A stretch of DNA of 64,000 nt from a virus. Lineage: Duplodnaviria > Caudoviricetes. The stretch is from the IMG/VR virus record IMGVR_UViG_3300020079_000007, positions 64,001 through 128,000 of that record; one strand, given 5' to 3'. The notes beneath the pieces were generated by a model. It had not been told where the DNA came from. It saw only the letters and a list, made by a program, of their open reading frames with translations, and ran no database searches. Positions 1 through 64,000 of the stretch are shown in pieces; within the stretch, counting starts at the first letter, position 1; each line of letters starts with the position of its first letter. A program made the position numbers and the translations under genes.

Positions 1-2097
1 ATAAAATCTTTTGTAAATAAAGTCATAAGTAAAATTAACAGGACCTGCATTTTCTCTTTCAAACTTTATTGCATCTGATGTGCCAAGAATCTTAACATCT
101 TCAAAAATAAATCTTTCGTCCATCTTATCAGTAAGTTTTGTTCTGAACTTAAAAGATGGTGTTGTTCTTTTTACAATTATGTCAAGTCTTTTTGTGGTTT
201 TTAATACATTGAACAAGTCATCTTTCTTTGCAGGAGTTGATATAACTGAAATGTTTTTACTTAAAGCTTCAGTAACATAATTGAATCCTGTCTTATCAAA
301 ATGAAGATTTTTGAGGTCTTGTTTTCTTTTTGTATTAAGCTCCTCTTTTTCTTTATCAAGTTCTTCACAATGGTCATAATATGCTTTTGCGCATTCTTTA
401 CGCTTATTCCAATGGTCATATATATAAAGAGCTTCAAGATCCTTTTTGTATTCATCAACTTCTGCTTGAATCTTTTTCTTTTCATCTCGTTCAGCTTTAA
501 GTTTTGCAAAAAAGCCTTCTGCCTTCTCACTATCCGACTTTTCTTTATTCTTTTTCTTCTTTGTATCTTCAATGTATCTTTCAGTATCAAACTGCATCTG
601 ACTTCTTAAATGTGTGTAGAAGCCACTGAGGTCAGTATGTTCTTTCAAATACTTTTCTTTTTGTTCTTCAACATACTTTTCATACTTATCAGAGTCTTCA
701 TCAGAAAACTTCGCTTTCTTACCTGCAATAAAGTCATTTACGATTGAAGTAGAGTCTTCTTCCAAAGCAACTTTCCAATCAGCTTCATATTGTTCATCAA
801 GTTCTTTTTGCTTTTTGAGAATTTCTTCAAGGTGGTCCTCATAATCATCTTGTATCTTTGCAGCAGCTGAGTTCTCTAATCCTTTAGTAATTGCTGAACC
901 TTTACCAAATAAGTTTGACATATCAGTTCCTGCAAGTTCATTGAATGCTGAAATGTAGGCAAGTTTTGTATCGCCTCTTATTGAGAATGAAGAGCGCCCA
1001 GGTGTGTCAATTCCATCAAGAGGTCTTTCAACAACGCCACTTGCATAATTGATTGTGCCTGATTTTCTTTGATATGCTGGAATGTCGATTGAAGATATAC
1101 GAGCAGATAACAATGTTGATGAGAATAAAGCTTTAATGAATGCTTGTCCTCTGCCAAGCAATTTTGTATCGTGTGTATCATCATCTCTTATTCTGAAGTA
1201 GACATCATACATATTTGACATTGCGTCAGGATAGTTGATTGCTTCCATCTCAGTTAAAGGCTGATTACCAAATTTCATATTTATAACTGGGTCAGCATCA
1301 TAATCAATTGTATCTGAAACTGATGTTGTGTACACATCCTTCATATTGCTGTAATCTGTAGGAGAAGGCGTTACAGGATTTAAGTCAGCTACAGGCTCTT
1401 CCATAACAGGGAGAGGATTTCCTACATCAAGAGGATTTGCTCTTAGCATTGGGATTGCAGGATTTATACCTATACCAGTACCGAACGCACCATCAGATGA
1501 ACTGCCTGTAACTGAGTCTTTTGTATTTTCAGCATAAGAATTGCTATCACCGTCATTCCCGTTTCCGTTACCGCCACCTGAAGAGCTGTTGTTATGATTG
1601 CTTAAGTCATCAACAACACCCTTTAAAACTCCGTATAAAAACTGGGCAGCGCCTTCAGATTCATTTTGATTTACATTACCAATTTTGCCATAATTACTTG
1701 TTGCTTCTGAAAACATTCCTGTTTCAAAACCGTCAGCAATAACATTTACAATCTTTCCATAAGGGTCGCCTGCAGGGCCTGTGATATTGACTTCATTGGC
1801 AATCTCTTCGCCTTTATACCCATTTACATTTCTTTCAGTAAAGATGTCGCCGTTGTTTATAACAGCATTGTCTGTTTCACCATAAGGCGTAGGACCTTGA
1901 GCGCCTGTGTTACTGTTCAAGCTTATTGTTGAGGAACCATCATCTTTTGAAGTTGTCTGACCGTTATATGAAGTTGGACTTGAAAACTTATTTGCGCCAC
2001 TTTCTGGGCCTTTTCCTTTATACTGACCCTCTCCATTTTCAGGAATGTCATCTGGTCCTGATTGGTCAAATATACTTAATCTGTAAGAATCTGCCAT
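1..2097 (-). CDS. Large structural protein (runs off the left edge); low-complexity Gly/Ser/Asn N-terminus followed by a tail-tube-like segment
   Basis: Not in the ORF track. ATG at 2097 (MADSYRLSIFDQSGPDD...), no stop seen before the window edge. Contains PDAMSNMYDVYF, like ADAQTNMYDVQL (2172..2819) and PDFMPNMYNVYF (37106..38152). ACTAAT motif upstream. Confidence 0.65.
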   Translation of the reverse strand, partial: MADSYRLSIFDQSGPDDIPENGEGQYKGKGPESGANKFSSPTSYNGQTTSKDDGSSTISLNSNTGAQGPTPYGETDNAVINNGDIFTERNVNGYKGEEIANEVNITGPAGDPYGKIVNVIADGFETGMFSEATSNYGKIGNVNQNESEGAAQFLYGVLKGVVDDLSNHNNSSSGGGNGNGNDGDSNSYAENTKDSVTGSSSDGAFGTGIGINPAIPMLRANPLDVGNPLPVMEEPVADLNPVTPSPTDYSNMKDVYTTSVSDTIDYDADPVINMKFGNQPLTEMEAINYPDAMSNMYDVYFRIRDDDTHDTKLLGRGQAFIKALFSSTLLSARISSIDIPAYQRKSGTINYASGVVERPLDGIDTPGRSSFSIRGDTKLAYISAFNELAGTDMSNLFGKGSAITKGLENSAAAKIQDDYEDHLEEILKKQKELDEQYEADWKVALEEDSTSIVNDFIAGKKAKFSDEDSDKYEKYVEEQKEKYLKEHTDLSGFYTHLRSQMQFDTERYIEDTKKKKNKEKSDSEKAEGFFAKLKAERDEKKKIQAEVDEYKKDLEALYIYDHWNKRKECAKAYYDHCEELDKEKEELNTKRKQDLKNLHFDKTGFNYVTEALSKNISVISTPAKKDDLFNVLKTTKRLDIIVKRTTPSFKFRTKLTDKMDERFIFEDVKILGTSDAIKFERENAGPVNFTYDFIYKRFY

Positions 2098-2121
2098 ATT
2101 GAAAAATTAGTCATAAAAAAT

Positions 2122-2141
2122 GGCGGTCATAAGAGACCGCC
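2122..2141 (-). terminator. Intrinsic terminator
   Basis: GGCGGTC/GACCGCC stem, followed on the minus strand by a T-run, downstream of 2172..2819. Confidence 0.7.
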
Positions 2142-2171
2142 ATAAAACAGATAATTGCTTATCTAGGAAAA

Positions 2172-2819
2172 TTACAAGTTTGTGTTTCCTTCACCTGGGT
2201 TTCCTGCAGCGAAGCCTGGGTATTTAACCTTACCGAACTTGAAGTCAACTGTGAACTTGATAACGTCTGCGCCGTCAGTTGAGAACTTAGGCATTGTAAC
2301 TTTTGTTACGATACAGTTCTCAAATACCCACTGAAGACCACCTTTGATAAGTCCTTCACCTGGGCCTGCATTTGGATTTGAGTATTCCTCAAGTCCTTTA
2401 GGTGCACCTGCTAATGCGCCTGCTGCTGAGTTTCCTGCTGCAACGATAGCAGAGTCAATTGTTTTAACAGTTACTTTACCAACTTTGTCGATATTTGCGT
2501 TTGATACACCACCTGTGTTAGGGTCAACGTGCCAAGAAAGCAAAGAAGTAAATGCCTGATAAAGTCCATATTTTGCATCCATTCTAAACTCGAGTGAGAA
2601 TGCTCTTTCAAAATTCTGCTCTGTCTTTACACGAGGATATTTAACACCGTGATATGCATTTTCATATGTAGGAGCTTCAACATCAGGAATTTCAAAGCCT
2701 GAAGCACGAACAGTTGCGTTCCAGTTAGCAAACTCTAACTGAACATCATACATATTTGTCTGTGCATCAGCGCCTGCTTCTATCAATGCTTGAAGTCCGC
2801 TATTAACTACATCACTCAT
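2172..2819 (-). CDS. Putative tail tube protein (gp19-like fold)
   Basis: 215 aa. NMYDV...FEIP...FSLEFRMD...WVFENC...FTVDFKF pattern typical of myophage tube proteins; good SD. Confidence 0.6.
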   Translation of the reverse strand: MSDVVNSGLQALIEAGADAQTNMYDVQLEFANWNATVRASGFEIPDVEAPTYENAYHGVKYPRVKTEQNFERAFSLEFRMDAKYGLYQAFTSLLSWHVDPNTGGVSNANIDKVGKVTVKTIDSAIVAAGNSAAGALAGAPKGLEEYSNPNAGPGEGLIKGGLQWVFENCIVTKVTMPKFSTDGADVIKFTVDFKFGKVKYPGFAAGNPGEGNTNL

Positions 2820-2841
2820 TTCAATCTCCTATGATATTTAT

Positions 2842-3384
2842 TTAGTAACCAAGATGAAGTCTTCGTTCAGCCATTTTTGCAATAACAGCCAAAGTATTAG
2901 GACTTAAATCGTGGTTGTAAAGTGTCGTATTATATTTAGATTTTATAATCATCGCACCGCCAAATGTTCCTAACGCTTCTGTAACTTGTAAGCAAAGAAT
3001 ACAAGGATGGTCAGGTGTATCTTGTGGGTCTAACATAATCCTAATTATCAAATCATCAGGCACCAAATACACATTATGTGGCACAACAATCTGATAGATT
3101 TCTTTGTTGTCTTCTGCAGCTGCGTTAACTAAAGAATCGACAGTATAGCCACTTTCGATGTTTCCACCAATACGACGATAAGGAATATCTTCCATAGGTG
3201 GGAAAACAACTGGGATAACATCAGCCATTTGTATGTTTGCATTTTTAGGGTCGCCTTCATCATTTCTCGTAAGTCTTATACGAATACAATCTGTAGGTGA
3301 GCCTTCGTGTTCAATCTGCAAATCAATGAGTTTTCTTCTTATGTTGTCTTGTTTCATCGCAAGTCTTTGCTGCCAAGTTCTCAT
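2842..3384 (-). CDS. Putative virion neck/head-completion protein
   Basis: 180 aa, structural context, ACTAAAT motif directly upstream; function inferred from context only. Confidence 0.35.
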   Translation of the reverse strand: MRTWQQRLAMKQDNIRRKLIDLQIEHEGSPTDCIRIRLTRNDEGDPKNANIQMADVIPVVFPPMEDIPYRRIGGNIESGYTVDSLVNAAAEDNKEIYQIVVPHNVYLVPDDLIIRIMLDPQDTPDHPCILCLQVTEALGTFGGAMIIKSKYNTTLYNHDLSPNTLAVIAKMAERRLHLGY

Positions 3385-3443
3385 ATTTATTTAGTTGACT
3401 AAATTGTTATGGTGAGTTGCAGGAATGCAGCTATGGAGATAAG

Positions 3444-5990
3444 ATGGATAAGTTTCATAGAAACCCTATGCAAATGCCATCAACATCAGAAGCAAAATTT
3501 GATGATGCATTTGCTGAATTAAAGCAGCGCGAGCTTCTTTACAATCGCGATAAGAAAGAACTTGGTATTAAAATCGGAGATAAATTGATTATCCCAAAAC
3601 CAAGAGTTGATGAATTCAATGTAACATACAATGAAGATGACGAAATTGCATTGAAAGATGATGTTACTGTAGATTCAATTACCGCACGAGCAGACCGTCA
3701 AGGTGTTGATTGGAAATCACAAACATTATTAGCAGAAACAACAGAAGAAAGAACAGTTATTCTTATATGTGTTAAAGATAACGAAAGAGAGACAGGAATG
3801 GTTGGCTTTTTCGGTGGCGAAATTGTTGAACTTGGAGAAGATGTTGAAAGTCACTATCAAGTTTCTTTAACTTCAACAGGTTCTCGTCTTATAAAAGGCG
3901 CAACAACAAATAAAAAGAAAGCCAAACCTTGCTTTGTAAAATATAATGGAGATTACTATTACGGACTCCATTTTAAGGAATCTAGCCCTGCAAAAATTTA
4001 TCACGCAGGTTGGTCAAATATCCCAGGCCCTCTTGCAGCGCCTTCATACACGACTTACACAGATGGAGATTTCTCAGAAATCGTCGACCTCGACGATGAT
4101 TCTGAGACAGGGACGGAAGTAATTGAATTAAGTTGGGCAGACATTGAAAGCTACAACTGGGAATTCATAGGTGAACTTACAAGCAGACAAACTGTAAACT
4201 TTAGAAACAACTATAATGCAGTTGGCTCAGGCAATAACCGATACTATTCTCTTGCTTCAAACATTCGCTTATATCCTGTAAACAGAAGCGGCTCAAATGC
4301 ATCAACAGTTGAACTTCACCCAGGGCGGGGCTCAATTACAGTTGAAGGACGCGATGTAACAAATGTTCGATTTGCTATCACTGATGATGTTGGCTATGTT
4401 ACATTAAGACTTAAGAACTGGGGAGGTATGAACAACATTCCTCGTCAGGGTGCAAATATGGTTATCTTTCATGATAATGGCACAGGAAATGCTCCTAACA
4501 CTGCTCAGCAATTAGAAAGCCATTACTTCCCTTATGCAGCTACAGGCACTGATGGGTATATCTCTGACTTTACTTTCGGACCACTTCCAAGAGGAACCTA
4601 TTGGATAAGACAGGGCTCAGGTAATTATAACACAAAGGTTGAATACTACATTCTTCAAACAGAAGCATACTCAGGTGAAGATGACATAGTAACGGCAGGC
4701 GACCATTATGATTATGATTTCAAGCACGGTTTGAAAATCAAAACACATAATGACATTCACTGGGAAACAAGTCGTAATGGCAACAGTGGCGTTATTATTT
4801 GTGATGCACCTACAAACGAAGTTGACTCAGAAGGCCTTTTACAGGTTGAGGTTTTAGGTCCTTGTAGATTTACAGTTGGATTTTCTAAACTACCTGATGA
4901 TGAAGCGCCTACTACAACATTACTTATATCTGAAACTCTTGAAGCTGGGGATGAAGCTTGGCAAAGAGCAGTTCAAGGATATTCACGAAATGATGCAGCA
5001 ATCACTGATGTTACTTATGAGTATTCTGGAAAGTGGGGTAAAAAGCAAACTCTTTATGTTGCAACTGACCGTCCTGCTGCCATATATTATGCTGCAATTG
5101 AATACCCATCATTCTCAGGTGGTGCAATTATTGCAGATATTATTCGTGGCCTTGATGAAACAGGAGAGGACGGCTCACCTCATATTATCAGACCTTCAGG
5201 CGTTATTGATAAAGCATCTTTAATGACAATTGCAGGCGTATGTCTTAATTCTGAAAAACAGTTGGTAATTGACTTAAGTAACTGTACTGCTGCCACAGAC
5301 GCGCAGGATTGGTCAGGTGATGATGATTTGTCAAAACTATTCCAAGGTGCTTCTTCAGTAAATAAGTTTATTTATCCTAAAGGAACTTTGACTGCAGGTA
5401 ATGCGCCGTTCTTGAACTGTTCATTCTTAAGAGATATTGAATTTAATGATGAAATGTATCAGCTCGGTTACTCTACGTGGGTTAACAGAAACCAAGGATT
5501 CTTCTCAGGTGCTCGTATTAAAGAAGTATGGCTTCCAAAGCAATTAGGTCAGAGAACAGGTGTTCACGCTTGGGGCGGATACTTTATGGCGCAGAACAAC
5601 GTTATTGGGTTATACATCAGACCTGATTCTTATTATGCTCAGAATAATATAAGCATAGCTAACATATTTACAAATCAAGATTGGTATAACACAGCGCATC
5701 AATTCTGGTCAACTTGGAACTACTCTCGTGGCGACTTCAAAATATATCTTCCTTGTAAACGTATTGGGTCACCTGAAGATAATAATTGGGAAACAGGAAA
5801 TCAATGGCTTTATAATCGTTGGATGAACCAAGTAGGAAATACAACTTTTGCATCAGTAATGAACGAGTATTTGTCAAGCGTTACAAAAAATGTTCCTTCT
5901 TTGGAAAGAACAGACCTTGTAAGAGACCACTTGGTTCCTTATGATGTAAATGAAATGTGGTATGAGCCAAGATGTTTGGATCTTGTGTAA
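3444..5990 (+). CDS. Putative tail fibre/receptor-binding protein with C-terminal BspA/TpLRR-type leucine-rich repeats
   Basis: Beta-rich domains, then LRR-like units (FIYPKGTLTAGNAPFLNCSFLRDIEF; FFSGARIKEVWLPKQL). Start placed at ATG 3444 after GGAG. Confidence 0.55.
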   Translation: MDKFHRNPMQMPSTSEAKFDDAFAELKQRELLYNRDKKELGIKIGDKLIIPKPRVDEFNVTYNEDDEIALKDDVTVDSITARADRQGVDWKSQTLLAETTEERTVILICVKDNERETGMVGFFGGEIVELGEDVESHYQVSLTSTGSRLIKGATTNKKKAKPCFVKYNGDYYYGLHFKESSPAKIYHAGWSNIPGPLAAPSYTTYTDGDFSEIVDLDDDSETGTEVIELSWADIESYNWEFIGELTSRQTVNFRNNYNAVGSGNNRYYSLASNIRLYPVNRSGSNASTVELHPGRGSITVEGRDVTNVRFAITDDVGYVTLRLKNWGGMNNIPRQGANMVIFHDNGTGNAPNTAQQLESHYFPYAATGTDGYISDFTFGPLPRGTYWIRQGSGNYNTKVEYYILQTEAYSGEDDIVTAGDHYDYDFKHGLKIKTHNDIHWETSRNGNSGVIICDAPTNEVDSEGLLQVEVLGPCRFTVGFSKLPDDEAPTTTLLISETLEAGDEAWQRAVQGYSRNDAAITDVTYEYSGKWGKKQTLYVATDRPAAIYYAAIEYPSFSGGAIIADIIRGLDETGEDGSPHIIRPSGVIDKASLMTIAGVCLNSEKQLVIDLSNCTAATDAQDWSGDDDLSKLFQGASSVNKFIYPKGTLTAGNAPFLNCSFLRDIEFNDEMYQLGYSTWVNRNQGFFSGARIKEVWLPKQLGQRTGVHAWGGYFMAQNNVIGLYIRPDSYYAQNNISIANIFTNQDWYNTAHQFWSTWNYSRGDFKIYLPCKRIGSPEDNNWETGNQWLYNRWMNQVGNTTFASVMNEYLSSVTKNVPSLERTDLVRDHLVPYDVNEMWYEPRCLDLV

Positions 5991-6178
5991 AAATGGCACA
6001 GCTTTCAAAAAATGATATACTAACTAATTACTAAAACAATTTGTGTAGTGCTTAATATATGCAGATAAGCGGGAATTATATACCGCAAAAAGTAGGGTTT
6101 TATATATCTAAATATATCGTTCAAGTACACCACATTCTTGTTTTAATTTTCAACAATAAAATAAGGAAAGGTGAAAAA

Positions 6179-7810
6179 ATGAGTGCAACATCAGTAATTG
6201 CAGGTCAGAAAGACGCTGCAGCATTGCGTGAGGCAACAAGAAAAACTCTCGCAAAAACAGAAAGAGAATTCCGTGGAGCTAAGTTCGTAGAATCTTGGTC
6301 TCGTATCCCTAAAATCGGTGCAGGTTTGAATAAGCTTCCTGAAGCAGTAGCTCGTAACACAGCTATCAACCTTCAGACACAGGCTGCTTCAATGGCAAAA
6401 ATGACAGAAGCACAGCTTTCAACTTCATTCCAAGGTTTCACACCTGAGAATATGTTGAGACTTGTTCGTTTAGCAATGCCTAACACTTGCCGTAACAAGG
6501 TATTCACAGAGTTCGCTATGGAGTCAGCAAAGGACTCTATCAAATACATCAAACCTGTTTATTCAAAGACAGTTGATGGTAGTGATCTTCACGACAAGCA
6601 CACTGCTAACAAAGAAGGTGCTTATCAGGATGCATCAAAGTATAAAGATGTTTACAATGACATCAACGAAGACGATTTCCAGAGAGCTCTCTATGAGAAC
6701 ACTGAAGACCGCTTCACTCAGGAGCTTGTAAACATTCAGGGTACAGGTGGAGTGTTCACAATCCCTGCAACTCCTGCTGCTGATGCAAATCCTTTTGTTA
6801 AAGCATCAAAGCTCATCCCAGGTTATATGAAAGTATACGTTGGTGATGAAACACATCCAGTTGCTGAAGAGAACAAAAGAACAGGAAACTTCTTCGTAAA
6901 CACAGACGACTATCCTAACGCAAAAGTAACAAAGACTGTAGACGACGAAACTGGTGATATCACAATCGAAGTTGAAGGCGTTGAAGGCGACGTTAAAGTA
7001 TTTGCACGTTTCGATATGGAAGACGACTTCCTCGGAACAAACCTTGGTGAGATTGAACTCGTAATGAGCGACTACAAGTTTGAACCACGTCCAACAACAA
7101 TTGGTGTTACTTGGTCACAGCTTGCTGAAATCACTCTTGACGCTTCATTCGGTCTTTCAGCTCAGGATATGTTGGTACAGTATGCAGGTGATGCAATCCG
7201 TATCAATCTCGACCTCCGTTCATTCAAGCTTGCTTACGGTGTAGCTCGTTCAAACAAGGACTATATCGTTGAGTTCGATGCTGCTTATGGTAACGGTGAA
7301 AACATCGAAGGTTACTTCCACACAGCTCAGACATTCCCATCTGCAGTTGATACAGTAACTGACGTTATGGTAAACGACATCAACCGTGGTGGCGTTTCAA
7401 GAATGGTTGCAGGTTTCTCTGCAGGTTCTTACCTCAAACTCGTTAAGGGTACATTCTCTGACAAAGGCCGTCAGGCTGCAAAGGGTATTTACCAGATTGG
7501 TGAGTTCGGTGGAATCCCAACATTCAAGGCTCCTTCAAGCATTATCCCAACAAATGAGATTATGTGTGTATGGAAGGACGACGAAAACGAAGGCGACGTT
7601 GCAATCGCATTCGGTACATTGGTTCCATTCTTCAACACTGGTATCATCCAGAGAAAGAACTTCTATAAAGAAGCTGGTCTTGCAACATATGGTGACTGGG
7701 CAGTACTTAACAGACGTTATCTCGCTCTTATCCGTATCAAGGGATTGAAGGATACAACAGACGGCCGCGTAGGTGGTATGTTGAAATATTCACAGGGTCC
7801 AAAGGACTAA
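6179..7810 (+). CDS. Major capsid protein, T4 gp23-like
   Basis: MLRLVRLAMPN...FAMES (gp23 Gol-region-like), VTWSQLAEITL, FYKEAGLATYG; strongly biased codons; two hairpins downstream. Confidence 0.85.
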   Translation: MSATSVIAGQKDAAALREATRKTLAKTEREFRGAKFVESWSRIPKIGAGLNKLPEAVARNTAINLQTQAASMAKMTEAQLSTSFQGFTPENMLRLVRLAMPNTCRNKVFTEFAMESAKDSIKYIKPVYSKTVDGSDLHDKHTANKEGAYQDASKYKDVYNDINEDDFQRALYENTEDRFTQELVNIQGTGGVFTIPATPAADANPFVKASKLIPGYMKVYVGDETHPVAEENKRTGNFFVNTDDYPNAKVTKTVDDETGDITIEVEGVEGDVKVFARFDMEDDFLGTNLGEIELVMSDYKFEPRPTTIGVTWSQLAEITLDASFGLSAQDMLVQYAGDAIRINLDLRSFKLAYGVARSNKDYIVEFDAAYGNGENIEGYFHTAQTFPSAVDTVTDVMVNDINRGGVSRMVAGFSAGSYLKLVKGTFSDKGRQAAKGIYQIGEFGGIPTFKAPSSIIPTNEIMCVWKDDENEGDVAIAFGTLVPFFNTGIIQRKNFYKEAGLATYGDWAVLNRRYLALIRIKGLKDTTDGRVGGMLKYSQGPKD

Positions 7811-7844
7811 TCAATGGGGCGTAAGCCCCTTGTAGAAATAAAAA

Positions 7845-7866
7845 AGGCAACCGAAAGGTTGCCTTG
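7845..7866. terminator. Terminator hairpin between convergent genes
   Basis: AAGGCAACC-GAAA-GGTTGCCTT; a second hairpin GGGGC-GTAA-GCCCC at about 7816-7829. Confidence 0.75.
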
Positions 7867-7889
7867 TTCATTTTAAATCAATTGTTTTA

Positions 7890-8363
7890 CTAAAGAATGT
7901 ATTGCCAAACAAGTCTTGGAACAATCATTCCTTTTTCACGGATCCATTTAAACTTCTGAATTGATGCCTTATTGCTTAATGACTTTATCAGGCCAAGAAC
8001 GATTTCGATATATTCTTTTGCATTATCTGTAAGTTTGTAATGTCCACGATTTTTCTTGTAATCTGAAGCCCATTCAAAAACATTTGGATTTGCACGGAGC
8101 GGTTCCAAATTTGAAGGAGTTGAAGAAAATTTGGTAAGCTGCTTATAAGTAACTTCACCATCATTCTGATAAACAAAAAGCAAAGTCATAAACCAATCTG
8201 AAATTACCATATCGCCGTCTGCATCGATCTTAAAAGGATATGTGCAGTGAATTGATGGGGTAAAACGATATTTTGGATTTGCAGGAAGAGACATAAGTTT
8301 GCCTGTATGAATCCCGTATTTGTAAGAAAGGTTCCTAAGCAGTTTTGTATATATGATACTCAT
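7890..8363 (-). CDS. Hypothetical early protein (possible winged-helix)
   Basis: 157 aa with SD, preceded by a class-I promoter motif. Confidence 0.5.
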   Translation of the reverse strand: MSIIYTKLLRNLSYKYGIHTGKLMSLPANPKYRFTPSIHCTYPFKIDADGDMVISDWFMTLLFVYQNDGEVTYKQLTKFSSTPSNLEPLRANPNVFEWASDYKKNRGHYKLTDNAKEYIEIVLGLIKSLSNKASIQKFKWIREKGMIVPRLVWQYIL

Positions 8364-8384
8364 AATTTGCTCCTTTTACTGTTA

Positions 8385-8423
8385 TTACAATAATAATATA
8401 AAGAAGTAAATATGAAAGTTTAA
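8385..8423 (-). promoter_or_regulatory. Class-I (early-type) promoter TTAAAC-N17-TATATT...TTGTAA
   Basis: 39-bp motif recurring at 18912-18950, 34820-34858, 35942-35980, 49788-49826, 59695-59733, and partly at 29284-29316. Confidence 0.75.
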
Positions 8424-9004
8424 ATTATATAAAGATTTTGTGCAATTTGTTTGATATAGGAGTCAATTTCATTTACGACTTGGGAAAGGTGTTTTGTCAA
8501 GTGAATTTCTTGATTTTGCAAACCACCTGAAGCAGCGTGTTTTTCATCCCAAATGCCTTTTCCTTTTTCGCCTGTAAACTTGTAAATTGATAAGTTGTGT
8601 TTTGCAAGTCCTTCCCAACAACCCTGCCAATAAAATGATGGGTCATCAGAATAAAACTTTACATCACAACTGTGAATTGCTTTTTTAAGTGCCTGCTCAA
8701 GTTGTCCATAACCCATATTCTTTTCATCTTTAAGATATTGTCCAACTTTATAAAAGCGAAGACACAATGTGTATTGCTCGTTCTTTCCTTGAGGAAGATT
8801 TGTTGAGGCTATATACCCAGTTGCCCCGTAAGTTGAGTTGGCAAAAAATATCAACTCGAGAAAATCTTGTTTTCTGTAATAAGCAGCTTGGCCCAAATCA
8901 ATGTTGAAATCATTTTGATAACGCAAATCAAGATGATGTTGTGTCAAGCCTGAAACTGAATTACCTGCTAATGAATCTATAGTTGCCTCAAGGAATAACT
9001 GCAT
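8420..9004 (-). CDS. Hypothetical protein, degenerate SWIM-like motif
   Basis: DVKFYSDDPSFYWQG...LTKHL resembles phage CxC...CKH proteins with the Cys residues lost. Confidence 0.4.
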   Translation of the reverse strand: MQLFLEATIDSLAGNSVSGLTQHHLDLRYQNDFNIDLGQAAYYRKQDFLELIFFANSTYGATGYIASTNLPQGKNEQYTLCLRFYKVGQYLKDEKNMGYGQLEQALKKAIHSCDVKFYSDDPSFYWQGCWEGLAKHNLSIYKFTGEKGKGIWDEKHAASGGLQNQEIHLTKHLSQVVNEIDSYIKQIAQNLYII

Positions 9005-9005
9005 T

Positions 9006-11198
9006 TTACTCTCCTACTCCACCTGTAAGAATATCTGACGCAATTTGTTCATCAATCTTTCTGCGTCTTTCTGCTTCATCTTCAGTTGTAAATGAATCTT
9101 TAATCTCCTGCATCTTATCGCCTACACTCTGTTCAGAAAGACGACTGCTGCTTGCAGGTACGCCTGTTCTCAATTCATACAATACTTTTATAGTATCATT
9201 AAGAACATCGTTTTCTTGAATTTTTGGCATTACATATTTATGAGAAACTGTTCCGCCCTCACCGTTGTAATTTGGAATCCAATCGTTTCCTGCCCATTCA
9301 GTAAGGTGTTGACTTTCAACAAACTTTATAAACAAACCGTCTTTTGCTTCTTTGTATCTGTTTGATACTTCACGAAGTCGTTTCTGTTGCAATTCTGTCA
9401 TACGAGCTTTTCTTTCACGAAGAAGCTTCTTTGCTTTTGCTGCTTCAATTTTAGCGGATTCCATAACAGTATCATCTCCGCCACCCATATCGTCGCCACC
9501 AAAGTCGAAATCATCTCCGCCATCATCGCCACCGTCTTCATCATCTCCGCCACCTACAGGCTTTAAGAATGATGACAAACGCATCCACTTTTGAACGTCT
9601 GTTGGGTCAAGGAATGAATACTTTGAAAGAATATCGGTAACAACATCTTCAGGAAGAGGCTCTCCTTCTTCAAGTCCTAAAGCTGATGTAATCAATTCCA
9701 TAATGGTCTGAGTCATTTCAAGAGTTGCCATACGAGCTTCACGTTTTTCCTGTCCCATCTCTTCAGCAGGGAAACGCATTGAAAGAACGAATGGAGTGTT
9801 ATAATCAAACTCACCTGTGATTGCAAAATGCAATCTTATGAGTTCACCAATACCATCAAGACAGGCTGATTGAATTGTATAAACGTGGCGAGCAAACGGC
9901 TTGTACTGTTCTGTCAATGAAATGCCTGAGTTACCAAATCCGCCAAACTCTTGGTCAAGATATGCCTTAGGTACACCTGATGCACGAGCAACACGGTCTT
10001 GGTAAAGTTCAATATCGCCTACGAAGTCAATGTCACATTTTGACTCTTTTACTTCAACATCAATCAAATCCTTAGGTGCCCAAATTTTTGTATTTACAGT
10101 GTAAACTTCATTACCCGCATTTGCAGGATTTACGCCGATATTATCATATTCCTCACGAACTTCATTTACGTGTTCGAAAGCAACATCAGGTCCCATACCT
10201 TCAGTTCCTTGTACACCATAAATTGTTACTGGGAATGACATTTGTCTTGCAAGGCCTTGCAACATAATTGCAGAGAAAGCCAACTTAAATGGTGAAATAC
10301 AACCTAAAAGAGGCGGACGACCATAAGGATAGAATTCAGAGTTTTCTGCATTGTAACGGAAATGTGATACTTCCCAAGGTGGTAAAATATTTCCGTCATA
10401 CAATTCATATCCCAAAAGTTTAGCATCATAAGAATCTGCAATGTTTTCATCAAGGTCCATTGTCTTCTTATCAATAATTATATCTACAAGCTTTTGTATT
10501 TTCTCGGCGCGGTTTTTATTTGCAGAAAGATAGCCATTTTTCTGTGAAAGATATTCTGCCATTCTGATTGGGTTAAACTCAAGTCTCTCCATAACTGAAT
10601 TGACTTTGATAGGCTTAATACCTTCAATACCATTAAGACCTACTTTGTGAAGCCAGAATGATTCACCATAAAGTTCAAGGTCGTGGCATACTTGCTGCAA
10701 TCTTTGTTGATTGATACCCCATCTTGCAAACAATTCATAACACTTTGAAGAGAACGCTGCGTTAGGAGAGTCAACTGTCAAGATACGGTTTTGAACATCA
10801 AGCTGTGTTGCTTCTGCAGCACAAAGTTCAACTACACGATAACCGAAGTCGTCATTGTAATAAAAGAATGACAACTCATTAAGTCTTTGCTGTCTATCCT
10901 GAATGTCGTTATATGAAAGAGTTGTCTCCTGCATATAAGCATCAAAGTATTTTTCAACATTTTCTGTAAGATGTTCTGATTTGAATACTGAACCAAGAGC
11001 GGCGTTCTTGAAGCGGTATGCATCGTTGTTCAAGTCAACACGAACAAACTCCATACCATATTTTTTAACTAAAGGGTCATCACTCTTTTCGTCTCTTTTT
11101 GCTCTAAAGCCAAATAATGATGAGAGGCGAGAAACATATGAACTTTTCAATATGCTTGATTTAGGAGCCTCTCCACTTCTATAAATATCATCTGCCAT
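9006..11198 (-). CDS. Portal protein (T4 gp20-like) with an acidic Gly/Asp linker and C-terminal extension
   Basis: LELYGESF, PWEVSHFR, YPYGRPPL, DIELYQDRVARASGVPKAYL, FARHVYTIQ. Confidence 0.85.
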   Translation of the reverse strand: MADDIYRSGEAPKSSILKSSYVSRLSSLFGFRAKRDEKSDDPLVKKYGMEFVRVDLNNDAYRFKNAALGSVFKSEHLTENVEKYFDAYMQETTLSYNDIQDRQQRLNELSFFYYNDDFGYRVVELCAAEATQLDVQNRILTVDSPNAAFSSKCYELFARWGINQQRLQQVCHDLELYGESFWLHKVGLNGIEGIKPIKVNSVMERLEFNPIRMAEYLSQKNGYLSANKNRAEKIQKLVDIIIDKKTMDLDENIADSYDAKLLGYELYDGNILPPWEVSHFRYNAENSEFYPYGRPPLLGCISPFKLAFSAIMLQGLARQMSFPVTIYGVQGTEGMGPDVAFEHVNEVREEYDNIGVNPANAGNEVYTVNTKIWAPKDLIDVEVKESKCDIDFVGDIELYQDRVARASGVPKAYLDQEFGGFGNSGISLTEQYKPFARHVYTIQSACLDGIGELIRLHFAITGEFDYNTPFVLSMRFPAEEMGQEKREARMATLEMTQTIMELITSALGLEEGEPLPEDVVTDILSKYSFLDPTDVQKWMRLSSFLKPVGGGDDEDGGDDGGDDFDFGGDDMGGGDDTVMESAKIEAAKAKKLLRERKARMTELQQKRLREVSNRYKEAKDGLFIKFVESQHLTEWAGNDWIPNYNGEGGTVSHKYVMPKIQENDVLNDTIKVLYELRTGVPASSSRLSEQSVGDKMQEIKDSFTTEDEAERRRKIDEQIASDILTGGVGE

Positions 11199-11294
11199 CT
11201 AAAAGATACCTCTTATATATTTAGTTTTAAAAAGAAAAAAGCGTTCATATTTATGGTATATGAACGCTCAACTATTATATATTAACAGTCGACT

Positions 11295-12119
11295 TTATTC
11301 ATTAAGAAGTTTATCGAAAAGCTGTTTCTTTGACTCTTCAAGAGGGTCGTAGTCAACTGTTTCAGGACTTACATCAGCTGCAACAAAGGTATTGTGATTT
11401 TTATCAGTGAGATCATCATTGTCACTTGCAATCATATCCAAGTACTCGTCAGAAAGTTTGTCAGAGTCTTTTCCAAAACCTTTCTTATATACAGGAATGC
11501 CTGTGTCAGCTATGTCATTTTCTTCTTCATCCATCCACATAGCTTCCTGTGCGTTCTCGATGCCATTTACATTAGAATTGAAACCGTCTTCCATTTCGCC
11601 GTCATAAACGAAGTCATCATAACCTTCAGCATCAAAATCTTCAACTCCGCCGTCATAAACAGGAAGACCGTCTTCATCATCGTAAAGGTAGTCACCTACA
11701 GCTTCACGAATTCTTGTTTTCTCATCAGTATTCATTTTTGCCTCGAATAAGCCAAAGCAGTCTGCTCTGGAAAGAGCCGAATCCAAAGTTGGGAATGGGC
11801 CCATTTTATTATAAAGTCCATTTGCTAAAGAGAACAAATAAACCTCAAATCCACCTCCCTTTTCTTCTGTTTTTGTTGTCTTAATAACAACCAAATACTT
11901 TTTGTTTCCTGCAAGTGTTGCTCTAACTTCAGCACAAGCAGCAACAGAACCTTTTCCCTTTACAGCGTCTTTAAGTGCAGCGTGTTCTGGGCGTTCAGAT
12001 GGAATAACATTATCAATGCAGCCTGAGCCTTTTTCAAGACCTCTGCAATAATCGCCTTCAGTATTTGCAGTTTTACGACATTCAATACCGAGACAGTAAA
12101 CATTATCAAAATTGTTCAT
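11295..12119 (-). CDS. Acidic protein, putative prohead core/internal head protein
   Basis: Asp/Glu-rich with LFE/IRE/LEE motifs; ACTAAAT upstream. Confidence 0.45.
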   Translation of the reverse strand: MNNFDNVYCLGIECRKTANTEGDYCRGLEKGSGCIDNVIPSERPEHAALKDAVKGKGSVAACAEVRATLAGNKKYLVVIKTTKTEEKGGGFEVYLFSLANGLYNKMGPFPTLDSALSRADCFGLFEAKMNTDEKTRIREAVGDYLYDDEDGLPVYDGGVEDFDAEGYDDFVYDGEMEDGFNSNVNGIENAQEAMWMDEEENDIADTGIPVYKKGFGKDSDKLSDEYLDMIASDNDDLTDKNHNTFVAADVSPETVDYDPLEESKKQLFDKLLNE

Positions 12120-12164
12120 TATTTATCTCCACTTTATTATTTAGTTGCAATAAACTAATTTATT

Positions 12165-13787
12165 ATGACTGGTATATGTTATTTTGCAAACGATGAGGTT
12201 GAATACTTTGCAGAACAGCAAGTTAATTCAATCGTAAATGATATTGATGACGGCGCAACACTTATAAGAGAAAATGAAGCTTTCTCTCCTGAGCTTGTTG
12301 ATAATTTAATTGAAGAAGCTGCAAGTAAGAAATGTAATAAATTGGTTTTGATGGTTGAAGGTAAAAAGTATCATCAATACTCAAAAGTAATTCCTGAAGT
12401 TTACGGCGATATGTTTGAGTCAATCGAAGTTGTACCTGAAAACTTTGTAAGAGTTAGAGAAAGTAACAACTATGACTACTATGACGGAATGGAAGCAGAT
12501 GCTGTGTTCTGGGCAGATAAGTATGACGAATATGTTGACGCAGGAATGACTGACCCTGATGATGGCATTGTCGGATTTGTTGCAGGAAAGATTGATGAAG
12601 ACCATCCTTCTGACAGCCCAGAGCAATATGCTTCATTGGAAAGATGGGTTATGAGCATCCTTAAAGAAAAAGGATACTTTAAGATGCCGTGGATGACAGA
12701 AGCTCTTTTGAGAGAAAATGATACAGCTGCAAGAGGCGCTCAAGCTTTGCCTCAAAATGAACAAACACAGCAGGCAAAACCTGTTCAGCAAAATAATCAA
12801 CAACCATTCAACGATGCAGGTTCTGTTACATATATTCTTTGTGATGCTGCCCATATCAACCTTGCTAACATTAAAGCTTTTGATAATGATACAAAACCTC
12901 TTATAGGAAAGTTTAAATTACAAAATGTAAGAAGATCATTTACAACTGTTGATAGTGCAAGACTTGAAGGCGCGGCACTTAAAAGCCTGTTGGTTGAATA
13001 CCCAAAGAAAGTTGCAAACCTTGAAACTGTTGCACAGCAAATGTCACCTGATGCTCCAGACTTTTCACTTGAAGCAGATGGACAAATGACATTACAAGCA
13101 TTCTTACAAAAAGCAGGAACTGTAACACAAAAAGTAAAAGATGCTCAAGGTAATGAAGTTGAACAGCAAGTAAATACAGGCACAGGCGCAAATATAAACA
13201 TTTTTGCTCCTACAAAGCAGTATCAGTATTTAATGAAATTTGCAGGTGCTTACCAAAACATCCGTGTATTCAATCTTGGTAAGTCTTATGAAAATCAAAA
13301 TAACCAAAAGATTAACCAACTTATGGAAATTCTTTTGAACACAGATAAAGAACTTGAATACACAGGAAAAGAAGAAGATTGGGTTGCCGCTCAAAAAGAA
13401 GGTAAAAACAATCTTGATATGCAGTTTATCAATTATGTTCGTTCAATAATGAAATTTATGAACGAATACGCAAATTGTGATAGACGCAAGCCACACGATA
13501 AAGCAAAGCGCGAAAGTGAATTGATGAAAGCATTGAAAGATCAGCTTATGAAGTGGTCAGGCATTGGTAATGCAAAGAAAGAATTGAGTGACAACTCTGC
13601 AATTGCAAAGTTTGCTATTGAGACTTTTGATAAAGTTAAAGATGCTGCAAAGAAAGATTTACAGGGTAATGAAAAAGATAAGAATAAAGGTATGTTTGAT
13701 GAAAAACAAGCAAAAGACCGCAACCCTAAAAATATCTTTATGTGGAAACATTACGCTGAATTAAGAAAACTTCTTATTGATAGATAA
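12165..13787 (+). CDS. Hypothetical virion protein
   Basis: 540 aa; ACTAAT motif directly upstream; LIRE/VRE/LLRE motifs. Confidence 0.5.
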   Translation: MTGICYFANDEVEYFAEQQVNSIVNDIDDGATLIRENEAFSPELVDNLIEEAASKKCNKLVLMVEGKKYHQYSKVIPEVYGDMFESIEVVPENFVRVRESNNYDYYDGMEADAVFWADKYDEYVDAGMTDPDDGIVGFVAGKIDEDHPSDSPEQYASLERWVMSILKEKGYFKMPWMTEALLRENDTAARGAQALPQNEQTQQAKPVQQNNQQPFNDAGSVTYILCDAAHINLANIKAFDNDTKPLIGKFKLQNVRRSFTTVDSARLEGAALKSLLVEYPKKVANLETVAQQMSPDAPDFSLEADGQMTLQAFLQKAGTVTQKVKDAQGNEVEQQVNTGTGANINIFAPTKQYQYLMKFAGAYQNIRVFNLGKSYENQNNQKINQLMEILLNTDKELEYTGKEEDWVAAQKEGKNNLDMQFINYVRSIMKFMNEYANCDRRKPHDKAKRESELMKALKDQLMKWSGIGNAKKELSDNSAIAKFAIETFDKVKDAAKKDLQGNEKDKNKGMFDEKQAKDRNPKNIFMWKHYAELRKLLIDR

Positions 13788-14012
13788 TTATTTTTCTGCA
13801 AGATCTTTTGTGTAAGCGATTGTGAGTTGATTGTTTCTGACGAGTTTAAGCAACATTAAAGTTTTTGTTAATTCGTCAGTTATGATTAGTTCATCAGTAT
13901 TTGTTAAATGACACGGACATATTAAAGGGAAGCCTGCGTTTTTATATTTTTGATAAGCAAGAGTCGTTTCTGTACTTGTGCTAATCTTAAAAACGTGGCT
14001 TCCCACTTTCAT
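13788..14012 (-). CDS. Hypothetical protein
   Basis: 74 aa, TAATG coupling with the upstream gene. Confidence 0.5.
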   Translation of the reverse strand: MKVGSHVFKISTSTETTLAYQKYKNAGFPLICPCHLTNTDELIITDELTKTLMLLKLVRNNQLTIAYTKDLAEK

Positions 14013-14764
14013 TAGAATCTTCCTACTTCAGACCCAACTGCTTTATGAGAAATCTGACAACGAATCTGAAGTTCAGCTGCCTTTGCGATAATCTCTTTTG
14101 CATTTGTCAAGTCTTCAATGATTACCGATATACGGTTCTTATCACATTGAGCAGTCTGTGACTCAACATAATTTTTGTAAAAATTTTCAACATCATCAGC
14201 GTTCTTACAAACACACTGACAGTTTGAGAAAATATTTTTTGACATATCAAGGAATGCAAACATATTCTTTGGTGCTTCAGTATCACAATCAATTAACACA
14301 ACGTTGAAGTTTTCGTAAAACTGTTTTACACCTGAATAATTTATAGGCTTTCCTTTGAAAGCAAACTTTGGAGGCTGCTTACGGAATTCAACAGTCTCCT
14401 CATTCTGTAAATCGTGGGAAATATGAGAAATCATTGCAAAGAGAATCATTGACTCGTCAATACAATTTTTGTTTGCCATATCTTCACCGATGAAGAAACC
14501 ATACTTTTTTGAAAGAAGGAAGTCAATCCAATCATCTTCAAGTCCCTTTTCTTCAAGCTTCTTTTTTACATCTTCAAGAACAGCCTCGCATTCTTTTGTA
14601 AGGTCTTCTCTTGCAGGTTCTTTCTGTCCTTCAGGAATTGTAAACTTTCTTCCGTCATCTGAAAATCTAAACACGAGACCGTTCAAACCTTGAACCTGTC
14701 CTTCTGGGAAGTACTCCCAATCTAAGCTGTCCAACTTAAGCATTCTTTTTCCTCCAATCGTCAA
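14012..14764 (-). CDS. Hypothetical protein
   Basis: 250 aa ORF in an operon. Confidence 0.6.
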   Translation of the reverse strand: MTIGGKRMLKLDSLDWEYFPEGQVQGLNGLVFRFSDDGRKFTIPEGQKEPAREDLTKECEAVLEDVKKKLEEKGLEDDWIDFLLSKKYGFFIGEDMANKNCIDESMILFAMISHISHDLQNEETVEFRKQPPKFAFKGKPINYSGVKQFYENFNVVLIDCDTEAPKNMFAFLDMSKNIFSNCQCVCKNADDVENFYKNYVESQTAQCDKNRISVIIEDLTNAKEIIAKAAELQIRCQISHKAVGSEVGRF

Positions 14765-15095
14765 TCTCTTCTTTCATACCTTCAATTGCTGCTTGATATT
14801 CCATTGAACCACGGTCTCTTAAAGGGAACTTAAGTTCAAGAATAATTACATTCTTGTCGTCCTTTTTGTAAGCCAATGAAATCTGGTCTGTATCGAAGCA
14901 ACGGAATACATCGAGATTATATCTTTCCTTACAATATGCAGTAAGGTCTTCAAACACATTGTTCTCAATATCAACCAAGTTGTCGTGTTGTTTGAATAAT
15001 GTGTTCTTCTTTTTCTTGTCCAAAACTTTTGATGTCACAATGAGATTTGCAAGTCCTATGACAATATTAAGAATAAGTAATACACTTATTAACAT
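14736..15095 (-). CDS. Hypothetical membrane-anchored protein
   Basis: N-terminal hydrophobic helix; GGAGG SD before ATG 15095. Confidence 0.55.
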   Translation of the reverse strand: MLISVLLILNIVIGLANLIVTSKVLDKKKKNTLFKQHDNLVDIENNVFEDLTAYCKERYNLDVFRCFDTDQISLAYKKDDKNVIILELKFPLRDRGSMEYQAAIEGMKEEIDDWRKKNA

Positions 15096-15115
15096 CAAAA
15101 CCTCCAATATAATAA

Positions 15116-17014
15116 TTAGATTGTTTGTCCTTTTTGCAAAGAAAACAATTTTTTCCAAATGCCTTCACTGATATATTTTTGATTGAACAAAGAGTTAAGT
15201 GTTTCGCCTTTTGTCTCCAAGTTCAATTCCTGCAAGTTGTCGATTGAATTATCATATCTTAAAGAATATGTTCTTGTGACTTCAGTCTGCCCTGGGCGGT
15301 ATATACGGCCTCTTGACTGAGTGTACTCAACAAAGTTATATGTCTTTTCAACATATACTTCATATTTACATTCAACGCAAGTTACAGATGTGTTCATAAC
15401 TTTAATAGAAGCAATCAAAAGCTTTTGCTTAGGGTCTTTCAAAAACTTCTTAACTAAAGGAATGCGGTCGTCCATCGGAACATCAGCTGAAATAATGCAA
15501 GGATTATAATTTGCATATCTTTCACTCAAAGTAACCATTGTCTCTGGGTGGAAATACCAAATGATACCTTTTTGTCCATCAACATCAGTTCTTTCTTCAA
15601 TGATTTCATCAACAAGTTTAATCTTATTATAGTCTTTATTGTAATCAAACTTTCTGATGTCTTCTTTTAGGTCCTCTGGGAAGTACTCAAACTTTTTATT
15701 ATTCAATAATGCAGTTGGGTTGTCAACACAAGTTTGAAAATACTGAAATAAGTTCTTCATTCTTTCAGAGAAGCTCTGACCACCTTCACTTGCAATGTTT
15801 GCCTGTTCAGCAGCAGTAAAATTGCTGAAGCGTTCATATATTCTTCGATGTAAAGGCGACATCTCCATAAACATTGTTGGGACTTCATAATTCAATGGCA
15901 AGTCAAGACAATCAATCATAAGACGCTTTGCACAATAATGCTTCAGCATCTTTTTATTGAATTCTTCAAGTAAGTCAAGTCTCCAACCATTAGGATTGAT
16001 TGCATAAGGGCTGTAAGAGTTACCAATATCATTATACTTTGCACACCAAGTTTGATAGTCCATACCATCAACTAAAGCAGGGTCAAGTATCTTTGAAGGC
16101 TCATACAATTTTTCATATTTATCTGCAAGAGTTCCTGTAAACTCAAATCTCTGTTCAAAGAACGGAACAATAAAGTTCATAATCTTTGTTCGTCTTGAGG
16201 TAGGTGAACTTAAGTAATGATTCTCATCAAGAAACAAACCACCTGGGTGTCCGTCAAGCCATTCTTTGATAGGCATTGGATTTTTAGTATAAGCTGTGCC
16301 CGTAGAAGGATGCTTATTCTTTTTTGTTGCAAACTTAATATCATAATAATAATTACTTACAGACTTCAAGGCATCGTAAGAAAGAATGATAATTGTTTGA
16401 GGATACTTTTCAGTATTGAAAATATCGCGGTCTTCAAACTTTACTTTTGCCATAGAAGTAATTGTAAGAATATCTTCATCTCTCATATTCTTACCGTGTA
16501 GCAACAATTCACCTTTAACATTACGAGTACCGATTGATGAAGAAAATATCAAACATTTATTTATGTCACCGTAATATCTTTTATGTTCGATTAAACCTGC
16601 AAGAATCCAAGATTTACCTAAACCCATTTCGTGGTGATATAAAAATCTGTTCTGACAAAGTCCTCTTAATAAGTCCTGTATTTGATAACTTTCATAAGGA
16701 TGTTTTCCAACAAGAGGCGGATTGTTCATCAATTCTTGTCGGTAAGTTCGACGATATATTTTAAGTTCTTTTAAGTTTTCGTGATAAAGTTTTATCTCTT
16801 CTTCAGTAAGTAAATCAACTTCAGGCTGCTCACCAAAGTCAACACAAGATTTATAAAAATCTTCATATCTTGTTACATTAAGAGTCCATCTTTTTAATGT
16901 GGCATTCCATCGACAACCTTCTTCTTTCAAAAAATCAACAAGGTCGCGGAAATTATCGCCACCAATCTTAATAAGAAGATTTTTATCAGATGAGTCATAT
17001 TCTATAGCAACCAT
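15116..17014 (-). CDS. SNF2-family helicase/ATPase
   Basis: Walker A HEMGLGKS, LDENH, FTGT, QSRGRIYRPGQ. Confidence 0.85.
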   Translation of the reverse strand: MVAIEYDSSDKNLLIKIGGDNFRDLVDFLKEEGCRWNATLKRWTLNVTRYEDFYKSCVDFGEQPEVDLLTEEEIKLYHENLKELKIYRRTYRQELMNNPPLVGKHPYESYQIQDLLRGLCQNRFLYHHEMGLGKSWILAGLIEHKRYYGDINKCLIFSSSIGTRNVKGELLLHGKNMRDEDILTITSMAKVKFEDRDIFNTEKYPQTIIILSYDALKSVSNYYYDIKFATKKNKHPSTGTAYTKNPMPIKEWLDGHPGGLFLDENHYLSSPTSRRTKIMNFIVPFFEQRFEFTGTLADKYEKLYEPSKILDPALVDGMDYQTWCAKYNDIGNSYSPYAINPNGWRLDLLEEFNKKMLKHYCAKRLMIDCLDLPLNYEVPTMFMEMSPLHRRIYERFSNFTAAEQANIASEGGQSFSERMKNLFQYFQTCVDNPTALLNNKKFEYFPEDLKEDIRKFDYNKDYNKIKLVDEIIEERTDVDGQKGIIWYFHPETMVTLSERYANYNPCIISADVPMDDRIPLVKKFLKDPKQKLLIASIKVMNTSVTCVECKYEVYVEKTYNFVEYTQSRGRIYRPGQTEVTRTYSLRYDNSIDNLQELNLETKGETLNSLFNQKYISEGIWKKLFSLQKGQTI

Positions 17015-17081
17015 AATATAGAATATATTAACAAAAAAGGGTACCATTGCGGTACCCATATATTTTTAACTTTTTATTTTG

Positions 17082-17390
17082 TTATTCTTCGTAACCTTCT
17101 GGGATATAGCAGAACAAATCTTCTTCATCTTCCCAAGGCTCATCGCCTGAAACTTCATCCCCATCTTCGTTATAGAAAACAGTTGCCTGAACTTTTCTTC
17201 CACCTTTAAGATTGTTAAAAGCTCTTTGTGCAGTTTCTAAATCACCTTCATTATCAAATGAATATGACTGTCCATCATCATTATTTATTGTAATGTTATG
17301 ATGGCCTGAAATATCACGGAGAATATCTTCAATTGAAATCTCAAAAAGATCTCCGCCTTCATAATCAGTTACTCTTACAACTTCGTTCAT
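17082..17390 (-). CDS. Small acidic hypothetical protein
   Basis: 102 aa, very acidic, coupled to the upstream gene. Confidence 0.55.
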   Translation of the reverse strand: MNEVVRVTDYEGGDLFEISIEDILRDISGHHNITINNDDGQSYSFDNEGDLETAQRAFNNLKGGRKVQATVFYNEDGDEVSGDEPWEDEEDLFCYIPEGYEE

Positions 17391-17391
17391 T

Positions 17392-18069
17392 TTACTCTCC
17401 CATTACTTTTTCGTATTCGTCATAATCATCTGAATCCAACCAAGACTCAAATCCGTCATCAGGAGCTTTACCGTTTTCATCTCTCTGTTCGATTTTGATA
17501 AAAGCACCGCCCATTCCGAGAGTTTGTTCAACAACTTCAAGTCCCATCCCTGGAGCTGCAGTATCAAGGAACTGCTGAAGCTTGTTTACGAAATCAATAA
17601 AGTTTATTTGTGCGCTCTTGAACTTACCTTCTTTTAACAACTTTTTGCTTTCTGATATTCTTTCCATTGTTTTAAGATTTTCAAAAAGAAAGCCCTGTCC
17701 TGCAGAAAGGTCCTCAAGTTTTTTAAGTTCTGCATCGTCAATGTAAACTCTGTCTTCCATCTCAGATACATCTGAAGCCATTTCAAACAAACCTTTGATA
17801 GCTTGTTTCAAATCACCGCCCATATTCATCTCACCAATCTCGTCTTCATATTGCTGAGAAACATAAAAGCAAACTTTACCAGCCGCGTCTGGGTCTTCAT
17901 AGCCCGTTGCAGTAATGCCAACATTGAAGCCTGCACCACAATAAACAGTTATAGCAACTTCTTCGTGAACTGGGTCATCAGATGTTTTTGCTTTTGCTCT
18001 ATATGCTGCTCTAAGAAGGTCAGCCACTTTTGAATATGGAAGACCCTCTTCATTTTCAGTCATTTTCAT
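17392..18069 (-). CDS. Acidic hypothetical protein
   Basis: 225 aa; LFE/ISE/LKE motifs. Confidence 0.55.
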   Translation of the reverse strand: MKMTENEEGLPYSKVADLLRAAYRAKAKTSDDPVHEEVAITVYCGAGFNVGITATGYEDPDAAGKVCFYVSQQYEDEIGEMNMGGDLKQAIKGLFEMASDVSEMEDRVYIDDAELKKLEDLSAGQGFLFENLKTMERISESKKLLKEGKFKSAQINFIDFVNKLQQFLDTAAPGMGLEVVEQTLGMGGAFIKIEQRDENGKAPDDGFESWLDSDDYDEYEKVMGE

Positions 18070-18902
18070 AAATATCTCCTATTGATATTTAGTAACATTT
18101 CAAGGAATGCTTCAGGAGATATAATTGCTGTACCGAGTTTCTTTGCTTTTTCTGATTTTGCTGAGGTTGAGTCTGGGTCAGCCTGAACAAGATATGTAAG
18201 TGTTTTATTTATTGAGGAAACAGTTCCGCCGTTATCAACAACCATTTTTTCAAGGTCAGCTCGTTTGTAAGCCATTGCGCCTGTGAAGCAGAAACTCATT
18301 CCTGCAAGAACGCCACCTGCAACCTTTTCTTCTTCACCGATATTGCAAAGTTTTGATACTTCAAGCAGATCTTTTTTGATTTCTGACAAAGCCTGCAAAA
18401 CTTTAATGCCTGACTCCAAAGTCCAACCTTTGATATTTGATATGTCACGAGGATTTGCTTTTTCAAAGAAACTTTCGATTGTGTTGTAACCTGCGTCAAC
18501 TAAAGACTGCAAACGCTTTTCGCCGAAGTCTTCAATATCGAAAGCAGAGATAAAGTTGGCAAGTGTTCTTTTCTTTGACATTGCTGCCTTAAGATTTTTA
18601 CGGATTTTTTCGGCATTCTTGCCTGCGATTTTATCAAGAACTGGGCTGTCGATTTCACGAAGGAATTGTGCAAGGGATTTGATATTTGCTTCTTTTACAA
18701 AGTCTTCAACAACTCGTGGACCAATTTCAAGAACATTCCACTTATTTGACATCTTTATGATTGCGTGTTCAATCTTCTTTGCGCAGGAATCGTTTGGGCA
18801 AAAAACTTCTCCACTGTCATTGATTTCAAGTTCTGTGCCGCAGCAAGGGCAGACAGTAGGCATTCCCCAATTGTATTTTTTAGCAAGTTCTGATGCTTTC
18901 AT
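18066..18902 (-). CDS. C-terminal half of an NAD-dependent DNA ligase (Zn finger, HhH, BRCT)
   Basis: PTVCPCCG...FCPNDSC, HhH motifs, BRCT (FCFTGAM...GGTVSS...LTYLV...KAKKLG); no KxDG adenylation domain. Confidence 0.85.
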   Translation of the reverse strand: MKASELAKKYNWGMPTVCPCCGTELEINDSGEVFCPNDSCAKKIEHAIIKMSNKWNVLEIGPRVVEDFVKEANIKSLAQFLREIDSPVLDKIAGKNAEKIRKNLKAAMSKKRTLANFISAFDIEDFGEKRLQSLVDAGYNTIESFFEKANPRDISNIKGWTLESGIKVLQALSEIKKDLLEVSKLCNIGEEEKVAGGVLAGMSFCFTGAMAYKRADLEKMVVDNGGTVSSINKTLTYLVQADPDSTSAKSEKAKKLGTAIISPEAFLEMLLNINRRYL

Positions 18903-18933
18903 ATTAACTCCTTACAAAAATAATATAAAGAAG

Positions 18934-19380
18934 TTATTCAGGAAGTTTAATTGAAGACCAATTTTCTAACAACTTTTTTGCTTCTTTTTTAGAGTATTTT
19001 GGCTTTATATAGACAATTGAGTCTTTTTGTGTTTCCATTGAAAATTCAGAAAATATGCGATTTCTTATAGGAACACCTGGGCCTTTTTGAACATTCTTTT
19101 CAGACTCTTCAACATCCTTTTTATCGAAAAATGTTGGAAAGCGGTCAATAATTGTTTCAATTGCTTCTTCAGTAAGTTCAGCTTTTTGAGTGCCGTCTTC
19201 TCCAAAAACATATTGTTTTATTACTTCTTCTGGGTCGTTTTTGAAATCAATACTGCCGCTGAAAGGCATTTGAAGACGAACGAGTCTTAACATATTCTCA
19301 GGAGTAAACTAATTGAATGACGATGCCAATTCTTCTTCTGTTTTATTTTTCAAAGCAGCTGCCTCCCTTTCAAATATAGA
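18934..19380 (-). CDS. Major-capsid-fragment paralogue with an insertion and an in-frame TAG at 19309-19311
   Basis: TEEELASSFN*FTPENMLRLVRLQMP...RNRIFSEFSMETQKDSIVYIKPKYSK versus MCP TEAQLSTSFQGFTPENMLRLVRLAMP...RNKVFTEFAMESAKDSIKYIKPVYSK. Confidence 0.75.
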
Positions 19381-19387
19381 CCGTGCG

Positions 19388-19552
19388 TCAAATCTCCTCA
19401 ACAACTTCGTACCAATCCTTTCTTTTTGAGGTTTCAGCGTCTTTGTCAAATCCTGTCAAAGCCAACATTTGTTTATGAGCTGAGTCTTCTGTTGGCCAAG
19501 ATTCATAATAAGTTCTTTCACCTGATTTTGTTACGTGATAAATATTAAACAT
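19388..19552 (-). CDS. Small hypothetical protein (54 aa)
   Basis: MFNIYHVTKSGERTYYESWPTEDSAHKQML...EEI*; TAATG-coupled to the upstream gene; below the ORF-track cutoff. Confidence 0.55.
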   Translation of the reverse strand: MFNIYHVTKSGERTYYESWPTEDSAHKQMLALTGFDKDAETSKRKDWYEVVEEI

Positions 19553-20019
19553 TACTTCTTACCTCTCTTCTTTGGTTTAGTAAATTGTATTTTTTGAAGG
19601 TACAACTGATCTGATGGCGGAGCCATAGGTTTTTCTTTGAACAATTTACTTACTCTTTTATCAGAGTCGTGGTCAGCAAGTTCCAAGTCCTGTTCATCAA
19701 AGAATGTTGGGTACTTATCCAAAATCTTTTCAATTGTTTCTTCAGTAAGCTCGGCTTTATTACCGTCTCCAAAAACGATTTCTCTCAACTCTTCATAAGT
19801 ATAATCGTCAAGGTTGATATTTTCTAATGAACCACCTAATATCGCTGATGGGAATATTGGTCGAACCTGAAGCTGTGATATAGGGTCAGCTAAAGTAATA
19901 GCATTCCCGTTATTGCCAATAACGCCTGTTGTTACGACAGGAGCAAGTTTGCCATACACTACTTGCGGCGCATCATCATCTTTATTTTCATAAACAGTAA
20001 GCAAGGAGCCGTCAGGCAT
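19552..20019 (-). CDS. Hypothetical protein, paralogue of 18934..19293
   Basis: Shares VFG.G.KAELTEE.IE.I.D..PTFFD..D.E. Confidence 0.65.
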   Translation of the reverse strand: MPDGSLLTVYENKDDDAPQVVYGKLAPVVTTGVIGNNGNAITLADPISQLQVRPIFPSAILGGSLENINLDDYTYEELREIVFGDGNKAELTEETIEKILDKYPTFFDEQDLELADHDSDKRVSKLFKEKPMAPPSDQLYLQKIQFTKPKKRGKK

Positions 20020-20201
20020 CTGAACTTTTTTCTCAAGTTTTTTGTTGCTTTTACAAGTTTATCTGCTTCTTTTTTAAGTCTCTTATTTTCTTTCTCTTGT
20101 TCTTTTGTAACGTCGCTGCACCAATTACTGAACATATTCCATATTGAATGAGCTTCATCATCTTTCATCTCTAAAGAGATACTACCTTTAGGTCCTAGCA
20201 T
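19959..20201 (-). CDS. Hypothetical protein
   Basis: 80 aa, downstream of a TGTTAATAT motif. Confidence 0.45.
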   Translation of the reverse strand: MLGPKGSISLEMKDDEAHSIWNMFSNWCSDVTKEQEKENKRLKKEADKLVKATKNLRKKFRCLTAPCLLFMKIKMMMRRK

Positions 20202-20262
20202 ATAATGATATTAACAAAAAAGGCAGGCTTCGGCCTGCCAATAGAGTCCGAGACCCTAGATT

Positions 20263-21075
20263 TTATTTTGCATCTCCTGAAGAATCCATTTTTTCTTTTT
20301 CTCTTTCAATCAGTGCAGCTTTAAGTTTGATTGCTTCTTTTTCTCTTTCTTCAACCTTTGTCTTATCACCTGACTTCAAATTGAAAGTTTCATCTGTTGA
20401 CTTAATAATCTCAAGTTCCTGTTCAGTATAAGCAAGATCATAAATAACCTTTACATTACTTATGTAAACAACTGAAACATCATAACCTGTGATAGGGATT
20501 GTTCTTATGCGAATTGCTCTAATATAAAGTTCATTTGTTGCCTTTCCACCATAAGCTGGGTAATTCAAAACATCTCTTTTATTAGGGTCATCAACATATT
20601 CAAGGTTATCCCATTCAAGAACAACTTCACCAATAGTCTGCAAGTCGCCTTTGAATTTATATTCTTTACCTACTGGGTCATTTGGGTCAGTTGCTAAAAA
20701 TATTGATACTTCATCATTTCTGTTTATGCCATTAACTGTAATACCAAGTTTCTTTAATGTGCCAACATTTGTCAAGTAGCCAAACTCTTTATCAGCTTCA
20801 GTTATAATAGGATTGTATGGCGGCACAATGTCATAATACACATAACGATTTTCAGGAATGTTCTGAACACAAACAGCAAGTTTGCCATCAACAATCTTAA
20901 TCTGATAAGGAACTCCCTTAAGAGATGACATTGGACGAACTTCCCAATTTTCATAGGAATAACCATCAACTGCGTTTTCGATAAAAGTACTTGCATTAAG
21001 GAAAGTCTTTTCCTCAGCAAATGTTGTAAAACAAATTGCGAATAGCATTGCAAATATCGCAAACAACTTCTTCAT
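20263..21075 (-). CDS. flaA: Spirochete flagellar filament sheath (outer layer) protein FlaA
   Basis: Sec signal peptide; ENWEV, IVPPY, NVGTLKK, LEWDNLEYV, NVKVIYD match the spirochete FlaA pattern; adjacent to flagellin. Confidence 0.8.
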   Translation of the reverse strand: MKKLFAIFAMLFAICFTTFAEEKTFLNASTFIENAVDGYSYENWEVRPMSSLKGVPYQIKIVDGKLAVCVQNIPENRYVYYDIVPPYNPIITEADKEFGYLTNVGTLKKLGITVNGINRNDEVSIFLATDPNDPVGKEYKFKGDLQTIGEVVLEWDNLEYVDDPNKRDVLNYPAYGGKATNELYIRAIRIRTIPITGYDVSVVYISNVKVIYDLAYTEQELEIIKSTDETFNLKSGDKTKVEEREKEAIKLKAALIEREKEKMDSSGDAK

Positions 21076-21177
21076 TTATAATCTCCTCAAATTAAAGTAA
21101 GGGGAACCGAAGTTCCCCTAGTTAAGCTCTTTTTTAAATACTAGGCAACTACCCACCCAATTGAGCCTCAGTTGCCT

Positions 21178-22035
21178 TTACTGTAAAAGCTGCAATACAT
21201 TCTGTGACTGACTGTTTGCTTGCGCAAGCATTGCTGTTGAAGCCTGCTGAAGAATTGAATTCTTTGTGTAATCAACCATTTCTTTTGCCATATCAGCGTC
21301 GCGAATAATGCTTTCTGATGAAGTCATATTCTCTGCTGCAACGTTGATACCTTTTGCTGCCATCTCCATTCTGTTCTGAACAGCACCAAGGTCGGCTCTC
21401 TGTCTGTTTACATTCTTCAACGCTTCGTCGATTGTTGCAAGTGTACGGTTTGCTGTTTCAGTATCTGAAACTGATACAAGAGCTCCGTCTTCACCATCCT
21501 GCCCTTTTCCGCGAAGTCCCAAAGATTCAGCAGTTGCAGATGCAATGTTAATCTTGATGTTCTGGTCAACATTTGCGCCAACTTGGAAAGTGATTGAGTT
21601 GTCAGTTTCTTTTGCGAAACGACCTGTCAACATATTGTAGCCATTGAACTGAGCAGTAGATGCGATACGGTCAACTTCAGCAACAAGCTGTGAAACTTCT
21701 ACCTGAATTTGCATTCTGTCTTCATCGCTGTAAACACCATTTGATGCCTGAACAGCAAGTTCACGGATACGCTGCAAGATGTCTGTTGTTTCCTGAAGAT
21801 AGCCAGAAGTAACTTGTATGAAACTTATAGCATTTTCAGTATTTTTGCTTGCTTGATTAAGACCTCTGATTTGAGCTCTCAATTTTTCACTTATTGCAAG
21901 ACCAGCTGCATCGTCACTTGCTTTATTTATGCGTTGACCTGAAGATAATTTTTCAATAGAACTTTGAACTTCCTTTGCATTTATTCTCTCCATACGAGAG
22001 GCGAACATTGAACTAAGATTGTGATTGATAACCAT
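21178..22035 (-). CDS. flaB: Flagellin, spirochete periplasmic filament core FlaB type
   Basis: [14 protein letters not shown]...[24 protein letters not shown]...[13 protein letters not shown]...[11 protein letters not shown]...MLAQAN; 285 aa with no large variable domain, Treponema-like. Confidence 0.97.
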
Positions 22036-22056
22036 TTTTCTTCTCCTTAAGAGTCA

Positions 22057-22917
22057 TCACTTCCGTGTTTTGTATGGCTTACAAAGTTTACCTGCAACAA
22101 AGCCAGATGGACATTCATAACAGAAAATGTTCTCTTTTCCATTATTGAACCAATGTTTTCCTTTTCCAAACTTTAAGCGAGCTTCATTTGCTTTCTTCTT
22201 AGTCTCTTCGTTGATAGGCTTTTGAAGTTTGCCTTTTTTGAAGCCTTCAGGACACTCAAAATCAAGAATATTTTCTTCACCATTATTGAACCAATGTTTT
22301 CCTCTATGAATATCTGCAAGCCTCTTAATTTGATTTTTGCATTTATCACTGTTCTTCATAGAAGTTTTTATATGCTCAATATGTTCGTCTGTTTTTTTAT
22401 GTCCTTTCAAAGATTTAGAAATATTATCATTCCAAGATTCTGTTCTTTCCACTGAGCTTAATTTCTTTGACATATTTTCTTTATATTCTTTAAGTGTTTG
22501 TTCATCCATTTCTCGTATAGCAGAACGACCATACATAGGATTCCCAGAACCAGAATATATTTTTGAAAAATGTTTCTTAACCTCGTCTGAACATATATGA
22601 CCTTTATTGAGTTCTGATGATGCTTGTCCTACCAAAACTCTCAATCGTTCATATTCCCTACTTGAAACTTTATGCTTACCTGAATGTGATAGCCTCCATA
22701 AAGCAAATATCATTCCTTTTGTAGGATAAATCTTTACCAAAAGCTGGTGGCAAAAATAATGTTCTCTTGCAGTTAAGAGCACTTGATTAGAAAGTCTATC
22801 TTTCCAAAGAGGGAATATTGACTTTGGAAGTATATGATGCTTCTCATAATAAGCACCATTCTTCTTTTCTCTTAATCCCAACTTTTGCTCATTCAAAGCT
22901 TTTGTAATAATTATCAT
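22057..22917 (-). CDS. Free-standing HNH homing endonuclease with NUMOD3-like and C-terminal repeats
   Basis: EKHHILPKS...NQVLLTAREHYFCHQLL; GNPMYG; two GKHWFNNG.ENI...ECP.GF..GKL repeats. Confidence 0.85.
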   Translation of the reverse strand: MIIITKALNEQKLGLREKKNGAYYEKHHILPKSIFPLWKDRLSNQVLLTAREHYFCHQLLVKIYPTKGMIFALWRLSHSGKHKVSSREYERLRVLVGQASSELNKGHICSDEVKKHFSKIYSGSGNPMYGRSAIREMDEQTLKEYKENMSKKLSSVERTESWNDNISKSLKGHKKTDEHIEHIKTSMKNSDKCKNQIKRLADIHRGKHWFNNGEENILDFECPEGFKKGKLQKPINEETKKKANEARLKFGKGKHWFNNGKENIFCYECPSGFVAGKLCKPYKTRK

Positions 22918-23062
22918 ATGAACGGATATTCGGCTAAAGACCGAATATCTTCCTAATCTTACGAGCCGAGTACTCGACTTGATGGATTAGAAACTTCGTG
23001 CTTCACAGCACTGCTTGGTGCTCCACACGCATTTGTACTTTCGGCTCGTTCCCTGCCTACTA
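22918..23062 (-). ncRNA. TnpB omega-RNA (reRNA) scaffold, orphan copy
   Basis: Near-identical to 39883-40027, with a compensatory CCTG/CAGG to CGTG/CACG change. Confidence 0.75.
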
Positions 23063-23219
23063 TGTCAGAGTCAAATCTGACTTCATTTTATGATTTGCAC
23101 CAGATAATACTGATCCCTGTGACTAACGTGGATTTCAATCATTTCTAATATAGTTAGTTGATTTTGAGCCTATTCAAATGTTTGGCTAAAGACCAAACAT
23201 TTTTCTAGGCTCGATTTCT
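22918..23219 (-). mobile_element. Non-autonomous IS200/IS605 derivative (left end + omega-RNA/right end, no ORFs)
   Basis: Reverse complement matches both ends of the 38201..40027 element: LE hairpin ATGTTTGG-TCTTTAG-CCAAACAT, about 145 nt of RE, ends TTCAT; preceded by TTTAC. Confidence 0.9.
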
Positions 23220-23244
23220 GTAAATATGAATGAAACTGTAAGCA

Positions 23245-23313
23245 CCTCCTAAGGCAAAAAAAGGTAGCATCCTTGCTACCTTATTATTATCGACATTTCA
23301 TATAAAAATATTA
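23245..23313 (-). promoter_or_regulatory. Sigma28-like promoter, CsrA-type hairpin and SD (flagellin-type leader)
   Basis: TAAT-N15-GTCGATAA (23313-23287; consensus TAAA-N15-GCCGATAA); stem AAGGTAGCA-AGGA-TGCTACCTT (23282-23261); AGGAGG at 23250-23245. Confidence 0.6.
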
Positions 23314-23328
23314 ACAATTATTTTTAAT

Positions 23329-23571
23329 TTATGCTTCAAAAACTTCCATAAGTTTTGCGGCAAGTTTACGAACGATGTCAGAAGGAACGTCTGAGTTATC
23401 AAAAACATCAACCATCAGCTGAACGAGAGAGTCATCGTCTGCGCCCATTCTTCTGTTTCTTTCGTAAAGTTCATTTACACCAGTTATCATCTTTTCGAAA
23501 GCTTCGTAATCCCCACCGCTCTCTTGCATTTTATTTGTTGTGCAAATTGCTTCAAATAATTTTTTATCCAT
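23329..23571 (-). CDS. Small acidic protein (possible head-internal)
   Basis: LFEA...MQES motifs. Confidence 0.5.
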   Translation of the reverse strand: MDKKLFEAICTTNKMQESGGDYEAFEKMITGVNELYERNRRMGADDDSLVQLMVDVFDNSDVPSDIVRKLAAKLMEVFEA

Positions 23572-23580
23572 TGTTATCTC

Positions 23581-24003
23581 CTACAGTATAGCATTAAGCC
23601 AATAAGGCAAAGTTATATTCCATTTTAATTTTAAAATCAGCGTTGCAATATGAAGTAAGAAAAAGCCGCCAAGTATCGCTACTACAATTGAAAGCCACTT
23701 AATAAGTAACTTATTTTTTGTTGTCAACTTTATAATTTCAGTTGTCTTTTTTGCGTCTTCTTCAATAGCTTTGTCCATCTTTTCAGTTGTGCTTGCGACT
23801 TTTTCTTTAAGTTCTTCAATCGTAACATCTTTACTGCTGTTTGTTGCACGAAGTTCATCGATGTAAATCTGTTGTGCTTTATAATTGTCTCTTAATTCTT
23901 GAACAATTACAGCAGTTGAGCGAGGAGCTTCAGCAGATGTTTGAGCAACACATACTGTGCCCAAACTGAAAATCATTGCAACAATTAAAAACAATTTTTT
24001 CAT
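23581..24003 (-). CDS. Spanin-like protein (signal peptide, coiled coil, C-terminal TM)
   Basis: Topology read from sequence; coupled to a lipoprotein gene. Confidence 0.45.
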   Translation of the reverse strand: MKKLFLIVAMIFSLGTVCVAQTSAEAPRSTAVIVQELRDNYKAQQIYIDELRATNSSKDVTIEELKEKVASTTEKMDKAIEEDAKKTTEIIKLTTKNKLLIKWLSIVVAILGGFFLLHIATLILKLKWNITLPYWLNAIL

Positions 24004-24377
24004 TACTTCTTCTCCTCTTCTTTATAAAGACCTTGCTTTTTCAATAATTCAATGACATCATTTAACTTAACATAGTCTTCTGTTGCGGCAATTGCATCTT
24101 TCTTTCCTGCATCATAGCCTTCATTAAAGGCTTGCTGCTTTTCGTATGCAATTGAAGTCTCAAGTTCATCAAGTAAGTCAAATCCATAAGTTGTAGCACT
24201 ATCAAGTTTCTCAAGGATTTCGACCTCTCTTACATTATCTTTTTTAAGTGAGTTAAGTTGCTCCAAAGTAATTGCAGTCCCTACCTTAGCATCGATAAGA
24301 TTATTATCTGCAACTTTGTTTGAAACACATCCGAAAAACAAAAAGCAACTTAATAATAGTACTGCAAACTTTTTCAT
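24003..24377 (-). CDS. Lipoprotein, spanin-like
   Basis: MKKFAVLLLSCFLFFG-C lipobox, coiled coil. Confidence 0.5.
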   Translation of the reverse strand: MKKFAVLLLSCFLFFGCVSNKVADNNLIDAKVGTAITLEQLNSLKKDNVREVEILEKLDSATTYGFDLLDELETSIAYEKQQAFNEGYDAGKKDAIAATEDYVKLNDVIELLKKQGLYKEEEKK

Positions 24378-24388
24378 TGTATCACTCC

Positions 24389-25132
24389 TTATTCAAATGC
24401 AGCTGCAAGTACTTCACCATAATTATCAAATCCACAATGAGGACAAACATCTTCATCGCCTCTTACAGGCTGTTCACAATGTGGGCAGATGTTTCCTGAC
24501 AACTTTGCTTTTTCCTCATCATAATACTTGAGGTATCTTTCATAATACTCTCTTCCGATATGATAGCCATCGTCTTTTGCATAATTTACAAAATCGATGA
24601 AACTGTCTATACGAACATCTCTTTCAGCATCGTGTCTTGCCATAATTCTACAGTATTCATCAATGTCATTTGATGTATCTGTGCTTTCCTGAAGCTTATC
24701 TTTTACAGTGATGTCTATTTCCCAGTGAAGCTTGTCACCAACTTCAGTTTTTGTTTTGAAGTAATGAATGCTGTTTATAACAAGACCGTCCTTACAGCTT
24801 TCAAATCCTGCCTTATCTTTTACAAGATAACCTCTGTAAGTATCAATAATTACAGGATAAGCATACCCTTTACTTACTGCTCTTGTGTAAAAGTTGTCTG
24901 CCCAAGTAATGTTGCCTGCCTGAACAAAAGCTGACTCAGGACATTCATCAAGCATCTCCTGTGTTACAACAGAAGGAAGAACTTCTTTACTCAAAATTTC
25001 AAAGCTACCAAAGATTGGCTTTACACATCTTTTGAGCTCAGTTGTTGTTGGGTATACACATTCAAGAACTTTGCCTTCATCAGTTTTAACTGTAAACTTA
25101 TACCAAGCTCTATATGATTCTACAATTCTCAT
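24389..25132 (-). CDS. Hypothetical protein with C-terminal double zinc ribbon
   Basis: CPHC...CPHC; IVES/LQES motifs. Confidence 0.6.
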   Translation of the reverse strand: MRIVESYRAWYKFTVKTDEGKVLECVYPTTTELKRCVKPIFGSFEILSKEVLPSVVTQEMLDECPESAFVQAGNITWADNFYTRAVSKGYAYPVIIDTYRGYLVKDKAGFESCKDGLVINSIHYFKTKTEVGDKLHWEIDITVKDKLQESTDTSNDIDEYCRIMARHDAERDVRIDSFIDFVNYAKDDGYHIGREYYERYLKYYDEEKAKLSGNICPHCEQPVRGDEDVCPHCGFDNYGEVLAAAFE

Positions 25133-25146
25133 TCTTTATCTCCTAA

Positions 25147-25926
25147 TTAACAACAAGTTGCGGCGCCTTTTGTAAAGTAATGTGCAACAGGTTTGATAAT
25201 GTCCAAAAGCTTTTCTCTTGGAATGTTTTCATCATTGCCTGAAACAGCAACATATTTTTTAGCTACAAAATCAAACTTACCGTAAGTGTTGTCAATAATA
25301 TATGTCTTAATCTTTGATAAATCAATTGTCTTATCTGTGACTTCATTGTAAGACTCAGGCTCAACGAATGAATCATCTGCAATAAAGCCAACAATTGAAA
25401 TATAATGGCCTTCTTTTTTCTTAAATGGGTCAACTGATGAAATTACAGGAAGGCCTTTTTTGCAAATCTGCCAAACAAGTTCATATTCATCAAACTCATT
25501 GTAAAAACGAGTTACAGGTCTTCTTTTCATTTCAGCAAGTTGCTTCGCAGTATACCCCATAAATAAATTAACTGCGTATGACATTACATCGTGTAACTCA
25601 TTTGGTGGATAAGAATTGATACAAGCAACTTCCCAATACTTTTTACCTTGGGCTTTTGCATTTGCTTTGGCTTCCCTCATCCAATTATTATACATTCCGT
25701 TGTAATGTGTTTCATAATACTTAAGAACATCCTTGTTTGTGCGGGTGAAATAAGTAATCTTATCATCAAGCTGTTTGAATTGCGGAACGATACCCATATC
25801 AGGTTCCCATCCCGCATAACCTAAACACTGTGCAAAGTTTGTAGGACCACAAACATTGACTCTGTCAATGTCATTGTTTCTTTGTGAAAAGTTGTCGTGT
25901 CCTGCAGATACATTGTACTCTTTCAT
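25147..25926 (-). CDS. Papain-like (C39-like) peptidase, possible endolysin
   Basis: SQRNN...CGPT, GHYISIVG, IIDNTYG; near holin-like and spanin-like genes. Confidence 0.6.
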   Translation of the reverse strand: MKEYNVSAGHDNFSQRNNDIDRVNVCGPTNFAQCLGYAGWEPDMGIVPQFKQLDDKITYFTRTNKDVLKYYETHYNGMYNNWMREAKANAKAQGKKYWEVACINSYPPNELHDVMSYAVNLFMGYTAKQLAEMKRRPVTRFYNEFDEYELVWQICKKGLPVISSVDPFKKKEGHYISIVGFIADDSFVEPESYNEVTDKTIDLSKIKTYIIDNTYGKFDFVAKKYVAVSGNDENIPREKLLDIIKPVAHYFTKGAATCC

Positions 25927-25939
25927 TATTTATCACCTC

Positions 25940-26182
25940 TTATTCAGTTGCTTTCAATATGCTTTCGAAGATTTCTTTTGTTGATACTTTTGCATTCTTT
26001 GAAACTTTGCCGTCTTTTTTCATTTGATTGATACGTTGTGTAGGCTCAGTCTTCGACTCGAAAGTATCGGCGTTCTTTTCTTTATCGGTAAAGCCGTTTC
26101 CTTTAAGCCATTTACCGCCAACTTTTGCTTTATATGATTTATCTGTTTCAAGCAATATGCTTTCGAAAAGTTCTTCTTTCAT
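25940..26182 (-). CDS. Small protein, possible head-internal protein
   Basis: LFESILLE and IFESIL at both ends; ACTAAT upstream. Confidence 0.5.
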   Translation of the reverse strand: MKEELFESILLETDKSYKAKVGGKWLKGNGFTDKEKNADTFESKTEPTQRINQMKKDGKVSKNAKVSTKEIFESILKATE

Positions 26183-26253
26183 ATAAAATTAGTAAACAAT
26201 AAAAAAGGAGGCCGAAGCCTCCTGAGAAAAAATGTTATTTTATTTTGGCTGGT

Positions 26254-26622
26254 TTACTTGCCTTTTGTTGCTTCCTTCAACTTTTCAGCAATCTCATCAG
26301 CAAGTTTGTCTGGGTCAACTTTTGAAGTAAGTTTGTTTGTCAATGCTTCTTTCACAGCTTTGAATGTCTTGAAAAGCAAAGTATAACAAGACTGTGTAAG
26401 ACCAACAACAGCTGCAATAAACAAAAGTTTTGCAGGAAGAGCAAGAGCTCCGACAATTCCTGTAAATACAACAAGTGTAGCAGCAGCGCCACCAAGAACA
26501 CCTGCAATAATTGCCATTGCGATTTTGTTTTCCTTCAACTTCTCAGGGAAGAAAGTTTTCAACCACTCTGTGACACCTGCCACAACCATTGCTACAATAA
26601 ATGCTGTAACGAAAAAATTCAT
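26254..26622 (-). CDS. Putative holin (three TM helices, charged tail)
   Basis: Hydrophobic helices, VTEWLK, basic/acidic C-terminus. Confidence 0.6.
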   Translation of the reverse strand: MNFFVTAFIVAMVVAGVTEWLKTFFPEKLKENKIAMAIIAGVLGGAAATLVVFTGIVGALALPAKLLFIAAVVGLTQSCYTLLFKTFKAVKEALTNKLTSKVDPDKLADEIAEKLKEATKGK

Positions 26623-26812
26623 TTGCAATCTCCTATACATATTATATTAACATAATTTTCAAAGTCAACTTTTAAATAAATTTATACTCTTCATTTTTTT
26701 CTCTTTTATTCCCTCCATTATAGTTCAAAAATTCGTTTAGGTTACTAAATTTGTTGAGTTAACACTCGACTGTGTTAAGTGTTAATATATATTTATTAAT
26801 GAGGAGATTACA

Positions 26813-26953
26813 ATGGCAGAGAAAATAATTCTTGATGGCAAAGAAGTTACTGCAAAGGAACTTCACGAAGCTCAGCAGAATCCTGCAGTTCGTATCATCG
26901 AAGATAAAAAGAACCCAGGGACATTCAAAACTTTGAAGAAGCTTAACGGCTAA
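26813..26953 (+). CDS. Small protein (46 aa) ending in Gly
   Basis: GAGGAG SD; MAEKIILDGKEVTAKELHEAQQNPAVRIIEDKKNPGTFKTLKKLNG*. Confidence 0.65.
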   Translation: MAEKIILDGKEVTAKELHEAQQNPAVRIIEDKKNPGTFKTLKKLNG

Positions 26954-26972
26954 AATAAAAACAGAGGTTAAA

Positions 26973-27941
26973 ATGCAATATGATATAATTGCAGTGGATA
27001 TGTTCAATGTTTTTTATAAAGTAGAACACAATTCACTCGACAAAGATCCTATATCAATTGCTAGGAATATGGTTACCTTTATCAACGACAATGTTAGAAA
27101 GCACCTCGCTGATAAGGGTAAGTTGTTTTTATTATATGACCCAATACCTAAAAATGATTTAGGAATAAGTAAAACTTTCAAATACACAGAGAGACAGGAC
27201 ATTCTTTACGCTTATAAACGTAATCGTACTCACAACAGAAAATGTCTTACTGTTGTTGATACTGTCCGCAAATACTTTTCTCATCGTGGTCCAAATATCA
27301 TAACAGTTATCAGTGATAAATACGAAGCTGATGACTTTATGGAAACAATCATCAAAGAGTATAAAGGCAAAGATATTGCGATGGTCACAACAGATAACGA
27401 TTGGTGTCGTTATCTTGAAACTCACAAAGTCGTTATGATTAACGATGATTGGAGAAAACCCTTTACAGCAGAGTCATTTGAAGACAAATATCAGTTCAGA
27501 CCATCAATTACAGGCGTATGTGTTTGGAAAGCTTGTTTTGGCGATGGGTCTGACAATATCCGCGGCGCTTTACAACTTAAAGGACTTAAACAGGCAAATC
27601 AAATTAAAGTCATTGCTTTCGAGTATATCAATTACCTCGGAAAACATCCTGATGTTAATATTGATTATATCCTTAAGAGGGAAAGAACAAGCAGTCCGCT
27701 TAAAGAATTGAAAACACCTGAAGATAAGTTTTTCAATGGTCTTTCCTCTTTCGACCCTAAATATGAAGTCGAATCTACATTCTTTCAGAATATGAAAGTC
27801 ATAATGAGTAGATGCGATGATTATAAGAAGTTCGCTGTTGCGAAAGATGTTGACGATAAATTTAACCTTCTTATTGAAAAGACTCTGGGCTTTAAGGTAA
27901 AAGAAAGTAAGCAGTTCAAGTTTGGCCATATTAAAGGCTAA
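26973..27941 (+). CDS. 5'-3' exonuclease / T4 RNase H-like (FEN family)
   Basis: VDMFN, YKRNR, YEADD, TTDND, GDGSDNI. Confidence 0.85.
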   Translation: MQYDIIAVDMFNVFYKVEHNSLDKDPISIARNMVTFINDNVRKHLADKGKLFLLYDPIPKNDLGISKTFKYTERQDILYAYKRNRTHNRKCLTVVDTVRKYFSHRGPNIITVISDKYEADDFMETIIKEYKGKDIAMVTTDNDWCRYLETHKVVMINDDWRKPFTAESFEDKYQFRPSITGVCVWKACFGDGSDNIRGALQLKGLKQANQIKVIAFEYINYLGKHPDVNIDYILKRERTSSPLKELKTPEDKFFNGLSSFDPKYEVESTFFQNMKVIMSRCDDYKKFAVAKDVDDKFNLLIEKTLGFKVKESKQFKFGHIKG

Positions 27942-27957
27942 ACACTGCGGAGGTTAA

Positions 27958-28941
27958 ATGCTTTACATTATTGGCGATTTGCATCTTTCTGCAATGAATC
28001 CTTGGAACTATGAAATAAGTGAAAACTTTATAAAGTGGTTTGAGACTTGGGTTGCGAATACCAAAAAAGAAGATTCCAACCCACATCTTCTTTGGCTTGG
28101 TGATATTACTGAAAAGGATGTCAACCCAGGTGATGTTATCGACCAAGAGTTTCGTATCTTCCAAATATGTTCAAATAACTTCATAACAACCCACGTCATA
28201 ATGGGCAATCACGACATCAAGTTGTATCGCCAAAAAGCACAGCACTCTTTGAAGTTCTTACGCAACTTTCCTAATGTAAGTGTCGTTGATAAACCTATTG
28301 ATGTTAACATCTCAAATACAAAAGTAAGAATGCTTCCTCACGTCAGAGTTCAAGGCCGCACTCTTTCAGAATATTATTCTACAATGACTTTCAGAACTGA
28401 TGTTGATTTGGTTGTAGGGCACTGGAATAAATATGACCCAAGTTCACCAATTCAAGGCGGAGTTAAAACAGATAATATGAGAACAAAAGCTTTGTGTCTT
28501 GGCCACGTTCATACAAGAACAGACCCAGATTACACAGGCTCAGTTTTTCCAAATAAAGTTGATGAAGTAGGTCAGAGAGTTATAAAAGTTTTTAATGATG
28601 GCGCTTTTGTAAAAGAGATTGAACTTCCTCAGTTTGTATCTTACGACACAATTGAATATCCTAAAGAGATTGTTGAGCCTCAAGATGGTAAAGTTCATAT
28701 TTATACTGTAGAGGGTATTTCAAACATCACAGCAGCAAAGTCATTTTACAAAGATCACTTTATTCGTGGTGTTCTTTTAAAGAAGATTGATAAAGACCAA
28801 ACAACAGGATTTATCTCTGATGATGTCTTTATGTATAAAGATAATTATCAGGCTTTTAATGATTGGCTTAAAGAAACAAAATACCCACTTTCAAGAAAAG
28901 CTGCTGCTATTCTGACACAATTGTTGAAAAAGACTTCTTAG
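27958..28941 (+). CDS. Mre11/SbcD-like metallophosphoesterase nuclease (gp47-like)
   Basis: GDLH, LGD, GNHD, GHVH, YTGS. Confidence 0.85.
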   Translation: MLYIIGDLHLSAMNPWNYEISENFIKWFETWVANTKKEDSNPHLLWLGDITEKDVNPGDVIDQEFRIFQICSNNFITTHVIMGNHDIKLYRQKAQHSLKFLRNFPNVSVVDKPIDVNISNTKVRMLPHVRVQGRTLSEYYSTMTFRTDVDLVVGHWNKYDPSSPIQGGVKTDNMRTKALCLGHVHTRTDPDYTGSVFPNKVDEVGQRVIKVFNDGAFVKEIELPQFVSYDTIEYPKEIVEPQDGKVHIYTVEGISNITAAKSFYKDHFIRGVLLKKIDKDQTTGFISDDVFMYKDNYQAFNDWLKETKYPLSRKAAAILTQLLKKTS

Positions 28942-29281
28942 TCTGTTTTATCATTTTTCTTACGCCTTTTTGATTTCTTTTAAGTATGTTCAAAGTACAA
29001 TTGAAATCATAAAGGGCAACAGCAACTGGGAAACCTGCATCTTTCAAAAACTTGCGGTTATCCCAAACTTCTCTTTCAAGAGTCTTACCCATTTGAAACA
29101 ACAACATTAAATCGTTTGTGTTTAATCTTTCGAAGAAGAACTTATATTTCAAGAATGGGTCGTTTGTTGTCATTTCGTGGTTGTAAGCATAGTCGTTTAT
29201 TGATTTGCTACACTGTGCGGCAATTCGTTCAAGAGTGCTTTTACAAGTCAAGTTAATTACATCTGCTACTATGCTATCCAT
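28907..29281 (-). CDS. Hypothetical early protein
   Basis: 124 aa directly after a class-I promoter motif. Confidence 0.5.
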   Translation of the reverse strand: MDSIVADVINLTCKSTLERIAAQCSKSINDYAYNHEMTTNDPFLKYKFFFERLNTNDLMLLFQMGKTLEREVWDNRKFLKDAGFPVAVALYDFNCTLNILKRNQKGVRKMIKQTKKSFSTIVSE

Positions 29282-29364
29282 AATTATAATATAAAAGAAA
29301 TCATCGTAAAGTTTAATGTTAATATATTTTCAAGTATAAGGCAGTTCGGCCTTAGGGAGATATA

Positions 29365-30417
29365 ATGTTAACGATTGATAAGTCAACTGAGTTGACTGTT
29401 CACGACTTTATTAAAAATAAAGAGTATAAGCCTTTCAAAGATTGGCGAACAGTTGCAAAAACTGAAAACTTCGGGTTACTTTTCGGTTGTTCAGCAGGAC
29501 GATTTGCTGTTATGTTGGAACAGGCAAACTTTACAGAAGCTGAATGTGAAGAGTATATCAAATTAAAAAATCTTACATCTGTTTATAACGCTGCACTTTC
29601 GAATGCAGGCGGTAAAAATCCAAAAGACGTTAAATTTGTTGTTGTTGCAGACGATATGCGTGAGTCATTCTTCAAGTCGTATGAAGGATTGATGGACCGT
29701 ATCAAACGAGAACAAATGTTTGCTCTTGCTCACGGTTATGTTCGAGCTTGGCACGGACCTGTTCGTCATCTTGCTGAACTTCGTTTTATGTCTGTAAATG
29801 ACCAAGGAAACTTGACAGGCGCTGACCGTTCTTTATATTCAAAGATGTTTGCTCACTTGTTAAACAACGCTTGTAACTCAACTATTCAATCAATGGAAGC
29901 CCGCATCGCTTTCTCAACTTGGTTGAATACTTCAAAGTATCTTGCTCTTTGGGGATTGAAATCATATTGTTGGAACAACATTCACGACTCTCTTGACTTT
30001 TATGTTTGGAAGCCAGAGTTGCAACTTGTTATGTCTTTGGCAAATGCTTGTGCTGCTTGGGACCGTGAACCTGTAAAAGGTATTCATATGTCTTTTGATG
30101 GAGAAGTTTCTGATGTTCAGGATTACGAACACCGCTGCAACACATACTATAAAGCGGGCGTAGGTTATGACCCACTTCCAATTGAAGAAGCAATCAAAAA
30201 CTATAATGCAAAGAATGGCACTAACCTTAAGTGGTATGGTTGTGATTGGCTTTATGATAAATATATGCCAAACAGAGATGAGTTTTATAAATACTACTGT
30301 AATCTTAATGGCAAGTTGAATGTTGATGAATTCATCAAATCTTGGGGCGGTGTAATTCCTGAAGGTGTTGAAGTTGTTGAAATGCAAAAGCCTGCTAGGA
30401 GAATAATCAATGGATAA
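29365..30417 (+). CDS. Family A DNA polymerase, C-terminal fragment (motifs B and C)
   Basis: RTVAKTENFGLLFG, GYVRAWHGPVR, NSTIQS, NNIHDSL. Confidence 0.85.
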   Translation: MLTIDKSTELTVHDFIKNKEYKPFKDWRTVAKTENFGLLFGCSAGRFAVMLEQANFTEAECEEYIKLKNLTSVYNAALSNAGGKNPKDVKFVVVADDMRESFFKSYEGLMDRIKREQMFALAHGYVRAWHGPVRHLAELRFMSVNDQGNLTGADRSLYSKMFAHLLNNACNSTIQSMEARIAFSTWLNTSKYLALWGLKSYCWNNIHDSLDFYVWKPELQLVMSLANACAAWDREPVKGIHMSFDGEVSDVQDYEHRCNTYYKAGVGYDPLPIEEAIKNYNAKNGTNLKWYGCDWLYDKYMPNRDEFYKYYCNLNGKLNVDEFIKSWGGVIPEGVEVVEMQKPARRIING

Positions 30418-30652
30418 GAAGATACCTCACGAATGTAAAAAAGAATACACTGAAAAAGATGCCTATGCAGATTATGGTCGTCTTCTTGCAATGAGAGATT
30501 TGAGAATAAATCATTCTGAACTTGCTGATGACAATTGGTGCAATGATTACTTTATGGCAGTTGTCGATAATATGAGAAAGAACGGGTATGATGTTGATAT
30601 GATGCTTTACTTATATAAGAAGCAGGAAGACGGTTCTTGGGAGGCAATATAA
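30410..30652 (+). CDS. Hypothetical protein
   Basis: 80 aa, SD, overlapping couplings. Confidence 0.55.
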   Translation: MDKKIPHECKKEYTEKDAYADYGRLLAMRDLRINHSELADDNWCNDYFMAVVDNMRKNGYDVDMMLYLYKKQEDGSWEAI

Positions 30653-31242
30653 TGGCAGCAACACGAAGAAGTAAGGCTGAGATTGAAGCAGAGAAAAAAG
30701 CAAAGCTTGAGCGTAAACTCGAAAGAGAAAGAAAAAAGGCTGAAAAGGAAGCTAAAGCAAAAGCTCGTGAAGAAAAGAAAGCTGCAAAAGAAGCAAAGTT
30801 GAAAGCAAAAGAAGAAGCTGCAAAAGCTAAAGAATTGCAAAAACTTGAAGATGAAAAAATTCAAAAGATTATTGATAAGCTTAAAGTTGGGAAAGAATAC
30901 GCCCAGCCTAAGCCTATGACAATAAAAGAAAAGGACTTGTGCAAAAAGATTTTGGAAGGCGCAGTTCTTTCAATTTGTAGTCAAACTTATGGTCAACATT
31001 CTTTTAACATTTTGTCACATAGAGGGAATGAATTCGTAATAAGCATTGATAGTATTTATTACTTTTACAACAAAGCAAAGAACACAGGCATAAACTTTGG
31101 AAGTGTTTTTGAAACTTGGCTTGAAAGTTGTAAAAGAATTCCTTGGACAGAGTCGGAGCCTTCAATATTGACTAATCAAGTCATTCAGATAACAGAGGGT
31201 GTTAATTTAACTACTACAAAGAAAAAGAGAGGTAAGAAATAA
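30652..31242 (+). CDS. Hypothetical protein with Lys/Ala/Glu-rich helical N-terminus
   Basis: KAEKEAKAKAREEKKAAKE repeats. Confidence 0.6.
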   Translation: MAATRRSKAEIEAEKKAKLERKLERERKKAEKEAKAKAREEKKAAKEAKLKAKEEAAKAKELQKLEDEKIQKIIDKLKVGKEYAQPKPMTIKEKDLCKKILEGAVLSICSQTYGQHSFNILSHRGNEFVISIDSIYYFYNKAKNTGINFGSVFETWLESCKRIPWTESEPSILTNQVIQITEGVNLTTTKKKRGKK

Positions 31243-33302
31243 TGGCGTTTACGTTTGGGGGTATTCGCGAAAATACAAAAGCTAAGGACTTGCTTAAGCC
31301 GTCTGATATTCTCGATTATGTTATTGAAGATCACTTCGATGAAGATGAAAAAGATTATTTTATTTTCTTACTTGACAAGTTCCCTGCTGAAGATAAAAAG
31401 CAGCTTATCTTAAAACGTATCCGTGATGCGGGTTATCGTTCTTATAAAGTTTTAGTTGCTGTTGATTGCAAATATAAAGAAGATGACTTGAAGGGCGGAA
31501 GTATTGTTGAGTTTATGATGACTCACCGTTCAGGTTGGAGAAAAGATATTGATTGTGCAGGAACACATTGCCGCGCCATAATGGCTTTCGGTTGTGCTAT
31601 GTATTCAATCAACTGTTCTGCTGATATTTTGACAGGTGACTTTTATGATGATAAGATGTTAAGACCTTATTATTATATGGGTCACGAAATCTTCAAGTAT
31701 GATACTTATATATTCCCAGTTGATGGCATTGAAGAATTGTACCCAACAATTAAGTCATCATCTAATTCAGTGAATTATAAAACAAAGTTTTTCTACTCAC
31801 AGGTCTCAAGAATGCGTAAGACACCTTATGAATGGGAGCCAATGTTTTTATCATCTGACCCAAAGTTTATTTCAGTCAATTCAAAAGAAGAAGCAGACCA
31901 AGTATTCAAAGACAATATGGACAAGTACTTGGTTGCGTTCGATACTGAAACAAACGGCTTGAAGTTTTATGAAAATTATATTCACTGTCTTACAATTTGT
32001 TGGGACGGTCTTAAGGGATATTTCATTCCTTGGAAATATGTTGATGTAAAATTGTTTGAAGAAAATGTTATGTCTTGTCAGCATCGCACAGGTGCCAACC
32101 CTAAGTTCGATATTAAGTTCTTTTGGAAACACGGTGTATCAAGACGCGTAAATGTTACAGATGCAACAGATAGGCTTGCGCACTGTATTACATCTGAAGT
32201 TAGGTCAGGTTTGAAGCCACTTGCGTATCGTTATTCACCTTTCGGCGGTTATGATATTAAGCTTGACAAATGGAAGAAACAAACAAAGTGTGATGACTAT
32301 ACAAAAATTCCTAATGACATCCTTGCTCCTTACGCAACAATGGACGCTTTGGTTACTTGGAGAATTCAGTGTGAGTTGTGGACACTTGTTGATGAAATCG
32401 ATAGAAACTTCCCTAACGAAAAATATCCTGAGTGGACAATTCGCCGTTGGTATGAAACACAGATGATGGAAATTTACAAAGAAATTTGTAATGTTGAATA
32501 TCGCGGTATTTATGTTAACTGGGAATTGATGGAAAAGTACCGTTGTGAAATGGTTGAAGATTTGCGAAAGAAAGATGAAGAGCTTCGTAAAATATGGGGT
32601 GTTGATAACAACTTCAACATTTCATCAACAACTGAAGTAGGTAAGTTGTTTGAAAAACTTGGATGGACTTGCTGCGGTCGTAATGAGGCAGGTGTTTATC
32701 TTACAGGTGATGAAGCTATGGGTACTTGGTCAAGAGAGAAACGCCCAGGAGTTGATTTGCTTGCTGAATACCGAACTGAAAAAACTTCGCTTGGTTCTTT
32801 CGTAGGACTCGATCCTGCTATGTGGCAAACACATAAAGATTGGCCTGAATGGTTGAAACCTAAAGAAACTACAGGTTGGCTTCAATACATTTATCACGAT
32901 GAAAACGATGGTAATCCTGAAGAAGGTGGCTCATATCGAGTTCAGCAGTCTTATCTTGTAATGGGAACAGAAACTTATCGTTTCATCGGTAAAGATCCAA
33001 ACTTCCAAAACATCCCTACACGCAACAAGTATGCAGGATTTGTAAAGAAGTGTATTGATACTCCGCCTGCTGATTTGTACACAATCGTAGGCAGTGATGG
33101 CAAGGAATATAATCTTGCGGAGTTTGAGCTTGTTTACACAAATGAAGGCTATAAAACTGCAAAAGAATGTTTCTCAAAAATGAGAAGTTTGCAATTTATT
33201 GATAAAGACCCAGAACATCCTGCAGTTATAAGATGTGGATTTGATAAACAAGAAGACGGATCTTTCAAAAAGCCAGACCCAAAAATTTGGTTTGAAGCAT
33301 AA
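31242..33302 (+). CDS. Family A DNA polymerase, N-terminal fragment (3'-5' exonuclease, thumb, start of palm)
   Basis: FDTETNGL, NPKFDIK, YATMDA, VEYRGI, FNISST, PNFQNIP; ends without a canonical motif A. Confidence 0.88.
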   Translation: MAFTFGGIRENTKAKDLLKPSDILDYVIEDHFDEDEKDYFIFLLDKFPAEDKKQLILKRIRDAGYRSYKVLVAVDCKYKEDDLKGGSIVEFMMTHRSGWRKDIDCAGTHCRAIMAFGCAMYSINCSADILTGDFYDDKMLRPYYYMGHEIFKYDTYIFPVDGIEELYPTIKSSSNSVNYKTKFFYSQVSRMRKTPYEWEPMFLSSDPKFISVNSKEEADQVFKDNMDKYLVAFDTETNGLKFYENYIHCLTICWDGLKGYFIPWKYVDVKLFEENVMSCQHRTGANPKFDIKFFWKHGVSRRVNVTDATDRLAHCITSEVRSGLKPLAYRYSPFGGYDIKLDKWKKQTKCDDYTKIPNDILAPYATMDALVTWRIQCELWTLVDEIDRNFPNEKYPEWTIRRWYETQMMEIYKEICNVEYRGIYVNWELMEKYRCEMVEDLRKKDEELRKIWGVDNNFNISSTTEVGKLFEKLGWTCCGRNEAGVYLTGDEAMGTWSREKRPGVDLLAEYRTEKTSLGSFVGLDPAMWQTHKDWPEWLKPKETTGWLQYIYHDENDGNPEEGGSYRVQQSYLVMGTETYRFIGKDPNFQNIPTRNKYAGFVKKCIDTPPADLYTIVGSDGKEYNLAEFELVYTNEGYKTAKECFSKMRSLQFIDKDPEHPAVIRCGFDKQEDGSFKKPDPKIWFEA

Positions 33303-33404
33303 AAAATGGGCAATATCCATCAGAGAAGATATTAAAATATCTAAGGAGATATTCTGAGGATTACCCCTCCTCAAGGGTTTCTTTCTGACTGGTTTAATTG
33401 CCCG
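33301..33404 (-). ncRNA. Putative structured small RNA
   Basis: ACTAAAT motif at 33414-33408, long closing stem GGGCAAT/ATTGCCC, internal stems, then a T-run. Confidence 0.45.
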
Positions 33405-33484
33405 ATTATTTAGTAAAGATTATTTGATAAAGTTTAATAAAAAAGGAGCCTTTCGGCTCCTTTACTTTTTTAACTTACTTATTA

Positions 33485-34795
33485 TTAAATTACTTTGTAA
33501 GTTGCAATGATGCTCAGAAGAACCTCTGGGTCAAGGCCACTGCTGTAAGAACTGAACATTTCAAGGAATGGCCACTTTTCAGCGCTAATCTCGATTGTCT
33601 CTTCTGCAGCTGTGTTAATCTGGAAGCCTGCAACGCGAGCAATATATTCAATCTTACGAAGATTGTCTCTTGCAGTCCAAGAATTGTTGTACTTTTCTGC
33701 AGACTCAACAACTTTCATAAATTCTTTGATTCTTTCCATTTCATCAGGTGTTGCTGCAAGGTTGAGACGGCTTGCATTTGCATCCCAATACTTTGTAATC
33801 TTTTCACGAACAGGGCTTAAAGAAAGAATACCGATACGTCCTTCAATGTTTGTAATCTTGTTCTTTGAAGCAAGATTTTCGTAATACTTCAGACCCTGCT
33901 TTTTAGCAAACTCAATGAAAGTGTTCAACTTCTTGTAAGCTTCACCTTTCTGAAGGCGCTTCCAATCACCGTAGTTGATTTTCAAAGCCTTTCTTTTAGG
34001 GAAGACAACGTTCAGGTAATCTTCAATACCGTGAAGATACTTTGAAGGAGTAGTCTTGCAAACATTCAAATCAGCAGAGTAGTAATCACTACGATTGCGG
34101 GCGATGAAGATGATTGCATCTTTAAGGTTTGCATCAGCCAAGATTTCGTTTGCACTGTAAACTTTATCAGCATCATATTTTCCAATTCCGCCGAAAAGCT
34201 TTTCATCATCAACGCGGTCTGCAAGTCGGGCAACAGCTTTCTTTTCTGTTTTACCGTTTACATCAACTTCAACATAATCGTCGAAGTTGAAAACTCTTGG
34301 GCTTGCATATCCAACTTTCTTTACAAGATCTTCGATATTAGGACCCATAATTGTGATTGGGTAATCATCTGTAAGTTTGTTTTTTGCAAGGATGTCGTCA
34401 AGAACCATTGCAGAACCGTTAGGGAACCAACGGAAGTCAGCAGAGTCCATAAACTTGTCATACTTTTTCTGAGAAATGTTTACAAAGATTATTGACTTTT
34501 CTTTGTTTTCAGAGAAGAAGTATCCGATCTTCTGTTCGATTGTGTTGAATTTTGCAATGTAAGAAGGTCCTGCATACTTGTGAACCTGACGATTGTTGTT
34601 GTTTCTGTAAGTTGATACTTCGATAAAAGGAAGACTGAAAATACCATCAATTTTCTTTTCAATCTTTGACTGCTTTTCAGCCTGAATTTTGACGATGTCA
34701 GAAATATCATCTTCAAGCAAGTCCTGATACTTTTCAACGATTTTTGTAAGCTTTCCGATACGCTTGCAAGTGTTGTAAGACTGTTTGATATTCAT
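33485..34795 (-). CDS. Hypothetical protein, probable C-terminal part of an rIIA-like protein
   Basis: 436 aa immediately after the short rIIA-like gene; own class-I promoter. Confidence 0.5.
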   Translation of the reverse strand: MNIKQSYNTCKRIGKLTKIVEKYQDLLEDDISDIVKIQAEKQSKIEKKIDGIFSLPFIEVSTYRNNNNRQVHKYAGPSYIAKFNTIEQKIGYFFSENKEKSIIFVNISQKKYDKFMDSADFRWFPNGSAMVLDDILAKNKLTDDYPITIMGPNIEDLVKKVGYASPRVFNFDDYVEVDVNGKTEKKAVARLADRVDDEKLFGGIGKYDADKVYSANEILADANLKDAIIFIARNRSDYYSADLNVCKTTPSKYLHGIEDYLNVVFPKRKALKINYGDWKRLQKGEAYKKLNTFIEFAKKQGLKYYENLASKNKITNIEGRIGILSLSPVREKITKYWDANASRLNLAATPDEMERIKEFMKVVESAEKYNNSWTARDNLRKIEYIARVAGFQINTAAEETIEISAEKWPFLEMFSSYSSGLDPEVLLSIIATYKVI

Positions 34796-34876
34796 ATAAG
34801 TTACTCCTTTCGATTGATTTTACAAATATAATATAAAGAAGTTGCCGGAAAAGTTCAGTTTTCCGGCATTTTTTCT

Positions 34877-35917
34877 TTATGCTGTTGCGAGTTCTTCGTA
34901 AGCTTTTCTTGAGTAGAAGTTTACGATTGATCTTTTCAAAGCATTTTTTGTTGCTTCTGTGTAATTCAACTTTTCACGAGAAGCCTGAAAGTTCAAAGAA
35001 CCGATTGGGAAGTGAAGAACCAAAGTATGGTTGTGTGAGTCTTCTTTGAAGAAAGAAATTGCATCGTAATCTCCATCGAAAACCTGTGCAATATCAACAT
35101 CGTAAGGAACTCCACCCATATCAACGATTGTTCCTGAGAAACGGCCCGCAATCTTTGAGATAAACTTGTTTGCTGCCATCATATCAGCGTCAGTTGCATC
35201 GTAAGCGTCTGAATACTTGTCTGTCCTTACAATAAGGCGGTTTTCTCCCTTCAAAAGCTTGCGGATGTTGTTGAACTGCTCAAGGCTTTCAACTTCAGCC
35301 TGCTGCAGGAACTTGTCAGCTCCGTTGAGAAGTTCAGGCATCTGCTGTGCAAAAGCAAGTACCGGAATTGCTTCGTAAATGTAGTTGAAATGCTTGTCAG
35401 AAGGAACTGCGAAGTAAACCTTTGTTCCTGTTTCGTTTGAAGGCTCTTCACCGATAAACTTAAAACGTGGCTTTCTGTCAGGACCGCGGTAACAAAGAGC
35501 TGTTCTCTTTACGCCGTCTTTTGAACTTTCAACTGTCCAAGTATCAGCAACAGAGAACGGAGATTTTGCTCCAACTCCAAGGCCACCGATCTGGTCGTTT
35601 GTATCACGCTTGTCAGAACCACCGTAAGTGAAAACATTACGCATTTTTGCGGCATCCATTCCTATACCGTAATCACGAACCCAGAAAGTTGGGTCAATTT
35701 CGTTAGGAAAGTGTATCTGCACAGGATTTTCAACTCCTGCGGCGATATTTGCGTCAATTGCGTTTGAAAGAACTTCACGAATTACTGACTGAATTGGGTT
35801 TGAATAGAGCTTTGTCGAAAGAATGTCGAACAAGCCTGCATCGTTTGAATTGAGTGAAAATACTTCACCGTCGTCGATATTTGACTGAATGTCGGCTGCA
35901 TTTGAATTGATTACCAT
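34877..35917 (-). CDS. rIIA-like protein, N-terminal GHKL ATPase part
   Basis: LYSNPIQSVIREVLSNAIDA, VRDYGIGM, GGLGVGAKSPFS, ASREKLNY. Confidence 0.8.
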   Translation of the reverse strand: MVINSNAADIQSNIDDGEVFSLNSNDAGLFDILSTKLYSNPIQSVIREVLSNAIDANIAAGVENPVQIHFPNEIDPTFWVRDYGIGMDAAKMRNVFTYGGSDKRDTNDQIGGLGVGAKSPFSVADTWTVESSKDGVKRTALCYRGPDRKPRFKFIGEEPSNETGTKVYFAVPSDKHFNYIYEAIPVLAFAQQMPELLNGADKFLQQAEVESLEQFNNIRKLLKGENRLIVRTDKYSDAYDATDADMMAANKFISKIAGRFSGTIVDMGGVPYDVDIAQVFDGDYDAISFFKEDSHNHTLVLHFPIGSLNFQASREKLNYTEATKNALKRSIVNFYSRKAYEELATA

Positions 35918-35984
35918 AGATTTTACTCCTTTTGTTCCAAATTACAATAATAATATAAAAGAAGTAAAGTAAAAGTTTAAAAAA

Positions 35985-36440
35985 TTATGTAGGAATTTGC
36001 ACAGAAGCGTCTTTTCCGTAAATATAGTCATCTGCGGCAAATAAACCTGTGATTTTGTCCCTAACTGCGACTTTGACATACCAATAAGGTTTTGGTGCCA
36101 TACATTTGACTTCACATTGAATAATCTCAGCTTGAGGAAATTCTGCTGCTGCTTGTTTGATAAGTTCTGACTTTATAAGAGGTTCTGAGTCAGCATTAAA
36201 AGGATATTCGTGGATAGTCTCTGTTAAGAATCCGCCGTAATCTGCATTACGAATATAAGAGGTACTTCTTGATTGCAACCACATCTTTAAGGCATTAAGT
36301 ACAGGTGAACCCTTTCTTAATTCAATGTTATCAGGGCTGCTTGCATCAACGCCCTCATAATTTAAGTCTTGATAATCAATATTCTTTTGTAAAGATTTTT
36401 CAAGTTGTTTTAAGTTTCTTAAAATTACTGAACTTGCCAT
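35985..36440 (-). CDS. Baseplate wedge protein, gp25-like
   Basis: LNALKMWL...YIRNADYGG...EFPQAEII pattern; 151 aa. Confidence 0.55.
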   Translation of the reverse strand: MASSVILRNLKQLEKSLQKNIDYQDLNYEGVDASSPDNIELRKGSPVLNALKMWLQSRSTSYIRNADYGGFLTETIHEYPFNADSEPLIKSELIKQAAAEFPQAEIIQCEVKCMAPKPYWYVKVAVRDKITGLFAADDYIYGKDASVQIPT

Positions 36441-36450
36441 TTGTTACCTC

Positions 36451-37095
36451 TTAGAATAAACGAAGCTTTTTAGCAGAACCCCAGAAATCGTCTTCGCTAA
36501 TCTCTGTGATTGCTGACGTTACGTTTTGATAATCAATACGAACCACTTTATATGTTACTGTAACTGTTTTAATGTCTCCGCCGCCTGCAGAATCGTATTT
36601 AATTTCACCTATGCTTATAGGCTGCAAGCCTTTCATAAAACAGTAGCCTGTTTGCTTTGGGACTGGGAGAGAGTCAAAAGGCGACTCTAAATTTTCATTA
36701 CCTTCAACAAAAGCATATTTCACAACATTCATATCAATCATAGGCGGGTGTCCTACTGCCCAAATGCCTGTACCAAAGTCAACGGCGCGGCTCATTAAAG
36801 CAAGATGATACTTTTGAATTGAGTCGAAAGCGTCTTCATACCAGTTGATTGTGACCGTATCATTGATAGTTACCTTCTTTGGAAATGAAGCTCTTAATTG
36901 GTCGTCATATTCATACTCAAGTGTAGGCGGAGTTATTGTAATATCTTTAATACGAAATCTTGCGTTCTTAACTCCTGCTGTTCCCACTAAGTCTGCAATA
37001 AATAAAGAGTCATTGGCTACAGGCATAACACCATAAAGGTAGTCTAATGATTGAGATTGAAAATCTAAAAATTCATTCTGAGTTGTGTCTGCCAT
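36451..37095 (-). CDS. Tail-tube-like protein
   Basis: VTINWYED, GLQPISIGEIKYD...TVTVTY. Confidence 0.55.
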   Translation of the reverse strand: MADTTQNEFLDFQSQSLDYLYGVMPVANDSLFIADLVGTAGVKNARFRIKDITITPPTLEYEYDDQLRASFPKKVTINDTVTINWYEDAFDSIQKYHLALMSRAVDFGTGIWAVGHPPMIDMNVVKYAFVEGNENLESPFDSLPVPKQTGYCFMKGLQPISIGEIKYDSAGGGDIKTVTVTYKVVRIDYQNVTSAITEISEDDFWGSAKKLRLF

Positions 37096-37105
37096 AAAAA
37101 ATTAG

Positions 37106-38152
37106 TTAATATTTACCATCAGCGGTAATGTGAGCAAGTTTTCGATATACGAATGGGAATGTTGCAGAAAGTGGGTCTGCGCTGTCATTCTTAAACTGTA
37201 TGCTTGAACTTCTTCCTAAGAAACGGCAATCGTGGAAAATATATCTTTGAACTCTGTCGGTCTTAAATGATTCCGTAGGTGACTTTACAATCTGTACATC
37301 TGTTTCACCGAACCCAACTGTTCCCATAAGGTCGTGATAACGAGAGAATGTAAAGTAGTCGGCATCATATTCAACTACAATATCCAAAAGTTTACCTTTG
37401 CCATTTACTTTACGCATTGCAATGCCTAAAAAGTTGTAGAAGTTTTTTCCTTCAAGTGGGTGCAATGGAGAATTTTCTATGAAGTCTTTTCTTTTTCTTT
37501 CTGCTGCCCAGCAATCCGCATTAAGAGCGTGAAAAGCATCAAGAACATACATATTTTGGTCAAGTCTTATTGTAAGATCCAACTTTGTGTTTCTTTCATA
37601 ACGGCCCACAACTTTATTTATTGTGTGGCCTGCATATTGAATTGTGCCTGTGCTTTGTTTCTTTTGAGGAAACTCTATCCCATCAATTCTTGTGCCTATC
37701 AAAGACCATCTTTGTTCAAAAGGCGTTGAAAGAATGTTGCGTCCTGAGTCGTATGTTACTCTTTCAATGTTTTTTGATACATCAACATCAGTAATGTCTT
37801 TTCCGTTATCAACTAATATGAAATAAACATTGTACATATTAGGCATAAAGTCAGGCTCTTGAGACATTAAAACTTCAATAGGTGTTATAGCATCTTCAAT
37901 CTTTGTAACATCTTTTAAGTTCTTAATCCAATTTATTTCGTATTGTTCCTGTCCTTCGATAGGAGAAAGTGTTGGCTGAAAATTATCAATCTCTTTTATG
38001 TCGGTATAATCGACTTCGTTATTAAGCTTATGTGCGTCAAGGTCATCATTGTCAATACGAGTTGTCTTTTTTGTATTTGTTACATCTTCCAATGTATATT
38101 CTTGTGAGACATCATCAAGATGAACTTCATTGATTTGAGTGTAGTCAACCAT
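37106..38152 (-). CDS. Tail-tube-like/baseplate protein
   Basis: PDFMPNMYNVYF...LTIRLD...YIFHDCRF...ATFPFVY, paralogous to 2172..2819. Confidence 0.55.
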   Translation of the reverse strand: MVDYTQINEVHLDDVSQEYTLEDVTNTKKTTRIDNDDLDAHKLNNEVDYTDIKEIDNFQPTLSPIEGQEQYEINWIKNLKDVTKIEDAITPIEVLMSQEPDFMPNMYNVYFILVDNGKDITDVDVSKNIERVTYDSGRNILSTPFEQRWSLIGTRIDGIEFPQKKQSTGTIQYAGHTINKVVGRYERNTKLDLTIRLDQNMYVLDAFHALNADCWAAERKRKDFIENSPLHPLEGKNFYNFLGIAMRKVNGKGKLLDIVVEYDADYFTFSRYHDLMGTVGFGETDVQIVKSPTESFKTDRVQRYIFHDCRFLGRSSSIQFKNDSADPLSATFPFVYRKLAHITADGKY

Positions 38153-38346
38153 AATCTAATTAGTCATAAAAAAGGAGGCCGAAGCCTCCTTGGAGTTTAT
38201 AAAAAGCGAGCGTAGAAAAATGTTTGGTCTTTAGCCAAACATATGAATACGCTCAATCTTTTCAAACTATATTAACTAAATATTATATATTTTAGAAACA
38301 CTAACTAAATATATAAAAGGTACTAACTAATATAAGGAGAAACAAA

Positions 38347-38775
38347 ATGAGAGAACTACAAACAAACTCACATTGCAAAAACTTGATTTTGTATCATCTC
38401 ATCTTCGTATGCAAATACAGAAGAAAATGTTTCTCTAATACTGATTTTGCAGAAAATCTAAAACTTCAGTTTTTTGAAATAGCAAAGAAATATGATTTTG
38501 AAATAGACACAATAGACTTAGATTACTCAAAGCCAGACCATATTCATATTCTTGTAAGAAGTGTTCCTAAACTAAGTCCATTGCAGATTGTAAGAGTTTT
38601 GAAACAGCAAGCAAACTATTGGGCTTGGCAAAACTATGAAACTTACCTAAAACAGTTCTATTGGAGAGCACATCATCTTTGGACAAGAGGATATTTCTGC
38701 TCAACAGTTGGTAATGTATCTGCTGATACATTTCACGAATACTTAGAAAGACAAGGGAGGAATGAACAATGCTAA
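38347..38775 (+). CDS. tnpA: Y1 HUH transposase TnpA
   Basis: YHLIFVCKYRR, DHIHIL, LWTRGYF, EYLERQ. Confidence 0.95.
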   Translation: MRELQTNSHCKNLILYHLIFVCKYRRKCFSNTDFAENLKLQFFEIAKKYDFEIDTIDLDYSKPDHIHILVRSVPKLSPLQIVRVLKQQANYWAWQNYETYLKQFYWRAHHLWTRGYFCSTVGNVSADTFHEYLERQGRNEQC

Positions 38776-39986
38776 AAGCCTATGAGTTCAGAATCTTCCC
38801 AACAAAAGAACAAGAACAGTTTCTTCTCAAAACTAATGGTCTTTGCAGGTTGTATTGGAATACAGCTTTGGCAAGAAAACAAGAAGCTTATGACAATAAT
38901 GAAAAGTGGAATATTGGAACAGCTAAAAAGGTATTTGAAGAATGTAAACCTGAAGCTATTGAATGGTGTAATGAGGTAGATAGTTCTGCTTTAGCAGCAG
39001 AATGGAATGATATAACTTCAGCTTTCAACAACTTCTTCAAATCTTGTAAAGGACAAAGAAAACTTAGAGTGAATGCTCCAAAGTTCAAGTCAAGAAAATA
39101 CTCTCAAGTTGCTATTACTTGGACTTCAATGGCAAAGCCTAAAATCCTAAAGAACGGATATTTGTTCTTGACAAGAAAACTTGGTCCAGTGAAAGGAACT
39201 TTTCACAGATGGGCAGAAGGTGATTTCAAACACGCAACAATCAAACAAACCCCTACAGGAAAATGGTTTGTAAAGATTTGTGTTGATAAAAAAGACAAAC
39301 CTAAAAATAAAAATGGAAAATCAGTTGGTATAGACTGGAACTGTAGAGATGAAGACTTCATAGTAATGTCGAATGGCACGAAAGTCAAGTGTCCTAGATT
39401 CTTACAAAGGTCTTCTAAACAGCTTAGTCACCAACAGAAGATAATGAGCAAAAGATTTGTAAAAGGTCTTGAAACTCAAAGTTCCAACTATTACAGACAA
39501 AAACAAAAAGTTGCACTTTTGCACGAAAAAGTAACTAATCAAAGAAAAGATTGGTTACATAAACTTTCAAGACAAATCTGTAATGAGTATGAAACTGTAG
39601 TAGTTGAAGACATCAACTTACAGACAATGAGTAAAATGAATCACGGTAAAGTTGTGGGAGACCAAGGATTTGGAATGCTTAGGCAGATGATTTCTTACAA
39701 AGGTAATCTTGTAAAAGTAAATCCAAAAAACACTTCTAAAACTTGCCATAGTTGTGGATTTGTAAATCCAAAAGTAAAAGTTGGTGTAAACTATTGGGAA
39801 TGTCCAAGTTGTGGAGCAACCCACGACCGTGACATAAATGCAGCTCTAAATATACTTTTCAAGTATAATGCTAGCCAGAGCATAGTAGGCAGGGAACGAG
39901 CCGAAATTACAAATGCCTGTGGAGCACCAAGCAGTGCTGTGAAGCAGGAAGTTTCTAATCCATCAAGTCGAGTACTCGGCTCGTAA
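38769..39986 (+). CDS. tnpB: RNA-guided endonuclease TnpB, RuvC D-E-D intact
   Basis: VGID, VVEDIN, TSKTCHSCG...CPSCG, HDRDINAALNI. Confidence 0.95.
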   Translation: MLKAYEFRIFPTKEQEQFLLKTNGLCRLYWNTALARKQEAYDNNEKWNIGTAKKVFEECKPEAIEWCNEVDSSALAAEWNDITSAFNNFFKSCKGQRKLRVNAPKFKSRKYSQVAITWTSMAKPKILKNGYLFLTRKLGPVKGTFHRWAEGDFKHATIKQTPTGKWFVKICVDKKDKPKNKNGKSVGIDWNCRDEDFIVMSNGTKVKCPRFLQRSSKQLSHQQKIMSKRFVKGLETQSSNYYRQKQKVALLHEKVTNQRKDWLHKLSRQICNEYETVVVEDINLQTMSKMNHGKVVGDQGFGMLRQMISYKGNLVKVNPKNTSKTCHSCGFVNPKVKVGVNYWECPSCGATHDRDINAALNILFKYNASQSIVGRERAEITNACGAPSSAVKQEVSNPSSRVLGS

Positions 39987-40050
39987 GATTAGGAAGATAT
40001 TCGGTCTTTAGCCGAATATCCGTTCACTATGTCTACATTATGAATGTATT

Positions 40051-41241
40051 CTACTCTTCATCTGCTGTTTCGTTTTCCTCAGCCTGAGCGACAAGTTTCT
40101 CATATTCTTCTTTAGAGAAGTTCTGTTCTGCCCACTGTTCTTCATCAGCAGTATTTTCCATACCTTCAATCTCGTTAGAGATGATGTCCATAATAACATC
40201 CTTGATTGCTTTCCACTCTTCAGGTTTTACTTCACCCGACTGAATTGCCTTTACGAAAGCATCTTTTCCGTGGAAGTTCCAACCAAAGTTTGTCTTTGAA
40301 TTGTAGTAACCCTTTGAACGGCAGTCAACAAGTTTAAGCAATCTTGGGTCTTCTGCAAAGTCATACAAGAAGTCAACAAATTCTCCATCTGAATTGAAGC
40401 CACCTTTGTAGTAAAGGTCCATTTCACATTCACGGAATGGAATACCTGTCTTGTTCTTCATATTGCGGACCTGCATATGAATACCTACAACTTTTGAGCC
40501 TTCTGTAAGGTTTTCAATCTTACGAACACGGTTAAGAGTTGAAGCAACATATTTCAAAGCGTATCCACCAGTTGTTGCGATTGCGTGAGACATTGTATTC
40601 ATCTGAGCACGCTCTTGTGAAATGACAAACATTGTTGTGTGATAGTTGGCACAAAGAATGTTGAAACGGTTACAGAAGTCCTTCAAAGCTTTTGCGTTAT
40701 TACCAAAGTTGGCTTTATTGAACTCATCATCAAGAACTGTTTTTGTTACTGACATTGACTCAGAGTCGAAGATAACACAAGCAACTGTGTTTGACTTAAT
40801 CATCTGCTCGAGAGCAAAAGCGCCTTCTTCAAGGTTGTCAGGTTGCAACAATGTAAAGTGAGCATCTTTGTTGATTGAGCCATCTGGGTTTACCAAAGAT
40901 GTTACATCAAGACCATTCTCTTTTGCGTGATCTGGGTCGAAAGAACGCTCAAAGTCCATATAAACAACCATATCGTGGTCAGCAAGTTCTGGGAACTGTT
41001 CTCCCAAGTGTTTCTGAAACTGACCTGCAATATAAGTACAAATTGTAGACTTACCACCCGACTCAGGTCCAATGTAACGGTGAACTGCTCCGATCTTAAT
41101 ACCGCCACCGTACATAAAAGAAAGACGAGGAGAGTCAAGTCTCAACATCTTTTTAAGAGTATTTGAGTCTGCGGGCTTAATTGCGTTTGCGCATTTCTTT
41201 TGAACTGCAGCAACCGCCTTCAAAAAATCTGGACTAGCCAT
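40051..41241 (-). CDS. recA: RecA/UvsX-like recombinase
   Basis: GPESGGKST, DFERSFD, IFDS, ISQER, TTGGYALKY, KNKTG. Confidence 0.9.
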   Translation of the reverse strand: MASPDFLKAVAAVQKKCANAIKPADSNTLKKMLRLDSPRLSFMYGGGIKIGAVHRYIGPESGGKSTICTYIAGQFQKHLGEQFPELADHDMVVYMDFERSFDPDHAKENGLDVTSLVNPDGSINKDAHFTLLQPDNLEEGAFALEQMIKSNTVACVIFDSESMSVTKTVLDDEFNKANFGNNAKALKDFCNRFNILCANYHTTMFVISQERAQMNTMSHAIATTGGYALKYVASTLNRVRKIENLTEGSKVVGIHMQVRNMKNKTGIPFRECEMDLYYKGGFNSDGEFVDFLYDFAEDPRLLKLVDCRSKGYYNSKTNFGWNFHGKDAFVKAIQSGEVKPEEWKAIKDVIMDIISNEIEGMENTADEEQWAEQNFSKEEYEKLVAQAEENETADEE

Positions 41242-41328
41242 TTTTCCTCCATAAATATAAAGGTCATATCAAAAGTTGATTGCTCTATTTATAGAGGACA
41301 CCTTGTAATAAAAATATATTAACAGTTA

Positions 41329-42030
41329 TTAGAAACTATCAAGAAGTGCACTGATTGGGTCGATTTCATTCTTCAACCCAATTCCTTTCATAGTACGATA
41401 ATACCTCGTTAAATTCATATGAGGCTGTGTTCTTGGTTGAGGCACATAAGTCCCATTTGCTTTCTGTTCTTCAATCTTTTTCTGCCACTCAGGTTTCTCA
41501 GACTTACGGCCGTTATTTGCTTCATAAGGTGACAACTTTAAACCGTCTTCACGAAGCTTTTGTCCTACAGGTTTAACTACCGCGCCTGCTTCTTCAAACT
41601 TCTTTATAAAGTCCGGCTTCCCAGGCTGATGTGGGTCTGTAACTTCAAAGTTGTGGTCTCCAAAAAGACCAATCTTTGCATCGTATTTATTCAAGAAAGC
41701 AAGTGTCTTGTAATTGCCACGAATAATCATACCTTCATTTTTTGGGTTATGACACTCACCGTAAATAAACTTTATGTAACCTTCTTCAGGTGTGTTGCCC
41801 ATTCCTTGAAAGTACTGCATATCATCAATGTCAACATCAATGTAGTTGCCTCTGTTTTTTGCAACTGTGATATGCGGCATTATTGCGCCGTCTTTTGTAA
41901 CAGCTTCTCTTTCTGTATCTGGGTTATCTTCAACAGGCTTTGCCTCTTCTTCAACTAAGTCTTTATCAATAAGACCTAATGCTTTGAGTGCTTCAAGCTC
42001 TGTTTCTGAATACCCTTCAATGTCAACCAT
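41329..42030 (-). CDS. Hypothetical protein
   Basis: SD and ATG at 42030; last gene of the sugar/nucleotide cluster. Confidence 0.55.
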   Translation of the reverse strand: MVDIEGYSETELEALKALGLIDKDLVEEEAKPVEDNPDTEREAVTKDGAIMPHITVAKNRGNYIDVDIDDMQYFQGMGNTPEEGYIKFIYGECHNPKNEGMIIRGNYKTLAFLNKYDAKIGLFGDHNFEVTDPHQPGKPDFIKKFEEAGAVVKPVGQKLREDGLKLSPYEANNGRKSEKPEWQKKIEEQKANGTYVPQPRTQPHMNLTRYYRTMKGIGLKNEIDPISALLDSF

Positions 42031-42589
42031 TACATATCTCCAAAAATAAACGGATAAACATCCTGTTTCCAAATCTCTTCAGGTGTTCTTCCGTTCAAAT
42101 GAATAAGCTTCTTATCCAAAGAAGACATTTCATATGCTCTTTCGAAAGCAGCAAGTTCTTGCTTCTTCTTATCAACGTCAAGTGAGAACGACAAGCCATC
42201 GCCTCTTTTCTTGTCTCTTTCAATAACTGCTTCAGGCGTATCAGTAAACACAATCAACTTTGTTACTGGGTTGTTGTGATTTACATAATCTCTTTCATAA
42301 TCGAAAACAAAGTCACCTGAATAATTACGATAGATTGGTGAGTAAACGGTTTCACCAAGATGTGCACGGTCAAATATCAAAACATTTTCATTTGGCACAA
42401 CTGACATCAAGTGGAACATTTCACGATAACGAATCTGTGAAGCAACTTTAATTGCATCATTTGTTTCAAGTTTAATGTTTGAATAATGAACAATGTGAAC
42501 AGCTTTGTTTCTTTTTTCACATTCTTTTTCAATAAGAGCAATTTGGGTACCTTTACCCATTGCATCTACCCCTCAACGATGATGTTCAT
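42030..42589 (-). pseudogene. Thymidylate/dNMP kinase with a single-base frameshift in the P-loop
   Basis: ATG AAC ATC ATC GTT GAG GGG TAG; one extra G gives MNIIVEGVDAMGKGTQ; FDRAHLGETVY motif downstream. Confidence 0.75.
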
Positions 42590-42719
42590 CGTAACCCCCT
42601 TCGGTACTTTTCTTCATACCTATCAATAAATTTTATTTCATTATTATCGTGAAGCATTTTAATTTCTTCATCTGATAATTTTTGAGTGCTGTTTTCTGTT
42701 TCTATAATAAATATTAACC

Positions 42720-44054
42720 TCAGTCTTTAATAATTCTTCTTCCTGCAGGAGCCGCAGTTCCATTCAGCTCTCTTTCACGAGCATCAATTACTGGGCCAAA
42801 TGTATCACAAATGAAATCGCCGTTGAAGTATTTATCTTCAAGAATATCATAAAATTGTTTCAACAACTTTGCGTATTCATCGCGGTGTTCATACAAATAA
42901 TCAATCTTTTCCCACATTTCTTTAGGAGAAGAAACTTTTACATAATCTGGGAACTCTTTGAAGTAACCATCAGTGTCATAAGAGTTCTTGTCATAAAATG
43001 GAATAATTCCATAGTAAACCATTTTCCAAGGCTTCTGTGTTACAAAGTTTGGAAGACGGTGGTCAAATGCAGGAACATAAGTAAACATTGTTTCCCACAT
43101 TTCAGGCTGCATCTGCACAATACCTTTTTCGATAAAAGTATTAGGATGCTTCTGCTTTGCTTCATCACCCCATTTTCCGTAAACCTTTTCCTCAGGATGA
43201 ATATCAAGAACCCACTTTTCAAGATAAGACAAACGGTCAGTACCGTCATTCAAAGTAAGAACAAACTTTCTCTTTTTCTGATAAACATTTCCGTTTACTT
43301 CAATGTGGTCAGGATTGCTGAAATCAATCTTTGGCATATTTGCCATAAACATTCTTTCAAGTCCTGCATATTTGAAATGTAACTTGTGTTCAACATACTC
43401 TCCCGAGTTGTATCTTACAAGACGCTTTACTGAATACTTATCGCTCTCAATCTGAGAGAATGTAAAGATTTCGTGATTGATAATGTCTTTATGATTTGAT
43501 GGCACATATCTTGGGTCTTCATTGATATTATACCAAGGGAAGCCTTGCTTGTTCAAAAGATGTATCATTGGTCCACAATAATTTGCTGCCATCTGCATTG
43601 GGATTGCCTCAGTTGGCTTTGTTGCACAAATAATACCTTCGCCGCCGACTGATACTGATGCATCAGGTCCTTGCATAAAGAGACCCATATCAAACTTCAA
43701 ACCAAGATGGTCAACATATTCATCAAGTGTACGCCAAGCTTCACAGCCTTTCTTGTGTGTATCAGTTCTTTCCTTGCATTTTTCTTTTCCTGCAAACTCT
43801 CTTGCCTGAGCGTGCAAGTCGATAATGTTGCTTGGGATGTCAACTTTCTTAAAAACGTTTCCAAATCCGATTGCACTGTTCTTCTTTTTGAAATCAGCAA
43901 AATCAGAAGCGCCTATAATGTAGAACTTGTGTTGAGGATAACGGCGAGCAAGAGTAAAATAAAATATCTTCGGACTATCGTCGCCTGCATAAATCGACCA
44001 AGACTTTTCATCAAAGTACATTGAACGACCAAACTTTCCAATCGCAATATTCAT
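42720..44054 (-). CDS. Putative GT-B glycosyltransferase (phage DNA glycosyltransferase-like)
   Basis: MNIAIGK start, NEDPRY, C-terminal YGIIPFYD...YVKVSSPKEMWEKIDYL; NDP-sugar context. Confidence 0.55.
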   Translation of the reverse strand: MNIAIGKFGRSMYFDEKSWSIYAGDDSPKIFYFTLARRYPQHKFYIIGASDFADFKKKNSAIGFGNVFKKVDIPSNIIDLHAQAREFAGKEKCKERTDTHKKGCEAWRTLDEYVDHLGLKFDMGLFMQGPDASVSVGGEGIICATKPTEAIPMQMAANYCGPMIHLLNKQGFPWYNINEDPRYVPSNHKDIINHEIFTFSQIESDKYSVKRLVRYNSGEYVEHKLHFKYAGLERMFMANMPKIDFSNPDHIEVNGNVYQKKRKFVLTLNDGTDRLSYLEKWVLDIHPEEKVYGKWGDEAKQKHPNTFIEKGIVQMQPEMWETMFTYVPAFDHRLPNFVTQKPWKMVYYGIIPFYDKNSYDTDGYFKEFPDYVKVSSPKEMWEKIDYLYEHRDEYAKLLKQFYDILEDKYFNGDFICDTFGPVIDARERELNGTAAPAGRRIIKD

Positions 44055-44626
44055 TAGTTATAACCTCTTACGATATAATAATTTATTCCTGCAGCAACTG
44101 CCGCATCTATTCCAGTTTTTGAATCTTCGAACACAATACAAGTTGAAGGTATCTCATCGAAGTGTTGCATAGTTTTGATATAACATTCAGGAGACGGCTT
44201 TGTTTCAACAACATCTTCCTGTCCTACGATAATATCAAACACATCTTGGATTTTGAAATACTCCAAGATATTATTTATATTAACTTTCGAAGCTGCAGAC
44301 ACCAGAGCGATTTTCCATTTTCTTGACTTAAGGCCTTTAAGCATTTCAATCAACGGAGTATTAAGAGCGCCATTCTTGATATATTTTTTGTAAAGCTCTT
44401 TCTTGTCATCGTGTATTTGCTGCATAACTTCTGCAGTCATATTAGGGTCAAGCTGTTTCAAAAAGATTTTGTAATTAAGCCCGTTCCATTCTTTACAGTA
44501 TTGTTCATAACCTACATCATACCCGTGTTTTTCACAAGCTTCTTTATAAGCAAAATAGTTTATGTTGTTTGTATTGACGAGTGTACCGTCTAAGTCTACC
44601 ATTGCTAACATTATTTTTTCTCCCAA
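44054..44626 (-). CDS. HAD-family phosphatase (beta-PGM-like)
   Basis: DLDGTL, KPSP, FEDSKTG. Confidence 0.9.
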   Translation of the reverse strand: MGEKIMLAMVDLDGTLVNTNNINYFAYKEACEKHGYDVGYEQYCKEWNGLNYKIFLKQLDPNMTAEVMQQIHDDKKELYKKYIKNGALNTPLIEMLKGLKSRKWKIALVSAASKVNINNILEYFKIQDVFDIIVGQEDVVETKPSPECYIKTMQHFDEIPSTCIVFEDSKTGIDAAVAAGINYYIVRGYN

Positions 44627-45528
44627 AGATCCCAGATATTAAAGTAGCCTGACTCTTTATTAGACGAAGATACTCTACTAATAAGGTCTTTTACATATCT
44701 TATGTTATCACTGCACCAACGCTTTGTGACATCATCTTTTGCATAAGGTACAATACGATAGATTTTGAAAAGTAAGAAACCCAAAATCAATTTCATATTT
44801 GCTCTGGCGCATCCGTTAACATTTATCAAAAACTCGTGTGTAAAGTTTTTCAAATGTCTTTCCTGCTCTTCATCAAGTTCTTTATAACGATAAGACCAAT
44901 GACACAAGCTATCCTGAAGAACAGTTGCAATGTCAACATAAGGTGTATCAATGAATGAGTCAAGAAAATCAATAAGATGCAAAATTCTTGCTGATGATTT
45001 GATATACTTGTCGGGTTTATGTCCTACGATAATATTTTCAAGTGTAAGGTCTCCGTGACAATATCCCGCTCTTAATTCTTTAAGCTGTGGGCTGAACTCT
45101 CTCATAAACTCATCAAGTTCATTTTTAAGTTCAGGAGTCTTTTTAACCATATCATCACATTTACGCTGAAAGATTGATAAAGATTCATAAACTTTATTGA
45201 AAGCAAAATTGTACATTATGAATGCAGCAAGGTCAGTCGCTGTTGAAATACCTTTACATTTAAGCAACTCTTCTGCAACAGTATCGCCTTCGATAAAAGG
45301 CATCGTAACAGAAATGAATGGCTCACCACTAACAGTGCACTCATTGATGTCTAAAACCTTTGTGCCTACAATTTGATTGCGCTGACCACCTGCCCAAGTA
45401 GTTGCACACATTTGTTTGATTGCTTGTTCACGAAGTCTTGGCACATAAGAACCACTTGCAGACTTGATAACTTTATCACCCTGCTGTTCGACACTACAAC
45501 CCGAGTTTCCCTTTAAGCTCATCTTCAC
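44611..45528 (-). CDS. APH/choline-kinase-like sugar kinase
   Basis: GNSGC, CHGDLTLENI, LIDFL. Confidence 0.8.
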   Translation of the reverse strand: MKMSLKGNSGCSVEQQGDKVIKSASGSYVPRLREQAIKQMCATTWAGGQRNQIVGTKVLDINECTVSGEPFISVTMPFIEGDTVAEELLKCKGISTATDLAAFIMYNFAFNKVYESLSIFQRKCDDMVKKTPELKNELDEFMREFSPQLKELRAGYCHGDLTLENIIVGHKPDKYIKSSARILHLIDFLDSFIDTPYVDIATVLQDSLCHWSYRYKELDEEQERHLKNFTHEFLINVNGCARANMKLILGFLLFKIYRIVPYAKDDVTKRWCSDNIRYVKDLISRVSSSNKESGYFNIWDLWEKK

Positions 45529-46225
45529 TTACCTCTGATTTTAATTCTTTAAGTTCATCAGGTGTTCCAAACTCAAAGTGATCTTTTACATCAATTCTTT
45601 TTACATTGAGCAAGTAATTGTATAAACCTGACATATAAAATTCTTTTTGTGTTCCGTCATTAAAATAAAGAACTGCTGCTTTTGCAAATACTTCAGCATT
45701 CTTAAAATAATAGCAACCAAAAATTGCGTGATTAGAAACAGGATTCTTTTCAACAGTTCCTGCGTACTGTGTATCTTTTCCACCGATGTATTTGATATAA
45801 CCGAAGTGTGGTTCTCTTGATTTGAAAGACATAATTGCGCCTTCACAATCGTCTGGGATTTCAAATTCATTACAAGACATTGCGTGGTCACAGTCTTGAA
45901 ATACAATTGGGTCGCCATCAGCAAACTGTGAAATACCTGAAATAGCTGTGAACACAGGACCATTAAGTTGATAAGGTAAAACTGAAATCTTTGCTTCTGG
46001 GAAATACTTTTTGATTTCGGCATCAATCTTATATTCTTCGATATGTTCTTCAAGAACAATGAATGTCAAGTCTTTCATTGGGAAAGCTCTGATTGCCGAC
46101 TGTGCAGCCCACCAAAAGAATGGCTTGCCGTATAAATCTATAAGTGGCTTTGGAATTGATACATCATTTTGTTTGAATCTTGAGCCCGCGCCACCGCAGG
46201 GTATAACAATATGCACTTTGTTCAT
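45494..46225 (-). CDS. Sugar-phosphate nucleotidyltransferase
   Basis: IPCGGAGSRF...PKPLI, QDCD, VEK, EFGTPDEL. Confidence 0.88.
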   Translation of the reverse strand: MNKVHIVIPCGGAGSRFKQNDVSIPKPLIDLYGKPFFWWAAQSAIRAFPMKDLTFIVLEEHIEEYKIDAEIKKYFPEAKISVLPYQLNGPVFTAISGISQFADGDPIVFQDCDHAMSCNEFEIPDDCEGAIMSFKSREPHFGYIKYIGGKDTQYAGTVEKNPVSNHAIFGCYYFKNAEVFAKAAVLYFNDGTQKEFYMSGLYNYLLNVKRIDVKDHFEFGTPDELKELKSEVSEDELKGKLGL

Positions 46226-46295
46226 AAAATGATATTAACATCCTATATAAAAATTAAGAGGAACTTGCGTTCCTCTTTTTTGATAAAGTTCTTAA

Positions 46296-46817
46296 TTAAA
46301 GCTCAGGAGCATTCAAGATGTCATTATCAAGTTTCTCGAAAACCTTCTTACGGAATTCGATAATATCTTTATAATGCTCTTTATACTTTCTGATAGCAGC
46401 GTTAGTTGCGGCAACCTGAATGTTGTAGTACTGGTCGTCGAGCTCTTTCTGCTTTGCTTCGATTTCAGTCTTTTCTTTTACTTCTTTCTGTGCGCCTTCA
46501 CAGTCGCAAGAGAACGTAATTGAATCCTTACCTACAAGAACAGCTTCGCCTTCAACCTTCGCTTTCTTTCCGCAGTAAGGACAATAAACAGCATCTTCGT
46601 AAATAGTTTTGATTTCTTTTGCGAAGTCTGTAAGTTCCTTTTCCTGTTCAGGAGCAGGCTGTCTTCCATTAAGCTGCTTCTTTACATTACGCCAGTTTCT
46701 CAACTTGGCTTCCTGATCTTCGTTAATACAAAGTGCAAATGTTGAAGCACCTGACTTTGCAATAACCTTTCCCAAAAGTTCTTTCTGGGCATCTGTCAAA
46801 ATAGTATCTTTTGCCAT
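46296..46817 (-). CDS. Hypothetical Zn-binding protein
   Basis: CPYC...CDC. Confidence 0.6.
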   Translation of the reverse strand: MAKDTILTDAQKELLGKVIAKSGASTFALCINEDQEAKLRNWRNVKKQLNGRQPAPEQEKELTDFAKEIKTIYEDAVYCPYCGKKAKVEGEAVLVGKDSITFSCDCEGAQKEVKEKTEIEAKQKELDDQYYNIQVAATNAAIRKYKEHYKDIIEFRKKVFEKLDNDILNAPEL

Positions 46818-46820
46818 TTG

Positions 46821-47138
46821 TTAAACTCCCATTAAAGTTGCCTGTTCAGACTCAGCGTCTTCAGGAAGAACAAAACCAAATGAGTTTTCGATTGTCTTCC
46901 AACCTGTCTTTTCTGTAACAACTGCGATAACTTCTTCTTTAGCTTTCTTGCCAATTGAAGGGGCATCAATAAGAATGAACTTATCATTGATAGCTTTCAT
47001 TCCTCTTTTCTTGTTCTGAAATGTTTCTCCACTTTCAATAGGAGCATTCAAAACGTCACGAATTACTTCATTTGCAGAAGGTGTATTCTCATATCTGAGA
47101 AAAAGTTCACCTTTGCAAAAATCTTCATACATTACCAT
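46821..47138 (-). CDS. Hypothetical protein
   Basis: 105 aa with SD. Confidence 0.55.
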   Translation of the reverse strand: MVMYEDFCKGELFLRYENTPSANEVIRDVLNAPIESGETFQNKKRGMKAINDKFILIDAPSIGKKAKEEVIAVVTEKTGWKTIENSFGFVLPEDAESEQATLMGV

Positions 47139-47207
47139 TAAGATAACCTCTGAATTATTGTTTAGACAACAATCAACGATTGTGCCGCATATATTGCAGC
47201 AACATCT

Positions 47208-47807
47208 TTATTTTGCTTTAACACCTGTTGAGCCAGCCCAACCGCTTCCACGGTTGTTATATCTGAAGCCTTCATAGAATTCATTTTCTGAAATCTTGTT
47301 ATCAGCTTCAACATCAACTTTCTCTTCAGTGTAAATGCAGGCTTCCTCAGTGCAGTAAACACGAGGCGCAAGCTGTGTTATTTTGTCATCTTCATAGATG
47401 TAAAGATAATCATCAGAAGTGTTTGTCAAAGAAAGATGAATCTCTCCCTGATAGTTTGGGTCAATTTCACAAGCACCTACATCAAGACCTTTCTTTGTTG
47501 CAATGCCTGACTTGTTTTCAACATACAAGTCCATCTGTAAACCATAAGAGATAAGTGGTATTGAAAGTTCAAGATATGATTTAATTCCTGATGGAATACA
47601 AACTCTTTCGTGTGGACCAACCATAATGCATTCTTTGCCTGCATCATCTTTTGTAATGTTTACTGCTGCTTTTGGATTCTTTTCAGCTTCCTCAGCACAA
47701 GTCTTTTTGAATGCATCATTGAACTTAGGAACAAAAAAGTCAAATCCTACATTACCGTCTTCACGATAAGGATCTGCAACATCCCTAATTTTAAGAAACT
47801 TTATCAT
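47208..47807 (-). CDS. dut: Trimeric dUTPase
   Basis: VGFDF, NKSG, EIDPNYQGEI, RGSGWAGSTG. Confidence 0.9.
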   Translation of the reverse strand: MIKFLKIRDVADPYREDGNVGFDFFVPKFNDAFKKTCAEEAEKNPKAAVNITKDDAGKECIMVGPHERVCIPSGIKSYLELSIPLISYGLQMDLYVENKSGIATKKGLDVGACEIDPNYQGEIHLSLTNTSDDYLYIYEDDKITQLAPRVYCTEEACIYTEEKVDVEADNKISENEFYEGFRYNNRGSGWAGSTGVKAK

Positions 47808-47838
47808 TATTCCATAACCTCCAAGTTATAGAATAATA

Positions 47839-48231
47839 TTAACACTGTTGTTGATTAGGGCCCTCTTCATAATTAAGCCACTGCCAATCAGAAGAAATCA
47901 TTTCAAAAGTTCTATCAAGGTCCGACTCCAACGGAGAAAGTCGGCCAATCAAGTTAATTCTGTATTTCATCCAAAGATTGTAGTATTCAATTGCAATATC
48001 AAAAAAGGCGACTGGGTTTTCACCCCAAGTGTTTACAACATATTTGTCTTCAGTCAACTTGAGAAAATCTTTAAGTTCTTTATAAAAGTTGTGAACATCA
48101 GCCGCGGCAAGTTCCCAGTCGAAATCTTGCTTTTTGTATATTATTCTTGTTGCAGCTTCCTTAAATCGTTGTAAGTGTCTTTTGACTCTTAATCTTAAAT
48201 CTTGTATTTCATTGTCTTTAAGCTGTCTCAT
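47839..48231 (-). CDS. Tandem paralogue family member 4
   Basis: WGENPVAFFDIAIEYY. Confidence 0.6.
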   Translation of the reverse strand: MRQLKDNEIQDLRLRVKRHLQRFKEAATRIIYKKQDFDWELAAADVHNFYKELKDFLKLTEDKYVVNTWGENPVAFFDIAIEYYNLWMKYRINLIGRLSPLESDLDRTFEMISSDWQWLNYEEGPNQQQC

Positions 48232-48601
48232 TCTCTTCTCCACTTTCAAAAGGGTTTTCTGAAAAATACTTAAAAAAGACATCCCTTACTTCTTGTGTTT
48301 GTTGATAACCACTCCAAAGTGTTGCATCAACAGGCTGCCCAACCTGAGAAAGGTGTTCTCTGTATAAATCATTTATTTTTTCAAACCAAGCTTCAGAAAA
48401 AGCAATCACAACATCATAATAAGATCTTGGGTTTTTAAGAAATTGAAAAAAGTTGTATGTGTCGCTAATCGTTTCATAAAGAGGAACAAGGATTTCTTGA
48501 GCAAACGTATAAAATGGCTCATCGATGTTTTGAGAAAAATAAGAATAGAGTTTTGTCTTCAAGATTTCATTGATACCTGTAATCTTATTTCGTATATCCA
48601 T
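48218..48601 (-). CDS. Tandem paralogue family member 3
   Basis: FLKNPRSYYDVVIAF. Confidence 0.55.
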   Translation of the reverse strand: MDIRNKITGINEILKTKLYSYFSQNIDEPFYTFAQEILVPLYETISDTYNFFQFLKNPRSYYDVVIAFSEAWFEKINDLYREHLSQVGQPVDATLWSGYQQTQEVRDVFFKYFSENPFESGEENETA

Positions 48602-48977
48602 AAGTACTCCTATAAGTATCATCTTTATGATGCACATCAATAATTGTATAATGAAATTGCGCAATTTCATTATAATGAAATTGCAATTCATCATCAGTCA
48701 AGCCATTGATATACTCCTTATAAAAAGGCAACCAAACTTGTTCGTAATAAGCATCACAAACATCATAAAAAGAAACAACATTGTGCTTCCATTCATTTAT
48801 CTCTCTTGGGCTCTGAAGCAGTTCAAGGAACTCTTTCAAAGCTTCATATGTTTCTTTTATAAAATCTTCAGCATCACAAGCATCATAAAATCTAACGCAA
48901 GGACGGAGTGTTTTTATGAGGTCATTACGAAGCTTGTTTTCTACTGAAAAAATCGGTGTGTTTTTGAGCAATTGCAT
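48585..48977 (-). CDS. Tandem paralogue family member 2
   Basis: EWKHNVVSFYDVCDAYYEQVW. Confidence 0.6.
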   Translation of the reverse strand: MQLLKNTPIFSVENKLRNDLIKTLRPCVRFYDACDAEDFIKETYEALKEFLELLQSPREINEWKHNVVSFYDVCDAYYEQVWLPFYKEYINGLTDDELQFHYNEIAQFHYTIIDVHHKDDTYRSTYGYTK

Positions 48978-49341
48978 CTTTCTCAATCTCCTCAATTTTA
49001 TCAAGCTTTGTATCAAGCACATAATTGTAATGTACTTTCTTAAAAGTTTCTGTGAGCCAAATTTCCTCACGAGCTAAGTTGTGTTCATTTTTATATGGGA
49101 TCCAAACCTGTTCCCAATAAGCATTGCAAATGTCAAGAAAAGCTATCGGGTTTTTCCGCCATTCATCTAAGCAGTCCATATTATTAAAAAGATTAACAAG
49201 TTCTTGCAAATTGTCAAGTACTTCAACAACATCTTTATCAAGAACGTCTCTTTTATCACGATAGTTGAATACGCGGAACACACTTGAGATATGAACTTGA
49301 AGTTCGTAAAGTAAATGATATACTTCTTTCCATTCAATCAT
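48925..49341 (-). CDS. Tandem paralogue family member 1
   Basis: EWRKNPIAFLDICNAYWEQVW. Confidence 0.6.
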   Translation of the reverse strand: MIEWKEVYHLLYELQVHISSVFRVFNYRDKRDVLDKDVVEVLDNLQELVNLFNNMDCLDEWRKNPIAFLDICNAYWEQVWIPYKNEHNLAREEIWLTETFKKVHYNYVLDTKLDKIEEIEKDAIAQKHTDFFSRKQAS

Positions 49342-49402
49342 ATTCAACCTCAATGCAAAGGCCCGCACTCGAAGCACGGGCCTTCGTTACTACTTATGGA
49401 GA

Positions 49403-49762
49403 TTAAGCAGTTTCTACTGCTGCATCTTTCTTTGCTTTGTTGCGCTTTGTAGCAACTTTCTTTGCCTTAGGTTCTTTAGGCAGGTCGGAGAAGATGTCGA
49501 AAGTATCAACATTTACATCTCCAACGCGGCGGCGAACTGTGCGGGCGATTCCTTCAGCGTAAGTACCCATATCAGCATATTCTGACTTGCGGAAGCCTTT
49601 TACATAAGTTCCGTCAGCAGACCAAACAAAAGTCAGAATGTCGTCGTTGTCCTGTTTGTGAACTTCGATTTTTCCGCCATTTGGAAGATTTACAACTGCA
49701 TCAACATCTACGCGAGCAATCATCTTGCGTACCTTAGAAAATGTAAAATTGTGTTTTGCCAT
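49403..49762 (-). CDS. Early basic protein with Lys-rich tail
   Basis: Class-I promoter, GGAGG SD, terminator hairpin at about 49360-49382. Confidence 0.65.
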   Translation of the reverse strand: MAKHNFTFSKVRKMIARVDVDAVVNLPNGGKIEVHKQDNDDILTFVWSADGTYVKGFRKSEYADMGTYAEGIARTVRRRVGDVNVDTFDIFSDLPKEPKAKKVATKRNKAKKDAAVETA

Positions 49763-49953
49763 ATTTCTGCCTCCTGTTCTGTTTGAATTACAATAATAAT
49801 ATAAAAAGTTGACTGTAAAAGTTTAAATTTTTATATAAATTTATTCTTTTTTTCTCATATTTATTCCCTCCATTATAGTTCAAATTTTATTTTGACAGAA
49901 TTCAAGAAAATGTCAAAATATGCAGATTTAAGTGGTTTTTTGACTAAATACAA

Positions 49954-50526
49954 ATGATATACCAAAATACGGAGGATTATATAAAAAGACATATTGAAAG
50001 AGTCCGTAAACACCTTTTGACATTTATTCTACTCTTGCAAGTTCGTGCTCAACGCCACGACTATTCAAAGCTGCAAGAGCCTGAATTAAGTTGGTGGAAA
50101 AATATGGACAAGGAACCTCGTTATCCTTATGGGTCACCTCAATATGTCGAAAAAATGAGAAGATGGAAATATGTGTTTGACCATCACTATAAATACAATC
50201 GTCACCACCCAGAACACTTCGAGTTTGGTATTCAAGGAATGAACTTAGTCGACATTATTGAGATGCTTTGTGATTGGATTGGTTATAAAGATTACATATC
50301 AATTACTGAAGCAATCTCAACTGTTGAGCAACAAATGAAAAGATATGGCTTTTCAGATGACTTAAGTTACATTATCAAAAATACTTTAATTGATTACTTC
50401 TCAATTATGGGCGGCTTTCATAAAGGTGAAGTGGACCTCCCAGGCGGCTTAGTTGAAGAATTAGGTTATCATAGAGAAAAAGTTAAAGAGGTTGAAGATA
50501 TACATCATATCGACATCTTGGCTTAA
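49954..50526 (+). CDS. HD-like hypothetical protein (DUF5662-type)
   Basis: HDYSKL, HHYKYNRHHPEHF, DIIEMLCDW. Confidence 0.7.
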   Translation: MIYQNTEDYIKRHIERVRKHLLTFILLLQVRAQRHDYSKLQEPELSWWKNMDKEPRYPYGSPQYVEKMRRWKYVFDHHYKYNRHHPEHFEFGIQGMNLVDIIEMLCDWIGYKDYISITEAISTVEQQMKRYGFSDDLSYIIKNTLIDYFSIMGGFHKGEVDLPGGLVEELGYHREKVKEVEDIHHIDILA

Positions 50527-50855
50527 AACTAATTATAAAAGGAACCGACTATGGAAAAGAAGATGCTGACGATGAAGAAGATGCTGCAGTTGAAGTTCTT
50601 GAAGACGATTCTATAAACTTGGCAGAGATTATTAAAATTAAATTGACCCTGAGTTTAAGTCTTATATGGAAAAGTTTGCTGAAGCAGTAGATAAGACATC
50701 AGACTACTGGGAATCAGAAGAATTCAACGATGAACAATATAAGGTTGACTTCAACTAAATAACTTTCTCGAAAACAGCATTATATACGCAAGGGATTTCG
50801 TAAGAGGTCCCTTGTATGGTTTTAAACAGACTAACTAATAATACGAGGTATTTTA

Positions 50856-53800
50856 ATGGGCGCTATAGGTGTTGTAGGCGGACAAGGCGGCTTATCTCCA
50901 GAAGATTCAAATAGTTTAGAAAATCTCTCAACAAACAGCAAAGGCTTTCTTGATGGTATCAATGAGTCAAAATCAATTGCTCAGAAACAACTTAATTATG
51001 TTTCTGACATTGCAGTTGATGTAGGTACTAAAGGTTGGTTTGCTGAAACATTAGGAAAACTCGTAGACAACTTTGAAGAAAATACTGTAAAAGAAGATGA
51101 AGGCAGAACACTCTCTGAAGAGATTAAAGACATATTATCTGATATGAAAATCTTTGAAGAGACAACAAACATAGATAATAAAGAAAAGAAAAAGAAAAGA
51201 GGTAAAGTTTCAGATAGGACAAAGCTTGATGATTTGAAATCTTTGCCATACGAATTCGCAACACTCGGTGCTGTATTGGTAAATGCTCTTACAAATAAAG
51301 ATGAAAAGAAAGACAAGAAAGGCGGCATCTCAGGATTCTTCAAAGGTCTTCTTGAAGGTGTCGGTGGAATTGCTGCTCTCGGTGTTGCTTTGTTTGCATT
51401 TGCAGGTGCAACTTTAATATTCAATTTCGTTGACTGGGGTAAAGCAGTTATTGGTATGCTTGCCTTCACAGTATTTACAATCGGTATGGTTGCATTAGCT
51501 AAAAACTTAAGTGAAGAACAAAAAGATTTAACGAAGTTCGTAGAGTCATCTCTTATAATGTCAGCTGCATTAGGAGCATTTGCTATTTCACTTTACATTG
51601 CAAGTTTCTTAATGTCAGGTAAGCCTGTTTATATTGGTGATATTGAATTACCTGCATTCAGCATCGGTGGTGCGATTGCCGCATTGGTTTCTTTTGGTTT
51701 ATTTGAACTTGGAATGGTTGGCCTTGCAAAACTTATGGGCGGCAGTGAAGCTGACTTTATGAAGTTTGCAGCAGGCTCTATGATAATGACAGCTGCATTG
51801 GTTACATTCAGCATAGGTTTAGTTATTGCATCAAACATTTTCGCAAATGGTATCAACTTAGGTGGATTTGCAAAATATATAAATGGCGGAGCAGACAACA
51901 CTGTATTAAAGGTTGACCCAATAGGAGCTATAGCTGCAATCGGAACATTTATTGCATTTGAGGCAGGTCTTGGTCTTGTTGCAAGAATTATGGGAAGCTC
52001 AACTGGCGACTTTAGAAAGTTTGCAGCAGGTTCAATCATTATGTCTGGTGCATTAGTTGCATTTGCCATTTCATTAGTTGTTGTTTCACATCTCTTTACT
52101 AATGGTGTAAACATCGACAGTTTGAACATACATCTTGACCCAGTTGACCCTAAGATGGCTCTTCTTGGCGTAGGTACATTTATCGCATTTATGATTGCAA
52201 TGGCTGTCTTAGGGGCGGCATCTCAGTCAATACTTCAGTATATGGCAATTCTTGGTGCAGTATCAATGCTTATGTCTGTTTCATTGATACTATTTGCAGG
52301 TGCTATGGCAGTTGTTGCTTCTGTTGTATCAGGTGAATCACTTGAAGTAGCAGGCATTAAGTTCCAGCCTCCTCAGGGCGTTGTAAAGAATGCATTTATT
52401 GGTTTGGCAGCTATGGCAGGATTTATGGTTGCATTTGCAGGCTTAGGAGCATTGTTCTTAGTTCCGTTTGCTGGAGCTGCTTTGGCTGCAGGTATTGCAA
52501 TCGCTTCTGGTATTTTAATTTCTATTGCAGCTGCAACTGTTTTAATGTCAAAAGCAATGATGTTGGCAGGCTTGGCAATTACTGGTGGTACTGCTGAAAT
52601 TGCTGGTGAAAAATATAATCTTGCTCCTTATAATGAAGCAAATGTTGATAAGTTCTTTAGTGCAATGGAGCACTTCATTGACAGATTTAAAGATATGGGT
52701 GACGGACTTAGCAAAAAGTCGGTAAAAGCAATCAAAATGGTTAATGATGCTGTTATGCCTATTATCAAGTCAATGGACAAAATGGTTGATGTTGTTATTA
52801 AAGCGGGTGAAAATTACGATAACATTATAAAGATTGTAAATGGTGACTCAAACGCTCTTGACCACTTAATGGACCCAGTTATGTATGTAATCTTGGGCCA
52901 TAAGCTTGATGGTGAAGGCGGTTTAATGTATGTTGCAAACAATATGAGCAAGTACAGTGCAAAGGTTCTTAAACTTGTTGGTGAAGCACTTGTGCCTATC
53001 ACTGATGCTATGCTCAATATGATTGATGTTGTTATCAAAGCTGCTGACAATAAGCAAAAGATTGAAGATATAATGTCATCTCAGGGCGGAATGGATATGC
53101 TTGACCATTTGATGGACCCTGTTCTTTGGATGATTCTTGGTCATAATATGGACGGCTTAGGCGGCTTGATGTATGTTGCAACTTATATGAGTTCTTGGAG
53201 TGCAAAAACATTAAAGCTCGTAATTGAGTCTATGGTTCCTCTTACTGAGGCAATGAGCAATATGATTGACATTGTCTTAAAGGCTGCAACACTTTCAGCA
53301 GAAGGTATGACAACAGAGGAACTTGTTGCTCTTGCAATGGACAACCTTAATTTGATTATGGTAGGAAACGGCACAATTGCAGGTTTCCTTCCAATGTTTG
53401 TTGCTACTGCAAGTAAATTAGACGATACATCAAAAGATGCGATAGAAGCAATCAACTCAATGCCACCTATGGTACAAGCTCTTGGTGATATAATTGGTGT
53501 TGTTGCAAAAGCAGGTGAACTTGACCCAGCAAAAATTGATGCAGGTATTTATGGTTTGACTGCAGCATCAAACTTCTTGAAAACATTCATTAAAACAATC
53601 GCTGATATTATCCCAGGCGGAGTCGGTGGCTTCTTTACAAGTATGTTTGAAGGCGACCCTCTTGAAAAAGTTAAAGATGCTCACAAGTATTTACAGCCGG
53701 GCGGTATCTTCTATAACATCTTTGAAGATTTGGCAAATATCGCAAAAAACTTTGATGGAAAAGGTTTTGAAAATCTTGGTAAAGTATCAATCGTAGGTTC

Positions 53801-54281
53801 ATTTACAACTGATATGCTTAAAGGTTCTGATAACTTCAAGGACATAATGAAGAATATCCAAAAAGGTATTGATAATCTTTCAAAGCCTCAGTCTATGACA
53901 ACTGTTGCAAATGCTCTTGAGACTATTTCAAACGCAGGTGACATCAGCCATAAGTTTGACCCAATCTATGAACTTATTGAAAAGTCGGTAAGTATTCACT
54001 CAACCGCTCAAGATCTTGAAAGTATTGCTAATTCATATAACAAGATCGCCGCTGCAGAAAAGATTGGCGATATGAGTTCAAGATTTAAAGGTGTATTTGG
54101 CATTAAGAGTTCAACACCTACAACAGCAGCTGCTCCTGCTGCTGCAGCCGATAATATGAACAGAGGAATGTCTGTTGAAGAGATACTTAACGATTGGTAT
54201 AAGAACGGCGTTAAGATTAAACAGAATCTTGAAAATGTAAAAGAAGAACCTAAACCTGTTAATCTTTTAAGCATCGACTAA
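50856..54281 (+). CDS. Putative tape measure protein
   Basis: 1141 aa, Ala/Gly-rich hydrophobic repeats, directly upstream of baseplate-like genes. Confidence 0.6.
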   Translation: MGAIGVVGGQGGLSPEDSNSLENLSTNSKGFLDGINESKSIAQKQLNYVSDIAVDVGTKGWFAETLGKLVDNFEENTVKEDEGRTLSEEIKDILSDMKIFEETTNIDNKEKKKKRGKVSDRTKLDDLKSLPYEFATLGAVLVNALTNKDEKKDKKGGISGFFKGLLEGVGGIAALGVALFAFAGATLIFNFVDWGKAVIGMLAFTVFTIGMVALAKNLSEEQKDLTKFVESSLIMSAALGAFAISLYIASFLMSGKPVYIGDIELPAFSIGGAIAALVSFGLFELGMVGLAKLMGGSEADFMKFAAGSMIMTAALVTFSIGLVIASNIFANGINLGGFAKYINGGADNTVLKVDPIGAIAAIGTFIAFEAGLGLVARIMGSSTGDFRKFAAGSIIMSGALVAFAISLVVVSHLFTNGVNIDSLNIHLDPVDPKMALLGVGTFIAFMIAMAVLGAASQSILQYMAILGAVSMLMSVSLILFAGAMAVVASVVSGESLEVAGIKFQPPQGVVKNAFIGLAAMAGFMVAFAGLGALFLVPFAGAALAAGIAIASGILISIAAATVLMSKAMMLAGLAITGGTAEIAGEKYNLAPYNEANVDKFFSAMEHFIDRFKDMGDGLSKKSVKAIKMVNDAVMPIIKSMDKMVDVVIKAGENYDNIIKIVNGDSNALDHLMDPVMYVILGHKLDGEGGLMYVANNMSKYSAKVLKLVGEALVPITDAMLNMIDVVIKAADNKQKIEDIMSSQGGMDMLDHLMDPVLWMILGHNMDGLGGLMYVATYMSSWSAKTLKLVIESMVPLTEAMSNMIDIVLKAATLSAEGMTTEELVALAMDNLNLIMVGNGTIAGFLPMFVATASKLDDTSKDAIEAINSMPPMVQALGDIIGVVAKAGELDPAKIDAGIYGLTAASNFLKTFIKTIADIIPGGVGGFFTSMFEGDPLEKVKDAHKYLQPGGIFYNIFEDLANIAKNFDGKGFENLGKVSIVGSFTTDMLKGSDNFKDIMKNIQKGIDNLSKPQSMTTVANALETISNAGDISHKFDPIYELIEKSVSIHSTAQDLESIANSYNKIAAAEKIGDMSSRFKGVFGIKSSTPTTAAAPAAAADNMNRGMSVEEILNDWYKNGVKIKQNLENVKEEPKPVNLLSID

Positions 54282-54293
54282 TAAGAGGATATA

Positions 54294-55265
54294 ATGGCAA
54301 ACGATAAATTTGATAGAAGACAAACAAGCAGTGAAACATTCTTAGAGAATAAAGAAAATCCTGTTCCTCTTAGACTCGTAGGTCCTTATGGAAAAGTTCC
54401 TAATTGGAAATGTATCGACTTTTGGATGGGAGGATTTGAAGGCAAAAATCCAGTAGGAACTGATGCTCTTGCTAAAAGACAGAATTGGCGCAATAACAAG
54501 TATGGCAATATTGATTTCTCAAATCACCCTGTAAATGATAATATATTACTTATACCTGAAAGAATGACGCTTGAGGTTTCAGGTGGACAAAGTCTTACTG
54601 ATGTAAACGAATCATTAGGTAAAAGTGATGACTTCTTGGCAATCTTGTCTGAAGCTACTGCAATTATTACAGGTTCAATGTCTGTTCCTCAATGGAAGCC
54701 TAAAGTTCTTGAAGGCCTTAATCCTCTTAAACTTGCACAGGGATTTAAATTTAATTTTCACTATGGCGCAGGCGGACTTTATGATGCTTTTGAAGAAGTA
54801 GTTAAACCTATATATGCTCTTGTAGGTTTCTTTGGTGTTAAAACGAAAAACGGAGCAGCAAGCCCCATTATATCAACAAGTGATCTTCCATACCCTACAA
54901 AAGGCTTGTTTATGTTTAATAAATTGAAGGGAGCAGTATCGGGTGTTTCTGATTTATTGAAAAATGGGTTGGAAGGAAAGTCTGGAGCAGAGAAGCTTGC
55001 AGACGCAAATGCAAAACTTCAAGCTGCTTTGGCAAGTGGCGCTCTTGGAATCGCATCAAGCTCAAGATACCACAACTTATGGATTTCTTGGGGTCGTTTT
55101 ACACTTGGTCCCTTTCAATATTCAGAGATTAAGTATTCTTTTGATATGAGTATGTTCGACTCAAATGGTTGGCCAATGAACGGCACTTTTGAAATAAACG
55201 GTTTGGAATCTATGCGTGTATCTTCTTCAAGCGCAATGGTTTCACCTGTTATTGTAGGAGCTTAA
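54294..55265 (+). CDS. Putative baseplate/tube-initiator protein
   Basis: Position after the tape measure; FDSNGWPMNGTFEI. Confidence 0.45.
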   Translation: MANDKFDRRQTSSETFLENKENPVPLRLVGPYGKVPNWKCIDFWMGGFEGKNPVGTDALAKRQNWRNNKYGNIDFSNHPVNDNILLIPERMTLEVSGGQSLTDVNESLGKSDDFLAILSEATAIITGSMSVPQWKPKVLEGLNPLKLAQGFKFNFHYGAGGLYDAFEEVVKPIYALVGFFGVKTKNGAASPIISTSDLPYPTKGLFMFNKLKGAVSGVSDLLKNGLEGKSGAEKLADANAKLQAALASGALGIASSSRYHNLWISWGRFTLGPFQYSEIKYSFDMSMFDSNGWPMNGTFEINGLESMRVSSSSAMVSPVIVGA

Positions 55266-55267
55266 AA

Positions 55268-55594
55268 ATGAAAAGTAGATACGACTATTATGAAAGTTCT
55301 CAACAAACTGATGTTGATGGTGAACAGTGGCCTGATCCACTTTCAGTATCTTTCAATGATGTTCAAATGACAAAAGCACCTACGCTCGTTCAAATCACAG
55401 ATGCTGATATTACAAAATTTTGGCTTTTTATGAAAGATCATTATGGTTTACAAGAGATGGACGACATCTTACTAAATTTAAACGCCATTCCGTTTTTAGG
55501 AATGGAACGCCCAGGTGATAAGATATATCTTGTTGACATCAATGATATGGACAAATTCAATACACAGAAGTTGGGCGAGTCGGAGGATTACTAA
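55268..55594 (+). CDS. Baseplate wedge protein, gp53/LysM-like
   Basis: SRY...HYG...DILLNLNAI...PGDKIYL. Confidence 0.55.
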   Translation: MKSRYDYYESSQQTDVDGEQWPDPLSVSFNDVQMTKAPTLVQITDADITKFWLFMKDHYGLQEMDDILLNLNAIPFLGMERPGDKIYLVDINDMDKFNTQKLGESEDY

Positions 55595-56925
55595 TGGCTA
55601 AGAAAGCCCCAAACATTGAACTCCCAGAACTTAATGTTCGCTTAGGAGAATTTAATATATTAGGTTCAGACGCATATCGTTCTTTTGACTTTATTGCAGA
55701 TGAAAATGCGTTTTTACCAAGATGTGTTATCCGTTTGAGTGATAAAGGCGGAGATGTATTCCGTTCATTTTTGAACTTAAGTATTGGAACAAAAGTTGAA
55801 GTAACAATAACAGAAGGCTCAGACACAAAGGAAAGAAAAAGTGGCTCAAAAGATAATTACAGTATGAACTTGACCAATCTTGCCATAGGAGCAGTATATT
55901 CAAACAGTAAAGTTCTTGGCTTCGGTGATGGCGGACTTGAAATTCTTTGTGAACATCCTTGGTCTATTGCTCAAGATTTTAGTCCTCACGCATACGCAGG
56001 TAAATCAAATTCAGAAATCATTAAGTCTTTAGTTCAAAACACTTCATCAAGAGGTTTTGGTTTTGAAAAAATTGATAGGGAAATCTTTCAATCAACAGAT
56101 GAAGACGGCACAACACCAAGATACAACTGCGGTGAAGGTGACCTCAACTTTATTGTAAACAAATTACTTCCTTACACAACAGTAAACAACAACCCAGCTG
56201 TGTTCTTTGTTGATGATAAAAATAATGTTCACCTTGAGTCATTTCAGTCAATGTTTTCAAGAGACGCAAAGTTGTTAGTTATCGGTGGTAATGAAGAAGA
56301 CGTTGATGATGAAATAAGAGCAAAAGCAAAGTCTTTGGGTGGTCTTGCTATAAGTTCTAATCTTCTTGCAAAAATTGGCGATAAAAGACCTGATAAGTTT
56401 ACAAAAATACTTAAAAGAGAAATCGCAATGGATGATTGTTCCGCTTTATTGACGTACACAGGTAAATTACTTCCTAAAGTTGCAATCGCAAAACATTCAC
56501 AAGGTAAATCATCAAAAGGCTACATCCCTGTAAACTTTGGAAGAATGATAACATCTGATGCTACTGATAAAGTTTATTATACAAATCATATGTATAATGA
56601 CCTTAAAGCTGCGGCGCTTAATGAACAAAAAGATTTTAATTCTTTATTCAAAATTGATATTGATGTTTCATTCTGTGGTCATTTGGTTTCAGTAGGTGAC
56701 AATGTTGAAATAAAAATCCCAGTATCAAAAGATGAAGATAATGAAACAGTAAATCACTGGATGGATGGTAAGTGGCACATTAAAGCAATCAAATATAAAT
56801 GGGACCCATCATCAGGAGTCCCAGGAATGACGCTTACATTAACGAGACCTTCATTCGTATTCAACTCGACTACAACAATCGCAAATCGTGATGAGTTTTA
56901 CGGTGTAGGTATGACAATAATTTAA
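55594..56925 (+). CDS. Baseplate hub protein (gp27/gpD-like)
   Basis: SNSEIIKSL, VGDNVEI, MDGKWHIKAIKY...LTLTR. Confidence 0.6.
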   Translation: MAKKAPNIELPELNVRLGEFNILGSDAYRSFDFIADENAFLPRCVIRLSDKGGDVFRSFLNLSIGTKVEVTITEGSDTKERKSGSKDNYSMNLTNLAIGAVYSNSKVLGFGDGGLEILCEHPWSIAQDFSPHAYAGKSNSEIIKSLVQNTSSRGFGFEKIDREIFQSTDEDGTTPRYNCGEGDLNFIVNKLLPYTTVNNNPAVFFVDDKNNVHLESFQSMFSRDAKLLVIGGNEEDVDDEIRAKAKSLGGLAISSNLLAKIGDKRPDKFTKILKREIAMDDCSALLTYTGKLLPKVAIAKHSQGKSSKGYIPVNFGRMITSDATDKVYYTNHMYNDLKAAALNEQKDFNSLFKIDIDVSFCGHLVSVGDNVEIKIPVSKDEDNETVNHWMDGKWHIKAIKYKWDPSSGVPGMTLTLTRPSFVFNSTTTIANRDEFYGVGMTII

Positions 56926-56934
56926 GAGGTTGAT

Positions 56935-57669
56935 ATGATTGAAGCACATAAGTTTGATGGGAGCTTAAAACTTTACAGAGCAAATATCTACGCAAATGTT
57001 AAAAAAGGTGATGACCGTTTACAAGTAAGAATTATGCCTTATATGGCAGGCATCACAGGAGAAGACGAAGCAAACTTACCTAAATATCCGCCTCTTTACA
57101 AAGGCCACGTAATTCGTGGGTATGCTGAAACAGACTCACAATCAAATGGTGGCAAAGTTACTTCAATCTTTGTGCTTGCTAACGATGACTTTACCGTAGG
57201 ATATTGTCTTGACCCAATAAATGAATTCAATGGAGCTCTTAAAGGTGCACTTAAAACATCTTGGAACTATCAAGAGACGAAATCAGTTTTGCAAAGATGT
57301 GGCTTTATGCCTCAAGAGTTTACTTATGAAAACATTACTTGTGATATGAATGAAAATGGTTCACTTATTGAACTTGGAGCTTATAATCAACCATTCAAAA
57401 TTATTATGACTTCAACAGGTGATGTTATTGGAGTGATGGCCCATCGTTGTTTCTTGATGGCTCGTTCAGGTCCAAAGTCAGGTACTGACTCTTCATATAT
57501 TGATATAAGACCAACGAGAGTTGAAATCAAATCAAAGGTTGTAGACTTGTCAAAATCAGATGCAGTTATTTTGGGTCATCGTGGTATGAATCTTGTTGGA
57601 ACATTTGCTGAAAGTGCAGTTCCTTGTGAGGGTGTTAATCTTGCGCCGTGTAAAACAATCAAAGTCTAA
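56935..57669 (+). CDS. Baseplate spike protein (gp5/gpV OB-fold-like)
   Basis: LYRA...DRLQVRIMP; follows the hub gene. Confidence 0.5.
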   Translation: MIEAHKFDGSLKLYRANIYANVKKGDDRLQVRIMPYMAGITGEDEANLPKYPPLYKGHVIRGYAETDSQSNGGKVTSIFVLANDDFTVGYCLDPINEFNGALKGALKTSWNYQETKSVLQRCGFMPQEFTYENITCDMNENGSLIELGAYNQPFKIIMTSTGDVIGVMAHRCFLMARSGPKSGTDSSYIDIRPTRVEIKSKVVDLSKSDAVILGHRGMNLVGTFAESAVPCEGVNLAPCKTIKV

Positions 57670-57694
57670 AAAGAAACAAACTGCTACAGCAAAA

Positions 57695-57991
57695 ATGAAA
57701 GAAGAGTTTCGTATGACACCTGAGTGGTGGGCAATGCGAAAAGAATTGATTGCTGAGCAAAAGAAAGACCCAGTTACAAATGCTAAACTTTCTCCTAAGG
57801 CAAACTGCCATCATCTTGACCAAAGAGATGAGAACTACACAAGCACCGATAAAAGACGGTACATTATGTTGCAACCTCTCACCCACAAGATGACTCATTT
57901 CCTTTACCGCTTGTATAAAAAACAAGGAGAGCATCTTTTCGACACTCTCCGTAACATTTTCAAATTGATGGATAAATATTCAAATGATTAG
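57695..57991 (+). CDS. Small HNH-like endonuclease
   Basis: TPEWWAMRK...NCHHLD...LTHKMTH. Confidence 0.55.
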   Translation: MKEEFRMTPEWWAMRKELIAEQKKDPVTNAKLSPKANCHHLDQRDENYTSTDKRRYIMLQPLTHKMTHFLYRLYKKQGEHLFDTLRNIFKLMDKYSND

Positions 57992-59682
57992 TTTGGGTAC
58001 TTTTTCCAGAATGAAGCAGGTGTATTTGCTGCCCAAGCAAACTTTTTCTGCTGTGCTGCATTGTAAATTATTCCGATGTCAACTCCCAAGTCTTTACAGA
58101 AGCTGTAAGCAACTTTTGGGCTTGAGTAATTCAACTTTGCAGTACCAAGAGCAATGTTCTTTGTTGCCTTTTTAAGGTCCTTGTTTGCTTCAAGCTTCTG
58201 AACTCTCAAATCAGCTTTTTCAACCTGTGCTTTGATTTTGTTTTCTCTTTCAGCAATTACATCCAAGAGACCCTTAAGTTCATCACCTGAGAACTTCTTT
58301 TTGCAAGCTGCCTTCTGCTTCCTGAGTTTAGCAAGTTGAACTTTTGCTTTTGCAGCGCGGGCTTTTTCTGCTTCTTTTGCCTTCTTAATTGTTTCGTCAG
58401 TCTTATCCATCTGAGTTGCGAAGTTTTTTGCAACATTTTTCTGATGGTTAAGTTTTGTTGATACAACCAAGCAAGCATTGTCGTAAATTGAACGGATTTT
58501 CCATTCAGGCATTCCCTTTTTGACATCTGCTTTCTGAAGTTCCTCAGCAAGAAGCTTTGTTCCGTAAGTTGTTCGGAAAAGCTTTCCTGTTACATAAGGC
58601 AGGCAATCTGAAAGGAACTTGTTTACTGTTCCTGCAGAAGCTTTATCGAAAACTCTGTCAGAAGGTTTCTTATTTGCAATAAAAGTCTTCAGAGCTTTTT
58701 CAACATTTGCTGGGATTTCAACTGTGTTGTGGTATCTTACAGTATCTTTTCCGAGGAAGTCAAGTTCCAAAGTACCGTTTCCAACCTTGATATTCTTTAC
58801 AAGAAGCTGGGAAGCACCAACTGTTCCATTTTCAAACTTATCAAGCTTTTCAGTTCCGATACGAATACTTGTGCGGAGAATAAGCCAAGAAACTACTGCT
58901 TCCTGCTTGTTTGCGTTTACTCCGTCTTCGATATACTTTTCCATTATTGGCCAATCTTTTGCAAGCTGCTGTGCTTTTTCGTACTTGTGTTTGTCAGCGT
59001 CCTGTTTTACAGTTGATGTTGCGCCAAAACCATACTTCTTTTTGAGAGTTGCATAACCTTCACCGATGTGAACATCAAAATAAGTTGCAACATAAGCTTC
59101 GCGATTTTCAACAACTGCCTTCCACTTATGTCCTGCAGGAGGCTGTGGGATTTTTGATTTATCACCGATGTAATTGATTGTAACATCTTCAGGCTGAATT
59201 GCCCACTTCCACATTCCGTTCATTGGGCATTTGCCGCGGCCGACATACACTCCTTCAGGTTCGAGAACATATCCACCGATCTGCTGCTCAACTCCGTCAA
59301 GGAAGATTACGCCGTATTCTTTTTTGATTTTTTCGTTTTCAAGTTTCTTTGCTTCACGGGCTTCTTTTGTGTTTGCAAGCTTCTTTGCTTCTTTAATCAA
59401 TTCATTTTCTGCCCGCATTGCTTCGATTGTTTTTTCGTATCCTTCTGGGAAAGTTTGAGGCATTCCTACAGGAACATTTTTAAGGAATGTTTTTGCAAAG
59501 TTTTTCTGAAAGTCGGTACGATTTCGATAGTCATCGCCAAGAACTGCCCAGTGCCAAAGCATATCCTCAGAAAGATAATCAAGCTTTATTCCATTGACAA
59601 AAAACTTGCCTTTATATTCATAAGGTTTTGGGAAAAGTGGTCCCTTGTGTTCGATTGTCTTAAATTTTGCTTTTTTAGCCAT
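57988..59682 (-). CDS. DNA topoisomerase IB, long eukaryote/thaumarchaeal-like form
   Basis: EHKGPLFPKPYE, GRGKCPMNG, PPAGHKWK, IRIG, FLGKD, KLFRT, LNHQK, coiled-coil linker, IALGTAKLNY. Confidence 0.92.
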   Translation of the reverse strand: MAKKAKFKTIEHKGPLFPKPYEYKGKFFVNGIKLDYLSEDMLWHWAVLGDDYRNRTDFQKNFAKTFLKNVPVGMPQTFPEGYEKTIEAMRAENELIKEAKKLANTKEAREAKKLENEKIKKEYGVIFLDGVEQQIGGYVLEPEGVYVGRGKCPMNGMWKWAIQPEDVTINYIGDKSKIPQPPAGHKWKAVVENREAYVATYFDVHIGEGYATLKKKYGFGATSTVKQDADKHKYEKAQQLAKDWPIMEKYIEDGVNANKQEAVVSWLILRTSIRIGTEKLDKFENGTVGASQLLVKNIKVGNGTLELDFLGKDTVRYHNTVEIPANVEKALKTFIANKKPSDRVFDKASAGTVNKFLSDCLPYVTGKLFRTTYGTKLLAEELQKADVKKGMPEWKIRSIYDNACLVVSTKLNHQKNVAKNFATQMDKTDETIKKAKEAEKARAAKAKVQLAKLRKQKAACKKKFSGDELKGLLDVIAERENKIKAQVEKADLRVQKLEANKDLKKATKNIALGTAKLNYSSPKVAYSFCKDLGVDIGIIYNAAQQKKFAWAANTPASFWKKYPN

Positions 59683-59915
59683 ATTTTCGACTCCTTACAA
59701 TAATAATATAAAGAATTATTGGTAAAAGTTTAAAATAAATTAACTAAAATTTACTTTGACAGAATGACAAAAAATGTCAAAATAAAATTTGAACTATAAT
59801 GGAGGGATAGAATATTAAGAATTGAAGGTAAATTTATTATAAAGTTAATATATCTTTGTAAAACTAATTATTTTGAAATACACTTAAACGGTAAATTTAC
59901 CTGTGGAGAAAAATA

Positions 59916-61685
59916 ATGAAATCAAAAAAGAAAACATTCCCATTTAAGATTAAATGGAATACACGCAAAGATGAAAGTTCGTTTGAACGCCCAACAATAA
60001 AAACAACTGAAGTTCTTATTAGTGGAAAGATTTTATGTTGTATCGTACTTTCAATAATCTCAGCATTTATTGATATTGTATTCTTCAGCGGATTGTCAAA
60101 GTCGGGCTACCCATTTTTTGGTGTTTATGTCCCTGCTGCAATAATTCTTTCTATTATGTCAATCGGTTTCTCAGGAAGTAAGTTCTTTGTTGCAATGCAA
60201 CTTGCTGCAATAAAAGAAATCGGCGGTCGTTTGAAAGATATGCTTGGTGAAGCATATAATCATCGTCTTATATGGTTAAAATTAAAATGGAATCTTATTC
60301 ATAAGTTTTTGATAACTATTTCAATCATAACTTCTATTTCATTGTCAGTTATTACAATCGGAAACGGTGTTCGTCAGATGGAGCAGAACATCAAAAATCA
60401 AACAATCGATGCACAGTATTTGATTGACTTGAAAACATCAATGAGAACAAATACAACTGACAAACGAGAAGCTGCTAAAGCAAACATTGAAGGCGCAAAG
60501 TCAGCACAATCTTCAGCGAAAGAAGCAGTAGATAAGTATTGGACTTTGCTTGATGATTACCAAACTAAAATAAGAGCAGTTAGAATAAATGACTCATTGA
60601 CAGACGAAGAGAAAGATGTTCAAATTGTAAAGATTAAAAAAGAAGCAGTAAACTCTTTACCTGTAGTTACAAGCAAGAATGTTGAGTATATTTCAAAGCC
60701 TGAATTTGAAAGAGAGTTTGCAAAAATTACAAAAGCAAATGAAACGATAGACACATCTTCTTTATATGAAGAAGCAATTGCATACGATGAAGCTGAACTT
60801 AATTCTTATATCATAGCTTTACAGGATAAAGAGTATCGTACTCCTGATGGACAACTTATTCAGTTTATCAATGAAGACGGTACGCCTGTAAACAGAGAAC
60901 TTGCCATTGCTCGTTTGCAAAACTCAATTATGGCTTGGCAGTCAGATACAGGAGATGCAGGTCCTTCTTCAAAAGTATTTACTTTAGTTGCAACATATCT
61001 TAAGACTGATGAAAAAGCAGGCGGTATGGGAACATCAGAAGTTATTATGATGGTTCTTATTATGGTCTTCGGTATTGTTCAAGAATTTATTATTGCAGCA
61101 TTTACTCCAAGAGCAACAATAAGTCGTAAGATGCTTTCTCAGTTTAGCGAATACCTTTACGGTGTTGACATCAACAGATTTATGCTTAAGACTTATAAAG
61201 ATTATTATGATTTAGGCTTGTTAAAGTCTGATGAATATGAAAGAAAATGTAAGAAAGCAGTAGGACTTCTTGATAATAATGTTGATGCAATTATCGCAAA
61301 ATACAAAGGTGAAGACGTTGAGAATCCTGAAGTCGTAAGACTTGAAGCAGAAGTTGATAAATATAAGCAGCAAGCAGAAGGCTATTTGGCAACATCTGCT
61401 GATTTTCACGACAAGCTTATGAAAGAGACTGAGAAGAACGAACAGTTGACAAATGATATGTTAGCAAAAGATGATCTTGTTCAGGACTTGAAGTATAAGC
61501 TTGCTCAAAAAGAAAATGAAATTGCAAACCTTAAAGTTGTCGAAGCGCCTGCAGTTGTTGAGGCAAAGGTTGAGCCAGTAAAAGTTGAAAGAAAGATTGA
61601 AAGAAAAATTGTAAAAGAGCCAAAAGAACAGGAGTTCTCATCAGCAGTCGATGAGAAGGCAAAAGAAGTAGAGGCATTATTGTAA
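59916..61685 (+). CDS. Multi-pass membrane protein with coiled coils
   Basis: About four hydrophobic segments and long helical regions. Confidence 0.65.
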   Translation: MKSKKKTFPFKIKWNTRKDESSFERPTIKTTEVLISGKILCCIVLSIISAFIDIVFFSGLSKSGYPFFGVYVPAAIILSIMSIGFSGSKFFVAMQLAAIKEIGGRLKDMLGEAYNHRLIWLKLKWNLIHKFLITISIITSISLSVITIGNGVRQMEQNIKNQTIDAQYLIDLKTSMRTNTTDKREAAKANIEGAKSAQSSAKEAVDKYWTLLDDYQTKIRAVRINDSLTDEEKDVQIVKIKKEAVNSLPVVTSKNVEYISKPEFEREFAKITKANETIDTSSLYEEAIAYDEAELNSYIIALQDKEYRTPDGQLIQFINEDGTPVNRELAIARLQNSIMAWQSDTGDAGPSSKVFTLVATYLKTDEKAGGMGTSEVIMMVLIMVFGIVQEFIIAAFTPRATISRKMLSQFSEYLYGVDINRFMLKTYKDYYDLGLLKSDEYERKCKKAVGLLDNNVDAIIAKYKGEDVENPEVVRLEAEVDKYKQQAEGYLATSADFHDKLMKETEKNEQLTNDMLAKDDLVQDLKYKLAQKENEIANLKVVEAPAVVEAKVEPVKVERKIERKIVKEPKEQEFSSAVDEKAKEVEALL

Positions 61686-62464
61686 TGAAAGAAAGTGAAG
61701 TATTAGAAAAGTTTGAGCTCTTCAAGAATGGGCTTATCAAAAAGAATACAAGAATTGGAGAGCTTGAGCAAGAAGTAAGTAACTTAAAACAGGAATGCAG
61801 CGATAAGTCTTTATCAATCAATCAACTTGTTTTGCAAAATGAAGAAAAGGCGAACGCAATTGAGCAGTTGCGTTCAGATTATAATAACCGCGCCACTGAA
61901 CTTGAAAATAAGTATAACGACTTAAAAGAAAAGACTTATAAAACAATCAAGCATTTGGTTGAAGATGTTATTGAAGTTCAAGAGAAAAAGATTGCTGATC
62001 TTGAAGATGAAAAATTACAGAATGATATAACAATTGCAGGCTTACAAAAAGAAATTACGCAGCTTGAAAACAGAAAAGAAAAACACGACACAACTGAAGA
62101 TGTTGATGTTATGATGACAAAGATTCATACGACTGATGTTGATAAGTCGGCAGTTGATGAAACAATGGAATCTATAAAAAGAGGTGAAAAACTTTTCAAG
62201 CAGTATTCATTTGGAGTTGCAAACAAAGAGACTGTAACAATGTTTGAAACATTTATTCACAATATGTATGAACAAGCACCTTTAATCGGTAGATTTTATA
62301 TCCTTAATAACCCATTCAACTGTATGGGTGGACTTGACAAAGATGCTTGCGCCTCTTTACTTCAGCATTTAATTCAGGAAAGAATTGTTGAAACAAGAGG
62401 CGAAGAATACATAGCACAATATCTTGAAGAAGATGTTATCAAAGAAATCACAAAAGAGTGTTAA
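61685..62464 (+). CDS. Coiled-coil protein
   Basis: Heptad-rich, TAATG coupling. Confidence 0.6.
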   Translation: MKESEVLEKFELFKNGLIKKNTRIGELEQEVSNLKQECSDKSLSINQLVLQNEEKANAIEQLRSDYNNRATELENKYNDLKEKTYKTIKHLVEDVIEVQEKKIADLEDEKLQNDITIAGLQKEITQLENRKEKHDTTEDVDVMMTKIHTTDVDKSAVDETMESIKRGEKLFKQYSFGVANKETVTMFETFIHNMYEQAPLIGRFYILNNPFNCMGGLDKDACASLLQHLIQERIVETRGEEYIAQYLEEDVIKEITKEC

Positions 62465-62473
62465 TATCTTTAT

Positions 62474-62833
62474 ATGGAAAAATTAGCAATGGATAGAGAC
62501 ACAAAAGAACTCCTTGAAGACGTTTGTTCTTTGTTTGGTGTCAAAGCTGATATTATAAAAGACGTTTGGGAATACACAATGATTGTTTGGCTGTTAAAGC
62601 TTGCTGACTCAAACGCAAATTTGAAAAGAATAAAAATTCCTTATGTAGGCTCTGTTGGTCTTCGTTTCCTTGGAGAAAAGATGGGAGATGAAAAGATTGA
62701 TGCCGATTATGATGCATTTCTTGCATTAAATGAGAACTTTAAGGATGTTCTTAAAACAATCAAAAACAATGGTTCAGACGAGCTTACCGAACTTATTCAA
62801 CAAAAAATTAAAAAATTAGCCTCTCAAGTATAA
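62474..62833 (+). CDS. HU/IHF-like DNA-binding protein (weak)
   Basis: ELLEDVCSLFGV...RIKIPYVGSV pattern. Confidence 0.4.
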   Translation: MEKLAMDRDTKELLEDVCSLFGVKADIIKDVWEYTMIVWLLKLADSNANLKRIKIPYVGSVGLRFLGEKMGDEKIDADYDAFLALNENFKDVLKTIKNNGSDELTELIQQKIKKLASQV

Positions 62834-62872
62834 CGCATTGTCTTCCTTAACTAATTATTTAAGGAAGACACA

Positions 62873-64000
62873 ATGGCACAAGACAACGAAAGATACGAAA
62901 AGAAATATACATTCCAAAAGAAACCTTGGAAAGTTTGGATGTCATCTGCTCCAAACCCAACTGCTGTATTAGTATCAGCAAGACAACTTCTTGAAGGAAC
63001 TTCGCTCGGTCACAACATTCTTATTTACAACGGAAATCTCTATGCAAACGGCGTTTTCTCAGGAACGTCATTCCTTGATTTTTACAGATATTGTCTTGAT
63101 GTTGAGCCAGCACTTTTCGATAGAAGAAGTAAGTTTGGTACTTATGAATATGATTTAGGTTCAGGTCTTTATGATGTTCTTCATAGAGATAAGATTACAG
63201 TAAATTTACATAATAAAGACGCTGCATTATATCCTGAAGATATTAAAGCATTCTTCGGTGTAAACTCAATTTGGGCACCTTGGTTCCATAAGAACTCAAA
63301 TATGATACAGGACAACTTTGGTGTTTCATATAACGCCGGTGACTGTTTTACTGCTGAAGCAACAAATCAGGAAATATCTTATGCTAACCTTGAGTCAGAT
63401 ATTATCTGTTATCAGAAAGATGATATTTTCTCAAACACAATGGCGTTTGAAGATGGTAAAGTTGCTTACACAAAAATCCAACTTAATCAAAGAAAAACAA
63501 TGGTTATGAAGTTGATTGTAGGAGCAATCCTCTTCAACTCAAATGAGCCATCACTTATAACAGAAATCAATGACCAGAACGTAACTTCAGTTTTCACAAA
63601 GTTTTCAAATGATGATAAAACAAATCATTTGTTTGATTACATTTACTTCTGGGTTAAAGCTCCATTCTGTGCTGATTATATCGACCCTGATGATTTCAAT
63701 CAGAACTTAAATCAGGATGCTGATGTTGTTCACAGAAACTTATTGATTGCATCACAGTATGTTGATAAGATCAGAAACAACTTCAACCGCTTTAATGAAG
63801 CTTTTGATTATCAGAAAAGTGAAGATGAAGATACTTCTTCATTAACAGAATTCCTCGAACAGTTCTCTCGTCCATACGTCCCAACAAACTCACCTCTTAA
63901 AGACTTTGTTTCAAACAAGTTGTTAGGAGCTGAAGCAATTACTGATTATGATTATGATGAGCACTCTAATGTAGTATCAACTGCAGAAGAGTTGATAAAA
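62873..64000 (+). CDS. Large hypothetical (late) protein, truncated by the window end
   Basis: ACTAAT motif and AAGGA SD, MAQDNERYEKKY..., no stop seen to the window edge; not in the ORF track. Confidence 0.6.
   Translation, partial: MAQDNERYEKKYTFQKKPWKVWMSSAPNPTAVLVSARQLLEGTSLGHNILIYNGNLYANGVFSGTSFLDFYRYCLDVEPALFDRRSKFGTYEYDLGSGLYDVLHRDKITVNLHNKDAALYPEDIKAFFGVNSIWAPWFHKNSNMIQDNFGVSYNAGDCFTAEATNQEISYANLESDIICYQKDDIFSNTMAFEDGKVAYTKIQLNQRKTMVMKLIVGAILFNSNEPSLITEINDQNVTSVFTKFSNDDKTNHLFDYIYFWVKAPFCADYIDPDDFNQNLNQDADVVHRNLLIASQYVDKIRNNFNRFNEAFDYQKSEDEDTSSLTEFLEQFSRPYVPTNSPLKDFVSNKLLGAEAITDYDYDEHSNVVSTAEELIK

Follow-up and report, generated by a model that had tools for sequence, protein, structure and literature searches.

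A core flagellin gene (flaB) and a flagellar sheath protein gene (flaA) of spirochete type reside, in most cases side by side, in a lineage of large phages, where each gene has a single-clade origin and is under purifying selection, and where structure-defined residues are conserved. The window analysed here is a 64-kb stretch (bases 64001-128000) of a 188,745-bp IMG/VR virus record with a CheckV completeness of 65%, and the pair therefore lies deep within the contig, more than 84 kb from both of its ends. No published report of a FlaA and FlaB pair in a phage was found. Coordinates of the locus are provided in Table 1.

Table 1. Features at the flaB-flaA locus, in positions of the 64-kb window
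Feature	Position	Strand	Description
Host-style flaB leader	23242-23316	minus	sigma28-like promoter, hairpin and AGGAGG; function presumed
Leader promoter	TTAA 23314-23311; GTCGATAA 23294-23287	minus	sigma28-like; 16-nt spacer
Leader hairpin	23282-23261	minus	AGGA in loop
Leader AGGAGG	23250-23245	minus	
Mini-IS	22915-23224	minus	IS200/IS605, protein-free; inserted between leader and HNH gene
HNH/NUMOD3 homing endonuclease gene	22057-22917	minus	286 aa; directly upstream of flaB; PHROG 655, 8.7e-35
flaB	21178-22035	minus	285-aa spirochete-type core flagellin, D0 and D1 only; own RBS (AAGGAG, 8 nt, ATG)
Recombinant 5' segment of flaB	21796-22035	minus	codons 1-80; GC 35% vs 43% in remainder
GC-rich hairpin	21100-21119	minus	between flaB and flaA; from pattern scan; putative attenuator or partial terminator
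flaA-like gene	20263-21075	minus	compact 270-aa FlaA-family sheath protein
FlaA Sec signal peptide	21016-21075	minus	codons 1-20
Terminator-like hairpin	20222-20239	minus	7 bp, 6 GC, then T-run; 3' of flaA, closes flaB-flaA unit

The genes neighbouring the pair were of phage type (a helicase, the C-terminal half of an NAD-ligase, an HNH homing endonuclease, a split PolA, a 5'-3' exonuclease, UvsX/RecA, a clamp loader and a baseplate wedge), and GC content was flat over the region. A profile search of the whole contig returned one Flagellin_N match and one FlaA match; the initial annotation had described an intact flagellin and a FlaA homologue in tandem amid phage genes with no other host flagellar genes. 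Searches of phage records G000-G003 for FliW, FliS, CsrA and sigma-70-family factors came up empty, so the phage flagellin genes would depend on the host. The same records, including the complete genome G001 (300,878 bp with DTR), returned no tyrosine integrase in a search with PF00589. G000 and G001 carry a gene for a GGDEF protein, and in relative L140 a GGDEF-EAL protein is encoded close to flaB.

Capsid, terminase and sheath/tail proteins were mostly blank in Pfam, PHROGs and PDB sequence searches. A candidate capsid gene (6059-7810) was without a Pfam or PDB sequence match, and envelope-type genes upstream of the locus (23581-25926) had no PHROG matches. Matches of T4 type were limited to the UvsX-like, clamp-loader and baseplate-wedge (phrog_6, 2e-11) proteins. 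Because these searches recognised neither capsid nor terminase nor sheath proteins, the label "T4-like" is only loosely supported. The phage appears to be a jumbo phage of approximately 300 kb infecting gut or rumen Treponema-like spirochetes, a host assignment to which phylogeny alone points. One relative was binned within a Clostridia MAG. The phage TnpB was also considered as a host clue and was uninformative (≤ 34% identity across 151 Treponemataceae genomes).

FlaB matched Pfam Flagellin_N (1.7e-42, 145.3 bits against a cut-off of 26.6) and Flagellin_C (8.8e-26, 90.5 bits against a cut-off of 23), and its closest solved structures, aligned over the full length, were Treponema denticola FlaB3 (10pp_A, E 7e-106) and FlaB1 (10pl_Ba, E 3e-103). 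Together with its position in the tree, these matches upheld the earlier description of an intact 285-aa Treponema-type flagellin. The features expected of a spirochete FlaB were present, namely the length of 285 aa, the lack of D2/D3 domains and placement within Treponemataceae FlaBs. The protein equals T. denticola FlaB3 (TDE1475, 285 aa; PDB 10PP) in length and in its D0-D1-only architecture, and resembles FlaB3 in having a short loop without the S152 insert of FlaB1.

Functional residues were located by using positions from cryo-EM work on the T. denticola filament (PMC13439194) and were counted over 120 FlaBs of the phage clade. Glycosylation sites S115, S126 and T137 were invariant (120/120) and S/T166 was present in 115/120. 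Core contacts Q88, R91, E92, R222 and E224 were likewise invariant in 120/120, with D106 in 118. Both these contacts and the glycosylation sites (S115, S126, T137, S/T166-167) are common to T. denticola FlaB3 and FlaB1. Among the residues contacting FlaA, D157 was invariant in 120/120 and N146 was found in 61/120. The residue equivalent to R244, which makes a lateral contact in T. denticola FlaB1 (PMC13439194), was not conserved, being I or V in 110 of the 120 phage FlaBs. Position 16 was E in every phage FlaB (120/120) versus L in 88% of bacterial FlaBs, and the clade was marked by the signatures L16E, S44A, T166S, M167A, Y219V/I and Q238T. The changes at position 16 and at the R244 equivalent could weaken or alter assembly. 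FlaB dN/dS was 0.06-0.22.

The FlaA product scored 40.4 bits against Pfam PF04620 (cut-off 25) over residues 98-215 only, the FlaAs of relatives also lay above the threshold, and PDB sequence matches were to T. denticola FlaA (9pim, E 4e-11; 10pl, E 7e-11). Its N-terminus, as read from the sequence, consists of MKK, a hydrophobic run and TFA|EE, and was kept in a four-sequence alignment (A1). The earlier reading of this gene as a signal-peptide FlaA homologue was thus sound. Absence of a FlaA fold had been named beforehand as a result that would count against it, and the outcome was favourable. The AF2 model (pLDDT 87.8, pTM 0.84) was a β-sandwich with C-terminal helices, and the best Foldseek hits were chains of the FlaA1 sheath protein 9cyn (E 1e-9, target TM 0.60), followed by generic CBM β-sandwiches. 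Phage FlaA has its fold in common with FlaA1 (9CYN), and with T. denticola FlaA (10PL, 9PIM) it shares a Sec signal, a mature N-terminus starting EE and a homologous C-terminal two thirds (E 4e-11).

Phage FlaA is 270 aa versus 319-395 aa in the compared bacterial FlaAs, to which it is 23-27% identical, and three segments of the N-terminal half are missing. With the alignment read by eye, T. denticola lattice contacts D271 and K280 had equivalents, and R292, R306 and K317 had none. Neither the full-length bacterial architecture (about 320-400 aa) nor the full set of lattice contacts was found. On account of this length, the missing segments, the low identity and the partial set of contact residues, phage FlaA is read as a compact variant of the FlaA family. 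Its dN/dS for unsaturated pairs was 0.00 (dS 0.148), 0.094 and 0.076. Complex prediction for FlaB with mature FlaA scored 0.00, which gives no verdict and counts neither for nor against core binding.

An identical FlaB protein was encoded on 25 contigs, and flaB had phage-like surroundings in L003, L004, L005/6, L095, L097/98, L099, L139, L140 and L141, with FlaA adjoining in most; in G001, about 47-52 kb separate FlaA from flaB. Synteny held in assemblies from NCBI, ENA, JGI, Logan and IMG/VR. The pair is thus present in related phage contigs and is not a product of chimeric assembly, two points on which the initial annotation had asked for checks. In the FlaB tree, all 23 sequences chosen to represent the 120 best matches formed one clade (SH-aLRT 99) inside a starred clade of Treponemataceae FlaBs. 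Unlike Treponema FlaBs, the phage FlaB is phage-encoded, carries the clade signatures and an I or V at the R244 equivalent, and is at most 70% identical to any of the 151 Treponemataceae genomes (best bacterial identity 63-70%). In the FlaA tree, 31 short FlaAs, including all seven verified phage copies, formed one separate short-form clade (99), distinct from the longer bacterial FlaAs. Two deep short-form members (P0139 and P0131) lie on contigs whose short length leaves a phage or a host origin equally open. Long residence in phages had previously been argued from the divergence of FlaA, an argument that is weak on its own given that bacterial FlaAs are only 42-67% identical to each other. 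Long residence is better supported by the fact that each gene forms one diverse clade across phages.

No FlaA was seen in the L100/L141 subclade or in record G002 (70% complete), and FlaA may for this reason be dispensable. The 279-aa ORF that follows flaB in L100 and L141 was ruled out as a FlaA (hhalign probability 0.3). In relatives, the small ORFs that flank flaB and flaA or lie between them were considered as FliS, FliW or FlaG, and had no Pfam match.

The window flaB is a recombinant of two phage alleles. Its codons 1-80 were 96% identical in amino acids to L141 versus 65-69% to L095 and L003, and codons 81-285 were 96-98% identical to L095 and L003 versus 73% to L141, such that codons 1-80 come from another phage subclade.

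The leader shared 95% identity with L095:4921-4993, a stretch that runs right up to the flaB ATG. When folded it gave two hairpins, each presenting a GGA. Five different leader types share a GGA-loop hairpin and a GGA-containing SD; changes in their stems are compensatory, and the L005 type has no T-run. No exact sigma28 consensus was matched in the window, the leader motif being one mismatch off the consensus -10 element; the L097 leader has TAAA-N16-GCCGATAA, and the sigma28 promoter of T. denticola flaB2 is TTAA / CCGATAA (PMC9481697). In the window, the mini-IS and the HNH gene open a gap of 1.2 kb between leader and flaB, and at this distance any CsrA control at the SD would be lost. This separation, the recombinant flaB and the presence of a GGDEF gene in the phage are the traits that mark out this window. 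The two ends of the mini-IS, which is absent from L095 and has a conserved 3' end, matched those of a full IS200/IS605 element (38196-40031), with 79 nt aligned at 85% and 151 nt at 97%. That element holds TnpA and the sole TnpB (38769-39986; HTH, OrfB_IS605 and TNB domains), 17 kb from flaB. Related HNH genes, only 33-44% identical, adjoin flaB on its upstream side in L003 and on its downstream side in L141, and L095 has none. The mini-IS was considered as a source of guide RNA against host flaB and rejected, its flank mismatching typical Treponema flaB starts at 5/16 positions by eye. The spacer between flaB and flaA is 102 nt, and an Rfam scan of 19.8-23.7 kb returned nothing meaningful.

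Host machinery probably exports the phage subunits, which would then co-assemble into the periplasmic flagella with motility kept or re-tuned. Host RNA polymerase would transcribe flaB from the host-style flagellar leader, which in relatives abuts flaB and combines a sigma28-like promoter with two CsrA-type GGA motifs, both displayed in hairpin loops. Host FliS/FliW would handle phage FlaB, which would leave through the type III apparatus of the host flagellum, receive its glycans from host enzymes and polymerise at the distal tip as the filament grows. FlaA, unlike FlaB, reaches the periplasm via Sec, and the phage FlaA would take this route and then coat the FlaB core. Filament building might continue, or filament composition be altered, during a long jumbo-phage infection, and motility and cell shape would be sustained or re-tuned to the benefit of the phage. 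That the genes are expressed, that their products are exported and co-assemble, and which way the effect would go are what we infer. Remodelling is slightly favoured over plain re-supply because phage FlaB has clade-specific substitutions and phage FlaA is compact. A more elaborate version is offered tentatively: a virulent jumbo phage clade might specify its own version of the organelle, in which phage FlaB and compact FlaA form a sheathed distal filament segment in Treponema, reprogramming swimming or shape together with phage c-di-GMP enzymes, and in which homing endonucleases move flaB alleles from one co-infecting phage to another.

The initial annotation proposed four functions, and the best fit among them is that the phage remodels host motility or shape. 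Within this function, co-assembled phage subunits could act instead to poison or alter the filament, stalling or deforming it until the cell stops swimming or changes shape; possible benefits include staying in dense host populations and fitting large capsids into a thin cell. We regard this as unlikely. It would account for changes at otherwise conserved positions (L16E in 120/120, I/V at the R244 equivalent in 110/120, Y219V/I and M167A) and for a compact FlaA without three segments, and the phage does encode a GGDEF diguanylate cyclase, c-di-GMP commonly lowering motility. However, a simple cap or poison needs neither the invariant polymerisation, glycosylation and sheath-contact residues nor the low omega over the whole of FlaB.

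Titration of FliW/CsrA, another of the four proposals, would have cytoplasmic phage FlaB bind host FliW and/or FliS, shift the FliW-CsrA switch and reprogram translation, with assembly incidental. The CsrA-type GGA hairpins of the flaB leaders, the lack of a phage fliW or csrA in the records searched, and the presence in T. denticola of fliW-csrA with CsrA sites at flaB genes (PMC9481697) are compatible with such a decoy, and part of the published account of flagellin-remodelling prophages describes some of their loci as csrA-associated (PMC13418256). We nonetheless consider it improbable and rank it below a poisoned filament: it explains neither the conserved, Sec-exported FlaA nor the invariant surface glycosylation sites and inter-subunit polymerisation contacts, and a self-repressing leader would limit over-production.

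The virion appendage, in which FlaB and FlaA would form a fibre or decoration on the particle or another phage structure, is very unlikely. Tailed-phage particles assemble in the cytoplasm, which a FlaA with a conserved cleavable Sec signal would leave. The genes lie in a replication and recombination module behind a host-type flagellar leader, and FlaB keeps host-type filament packing residues; that most structural genes of the phage went unrecognised by annotation leaves this idea some room. Alteration of a filament used by competing phages is unlikely, since flagella in the periplasm are not surface-exposed. Recent passenger DNA, an assembly chimera or a decaying, functionless gene, as might be suspected where mobile elements (HNH, mini-IS) crowd a locus, has a negligible chance, being already contradicted by the identical protein on 25 contigs, synteny across independent assemblies, one deep clade per gene, intact frames, omega well below 1 and flat GC.

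For co-assembly into host flagella, the nearest published precedent is FRphi, a flagellin-remodelling prophage of Enterobacter that encodes its own flagellin isoform (FliC-P) and an RNA-guided repressor, TldR, a nuclease-dead TnpB relative that silences host fliC (PMC13418256). FRphi likewise alters the composition of the host filament, as is proposed here, but it is a temperate siphovirus that acts in lysogeny on an external flagellum (PMC13418256), whereas the present phage is approximately 300 kb with no tyrosine integrase found, and its target would be a periplasmic, sheathed organelle for which the sheath protein is co-encoded. TldR is located beside the flagellin gene in FRphi, while no TnpB/TldR-like ORF adjoins flaB here.

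The pair also resembles cyanophage psbA-type genes in being host-derived, under purifying selection in a lytic lineage and grouped in a phage-specific clade. Such auxiliary genes re-supply host proteins during infection. In contrast to psbA-type genes, the product of phage flaB and flaA is a secreted, polymerising organelle subunit that would need host export, chaperones and glycosylation.

Evidence that a flagellin encoded by a phage acts on its host has so far come from a temperate enterobacterial phage and an external flagellum (PMC13418256). Here, a large, apparently virulent lineage of spirochete phages carries the core protein of the periplasmic flagellum as well as its sheath protein, and has kept them through deep diversification. 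To our knowledge, few phages are known for gut or rumen Treponema hosts, and phage flaB and flaA may serve as a marker for assigning jumbo phages to these hosts in metagenomes. The phage genes would also provide naturally occurring variants of the FlaB/FlaA pair with which to test how the coupling of core and sheath sets filament curvature, a question recently opened to structural study (PMC13439194). Should the subunits be incorporated, the phage would be an example of a virus that rebuilds an internal organelle of motility and cell shape.

A flaB gene and a flaA-like gene, for the core flagellin and the sheath protein of the spirochete periplasmic flagellum, lie in tandem in the window, with a terminator-like hairpin closing the unit and a second, weaker hairpin between the two genes (coordinates are tabulated below). 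Spirochetes export FlaB through the flagellar export apparatus and FlaA through Sec. The window FlaA begins with a Sec signal of classical type, ending TFA followed by EE, and FlaB has none, which as predicted from the sequences is the spirochete arrangement.

The source contig is a 188,745-bp IMG/VR virus record (65% complete by CheckV), of which the window covers bases 64001-128000. The neighbours of flaB-flaA encode a helicase, the C-terminal half of an NAD-ligase, a split PolA, a 5'-3' exonuclease, a Metallophos protein, UvsX/RecA, a DnaB-type helicase, a clamp loader and SbcC, a set that by annotation is of phage replication and recombination type; a baseplate-wedge match and homing endonucleases were also found there. 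No GC shift was observed across the locus. Identical FlaB is carried by 25 contigs of up to 224 kb, relatives of 85-95% identity occur on ~300-kb contigs, and the same phage context of flaB was recovered in independent NCBI, ENA, JGI, Logan and IMG/VR assemblies. One relative (G001) is a complete genome of 300,878 bp with direct terminal repeats and has both genes. A chimeric assembly, the artefact considered in the initial annotation, is therefore excluded, and the phage-borne FlaB and FlaA pair that it proposed was borne out by Pfam matches for both proteins, the phage surroundings and recurrence in relatives. Its description of the phage as T4-like has only loose support, since no capsid, terminase or sheath protein could be recognised.

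In relatives (L003, L004, L005/6, L095, L099 and L140), flaA usually lies 0-2 genes downstream of flaB. The two are ~47-52 kb apart in the complete genome (loci L103 and L156), so flaB and flaA do not form an operon in every case, and for the L100/L141 subclade the available DNA yielded no FlaA. No tyrosine integrase was found in the phage genomes searched, which suggests that the phage is probably virulent. A near-complete relative (L003/L007; JAZNWZ010000130.1, 306,108 bp) was deposited under GCA_045593645.1, a MAG of 'Candidatus Fimenecus' (Clostridia); this placement is most likely a binning error and not a host signal.

Coordinates of features in and around the flaB-flaA locus (window positions unless a locus is named)
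Feature	Coordinates	Strand	Description
flaB	21178-22035	minus	Intact 285-aa flagellin; Flagellin_N 1.7e-42, Flagellin_C 8.8e-26
flaA-like gene	20263-21075	minus	270 aa; Pfam FlaA 40.4 bits (cut-off 25 bits), residues 98-215
Terminator-like hairpin	20222-20239		Closes the flaB-flaA unit
HNH/NUMOD3 homing endonuclease gene	22057-22917		Next to flaB; matches PHROG 655
HNH/NUMOD3 gene, L003	L003:9286-10011		Next to flaB
HNH/NUMOD3 gene, L141	L141:8956-9702		Next to flaB
Miniature IS	22915-23224		Protein-free; in flaB leader; ends match full IS200/IS605
Full IS200/IS605	38196-40031		TnpA 38347-38775, TnpB 38769-39986
Envelope-type gene run	23581-25926		Directly upstream of flaB leader; syntenic in L003
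C39-like peptidase	25147-25926		Within envelope-type run
Ligase-like ORF	18066-18902		Stand-alone, 278 aa; HhH, BRCT; profile positions 385-653 of 656
Small ORFs	18934-19293; 19552-20019		Downstream of flaA
Split family A DNA polymerase	29365-30417; 31242-33302		Each half matches its own part of the Pfam model
L103 and L156 of G001 (flaA and flaB spacing)	G001:C1:48313-48747 (L103); G001:C1:100525-100935 (L156)
GGDEF gene, source contig	G000:C1:4263-5267		334 aa; outside the window
GGDEF-EAL gene, L140	L140:12981-14333		Four genes from flaB

Several other genes of the window were recorded. The ligase-like ORF matches NAD-dependent DNA ligase over its C-terminal part only, with no adenylation domain adjacent to the ORF. 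Two small ORFs separate the polymerase halves, and the same split is present in L003 and L005. The small ORFs downstream of flaA share a motif (EDGTQKAELTEEAIETIIDRFPTFFDKKD vs GDGNKAELTEETIEKILDKYPTFFDEQD) and had no family match. Besides the peptidase, the envelope-type run encodes a zinc-ribbon protein. It has two further ORFs: one of 124 aa resembles a lipoprotein (lipobox-like FFGC), and one of 140 aa has a signal sequence, a coiled coil and a C-terminal TM. A PHROG search of the run gave no matches, and the run may serve as a lysis or spanin cassette.

Top FlaB identity in 151 Treponemataceae genomes was 63-70%, and the best 120 database matches were 71-100% identical to the window FlaB. 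A tree of 106 sequences placed all 23 representatives of these 120 matches together in one clade (SH-aLRT 99), itself nested in a starred clade made up of FlaB paralogues from Treponemataceae, and every member with context examined was phage-borne, including the basal FlaB P0108. This fits a single capture of flaB from a Treponema-like host, after which the gene would have diversified in phages over a long time; the tree is unrooted, and we infer the direction of transfer.

A FlaA profile search covering 1.84 billion representatives recovered ~30 full-length short-form FlaAs (265-295 aa); for ordinary bacterial FlaAs, which are 310-450 aa long, the alignment covered the C-terminal two thirds only. 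The 31 short-form FlaAs in the tree formed one clade (support 99) holding 7/7 verified phage copies, and for two deep members (P0139 and P0131) the contigs were too short for classification. Identity between the window FlaA and bacterial FlaAs is 23-27%, against 42-67% among the bacterial proteins themselves; the window FlaA lacks three segments of their N-terminal half and matches the T. denticola FlaA of solved filaments with E 4e-11. An AF2 model (pLDDT 87.8, pTM 0.84) comprised a β-sandwich and two C-terminal helices, and its top fold match was the sheath protein FlaA1 (9cyn, E 1e-9), ranked over generic carbohydrate-binding β-sandwiches; the FlaA fold, whose lack was the other objection anticipated, is present in the model.

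Pairwise dN/dS was 0.06-0.22 for FlaB and, for unsaturated FlaA pairs, 0.00 (dS 0.148, zero amino-acid changes), 0.094 and 0.076. Residues that the 2026 structures of the T. denticola filament (PMC13439194) mark as important were counted over 120 phage-clade FlaBs. Glycosylated S115, S126 and T137 are kept in all 120 and S/T166 in 115; of the residues making longitudinal and lateral contacts, Q88, R91, E92, R222 and E224 are present in 120/120 and D106 in 118/120. The Asp contacting FlaA (D157 of the window FlaB) is invariant, and the second FlaA contact, N146, is Asn in 61/120. The clade also has a signature of its own, with L to E at position 16 in 120/120, I or V at the lateral-contact Arg (R244 of FlaB1) in 110/120, and S44A, T166S, M167A, Y219V/I and Q238T. 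Judged by these residues, phage FlaB looks competent to polymerise, be glycosylated and carry a sheath, and it is not a plain duplicate of the host protein.

In the insertion-free relative L095, 75 nt matching window 23316-23242 adjoin the flaB ATG. This leader type carries TTAA and, after 16 nt, GTCGATAA; the corresponding elements of the sigma28 promoter mapped for T. denticola flaB2 are TTAA and CCGATAA (PMC9481697). Two hairpins follow the promoter-like motif, with AGGA in the first loop and an AGGAGG Shine-Dalgarno in the second. Leader sequences differ in other subclades and the layout is the same: the L097 leader carries the consensus TAAA-N16-GCCGATAA, and the L005 type has compensatory substitutions in the stem and no T-run, so that the hairpin is not merely a terminator. 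By analogy, a pair of GGA loops with one of them at the ribosome-binding site matches the layout of a CsrA-controlled flagellin leader. T. denticola carries fliW-csrA, and CsrA sites occur at its flaB genes (PMC9481697). No FliW, FliS, CsrA or sigma-70-family factor was found in the phage genomes searched, the complete one included. From the host-style leader and these absences, we infer that phage flaB is plugged into host flagellar control and would need host chaperones, export and glycosylation.

In the window, the leader is parted from flaB by a 1.2-kb insert comprising the miniature IS and the HNH gene. The ends of the miniature IS are 85% and 97% identical to the full element, the latter being its 151-nt right end; the right end of IS605 is where the guide-RNA scaffold is encoded. 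The window flaB has its own ribosome-binding site (AAGGAG), which means that CsrA control, if any, at the former site is lost there. Compared with L095 in 60-nt bins that start at the flaB ATG, nucleotide identity is 71, 53, 75 and 56%, then 91-100% through flaA. Codons 1-80 (21796-22035; 240 nt; GC 35%) are 96% identical in amino acids to L141, which belongs to a different subclade and has its HNH gene downstream of flaB. Over codons 81-285 the identity to L095 is 98%, and the FlaA proteins of the window and L095 are 100% identical. The window flaB is a recombinant of two phage alleles, with a breakpoint ~240 nt from the adjacent HNH gene that suggests homing-associated co-conversion. The three HNH/NUMOD3 genes beside flaB in three lineages lie upstream or downstream of it and are only 33-44% identical, which together with the recombination suggests repeated homing-endonuclease activity and allele exchange among co-infecting phages; flaB looks like a homing hot spot.

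With modest confidence, we favour a function in which an infected cell would make phage FlaB and FlaA subunits, host routes would export them, and the subunits would co-assemble into the periplasmic filament, keeping or re-tuning motility and shape with an effect of either sign. Use of the proteins as a motility brake appears unlikely, and their use as a FliW/FliS decoy slightly more so. A role in virion structure is disfavoured by the FlaA signal peptide and the gene neighbourhood and is quite improbable; that the genes are functionless passengers is barely credible.

Full-text literature searches found no earlier account of phages that carry spirochete FlaB or FlaA. The nearest published system is FRphi, a temperate Enterobacter prophage that replaces host flagellin with its own via TldR (PMC13418256). 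In contrast, the window phage has no TldR adjoining flaB, no integrase was found in the phage genomes searched, the organelle concerned is periplasmic and sheathed, and the phage co-encodes the sheath gene. Within the clade, GGDEF proteins are encoded on the source contig and in G001 (L153), and a GGDEF-EAL protein in the 326-kb relative L140; these c-di-GMP enzymes may give the phages a second handle on host motility.

Follow-up and report, generated by a model that had tools for sequence, protein, structure and literature searches.

The window analysed here, a 64,000-nucleotide stretch of a virus record (IMG/VR IMGVR_UViG_3300020079_000007, positions 64,001–128,000), encodes a full-length type IB topoisomerase (TopIB) of the long, eukaryote-type form. 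The gene belongs to a diverse branch of long-form TopIB carried by phages, and was not acquired recently from eukaryotes or giant viruses. The protein is probably a functional enzyme of a ~300-kb jumbo phage, serving as the phage's own swivel for replication and transcription.

Long-form TopIB was taken as a hallmark of eukaryotes, and its known range later came to include Thaumarchaeota-related archaea and giant viruses. To our knowledge, bacteria have only the short TopIB, and only in some species. A functional study of 2016 reported the prokaryotic long form only in those archaea (PMC4824112), and other work likewise confines it to them among prokaryotes (PMC2621148, PMC8748870). The branch described below, diverse, under selection and phage-borne, extends the long form to viruses of bacteria.

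Identification and domain organization of the phage TopIB

The gene and its domains were assigned as follows.
57988..59682, minus strand: TopIB coding sequence, 564 aa, 63.8 kDa, pI 9.5, with ATG start and TAA stop, an intact open reading frame
59080..59667, minus strand: cap/DNA-binding domain, Topoisom_I_N PF02919, residues 6–201 (Pfam E 8e-38)
58363..59016, minus strand: catalytic core, Topoisom_I PF01028, residues 223–440 (Pfam E 3.5e-48)
58165..58422, minus strand: coiled-coil linker, two antiparallel helices, residues 421–463 and 466–506 (AF2 model)
58009..58206, minus strand: C-terminal domain, Topo_C_assoc PF14370, residues 493–558 (Pfam E 2e-18)

The first-pass annotation of the window had called a eukaryote-type TopIB of 564 aa at 57988–59682, and the reading frame found here, on the minus strand, is an exact match. 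The four motifs that it quoted are all present (IEHKGPLFPKPYE, VGRGKCPMNG, PPAGHKWK and IALGTAKLNY), and the last of them, the Tyr motif, aligns with human IALGTSKLNY. Both Topoisom_I_N and Topo_C_assoc were found by the HMM search that it had proposed. The cap domain scores 130 bits against a cut-off of 25 for PF02919, matches the N-terminal fragment of yeast Top1 as well (1ois, E 1.6e-20), and holds R149, the equivalent of human R364 according to residue mapping. The core carries R274, K312, D313, K367, R370 and H413, whose codons were checked and whose columns are invariant in a 26-sequence alignment. The C-terminal domain holds N518 and the active-site Y519, and the TAC codon of Y519 lies at 58126–58128; Y519 stands in AKLNY, the form that the SKxNY motif of this domain takes here. 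The catalytic set of R, K, R, H and Y claimed earlier is recovered in full: R274, K312, R370, H413 and Y519 correspond to R488, K532, R590, H632 and Y723 of human Top1, and all five are invariant across the 26-sequence alignment. Besides this pentad, R149, D313 and N518 are intact.

According to the phmmer search, residues 5–553 align to human Top1 chains (E ~3e-69), and the identity to human Top1 is 31% over the full length. The AlphaFold (AF2) model of the protein has a pLDDT of 92.6. It is fitted to human Top1–DNA complexes with TM 0.82–0.83 over ~580 columns, the coiled-coil linker included. The linker, which had been claimed from the sequence, is modeled confidently as two long helices (pLDDT >90) that superpose with the linker of the 70-kDa form of human Top1. 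Domain content, full-length alignment and fold concur, and the protein is confirmed as a full-length long-form TopIB.

The catalytic fold is common to TopIB and the tyrosine recombinases, the model shows weak Foldseek matches to XerH and integrases, and poxvirus TopIB can resolve junctions in vitro. Thus the protein could be imagined as a strand-transferase for concatemers, junctions or genome ends, and not as a general relaxase. The full Top1 clamp, the linker and the C-terminal domain are present, however, the TM to the human relaxase is 0.83, and adjacent recombination sites or partner genes are not evident. We regard a recombination or resolution enzyme as very unlikely, and a relaxase remains the preferred reading.

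Comparison with known TopIB enzymes

Human and other eukaryotic Top1 (70-kDa form, PDB 1A36/1K4T/1RRJ; vertebrate Top1mt) have the cap, core, linker, Tyr domain and catalytic pentad in common with the phage protein. Nuclear eukaryotic Top1 has a long charged N-terminal extension, whereas the phage TopIB has none: the alignment starts at phage residue 5 and at a eukaryotic residue numbered at least 200. The extension is likewise absent from archaeal, giant-virus and mitochondrial TopIB. The phage protein further differs from eukaryotic Top1 in that it is encoded by a bacterial virus, has prokaryotic expression signals and branches beyond the eukaryote and giant-virus clade. Membership of the eukaryotic nuclear Top1 clade was rejected from the missing extension and the placement beyond the eukaryotes (100/97). 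The camptothecin-contact residues R364, D533 and N722 of human Top1 correspond to R149, D313 and N518 of the phage TopIB. The archaeal enzyme keeps these contact residues, yet it is camptothecin-resistant (PMC4824112). Therefore, the contact residues cannot predict the drug sensitivity of the phage TopIB.

The archaeal long form (Thaumarchaeota/Caldiarchaeum CsTOP1, PDB 6Z01; E 5e-56) has the same domains, no extension and a length of ~520–570 aa, but it forms a separate clade (100/100) and its identity to the phage TopIB is ~30%. Among viral relatives in IMG/VR, the giant-virus (Nucleocytoviricota) enzymes, for example those of Dasosvirus, Marseillevirus LCMAC and many GVMAGs, form the largest set. 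They also have no extension (~540–600 aa), and their fold is the same as that of the phage TopIB (BFVD TM 0.75–0.82). However, they cluster with the eukaryotes (100/97), and Shine–Dalgarno (SD) sites are found at 0–4% of the ORFs in 8 NCLDV loci versus 29–71% in 14 loci of the phage group. An assignment to the Nucleocytoviricota TopIB was rejected, as the NCLDV enzymes form a monophyletic group that leaves out the phage TopIB (100/99), a joint clade is rejected by the AU test (p 0.003), and SD sites reach 53% here.

In the cultured jumbo phages PaBG, Lu11, phiRSL1, Motura and BCSR5, a 'phage-specific' topoisomerase I has been described (Iyer et al. 2021, PMC7824862). The enzyme of PaBG (PHROG 23460; 562 aa) resembles the window protein in its jumbo-phage origin, its length and its PF01028 core (E 5e-15). 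It differs in that the Topoisom_I_N cap, the linker and Topo_C_assoc are absent, the Tyr motif directly follows the core, and the N-terminal region of ~300 aa is unrelated. The two proteins show 27% identity over 211 aa (BLASTP) and a TM of 0.41. A PaBG/Lu11-type identity was rejected, since PHROG 23460 matches the core only (1.5e-12) and PaBG has neither PF02919 nor PF14370.

The short poxvirus and bacterial TopIB (vaccinia, variola, Deinococcus; ~320 aa) have the catalytic chemistry and the core fold in common with the long form, but their N-terminal domain is small and of another kind, and the linker is missing. Vaccinia TopIB was found by phmmer only at E 0.0097, and the TM of the model to variola and Deinococcus TopIB is at most 0.30 over ~230 columns. 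These values, together with the length of 564 aa, the cap and the linker, rule out a short-TopIB identity. Either a missing cap or a grouping with the short enzymes had been named earlier as grounds for doubt, and neither is observed.

In some relatives of the phage TopIB, the enzyme is divided between two genes, always at one hairpin, and in one case a GIY-YIG homing endonuclease makes the split. This hairpin belongs to the core and lies between the equivalents of R274 and K312; the window gene is unsplit. The heterodimeric TopIB of Leishmania (PDB 2B9S), a long form made of two polypeptides, is a precedent for such split relatives. According to the matched chain ranges, the Leishmania enzyme divides after the core, with the Tyr part on a 62-residue chain, whereas the phage relatives divide inside the core. 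The phage proteins are small, extension-less Top1 homologs that can probably be expressed in bacteria, some of them naturally in two pieces, and may be useful model enzymes for studying how the clamp moves and how drugs act.

Carrier genome

The carrier is a phage of ~300 kb from animal guts. The earlier view that it is a bacteriophage agrees with its gene content: a tmRNA, a FlaB flagellin (E 1e-106), a match to the baseplate wedge family phrog_6 (E 2e-11), UvsX, PolA, NrdD, a helicase, a tRNA nucleotidyltransferase and TnpB. SD-like sites are found at 53% of the record's ORFs versus 7% of random positions. A collinear sister genome of 306 kb, assembled as a circle with a 141-bp end overlap, has 36 tRNAs. 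These features support the carrier being a bacterial virus.

No terminase, capsid, portal or sheath was detected in the window's phage by Pfam, PHROG and tblastn searches. Terminase_6N, Terminase_6C and Phage_sheath_1 gave no match on the phage DNA, and ~50 large ORFs searched with PHROG and Pfam gave only replication/RNA-repair families and the one baseplate match. The TerL of a relative (G004), used as a query, picked up only two other relatives (G006 and G013). A candidate capsid protein (window 6059–7810) had no match in the PDB or among GenBank phages, and its AF2 model was unusable (pLDDT 34). Megablast of 19 kb of the window against GenBank phage records gave no match. As capsid, portal and terminase were not found, the probable membership of the tailed phages is based on the baseplate match and the bacterial-type signals. 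The labels of the bins ('Ca. Fimenecus', 'Bacteroidales', 'Patescibacteria', 'Rickettsiales', 'Kapaibacterium') conflict with each other, and mis-binning of large phage contigs is common; thus, the labels were left out as evidence of the host.

The position of TopIB is collinear in three independent assemblies (the IMG/VR record, L009 and the 306-kb contig). Its neighbour is transcribed divergently.
59916..61685, plus strand: membrane/coiled-coil protein, 589 aa
The neighbour has no Pfam and no PHROG match. It is conserved, since a homologous 517-aa ORF occupies the same divergent position in L010, a relative whose TopIB is 60% identical.

Expression signals and selection

Three putative expression signals flank the gene.
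59695..59734, minus strand: class-A promoter-like element TTTAAACTTT-N12-CTTTATATTATTATTGTAA, sigma70-like (TTTAAA, 18 nt, TATATT), from a consensus scan
59691..59696, minus strand: Shine–Dalgarno sequence AAGGAG, 8 nt 5' of the ATG
57916..57950, minus strand: intrinsic-terminator-like hairpin and T-run, 38 nt past the stop codon, from a terminator scan

The 40-nt class-A element is located upstream of 6 genes in the record, and 26 copies, on one strand only, are present in the complete sister genome. L009 and L088 retain the element upstream of TopIB, and in L010 it has diverged. It differs from the class-B motifs ahead of replication genes and the class-C motifs ahead of structural-type genes. 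The first-pass annotation had placed the gene under an early-type promoter; the conserved sigma70-like element directly upstream bears out the promoter, whereas the early timing is a matter of conjecture. In the terminator-like hairpin, 5 of the 10 bp of the stem are GC pairs, and TTGTTTTTTA follows the stem. From this hairpin at its 3' side, TopIB is predicted to be a single-gene transcription unit.

The dN/dS value is 0.053 for TopIB versus its orthologs in L009 and L088, which are two independent assemblies, and the gene is under strong purifying selection. The gene has a GC content of 0.40, compared with 0.365 in the whole genome. In four ruminant-gut studies, metatranscriptome contigs span the ORF of relatives that are 92–94% identical. 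These contigs come from relatives only, their strand, ends and level are unreadable and DNA carry-over is possible, so that they are only a hint of expression.

Phage branch of long-form TopIB

In the tree, the ~46 relatives that were sampled fall into a single group, apart from the eukaryotes, the giant viruses and the Nitrososphaerales-type archaea. In the LG+C20 tree, the phage group is on one side of a branch with 81/97; monophyly of the group is moderately supported by this bootstrap of 81. The corresponding values are 100/97 for the eukaryotes, 100/99 for the NCLDV, 100/100 for the archaea and 100/97 for eukaryotes and NCLDV together. The AU test, for which the groups were named once the tree had been seen, rejects a joint clade of phages and NCLDV (p 0.003). 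In this phylogeny, which the first-pass annotation had recommended, the window TopIB is placed outside the eukaryote and NCLDV clade, and not with the short TopIB.

The genomic context, which covers 14 members of the phage group, consists of 50–390-kb phage contigs with SD sites. Terminase_6N is found in three records of the group, and the genome of one relative (G009), 329 kb long and bounded by terminal repeats, is complete. Capsid_NCLDV was not detected in 13 related records, a weak negative from a search with no positive control. None of 50,697 GenBank phage records matched the full TopIB by tblastn at 1e-5, and no published report of long-form TopIB in phages was found. The phage branch is large and previously undescribed.

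The nearest named sequences are eukaryotic Top1/Top1mt (32–34% identity), ciliates, fungi and their viruses occur in gut and rumen samples, and some very small contigs wrongly binned with bacterial MAGs (L090, L092) carry NCLDV-type TopIB. On these grounds, the gene might be taken for an artefact of assembly or binning, or for one acquired recently from a giant virus or eukaryote that shares the gut. The data contradict this view. The gene is at the same place in the three assemblies, and the 60% relative retains the neighbour. The promoter, SD and terminator are of phage type, and dN/dS is 0.05. The placement beyond the eukaryote and NCLDV clade (100/97) and the AU rejection of phages with NCLDV also argue against such an origin, which we consider extremely improbable. 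Membership of a phage-borne branch is, in our reading, the origin to which the gene points.

The tree is unrooted. The midpoint root is inside the phage group, where the sequence diversity is also greatest, with no outgroup; between the long form and the short or PaBG-type TopIB, only ~200 residues align, at ~27% identity. Long-form TopIB might have resided in large tailed phages since ancient times, with the phage branch as a fourth primary lineage or as the stock of the archaeal, giant-virus and eukaryotic ones, which at present seems unlikely. If true, eukaryotic Top1 would be another replication enzyme that is ultimately viral in origin, much as has been suggested for Topo IIA (PMC9752973). 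The finding alters the known distribution on which arguments about how eukaryotic Top1 arose, and about topoisomerases coming 'out of virus', are built, and rooted TopIB phylogenies must now take in a fourth group.

Proposed role and mechanism

PF00521, PF01131, PF01751 and PF04406 had no match in the record, the sister phage contig or the complete relative G009. TopIB thus appears to be the only recognisable topoisomerase of the phage (no type IA, IIA or IIB). As no other topoisomerase is recognisable, TopIB most likely supplies the swivel that the phage needs to replicate, transcribe and possibly package its large genome. It would take the place of the T4-type topoisomerase II found in other big phages, and a cofactor-free swivel would be an alternative answer of jumbo phages to their need for a topoisomerase.

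We infer the enzymatic activity, the timing of expression and the substrate in vivo; the proposed mechanism is that of human Top1. The host is presumably an anaerobic bacterium of the gut, whose RNA polymerase probably transcribes the gene early from the sigma70-like promoter. The cap and core would clamp the duplex DNA. Then Y519, aided by R274, K312, R370 and H413, would attack one strand, and a 3'-phosphotyrosyl link would be formed. The cut duplex would swivel under the friction of the linker and the cap, and the strand would then be resealed. Positive and negative supercoils would be relaxed in this way, with no need for ATP or Mg.

TopIB enzymes need no cofactor and act on any duplex, and this established property would suit an early TopIB that relaxes the host chromosome, collapses the supercoiling-dependent transcription and replication of the host and counters gyrase, with phage DNA as a secondary target. 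The restriction of the sigma70-like class to only ~6 genes of the record (26 in the sister), distinct from classes B and C, also fits such a take-over. However, nothing in the data is specific to host DNA, and a 300-kb genome with no other recognisable topoisomerase needs a swivel. The two roles are compatible, and we hold take-over as the main role to be quite unlikely; a swivel for the phage's own DNA is preferred.

A GHKL ATPase encoded at 34877–35917, which also has a class-A promoter, shows a weak likeness to the GyrB ATPase domain (E 0.002), and a second, very divergent topoisomerase may be present in the phage.

Domain architecture and fold of the topoisomerase

The gene and the domains of its product are as follows.

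57988–59682, minus strand: topoisomerase IB (TopIB), 564 aa
Residues 6–201: Topoisom_I_N, Pfam E 8e-38
Residues 223–440: Topoisom_I, Pfam E 3.5e-48
Residues 493–558: Topo_C_assoc, Pfam E 2e-18

The first-pass annotation had proposed a eukaryote-type TopIB in a bacteriophage. According to the ORF listing, the reading frame is uninterrupted, and all the quoted motifs are there. HMM matches were obtained to Topoisom_I_N, which corresponds to the claimed cap domain, and to Topo_C_assoc. As judged from the sequence, the three Pfam domains make up the complete long-form architecture (cap, core and C-terminal domain). No NCBIfam model matches the protein, and the sole PHROG match (phrog_23460, 'unknown function') covers the catalytic core only. 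In the search of PDB sequences, residues 5–553 were matched to human Top1 with an E-value of ~3e-69, whereas vaccinia TopIB, of the short form, gave only 0.0097. Caldiarchaeum CsTOP1 (5e-56) and Leishmania TopIB (8e-47) were also matched.

According to the alignment with human Top1 and the codons, all five catalytic residues are present as claimed (R274, K312, R370, H413 and Y519), and the human drug/DNA contacts R364, D533, K587 and N722 correspond to R149, D313, K367 and N518. All these columns are invariant in the 26-sequence alignment, with identities down to 32%. The AlphaFold2 model built on this alignment (pLDDT 92.6, pTM 0.83) has two long antiparallel helices (421–463 and 466–506) at the position of the Top1 linker, where a coiled coil had been predicted. 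Using Foldseek, the whole model is superposed on DNA-bound human Top1 (1RRJ, 1K4T and 1SC7) with TM 0.82–0.83, whereas variola and Deinococcus TopIB cover only ~230 residues with TM ≤0.30. According to the domains, alignment and fold, therefore, the protein is a TopIB of the long form that lacks the N-terminal extension of the eukaryotic enzymes. There is hardly any doubt about its identity and integrity; the earlier observation is confirmed, and its interpretation is supported. The dN/dS is 0.053 against the orthologs in locus L009 and the 306-kb genome described below, and the gene (0.40) and the genome (0.365) are close in GC content. The gene is genuine, under selection, and an autonomous unit.

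Carrier genome

The source record, of which the window covers bases 64,001–128,000, is 188,745 bp long (65% complete by CheckV) and 92% coding with the standard code, and has long gene blocks on the same strand. Among its genes are those for a tmRNA of the bacterial type, a flagellin of the FlaB type (E 1e-106 against solved flagellins), replication and repair proteins (UvsX/RecA, family-A polymerase pieces, helicases and a clamp loader), a baseplate wedge protein resembling gp6 (phrog_6, 2e-11), a TnpB-like transposase, NrdD and a tRNA nucleotidyltransferase. Shine–Dalgarno (SD)-like sites precede 53% of the ORFs, compared with 7% at random positions. The tmRNA, flagellin, SD sites, phage replication genes and baseplate match bear out the claimed bacteriophage carrier.

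A sister TopIB with 97% protein identity is encoded on a 306,108-bp contig (G014:C130; JAZNWZ010000130.1; loci L095–L110), which was binned into a MAG labelled 'Ca. Fimenecus'. The exact 141-bp overlap of its ends indicates a circular assembly. The contig is collinear with the record at 84–94% nucleotide identity, and carries a tmRNA and a 36-tRNA array at 205–217 kb. It is a complete sister-species phage genome, and almost certainly a mis-binned phage, not a part of the bacterium. The TopIB locus was sampled in animal faeces and bovine-gut metagenomes.

The phage attribution of the carrier is strong, with capsid, portal and terminase of this lineage looked for using all the tools and none identified. 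A candidate capsid protein (6059–7810, plus strand, 583 aa) lies behind a class-C motif. It is 86–99% conserved in more than 100 database clusters on 285–313-kb contigs, and has neither a match in Pfam, the PDB or the GenBank phage records nor a usable AlphaFold2 model.

Relatives and phylogeny

The word-indexed search detected about 30 clusters with 47–97% identity, all of 560–581 aa and all metagenomic, below which the identity falls sharply to ~32–37%. By exhaustive search, 1,959 TopIB homologs were found (418 with E <1e-30). In IMG/VR, 105 contigs carry relatives, the majority being giant-virus MAGs (GVMAGs) with 28–33% identity. The non-GVMAG contigs (52–388 kb; CheckV-scaled sizes 184–388 kb) have homologs at 31–38% identity. 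No NCLDV capsid was recognisable in the 13 non-GVMAG records in a search run without a positive control, and Terminase_6N was found in three of them. The genome in one record, G009, is complete (329 kb) and has direct terminal repeats. Representative TopIBs (from G009, G004, G013 and L089) each contain all three Pfam domains. SD-like sites precede 29–71% of the ORFs in 14 of 14 phage-group loci and 0–4% in eight giant-virus loci, a clean separation.

Trees were calculated using FastTree (337 sequences) and IQ-TREE (96 sequences, 541 columns, LG+C20+F+G4 PMSF), and the two are in agreement.

Support in the unrooted IQ-TREE tree (ultrafast bootstrap/SH-aLRT)
Eukaryotes: 100/97
Giant viruses: 100/99
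Nitrososphaerales-type archaeal group: 100/100
Eukaryotes and giant viruses together: 100/97
46 phage-associated sequences on one side of a branch: 81/97

A separate phage lineage of TopIB is well supported in this unrooted tree. A joint clade of phages and giant viruses is rejected by the AU test (delta lnL 70, p 0.003; groups defined after the first tree).

The long-form TopIBs of L022 (IMGVR_UViG_3300019850_000189, 189 kb, TerL-positive) and P0164 are placed on a long branch separate from the main phage group, and according to this placement phages may have two or more lineages of the long form. Much longer TopIBs of 800–1250 aa (P0235, P0195, P0265, P0215, P0243, L044 and L054) form a fully supported separate clade beside eukaryotes and NCLDV; two members are located on giant-virus MAG contigs. 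Giant-virus-type genes were also found on a 2.2-kb contig of a 'Rickettsiales' MAG (L090) and a 10.8-kb contig of a 'Kapaibacterium' MAG (L092), which are probably binning contamination rather than bacterial long-form TopIB.

Comparison with known enzymes

Long-form TopIB has been described in eukaryotes, in Thaumarchaeota/BAT archaea and, from phylogenies, in giant viruses, and among prokaryotes it is stated for those archaea only (PMC2621148, PMC4824112, PMC8748870). A survey of jumbo phages has, in this respect, only the 'phage-specific' topoisomerase I of PaBG, Lu11, phiRSL1 and Motura (PMC7824862). The 562-aa PaBG topoisomerase shows 27% identity over 211 residues and, unlike the TopIB studied here, has the catalytic core only, without cap, linker and C-terminal domain. 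In the literature searched, TopIB is not connected with tailed, jumbo or huge phages in any paper, nor PF02919 with phages, and two recent surveys of gut jumbo phages are silent on the enzyme. No full-length homolog was detectable in the INPHARED GenBank phage records, and the full-length structural matches in BFVD are giant-virus proteins only. According to the literature and database comparison, therefore, the TopIB belongs to a known kind of enzyme rather than to a new one, and founds a phage lineage without earlier description.

Upstream elements and expression

Three sharply distinct classes of upstream motif were found, which together look like a three-stage transcription programme.

Class A, 59695–59734: TTTAAACTTT-N12-CTTTATATTATTATTGTAA, 40 nt, directly upstream of TopIB
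Class B, e.g. upstream of 31242 and 40051: TGTTAATATA, before replication genes
Class C, e.g. upstream of 50856 and 62873: ACTAATTAT, in front of giant and structural-type ORFs, 2–20 nt from the start codon

The class-A element contains a sigma70-like TTTAAA, 18 nt and TATATT, followed by AAGGAG and the ATG. It is located upstream of only six genes of the record, including the tRNA nucleotidyltransferase and a GHKL ATPase, and the sister genome has 26 copies on one strand only. The element upstream of TopIB is kept in both close relatives (L009 and L088), and is diverged and recognisable in a relative with a TopIB of 60% identity. Thus, the motif class of the 'early-type promoter' proposed previously stood, and its early timing is presumed. 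A hairpin and T-run lie 3' of the stop codon. Metatranscriptome contigs from four ruminant-gut studies span the ORF of relatives at 92–94% identity; as assembled contigs, they are no more than a hint that the gene is expressed.

Inverted TGACA/TGTCA repeats (TTGACATTTTTTGTCATTCTGTCAA) lie close together at 59756–59783, between TopIB and a membrane-protein gene. They are kept in L009 and L088, and could be an operator between divergent promoters.

Proposed function

Type IIA (PF00521), type IA (PF01131), Toprim (PF01751) and Topo VI-A (PF04406) families were searched. No match was found in the record, the sister phage contig or the complete G009, and thus TopIB is the only recognisable topoisomerase; G004 has a Toprim match only, in a 381-aa ORF. 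We infer both the enzymatic activity and the physiological role. In the most economical reading, TopIB would be made from the presumably early promoter, and would act as the phage's own ATP-independent swivel in replication and transcription of the ~300-kb genome. Relaxation of host DNA by TopIB during take-over is also compatible with the data.

The GHKL ATPase (34877–35917, minus strand, 346 aa; HATPase_c_3, E 6e-10) weakly resembles the ATPase domain of GyrB (E 0.002), and neither a Toprim nor a GyrA-like partner of it was detected.

Split TopIB in relatives

In L010 (9998–12508; IMGVR_UViG_3300026549_000059), TopIB is encoded by two ORFs of 303 and 280 aa, separated by a gene for a GIY-YIG homing endonuclease on the opposite strand (Pfam E 9e-8). 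At least seven N-half and at least four C-half cluster representatives, with 36–59% identity to the window TopIB, have their break at this point as well.

N halves: P0031, P0193, P0205, P0226, P0238, P0241, P0261
C halves: P0150, P0196, P0199, P0212, L015

The break is located in a β-hairpin at residues ~302–305, between the equivalents of R274 and K312. As N and C halves are broken at the same hairpin, the two-gene split recurs across the phage group. The shared break point points either to one conserved site that has been invaded repeatedly or to an ancient form with two subunits.

In the window, a 98-aa ORF (57695–57991, plus strand) converges on the TopIB stop codon with a 4-nt overlap. 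It has no Pfam or PHROG match, and shows an HNH-like C-H-H...N...H pattern. This ORF could be a free-standing homing endonuclease that has degenerated, beside a gene into which such elements insert in relatives.
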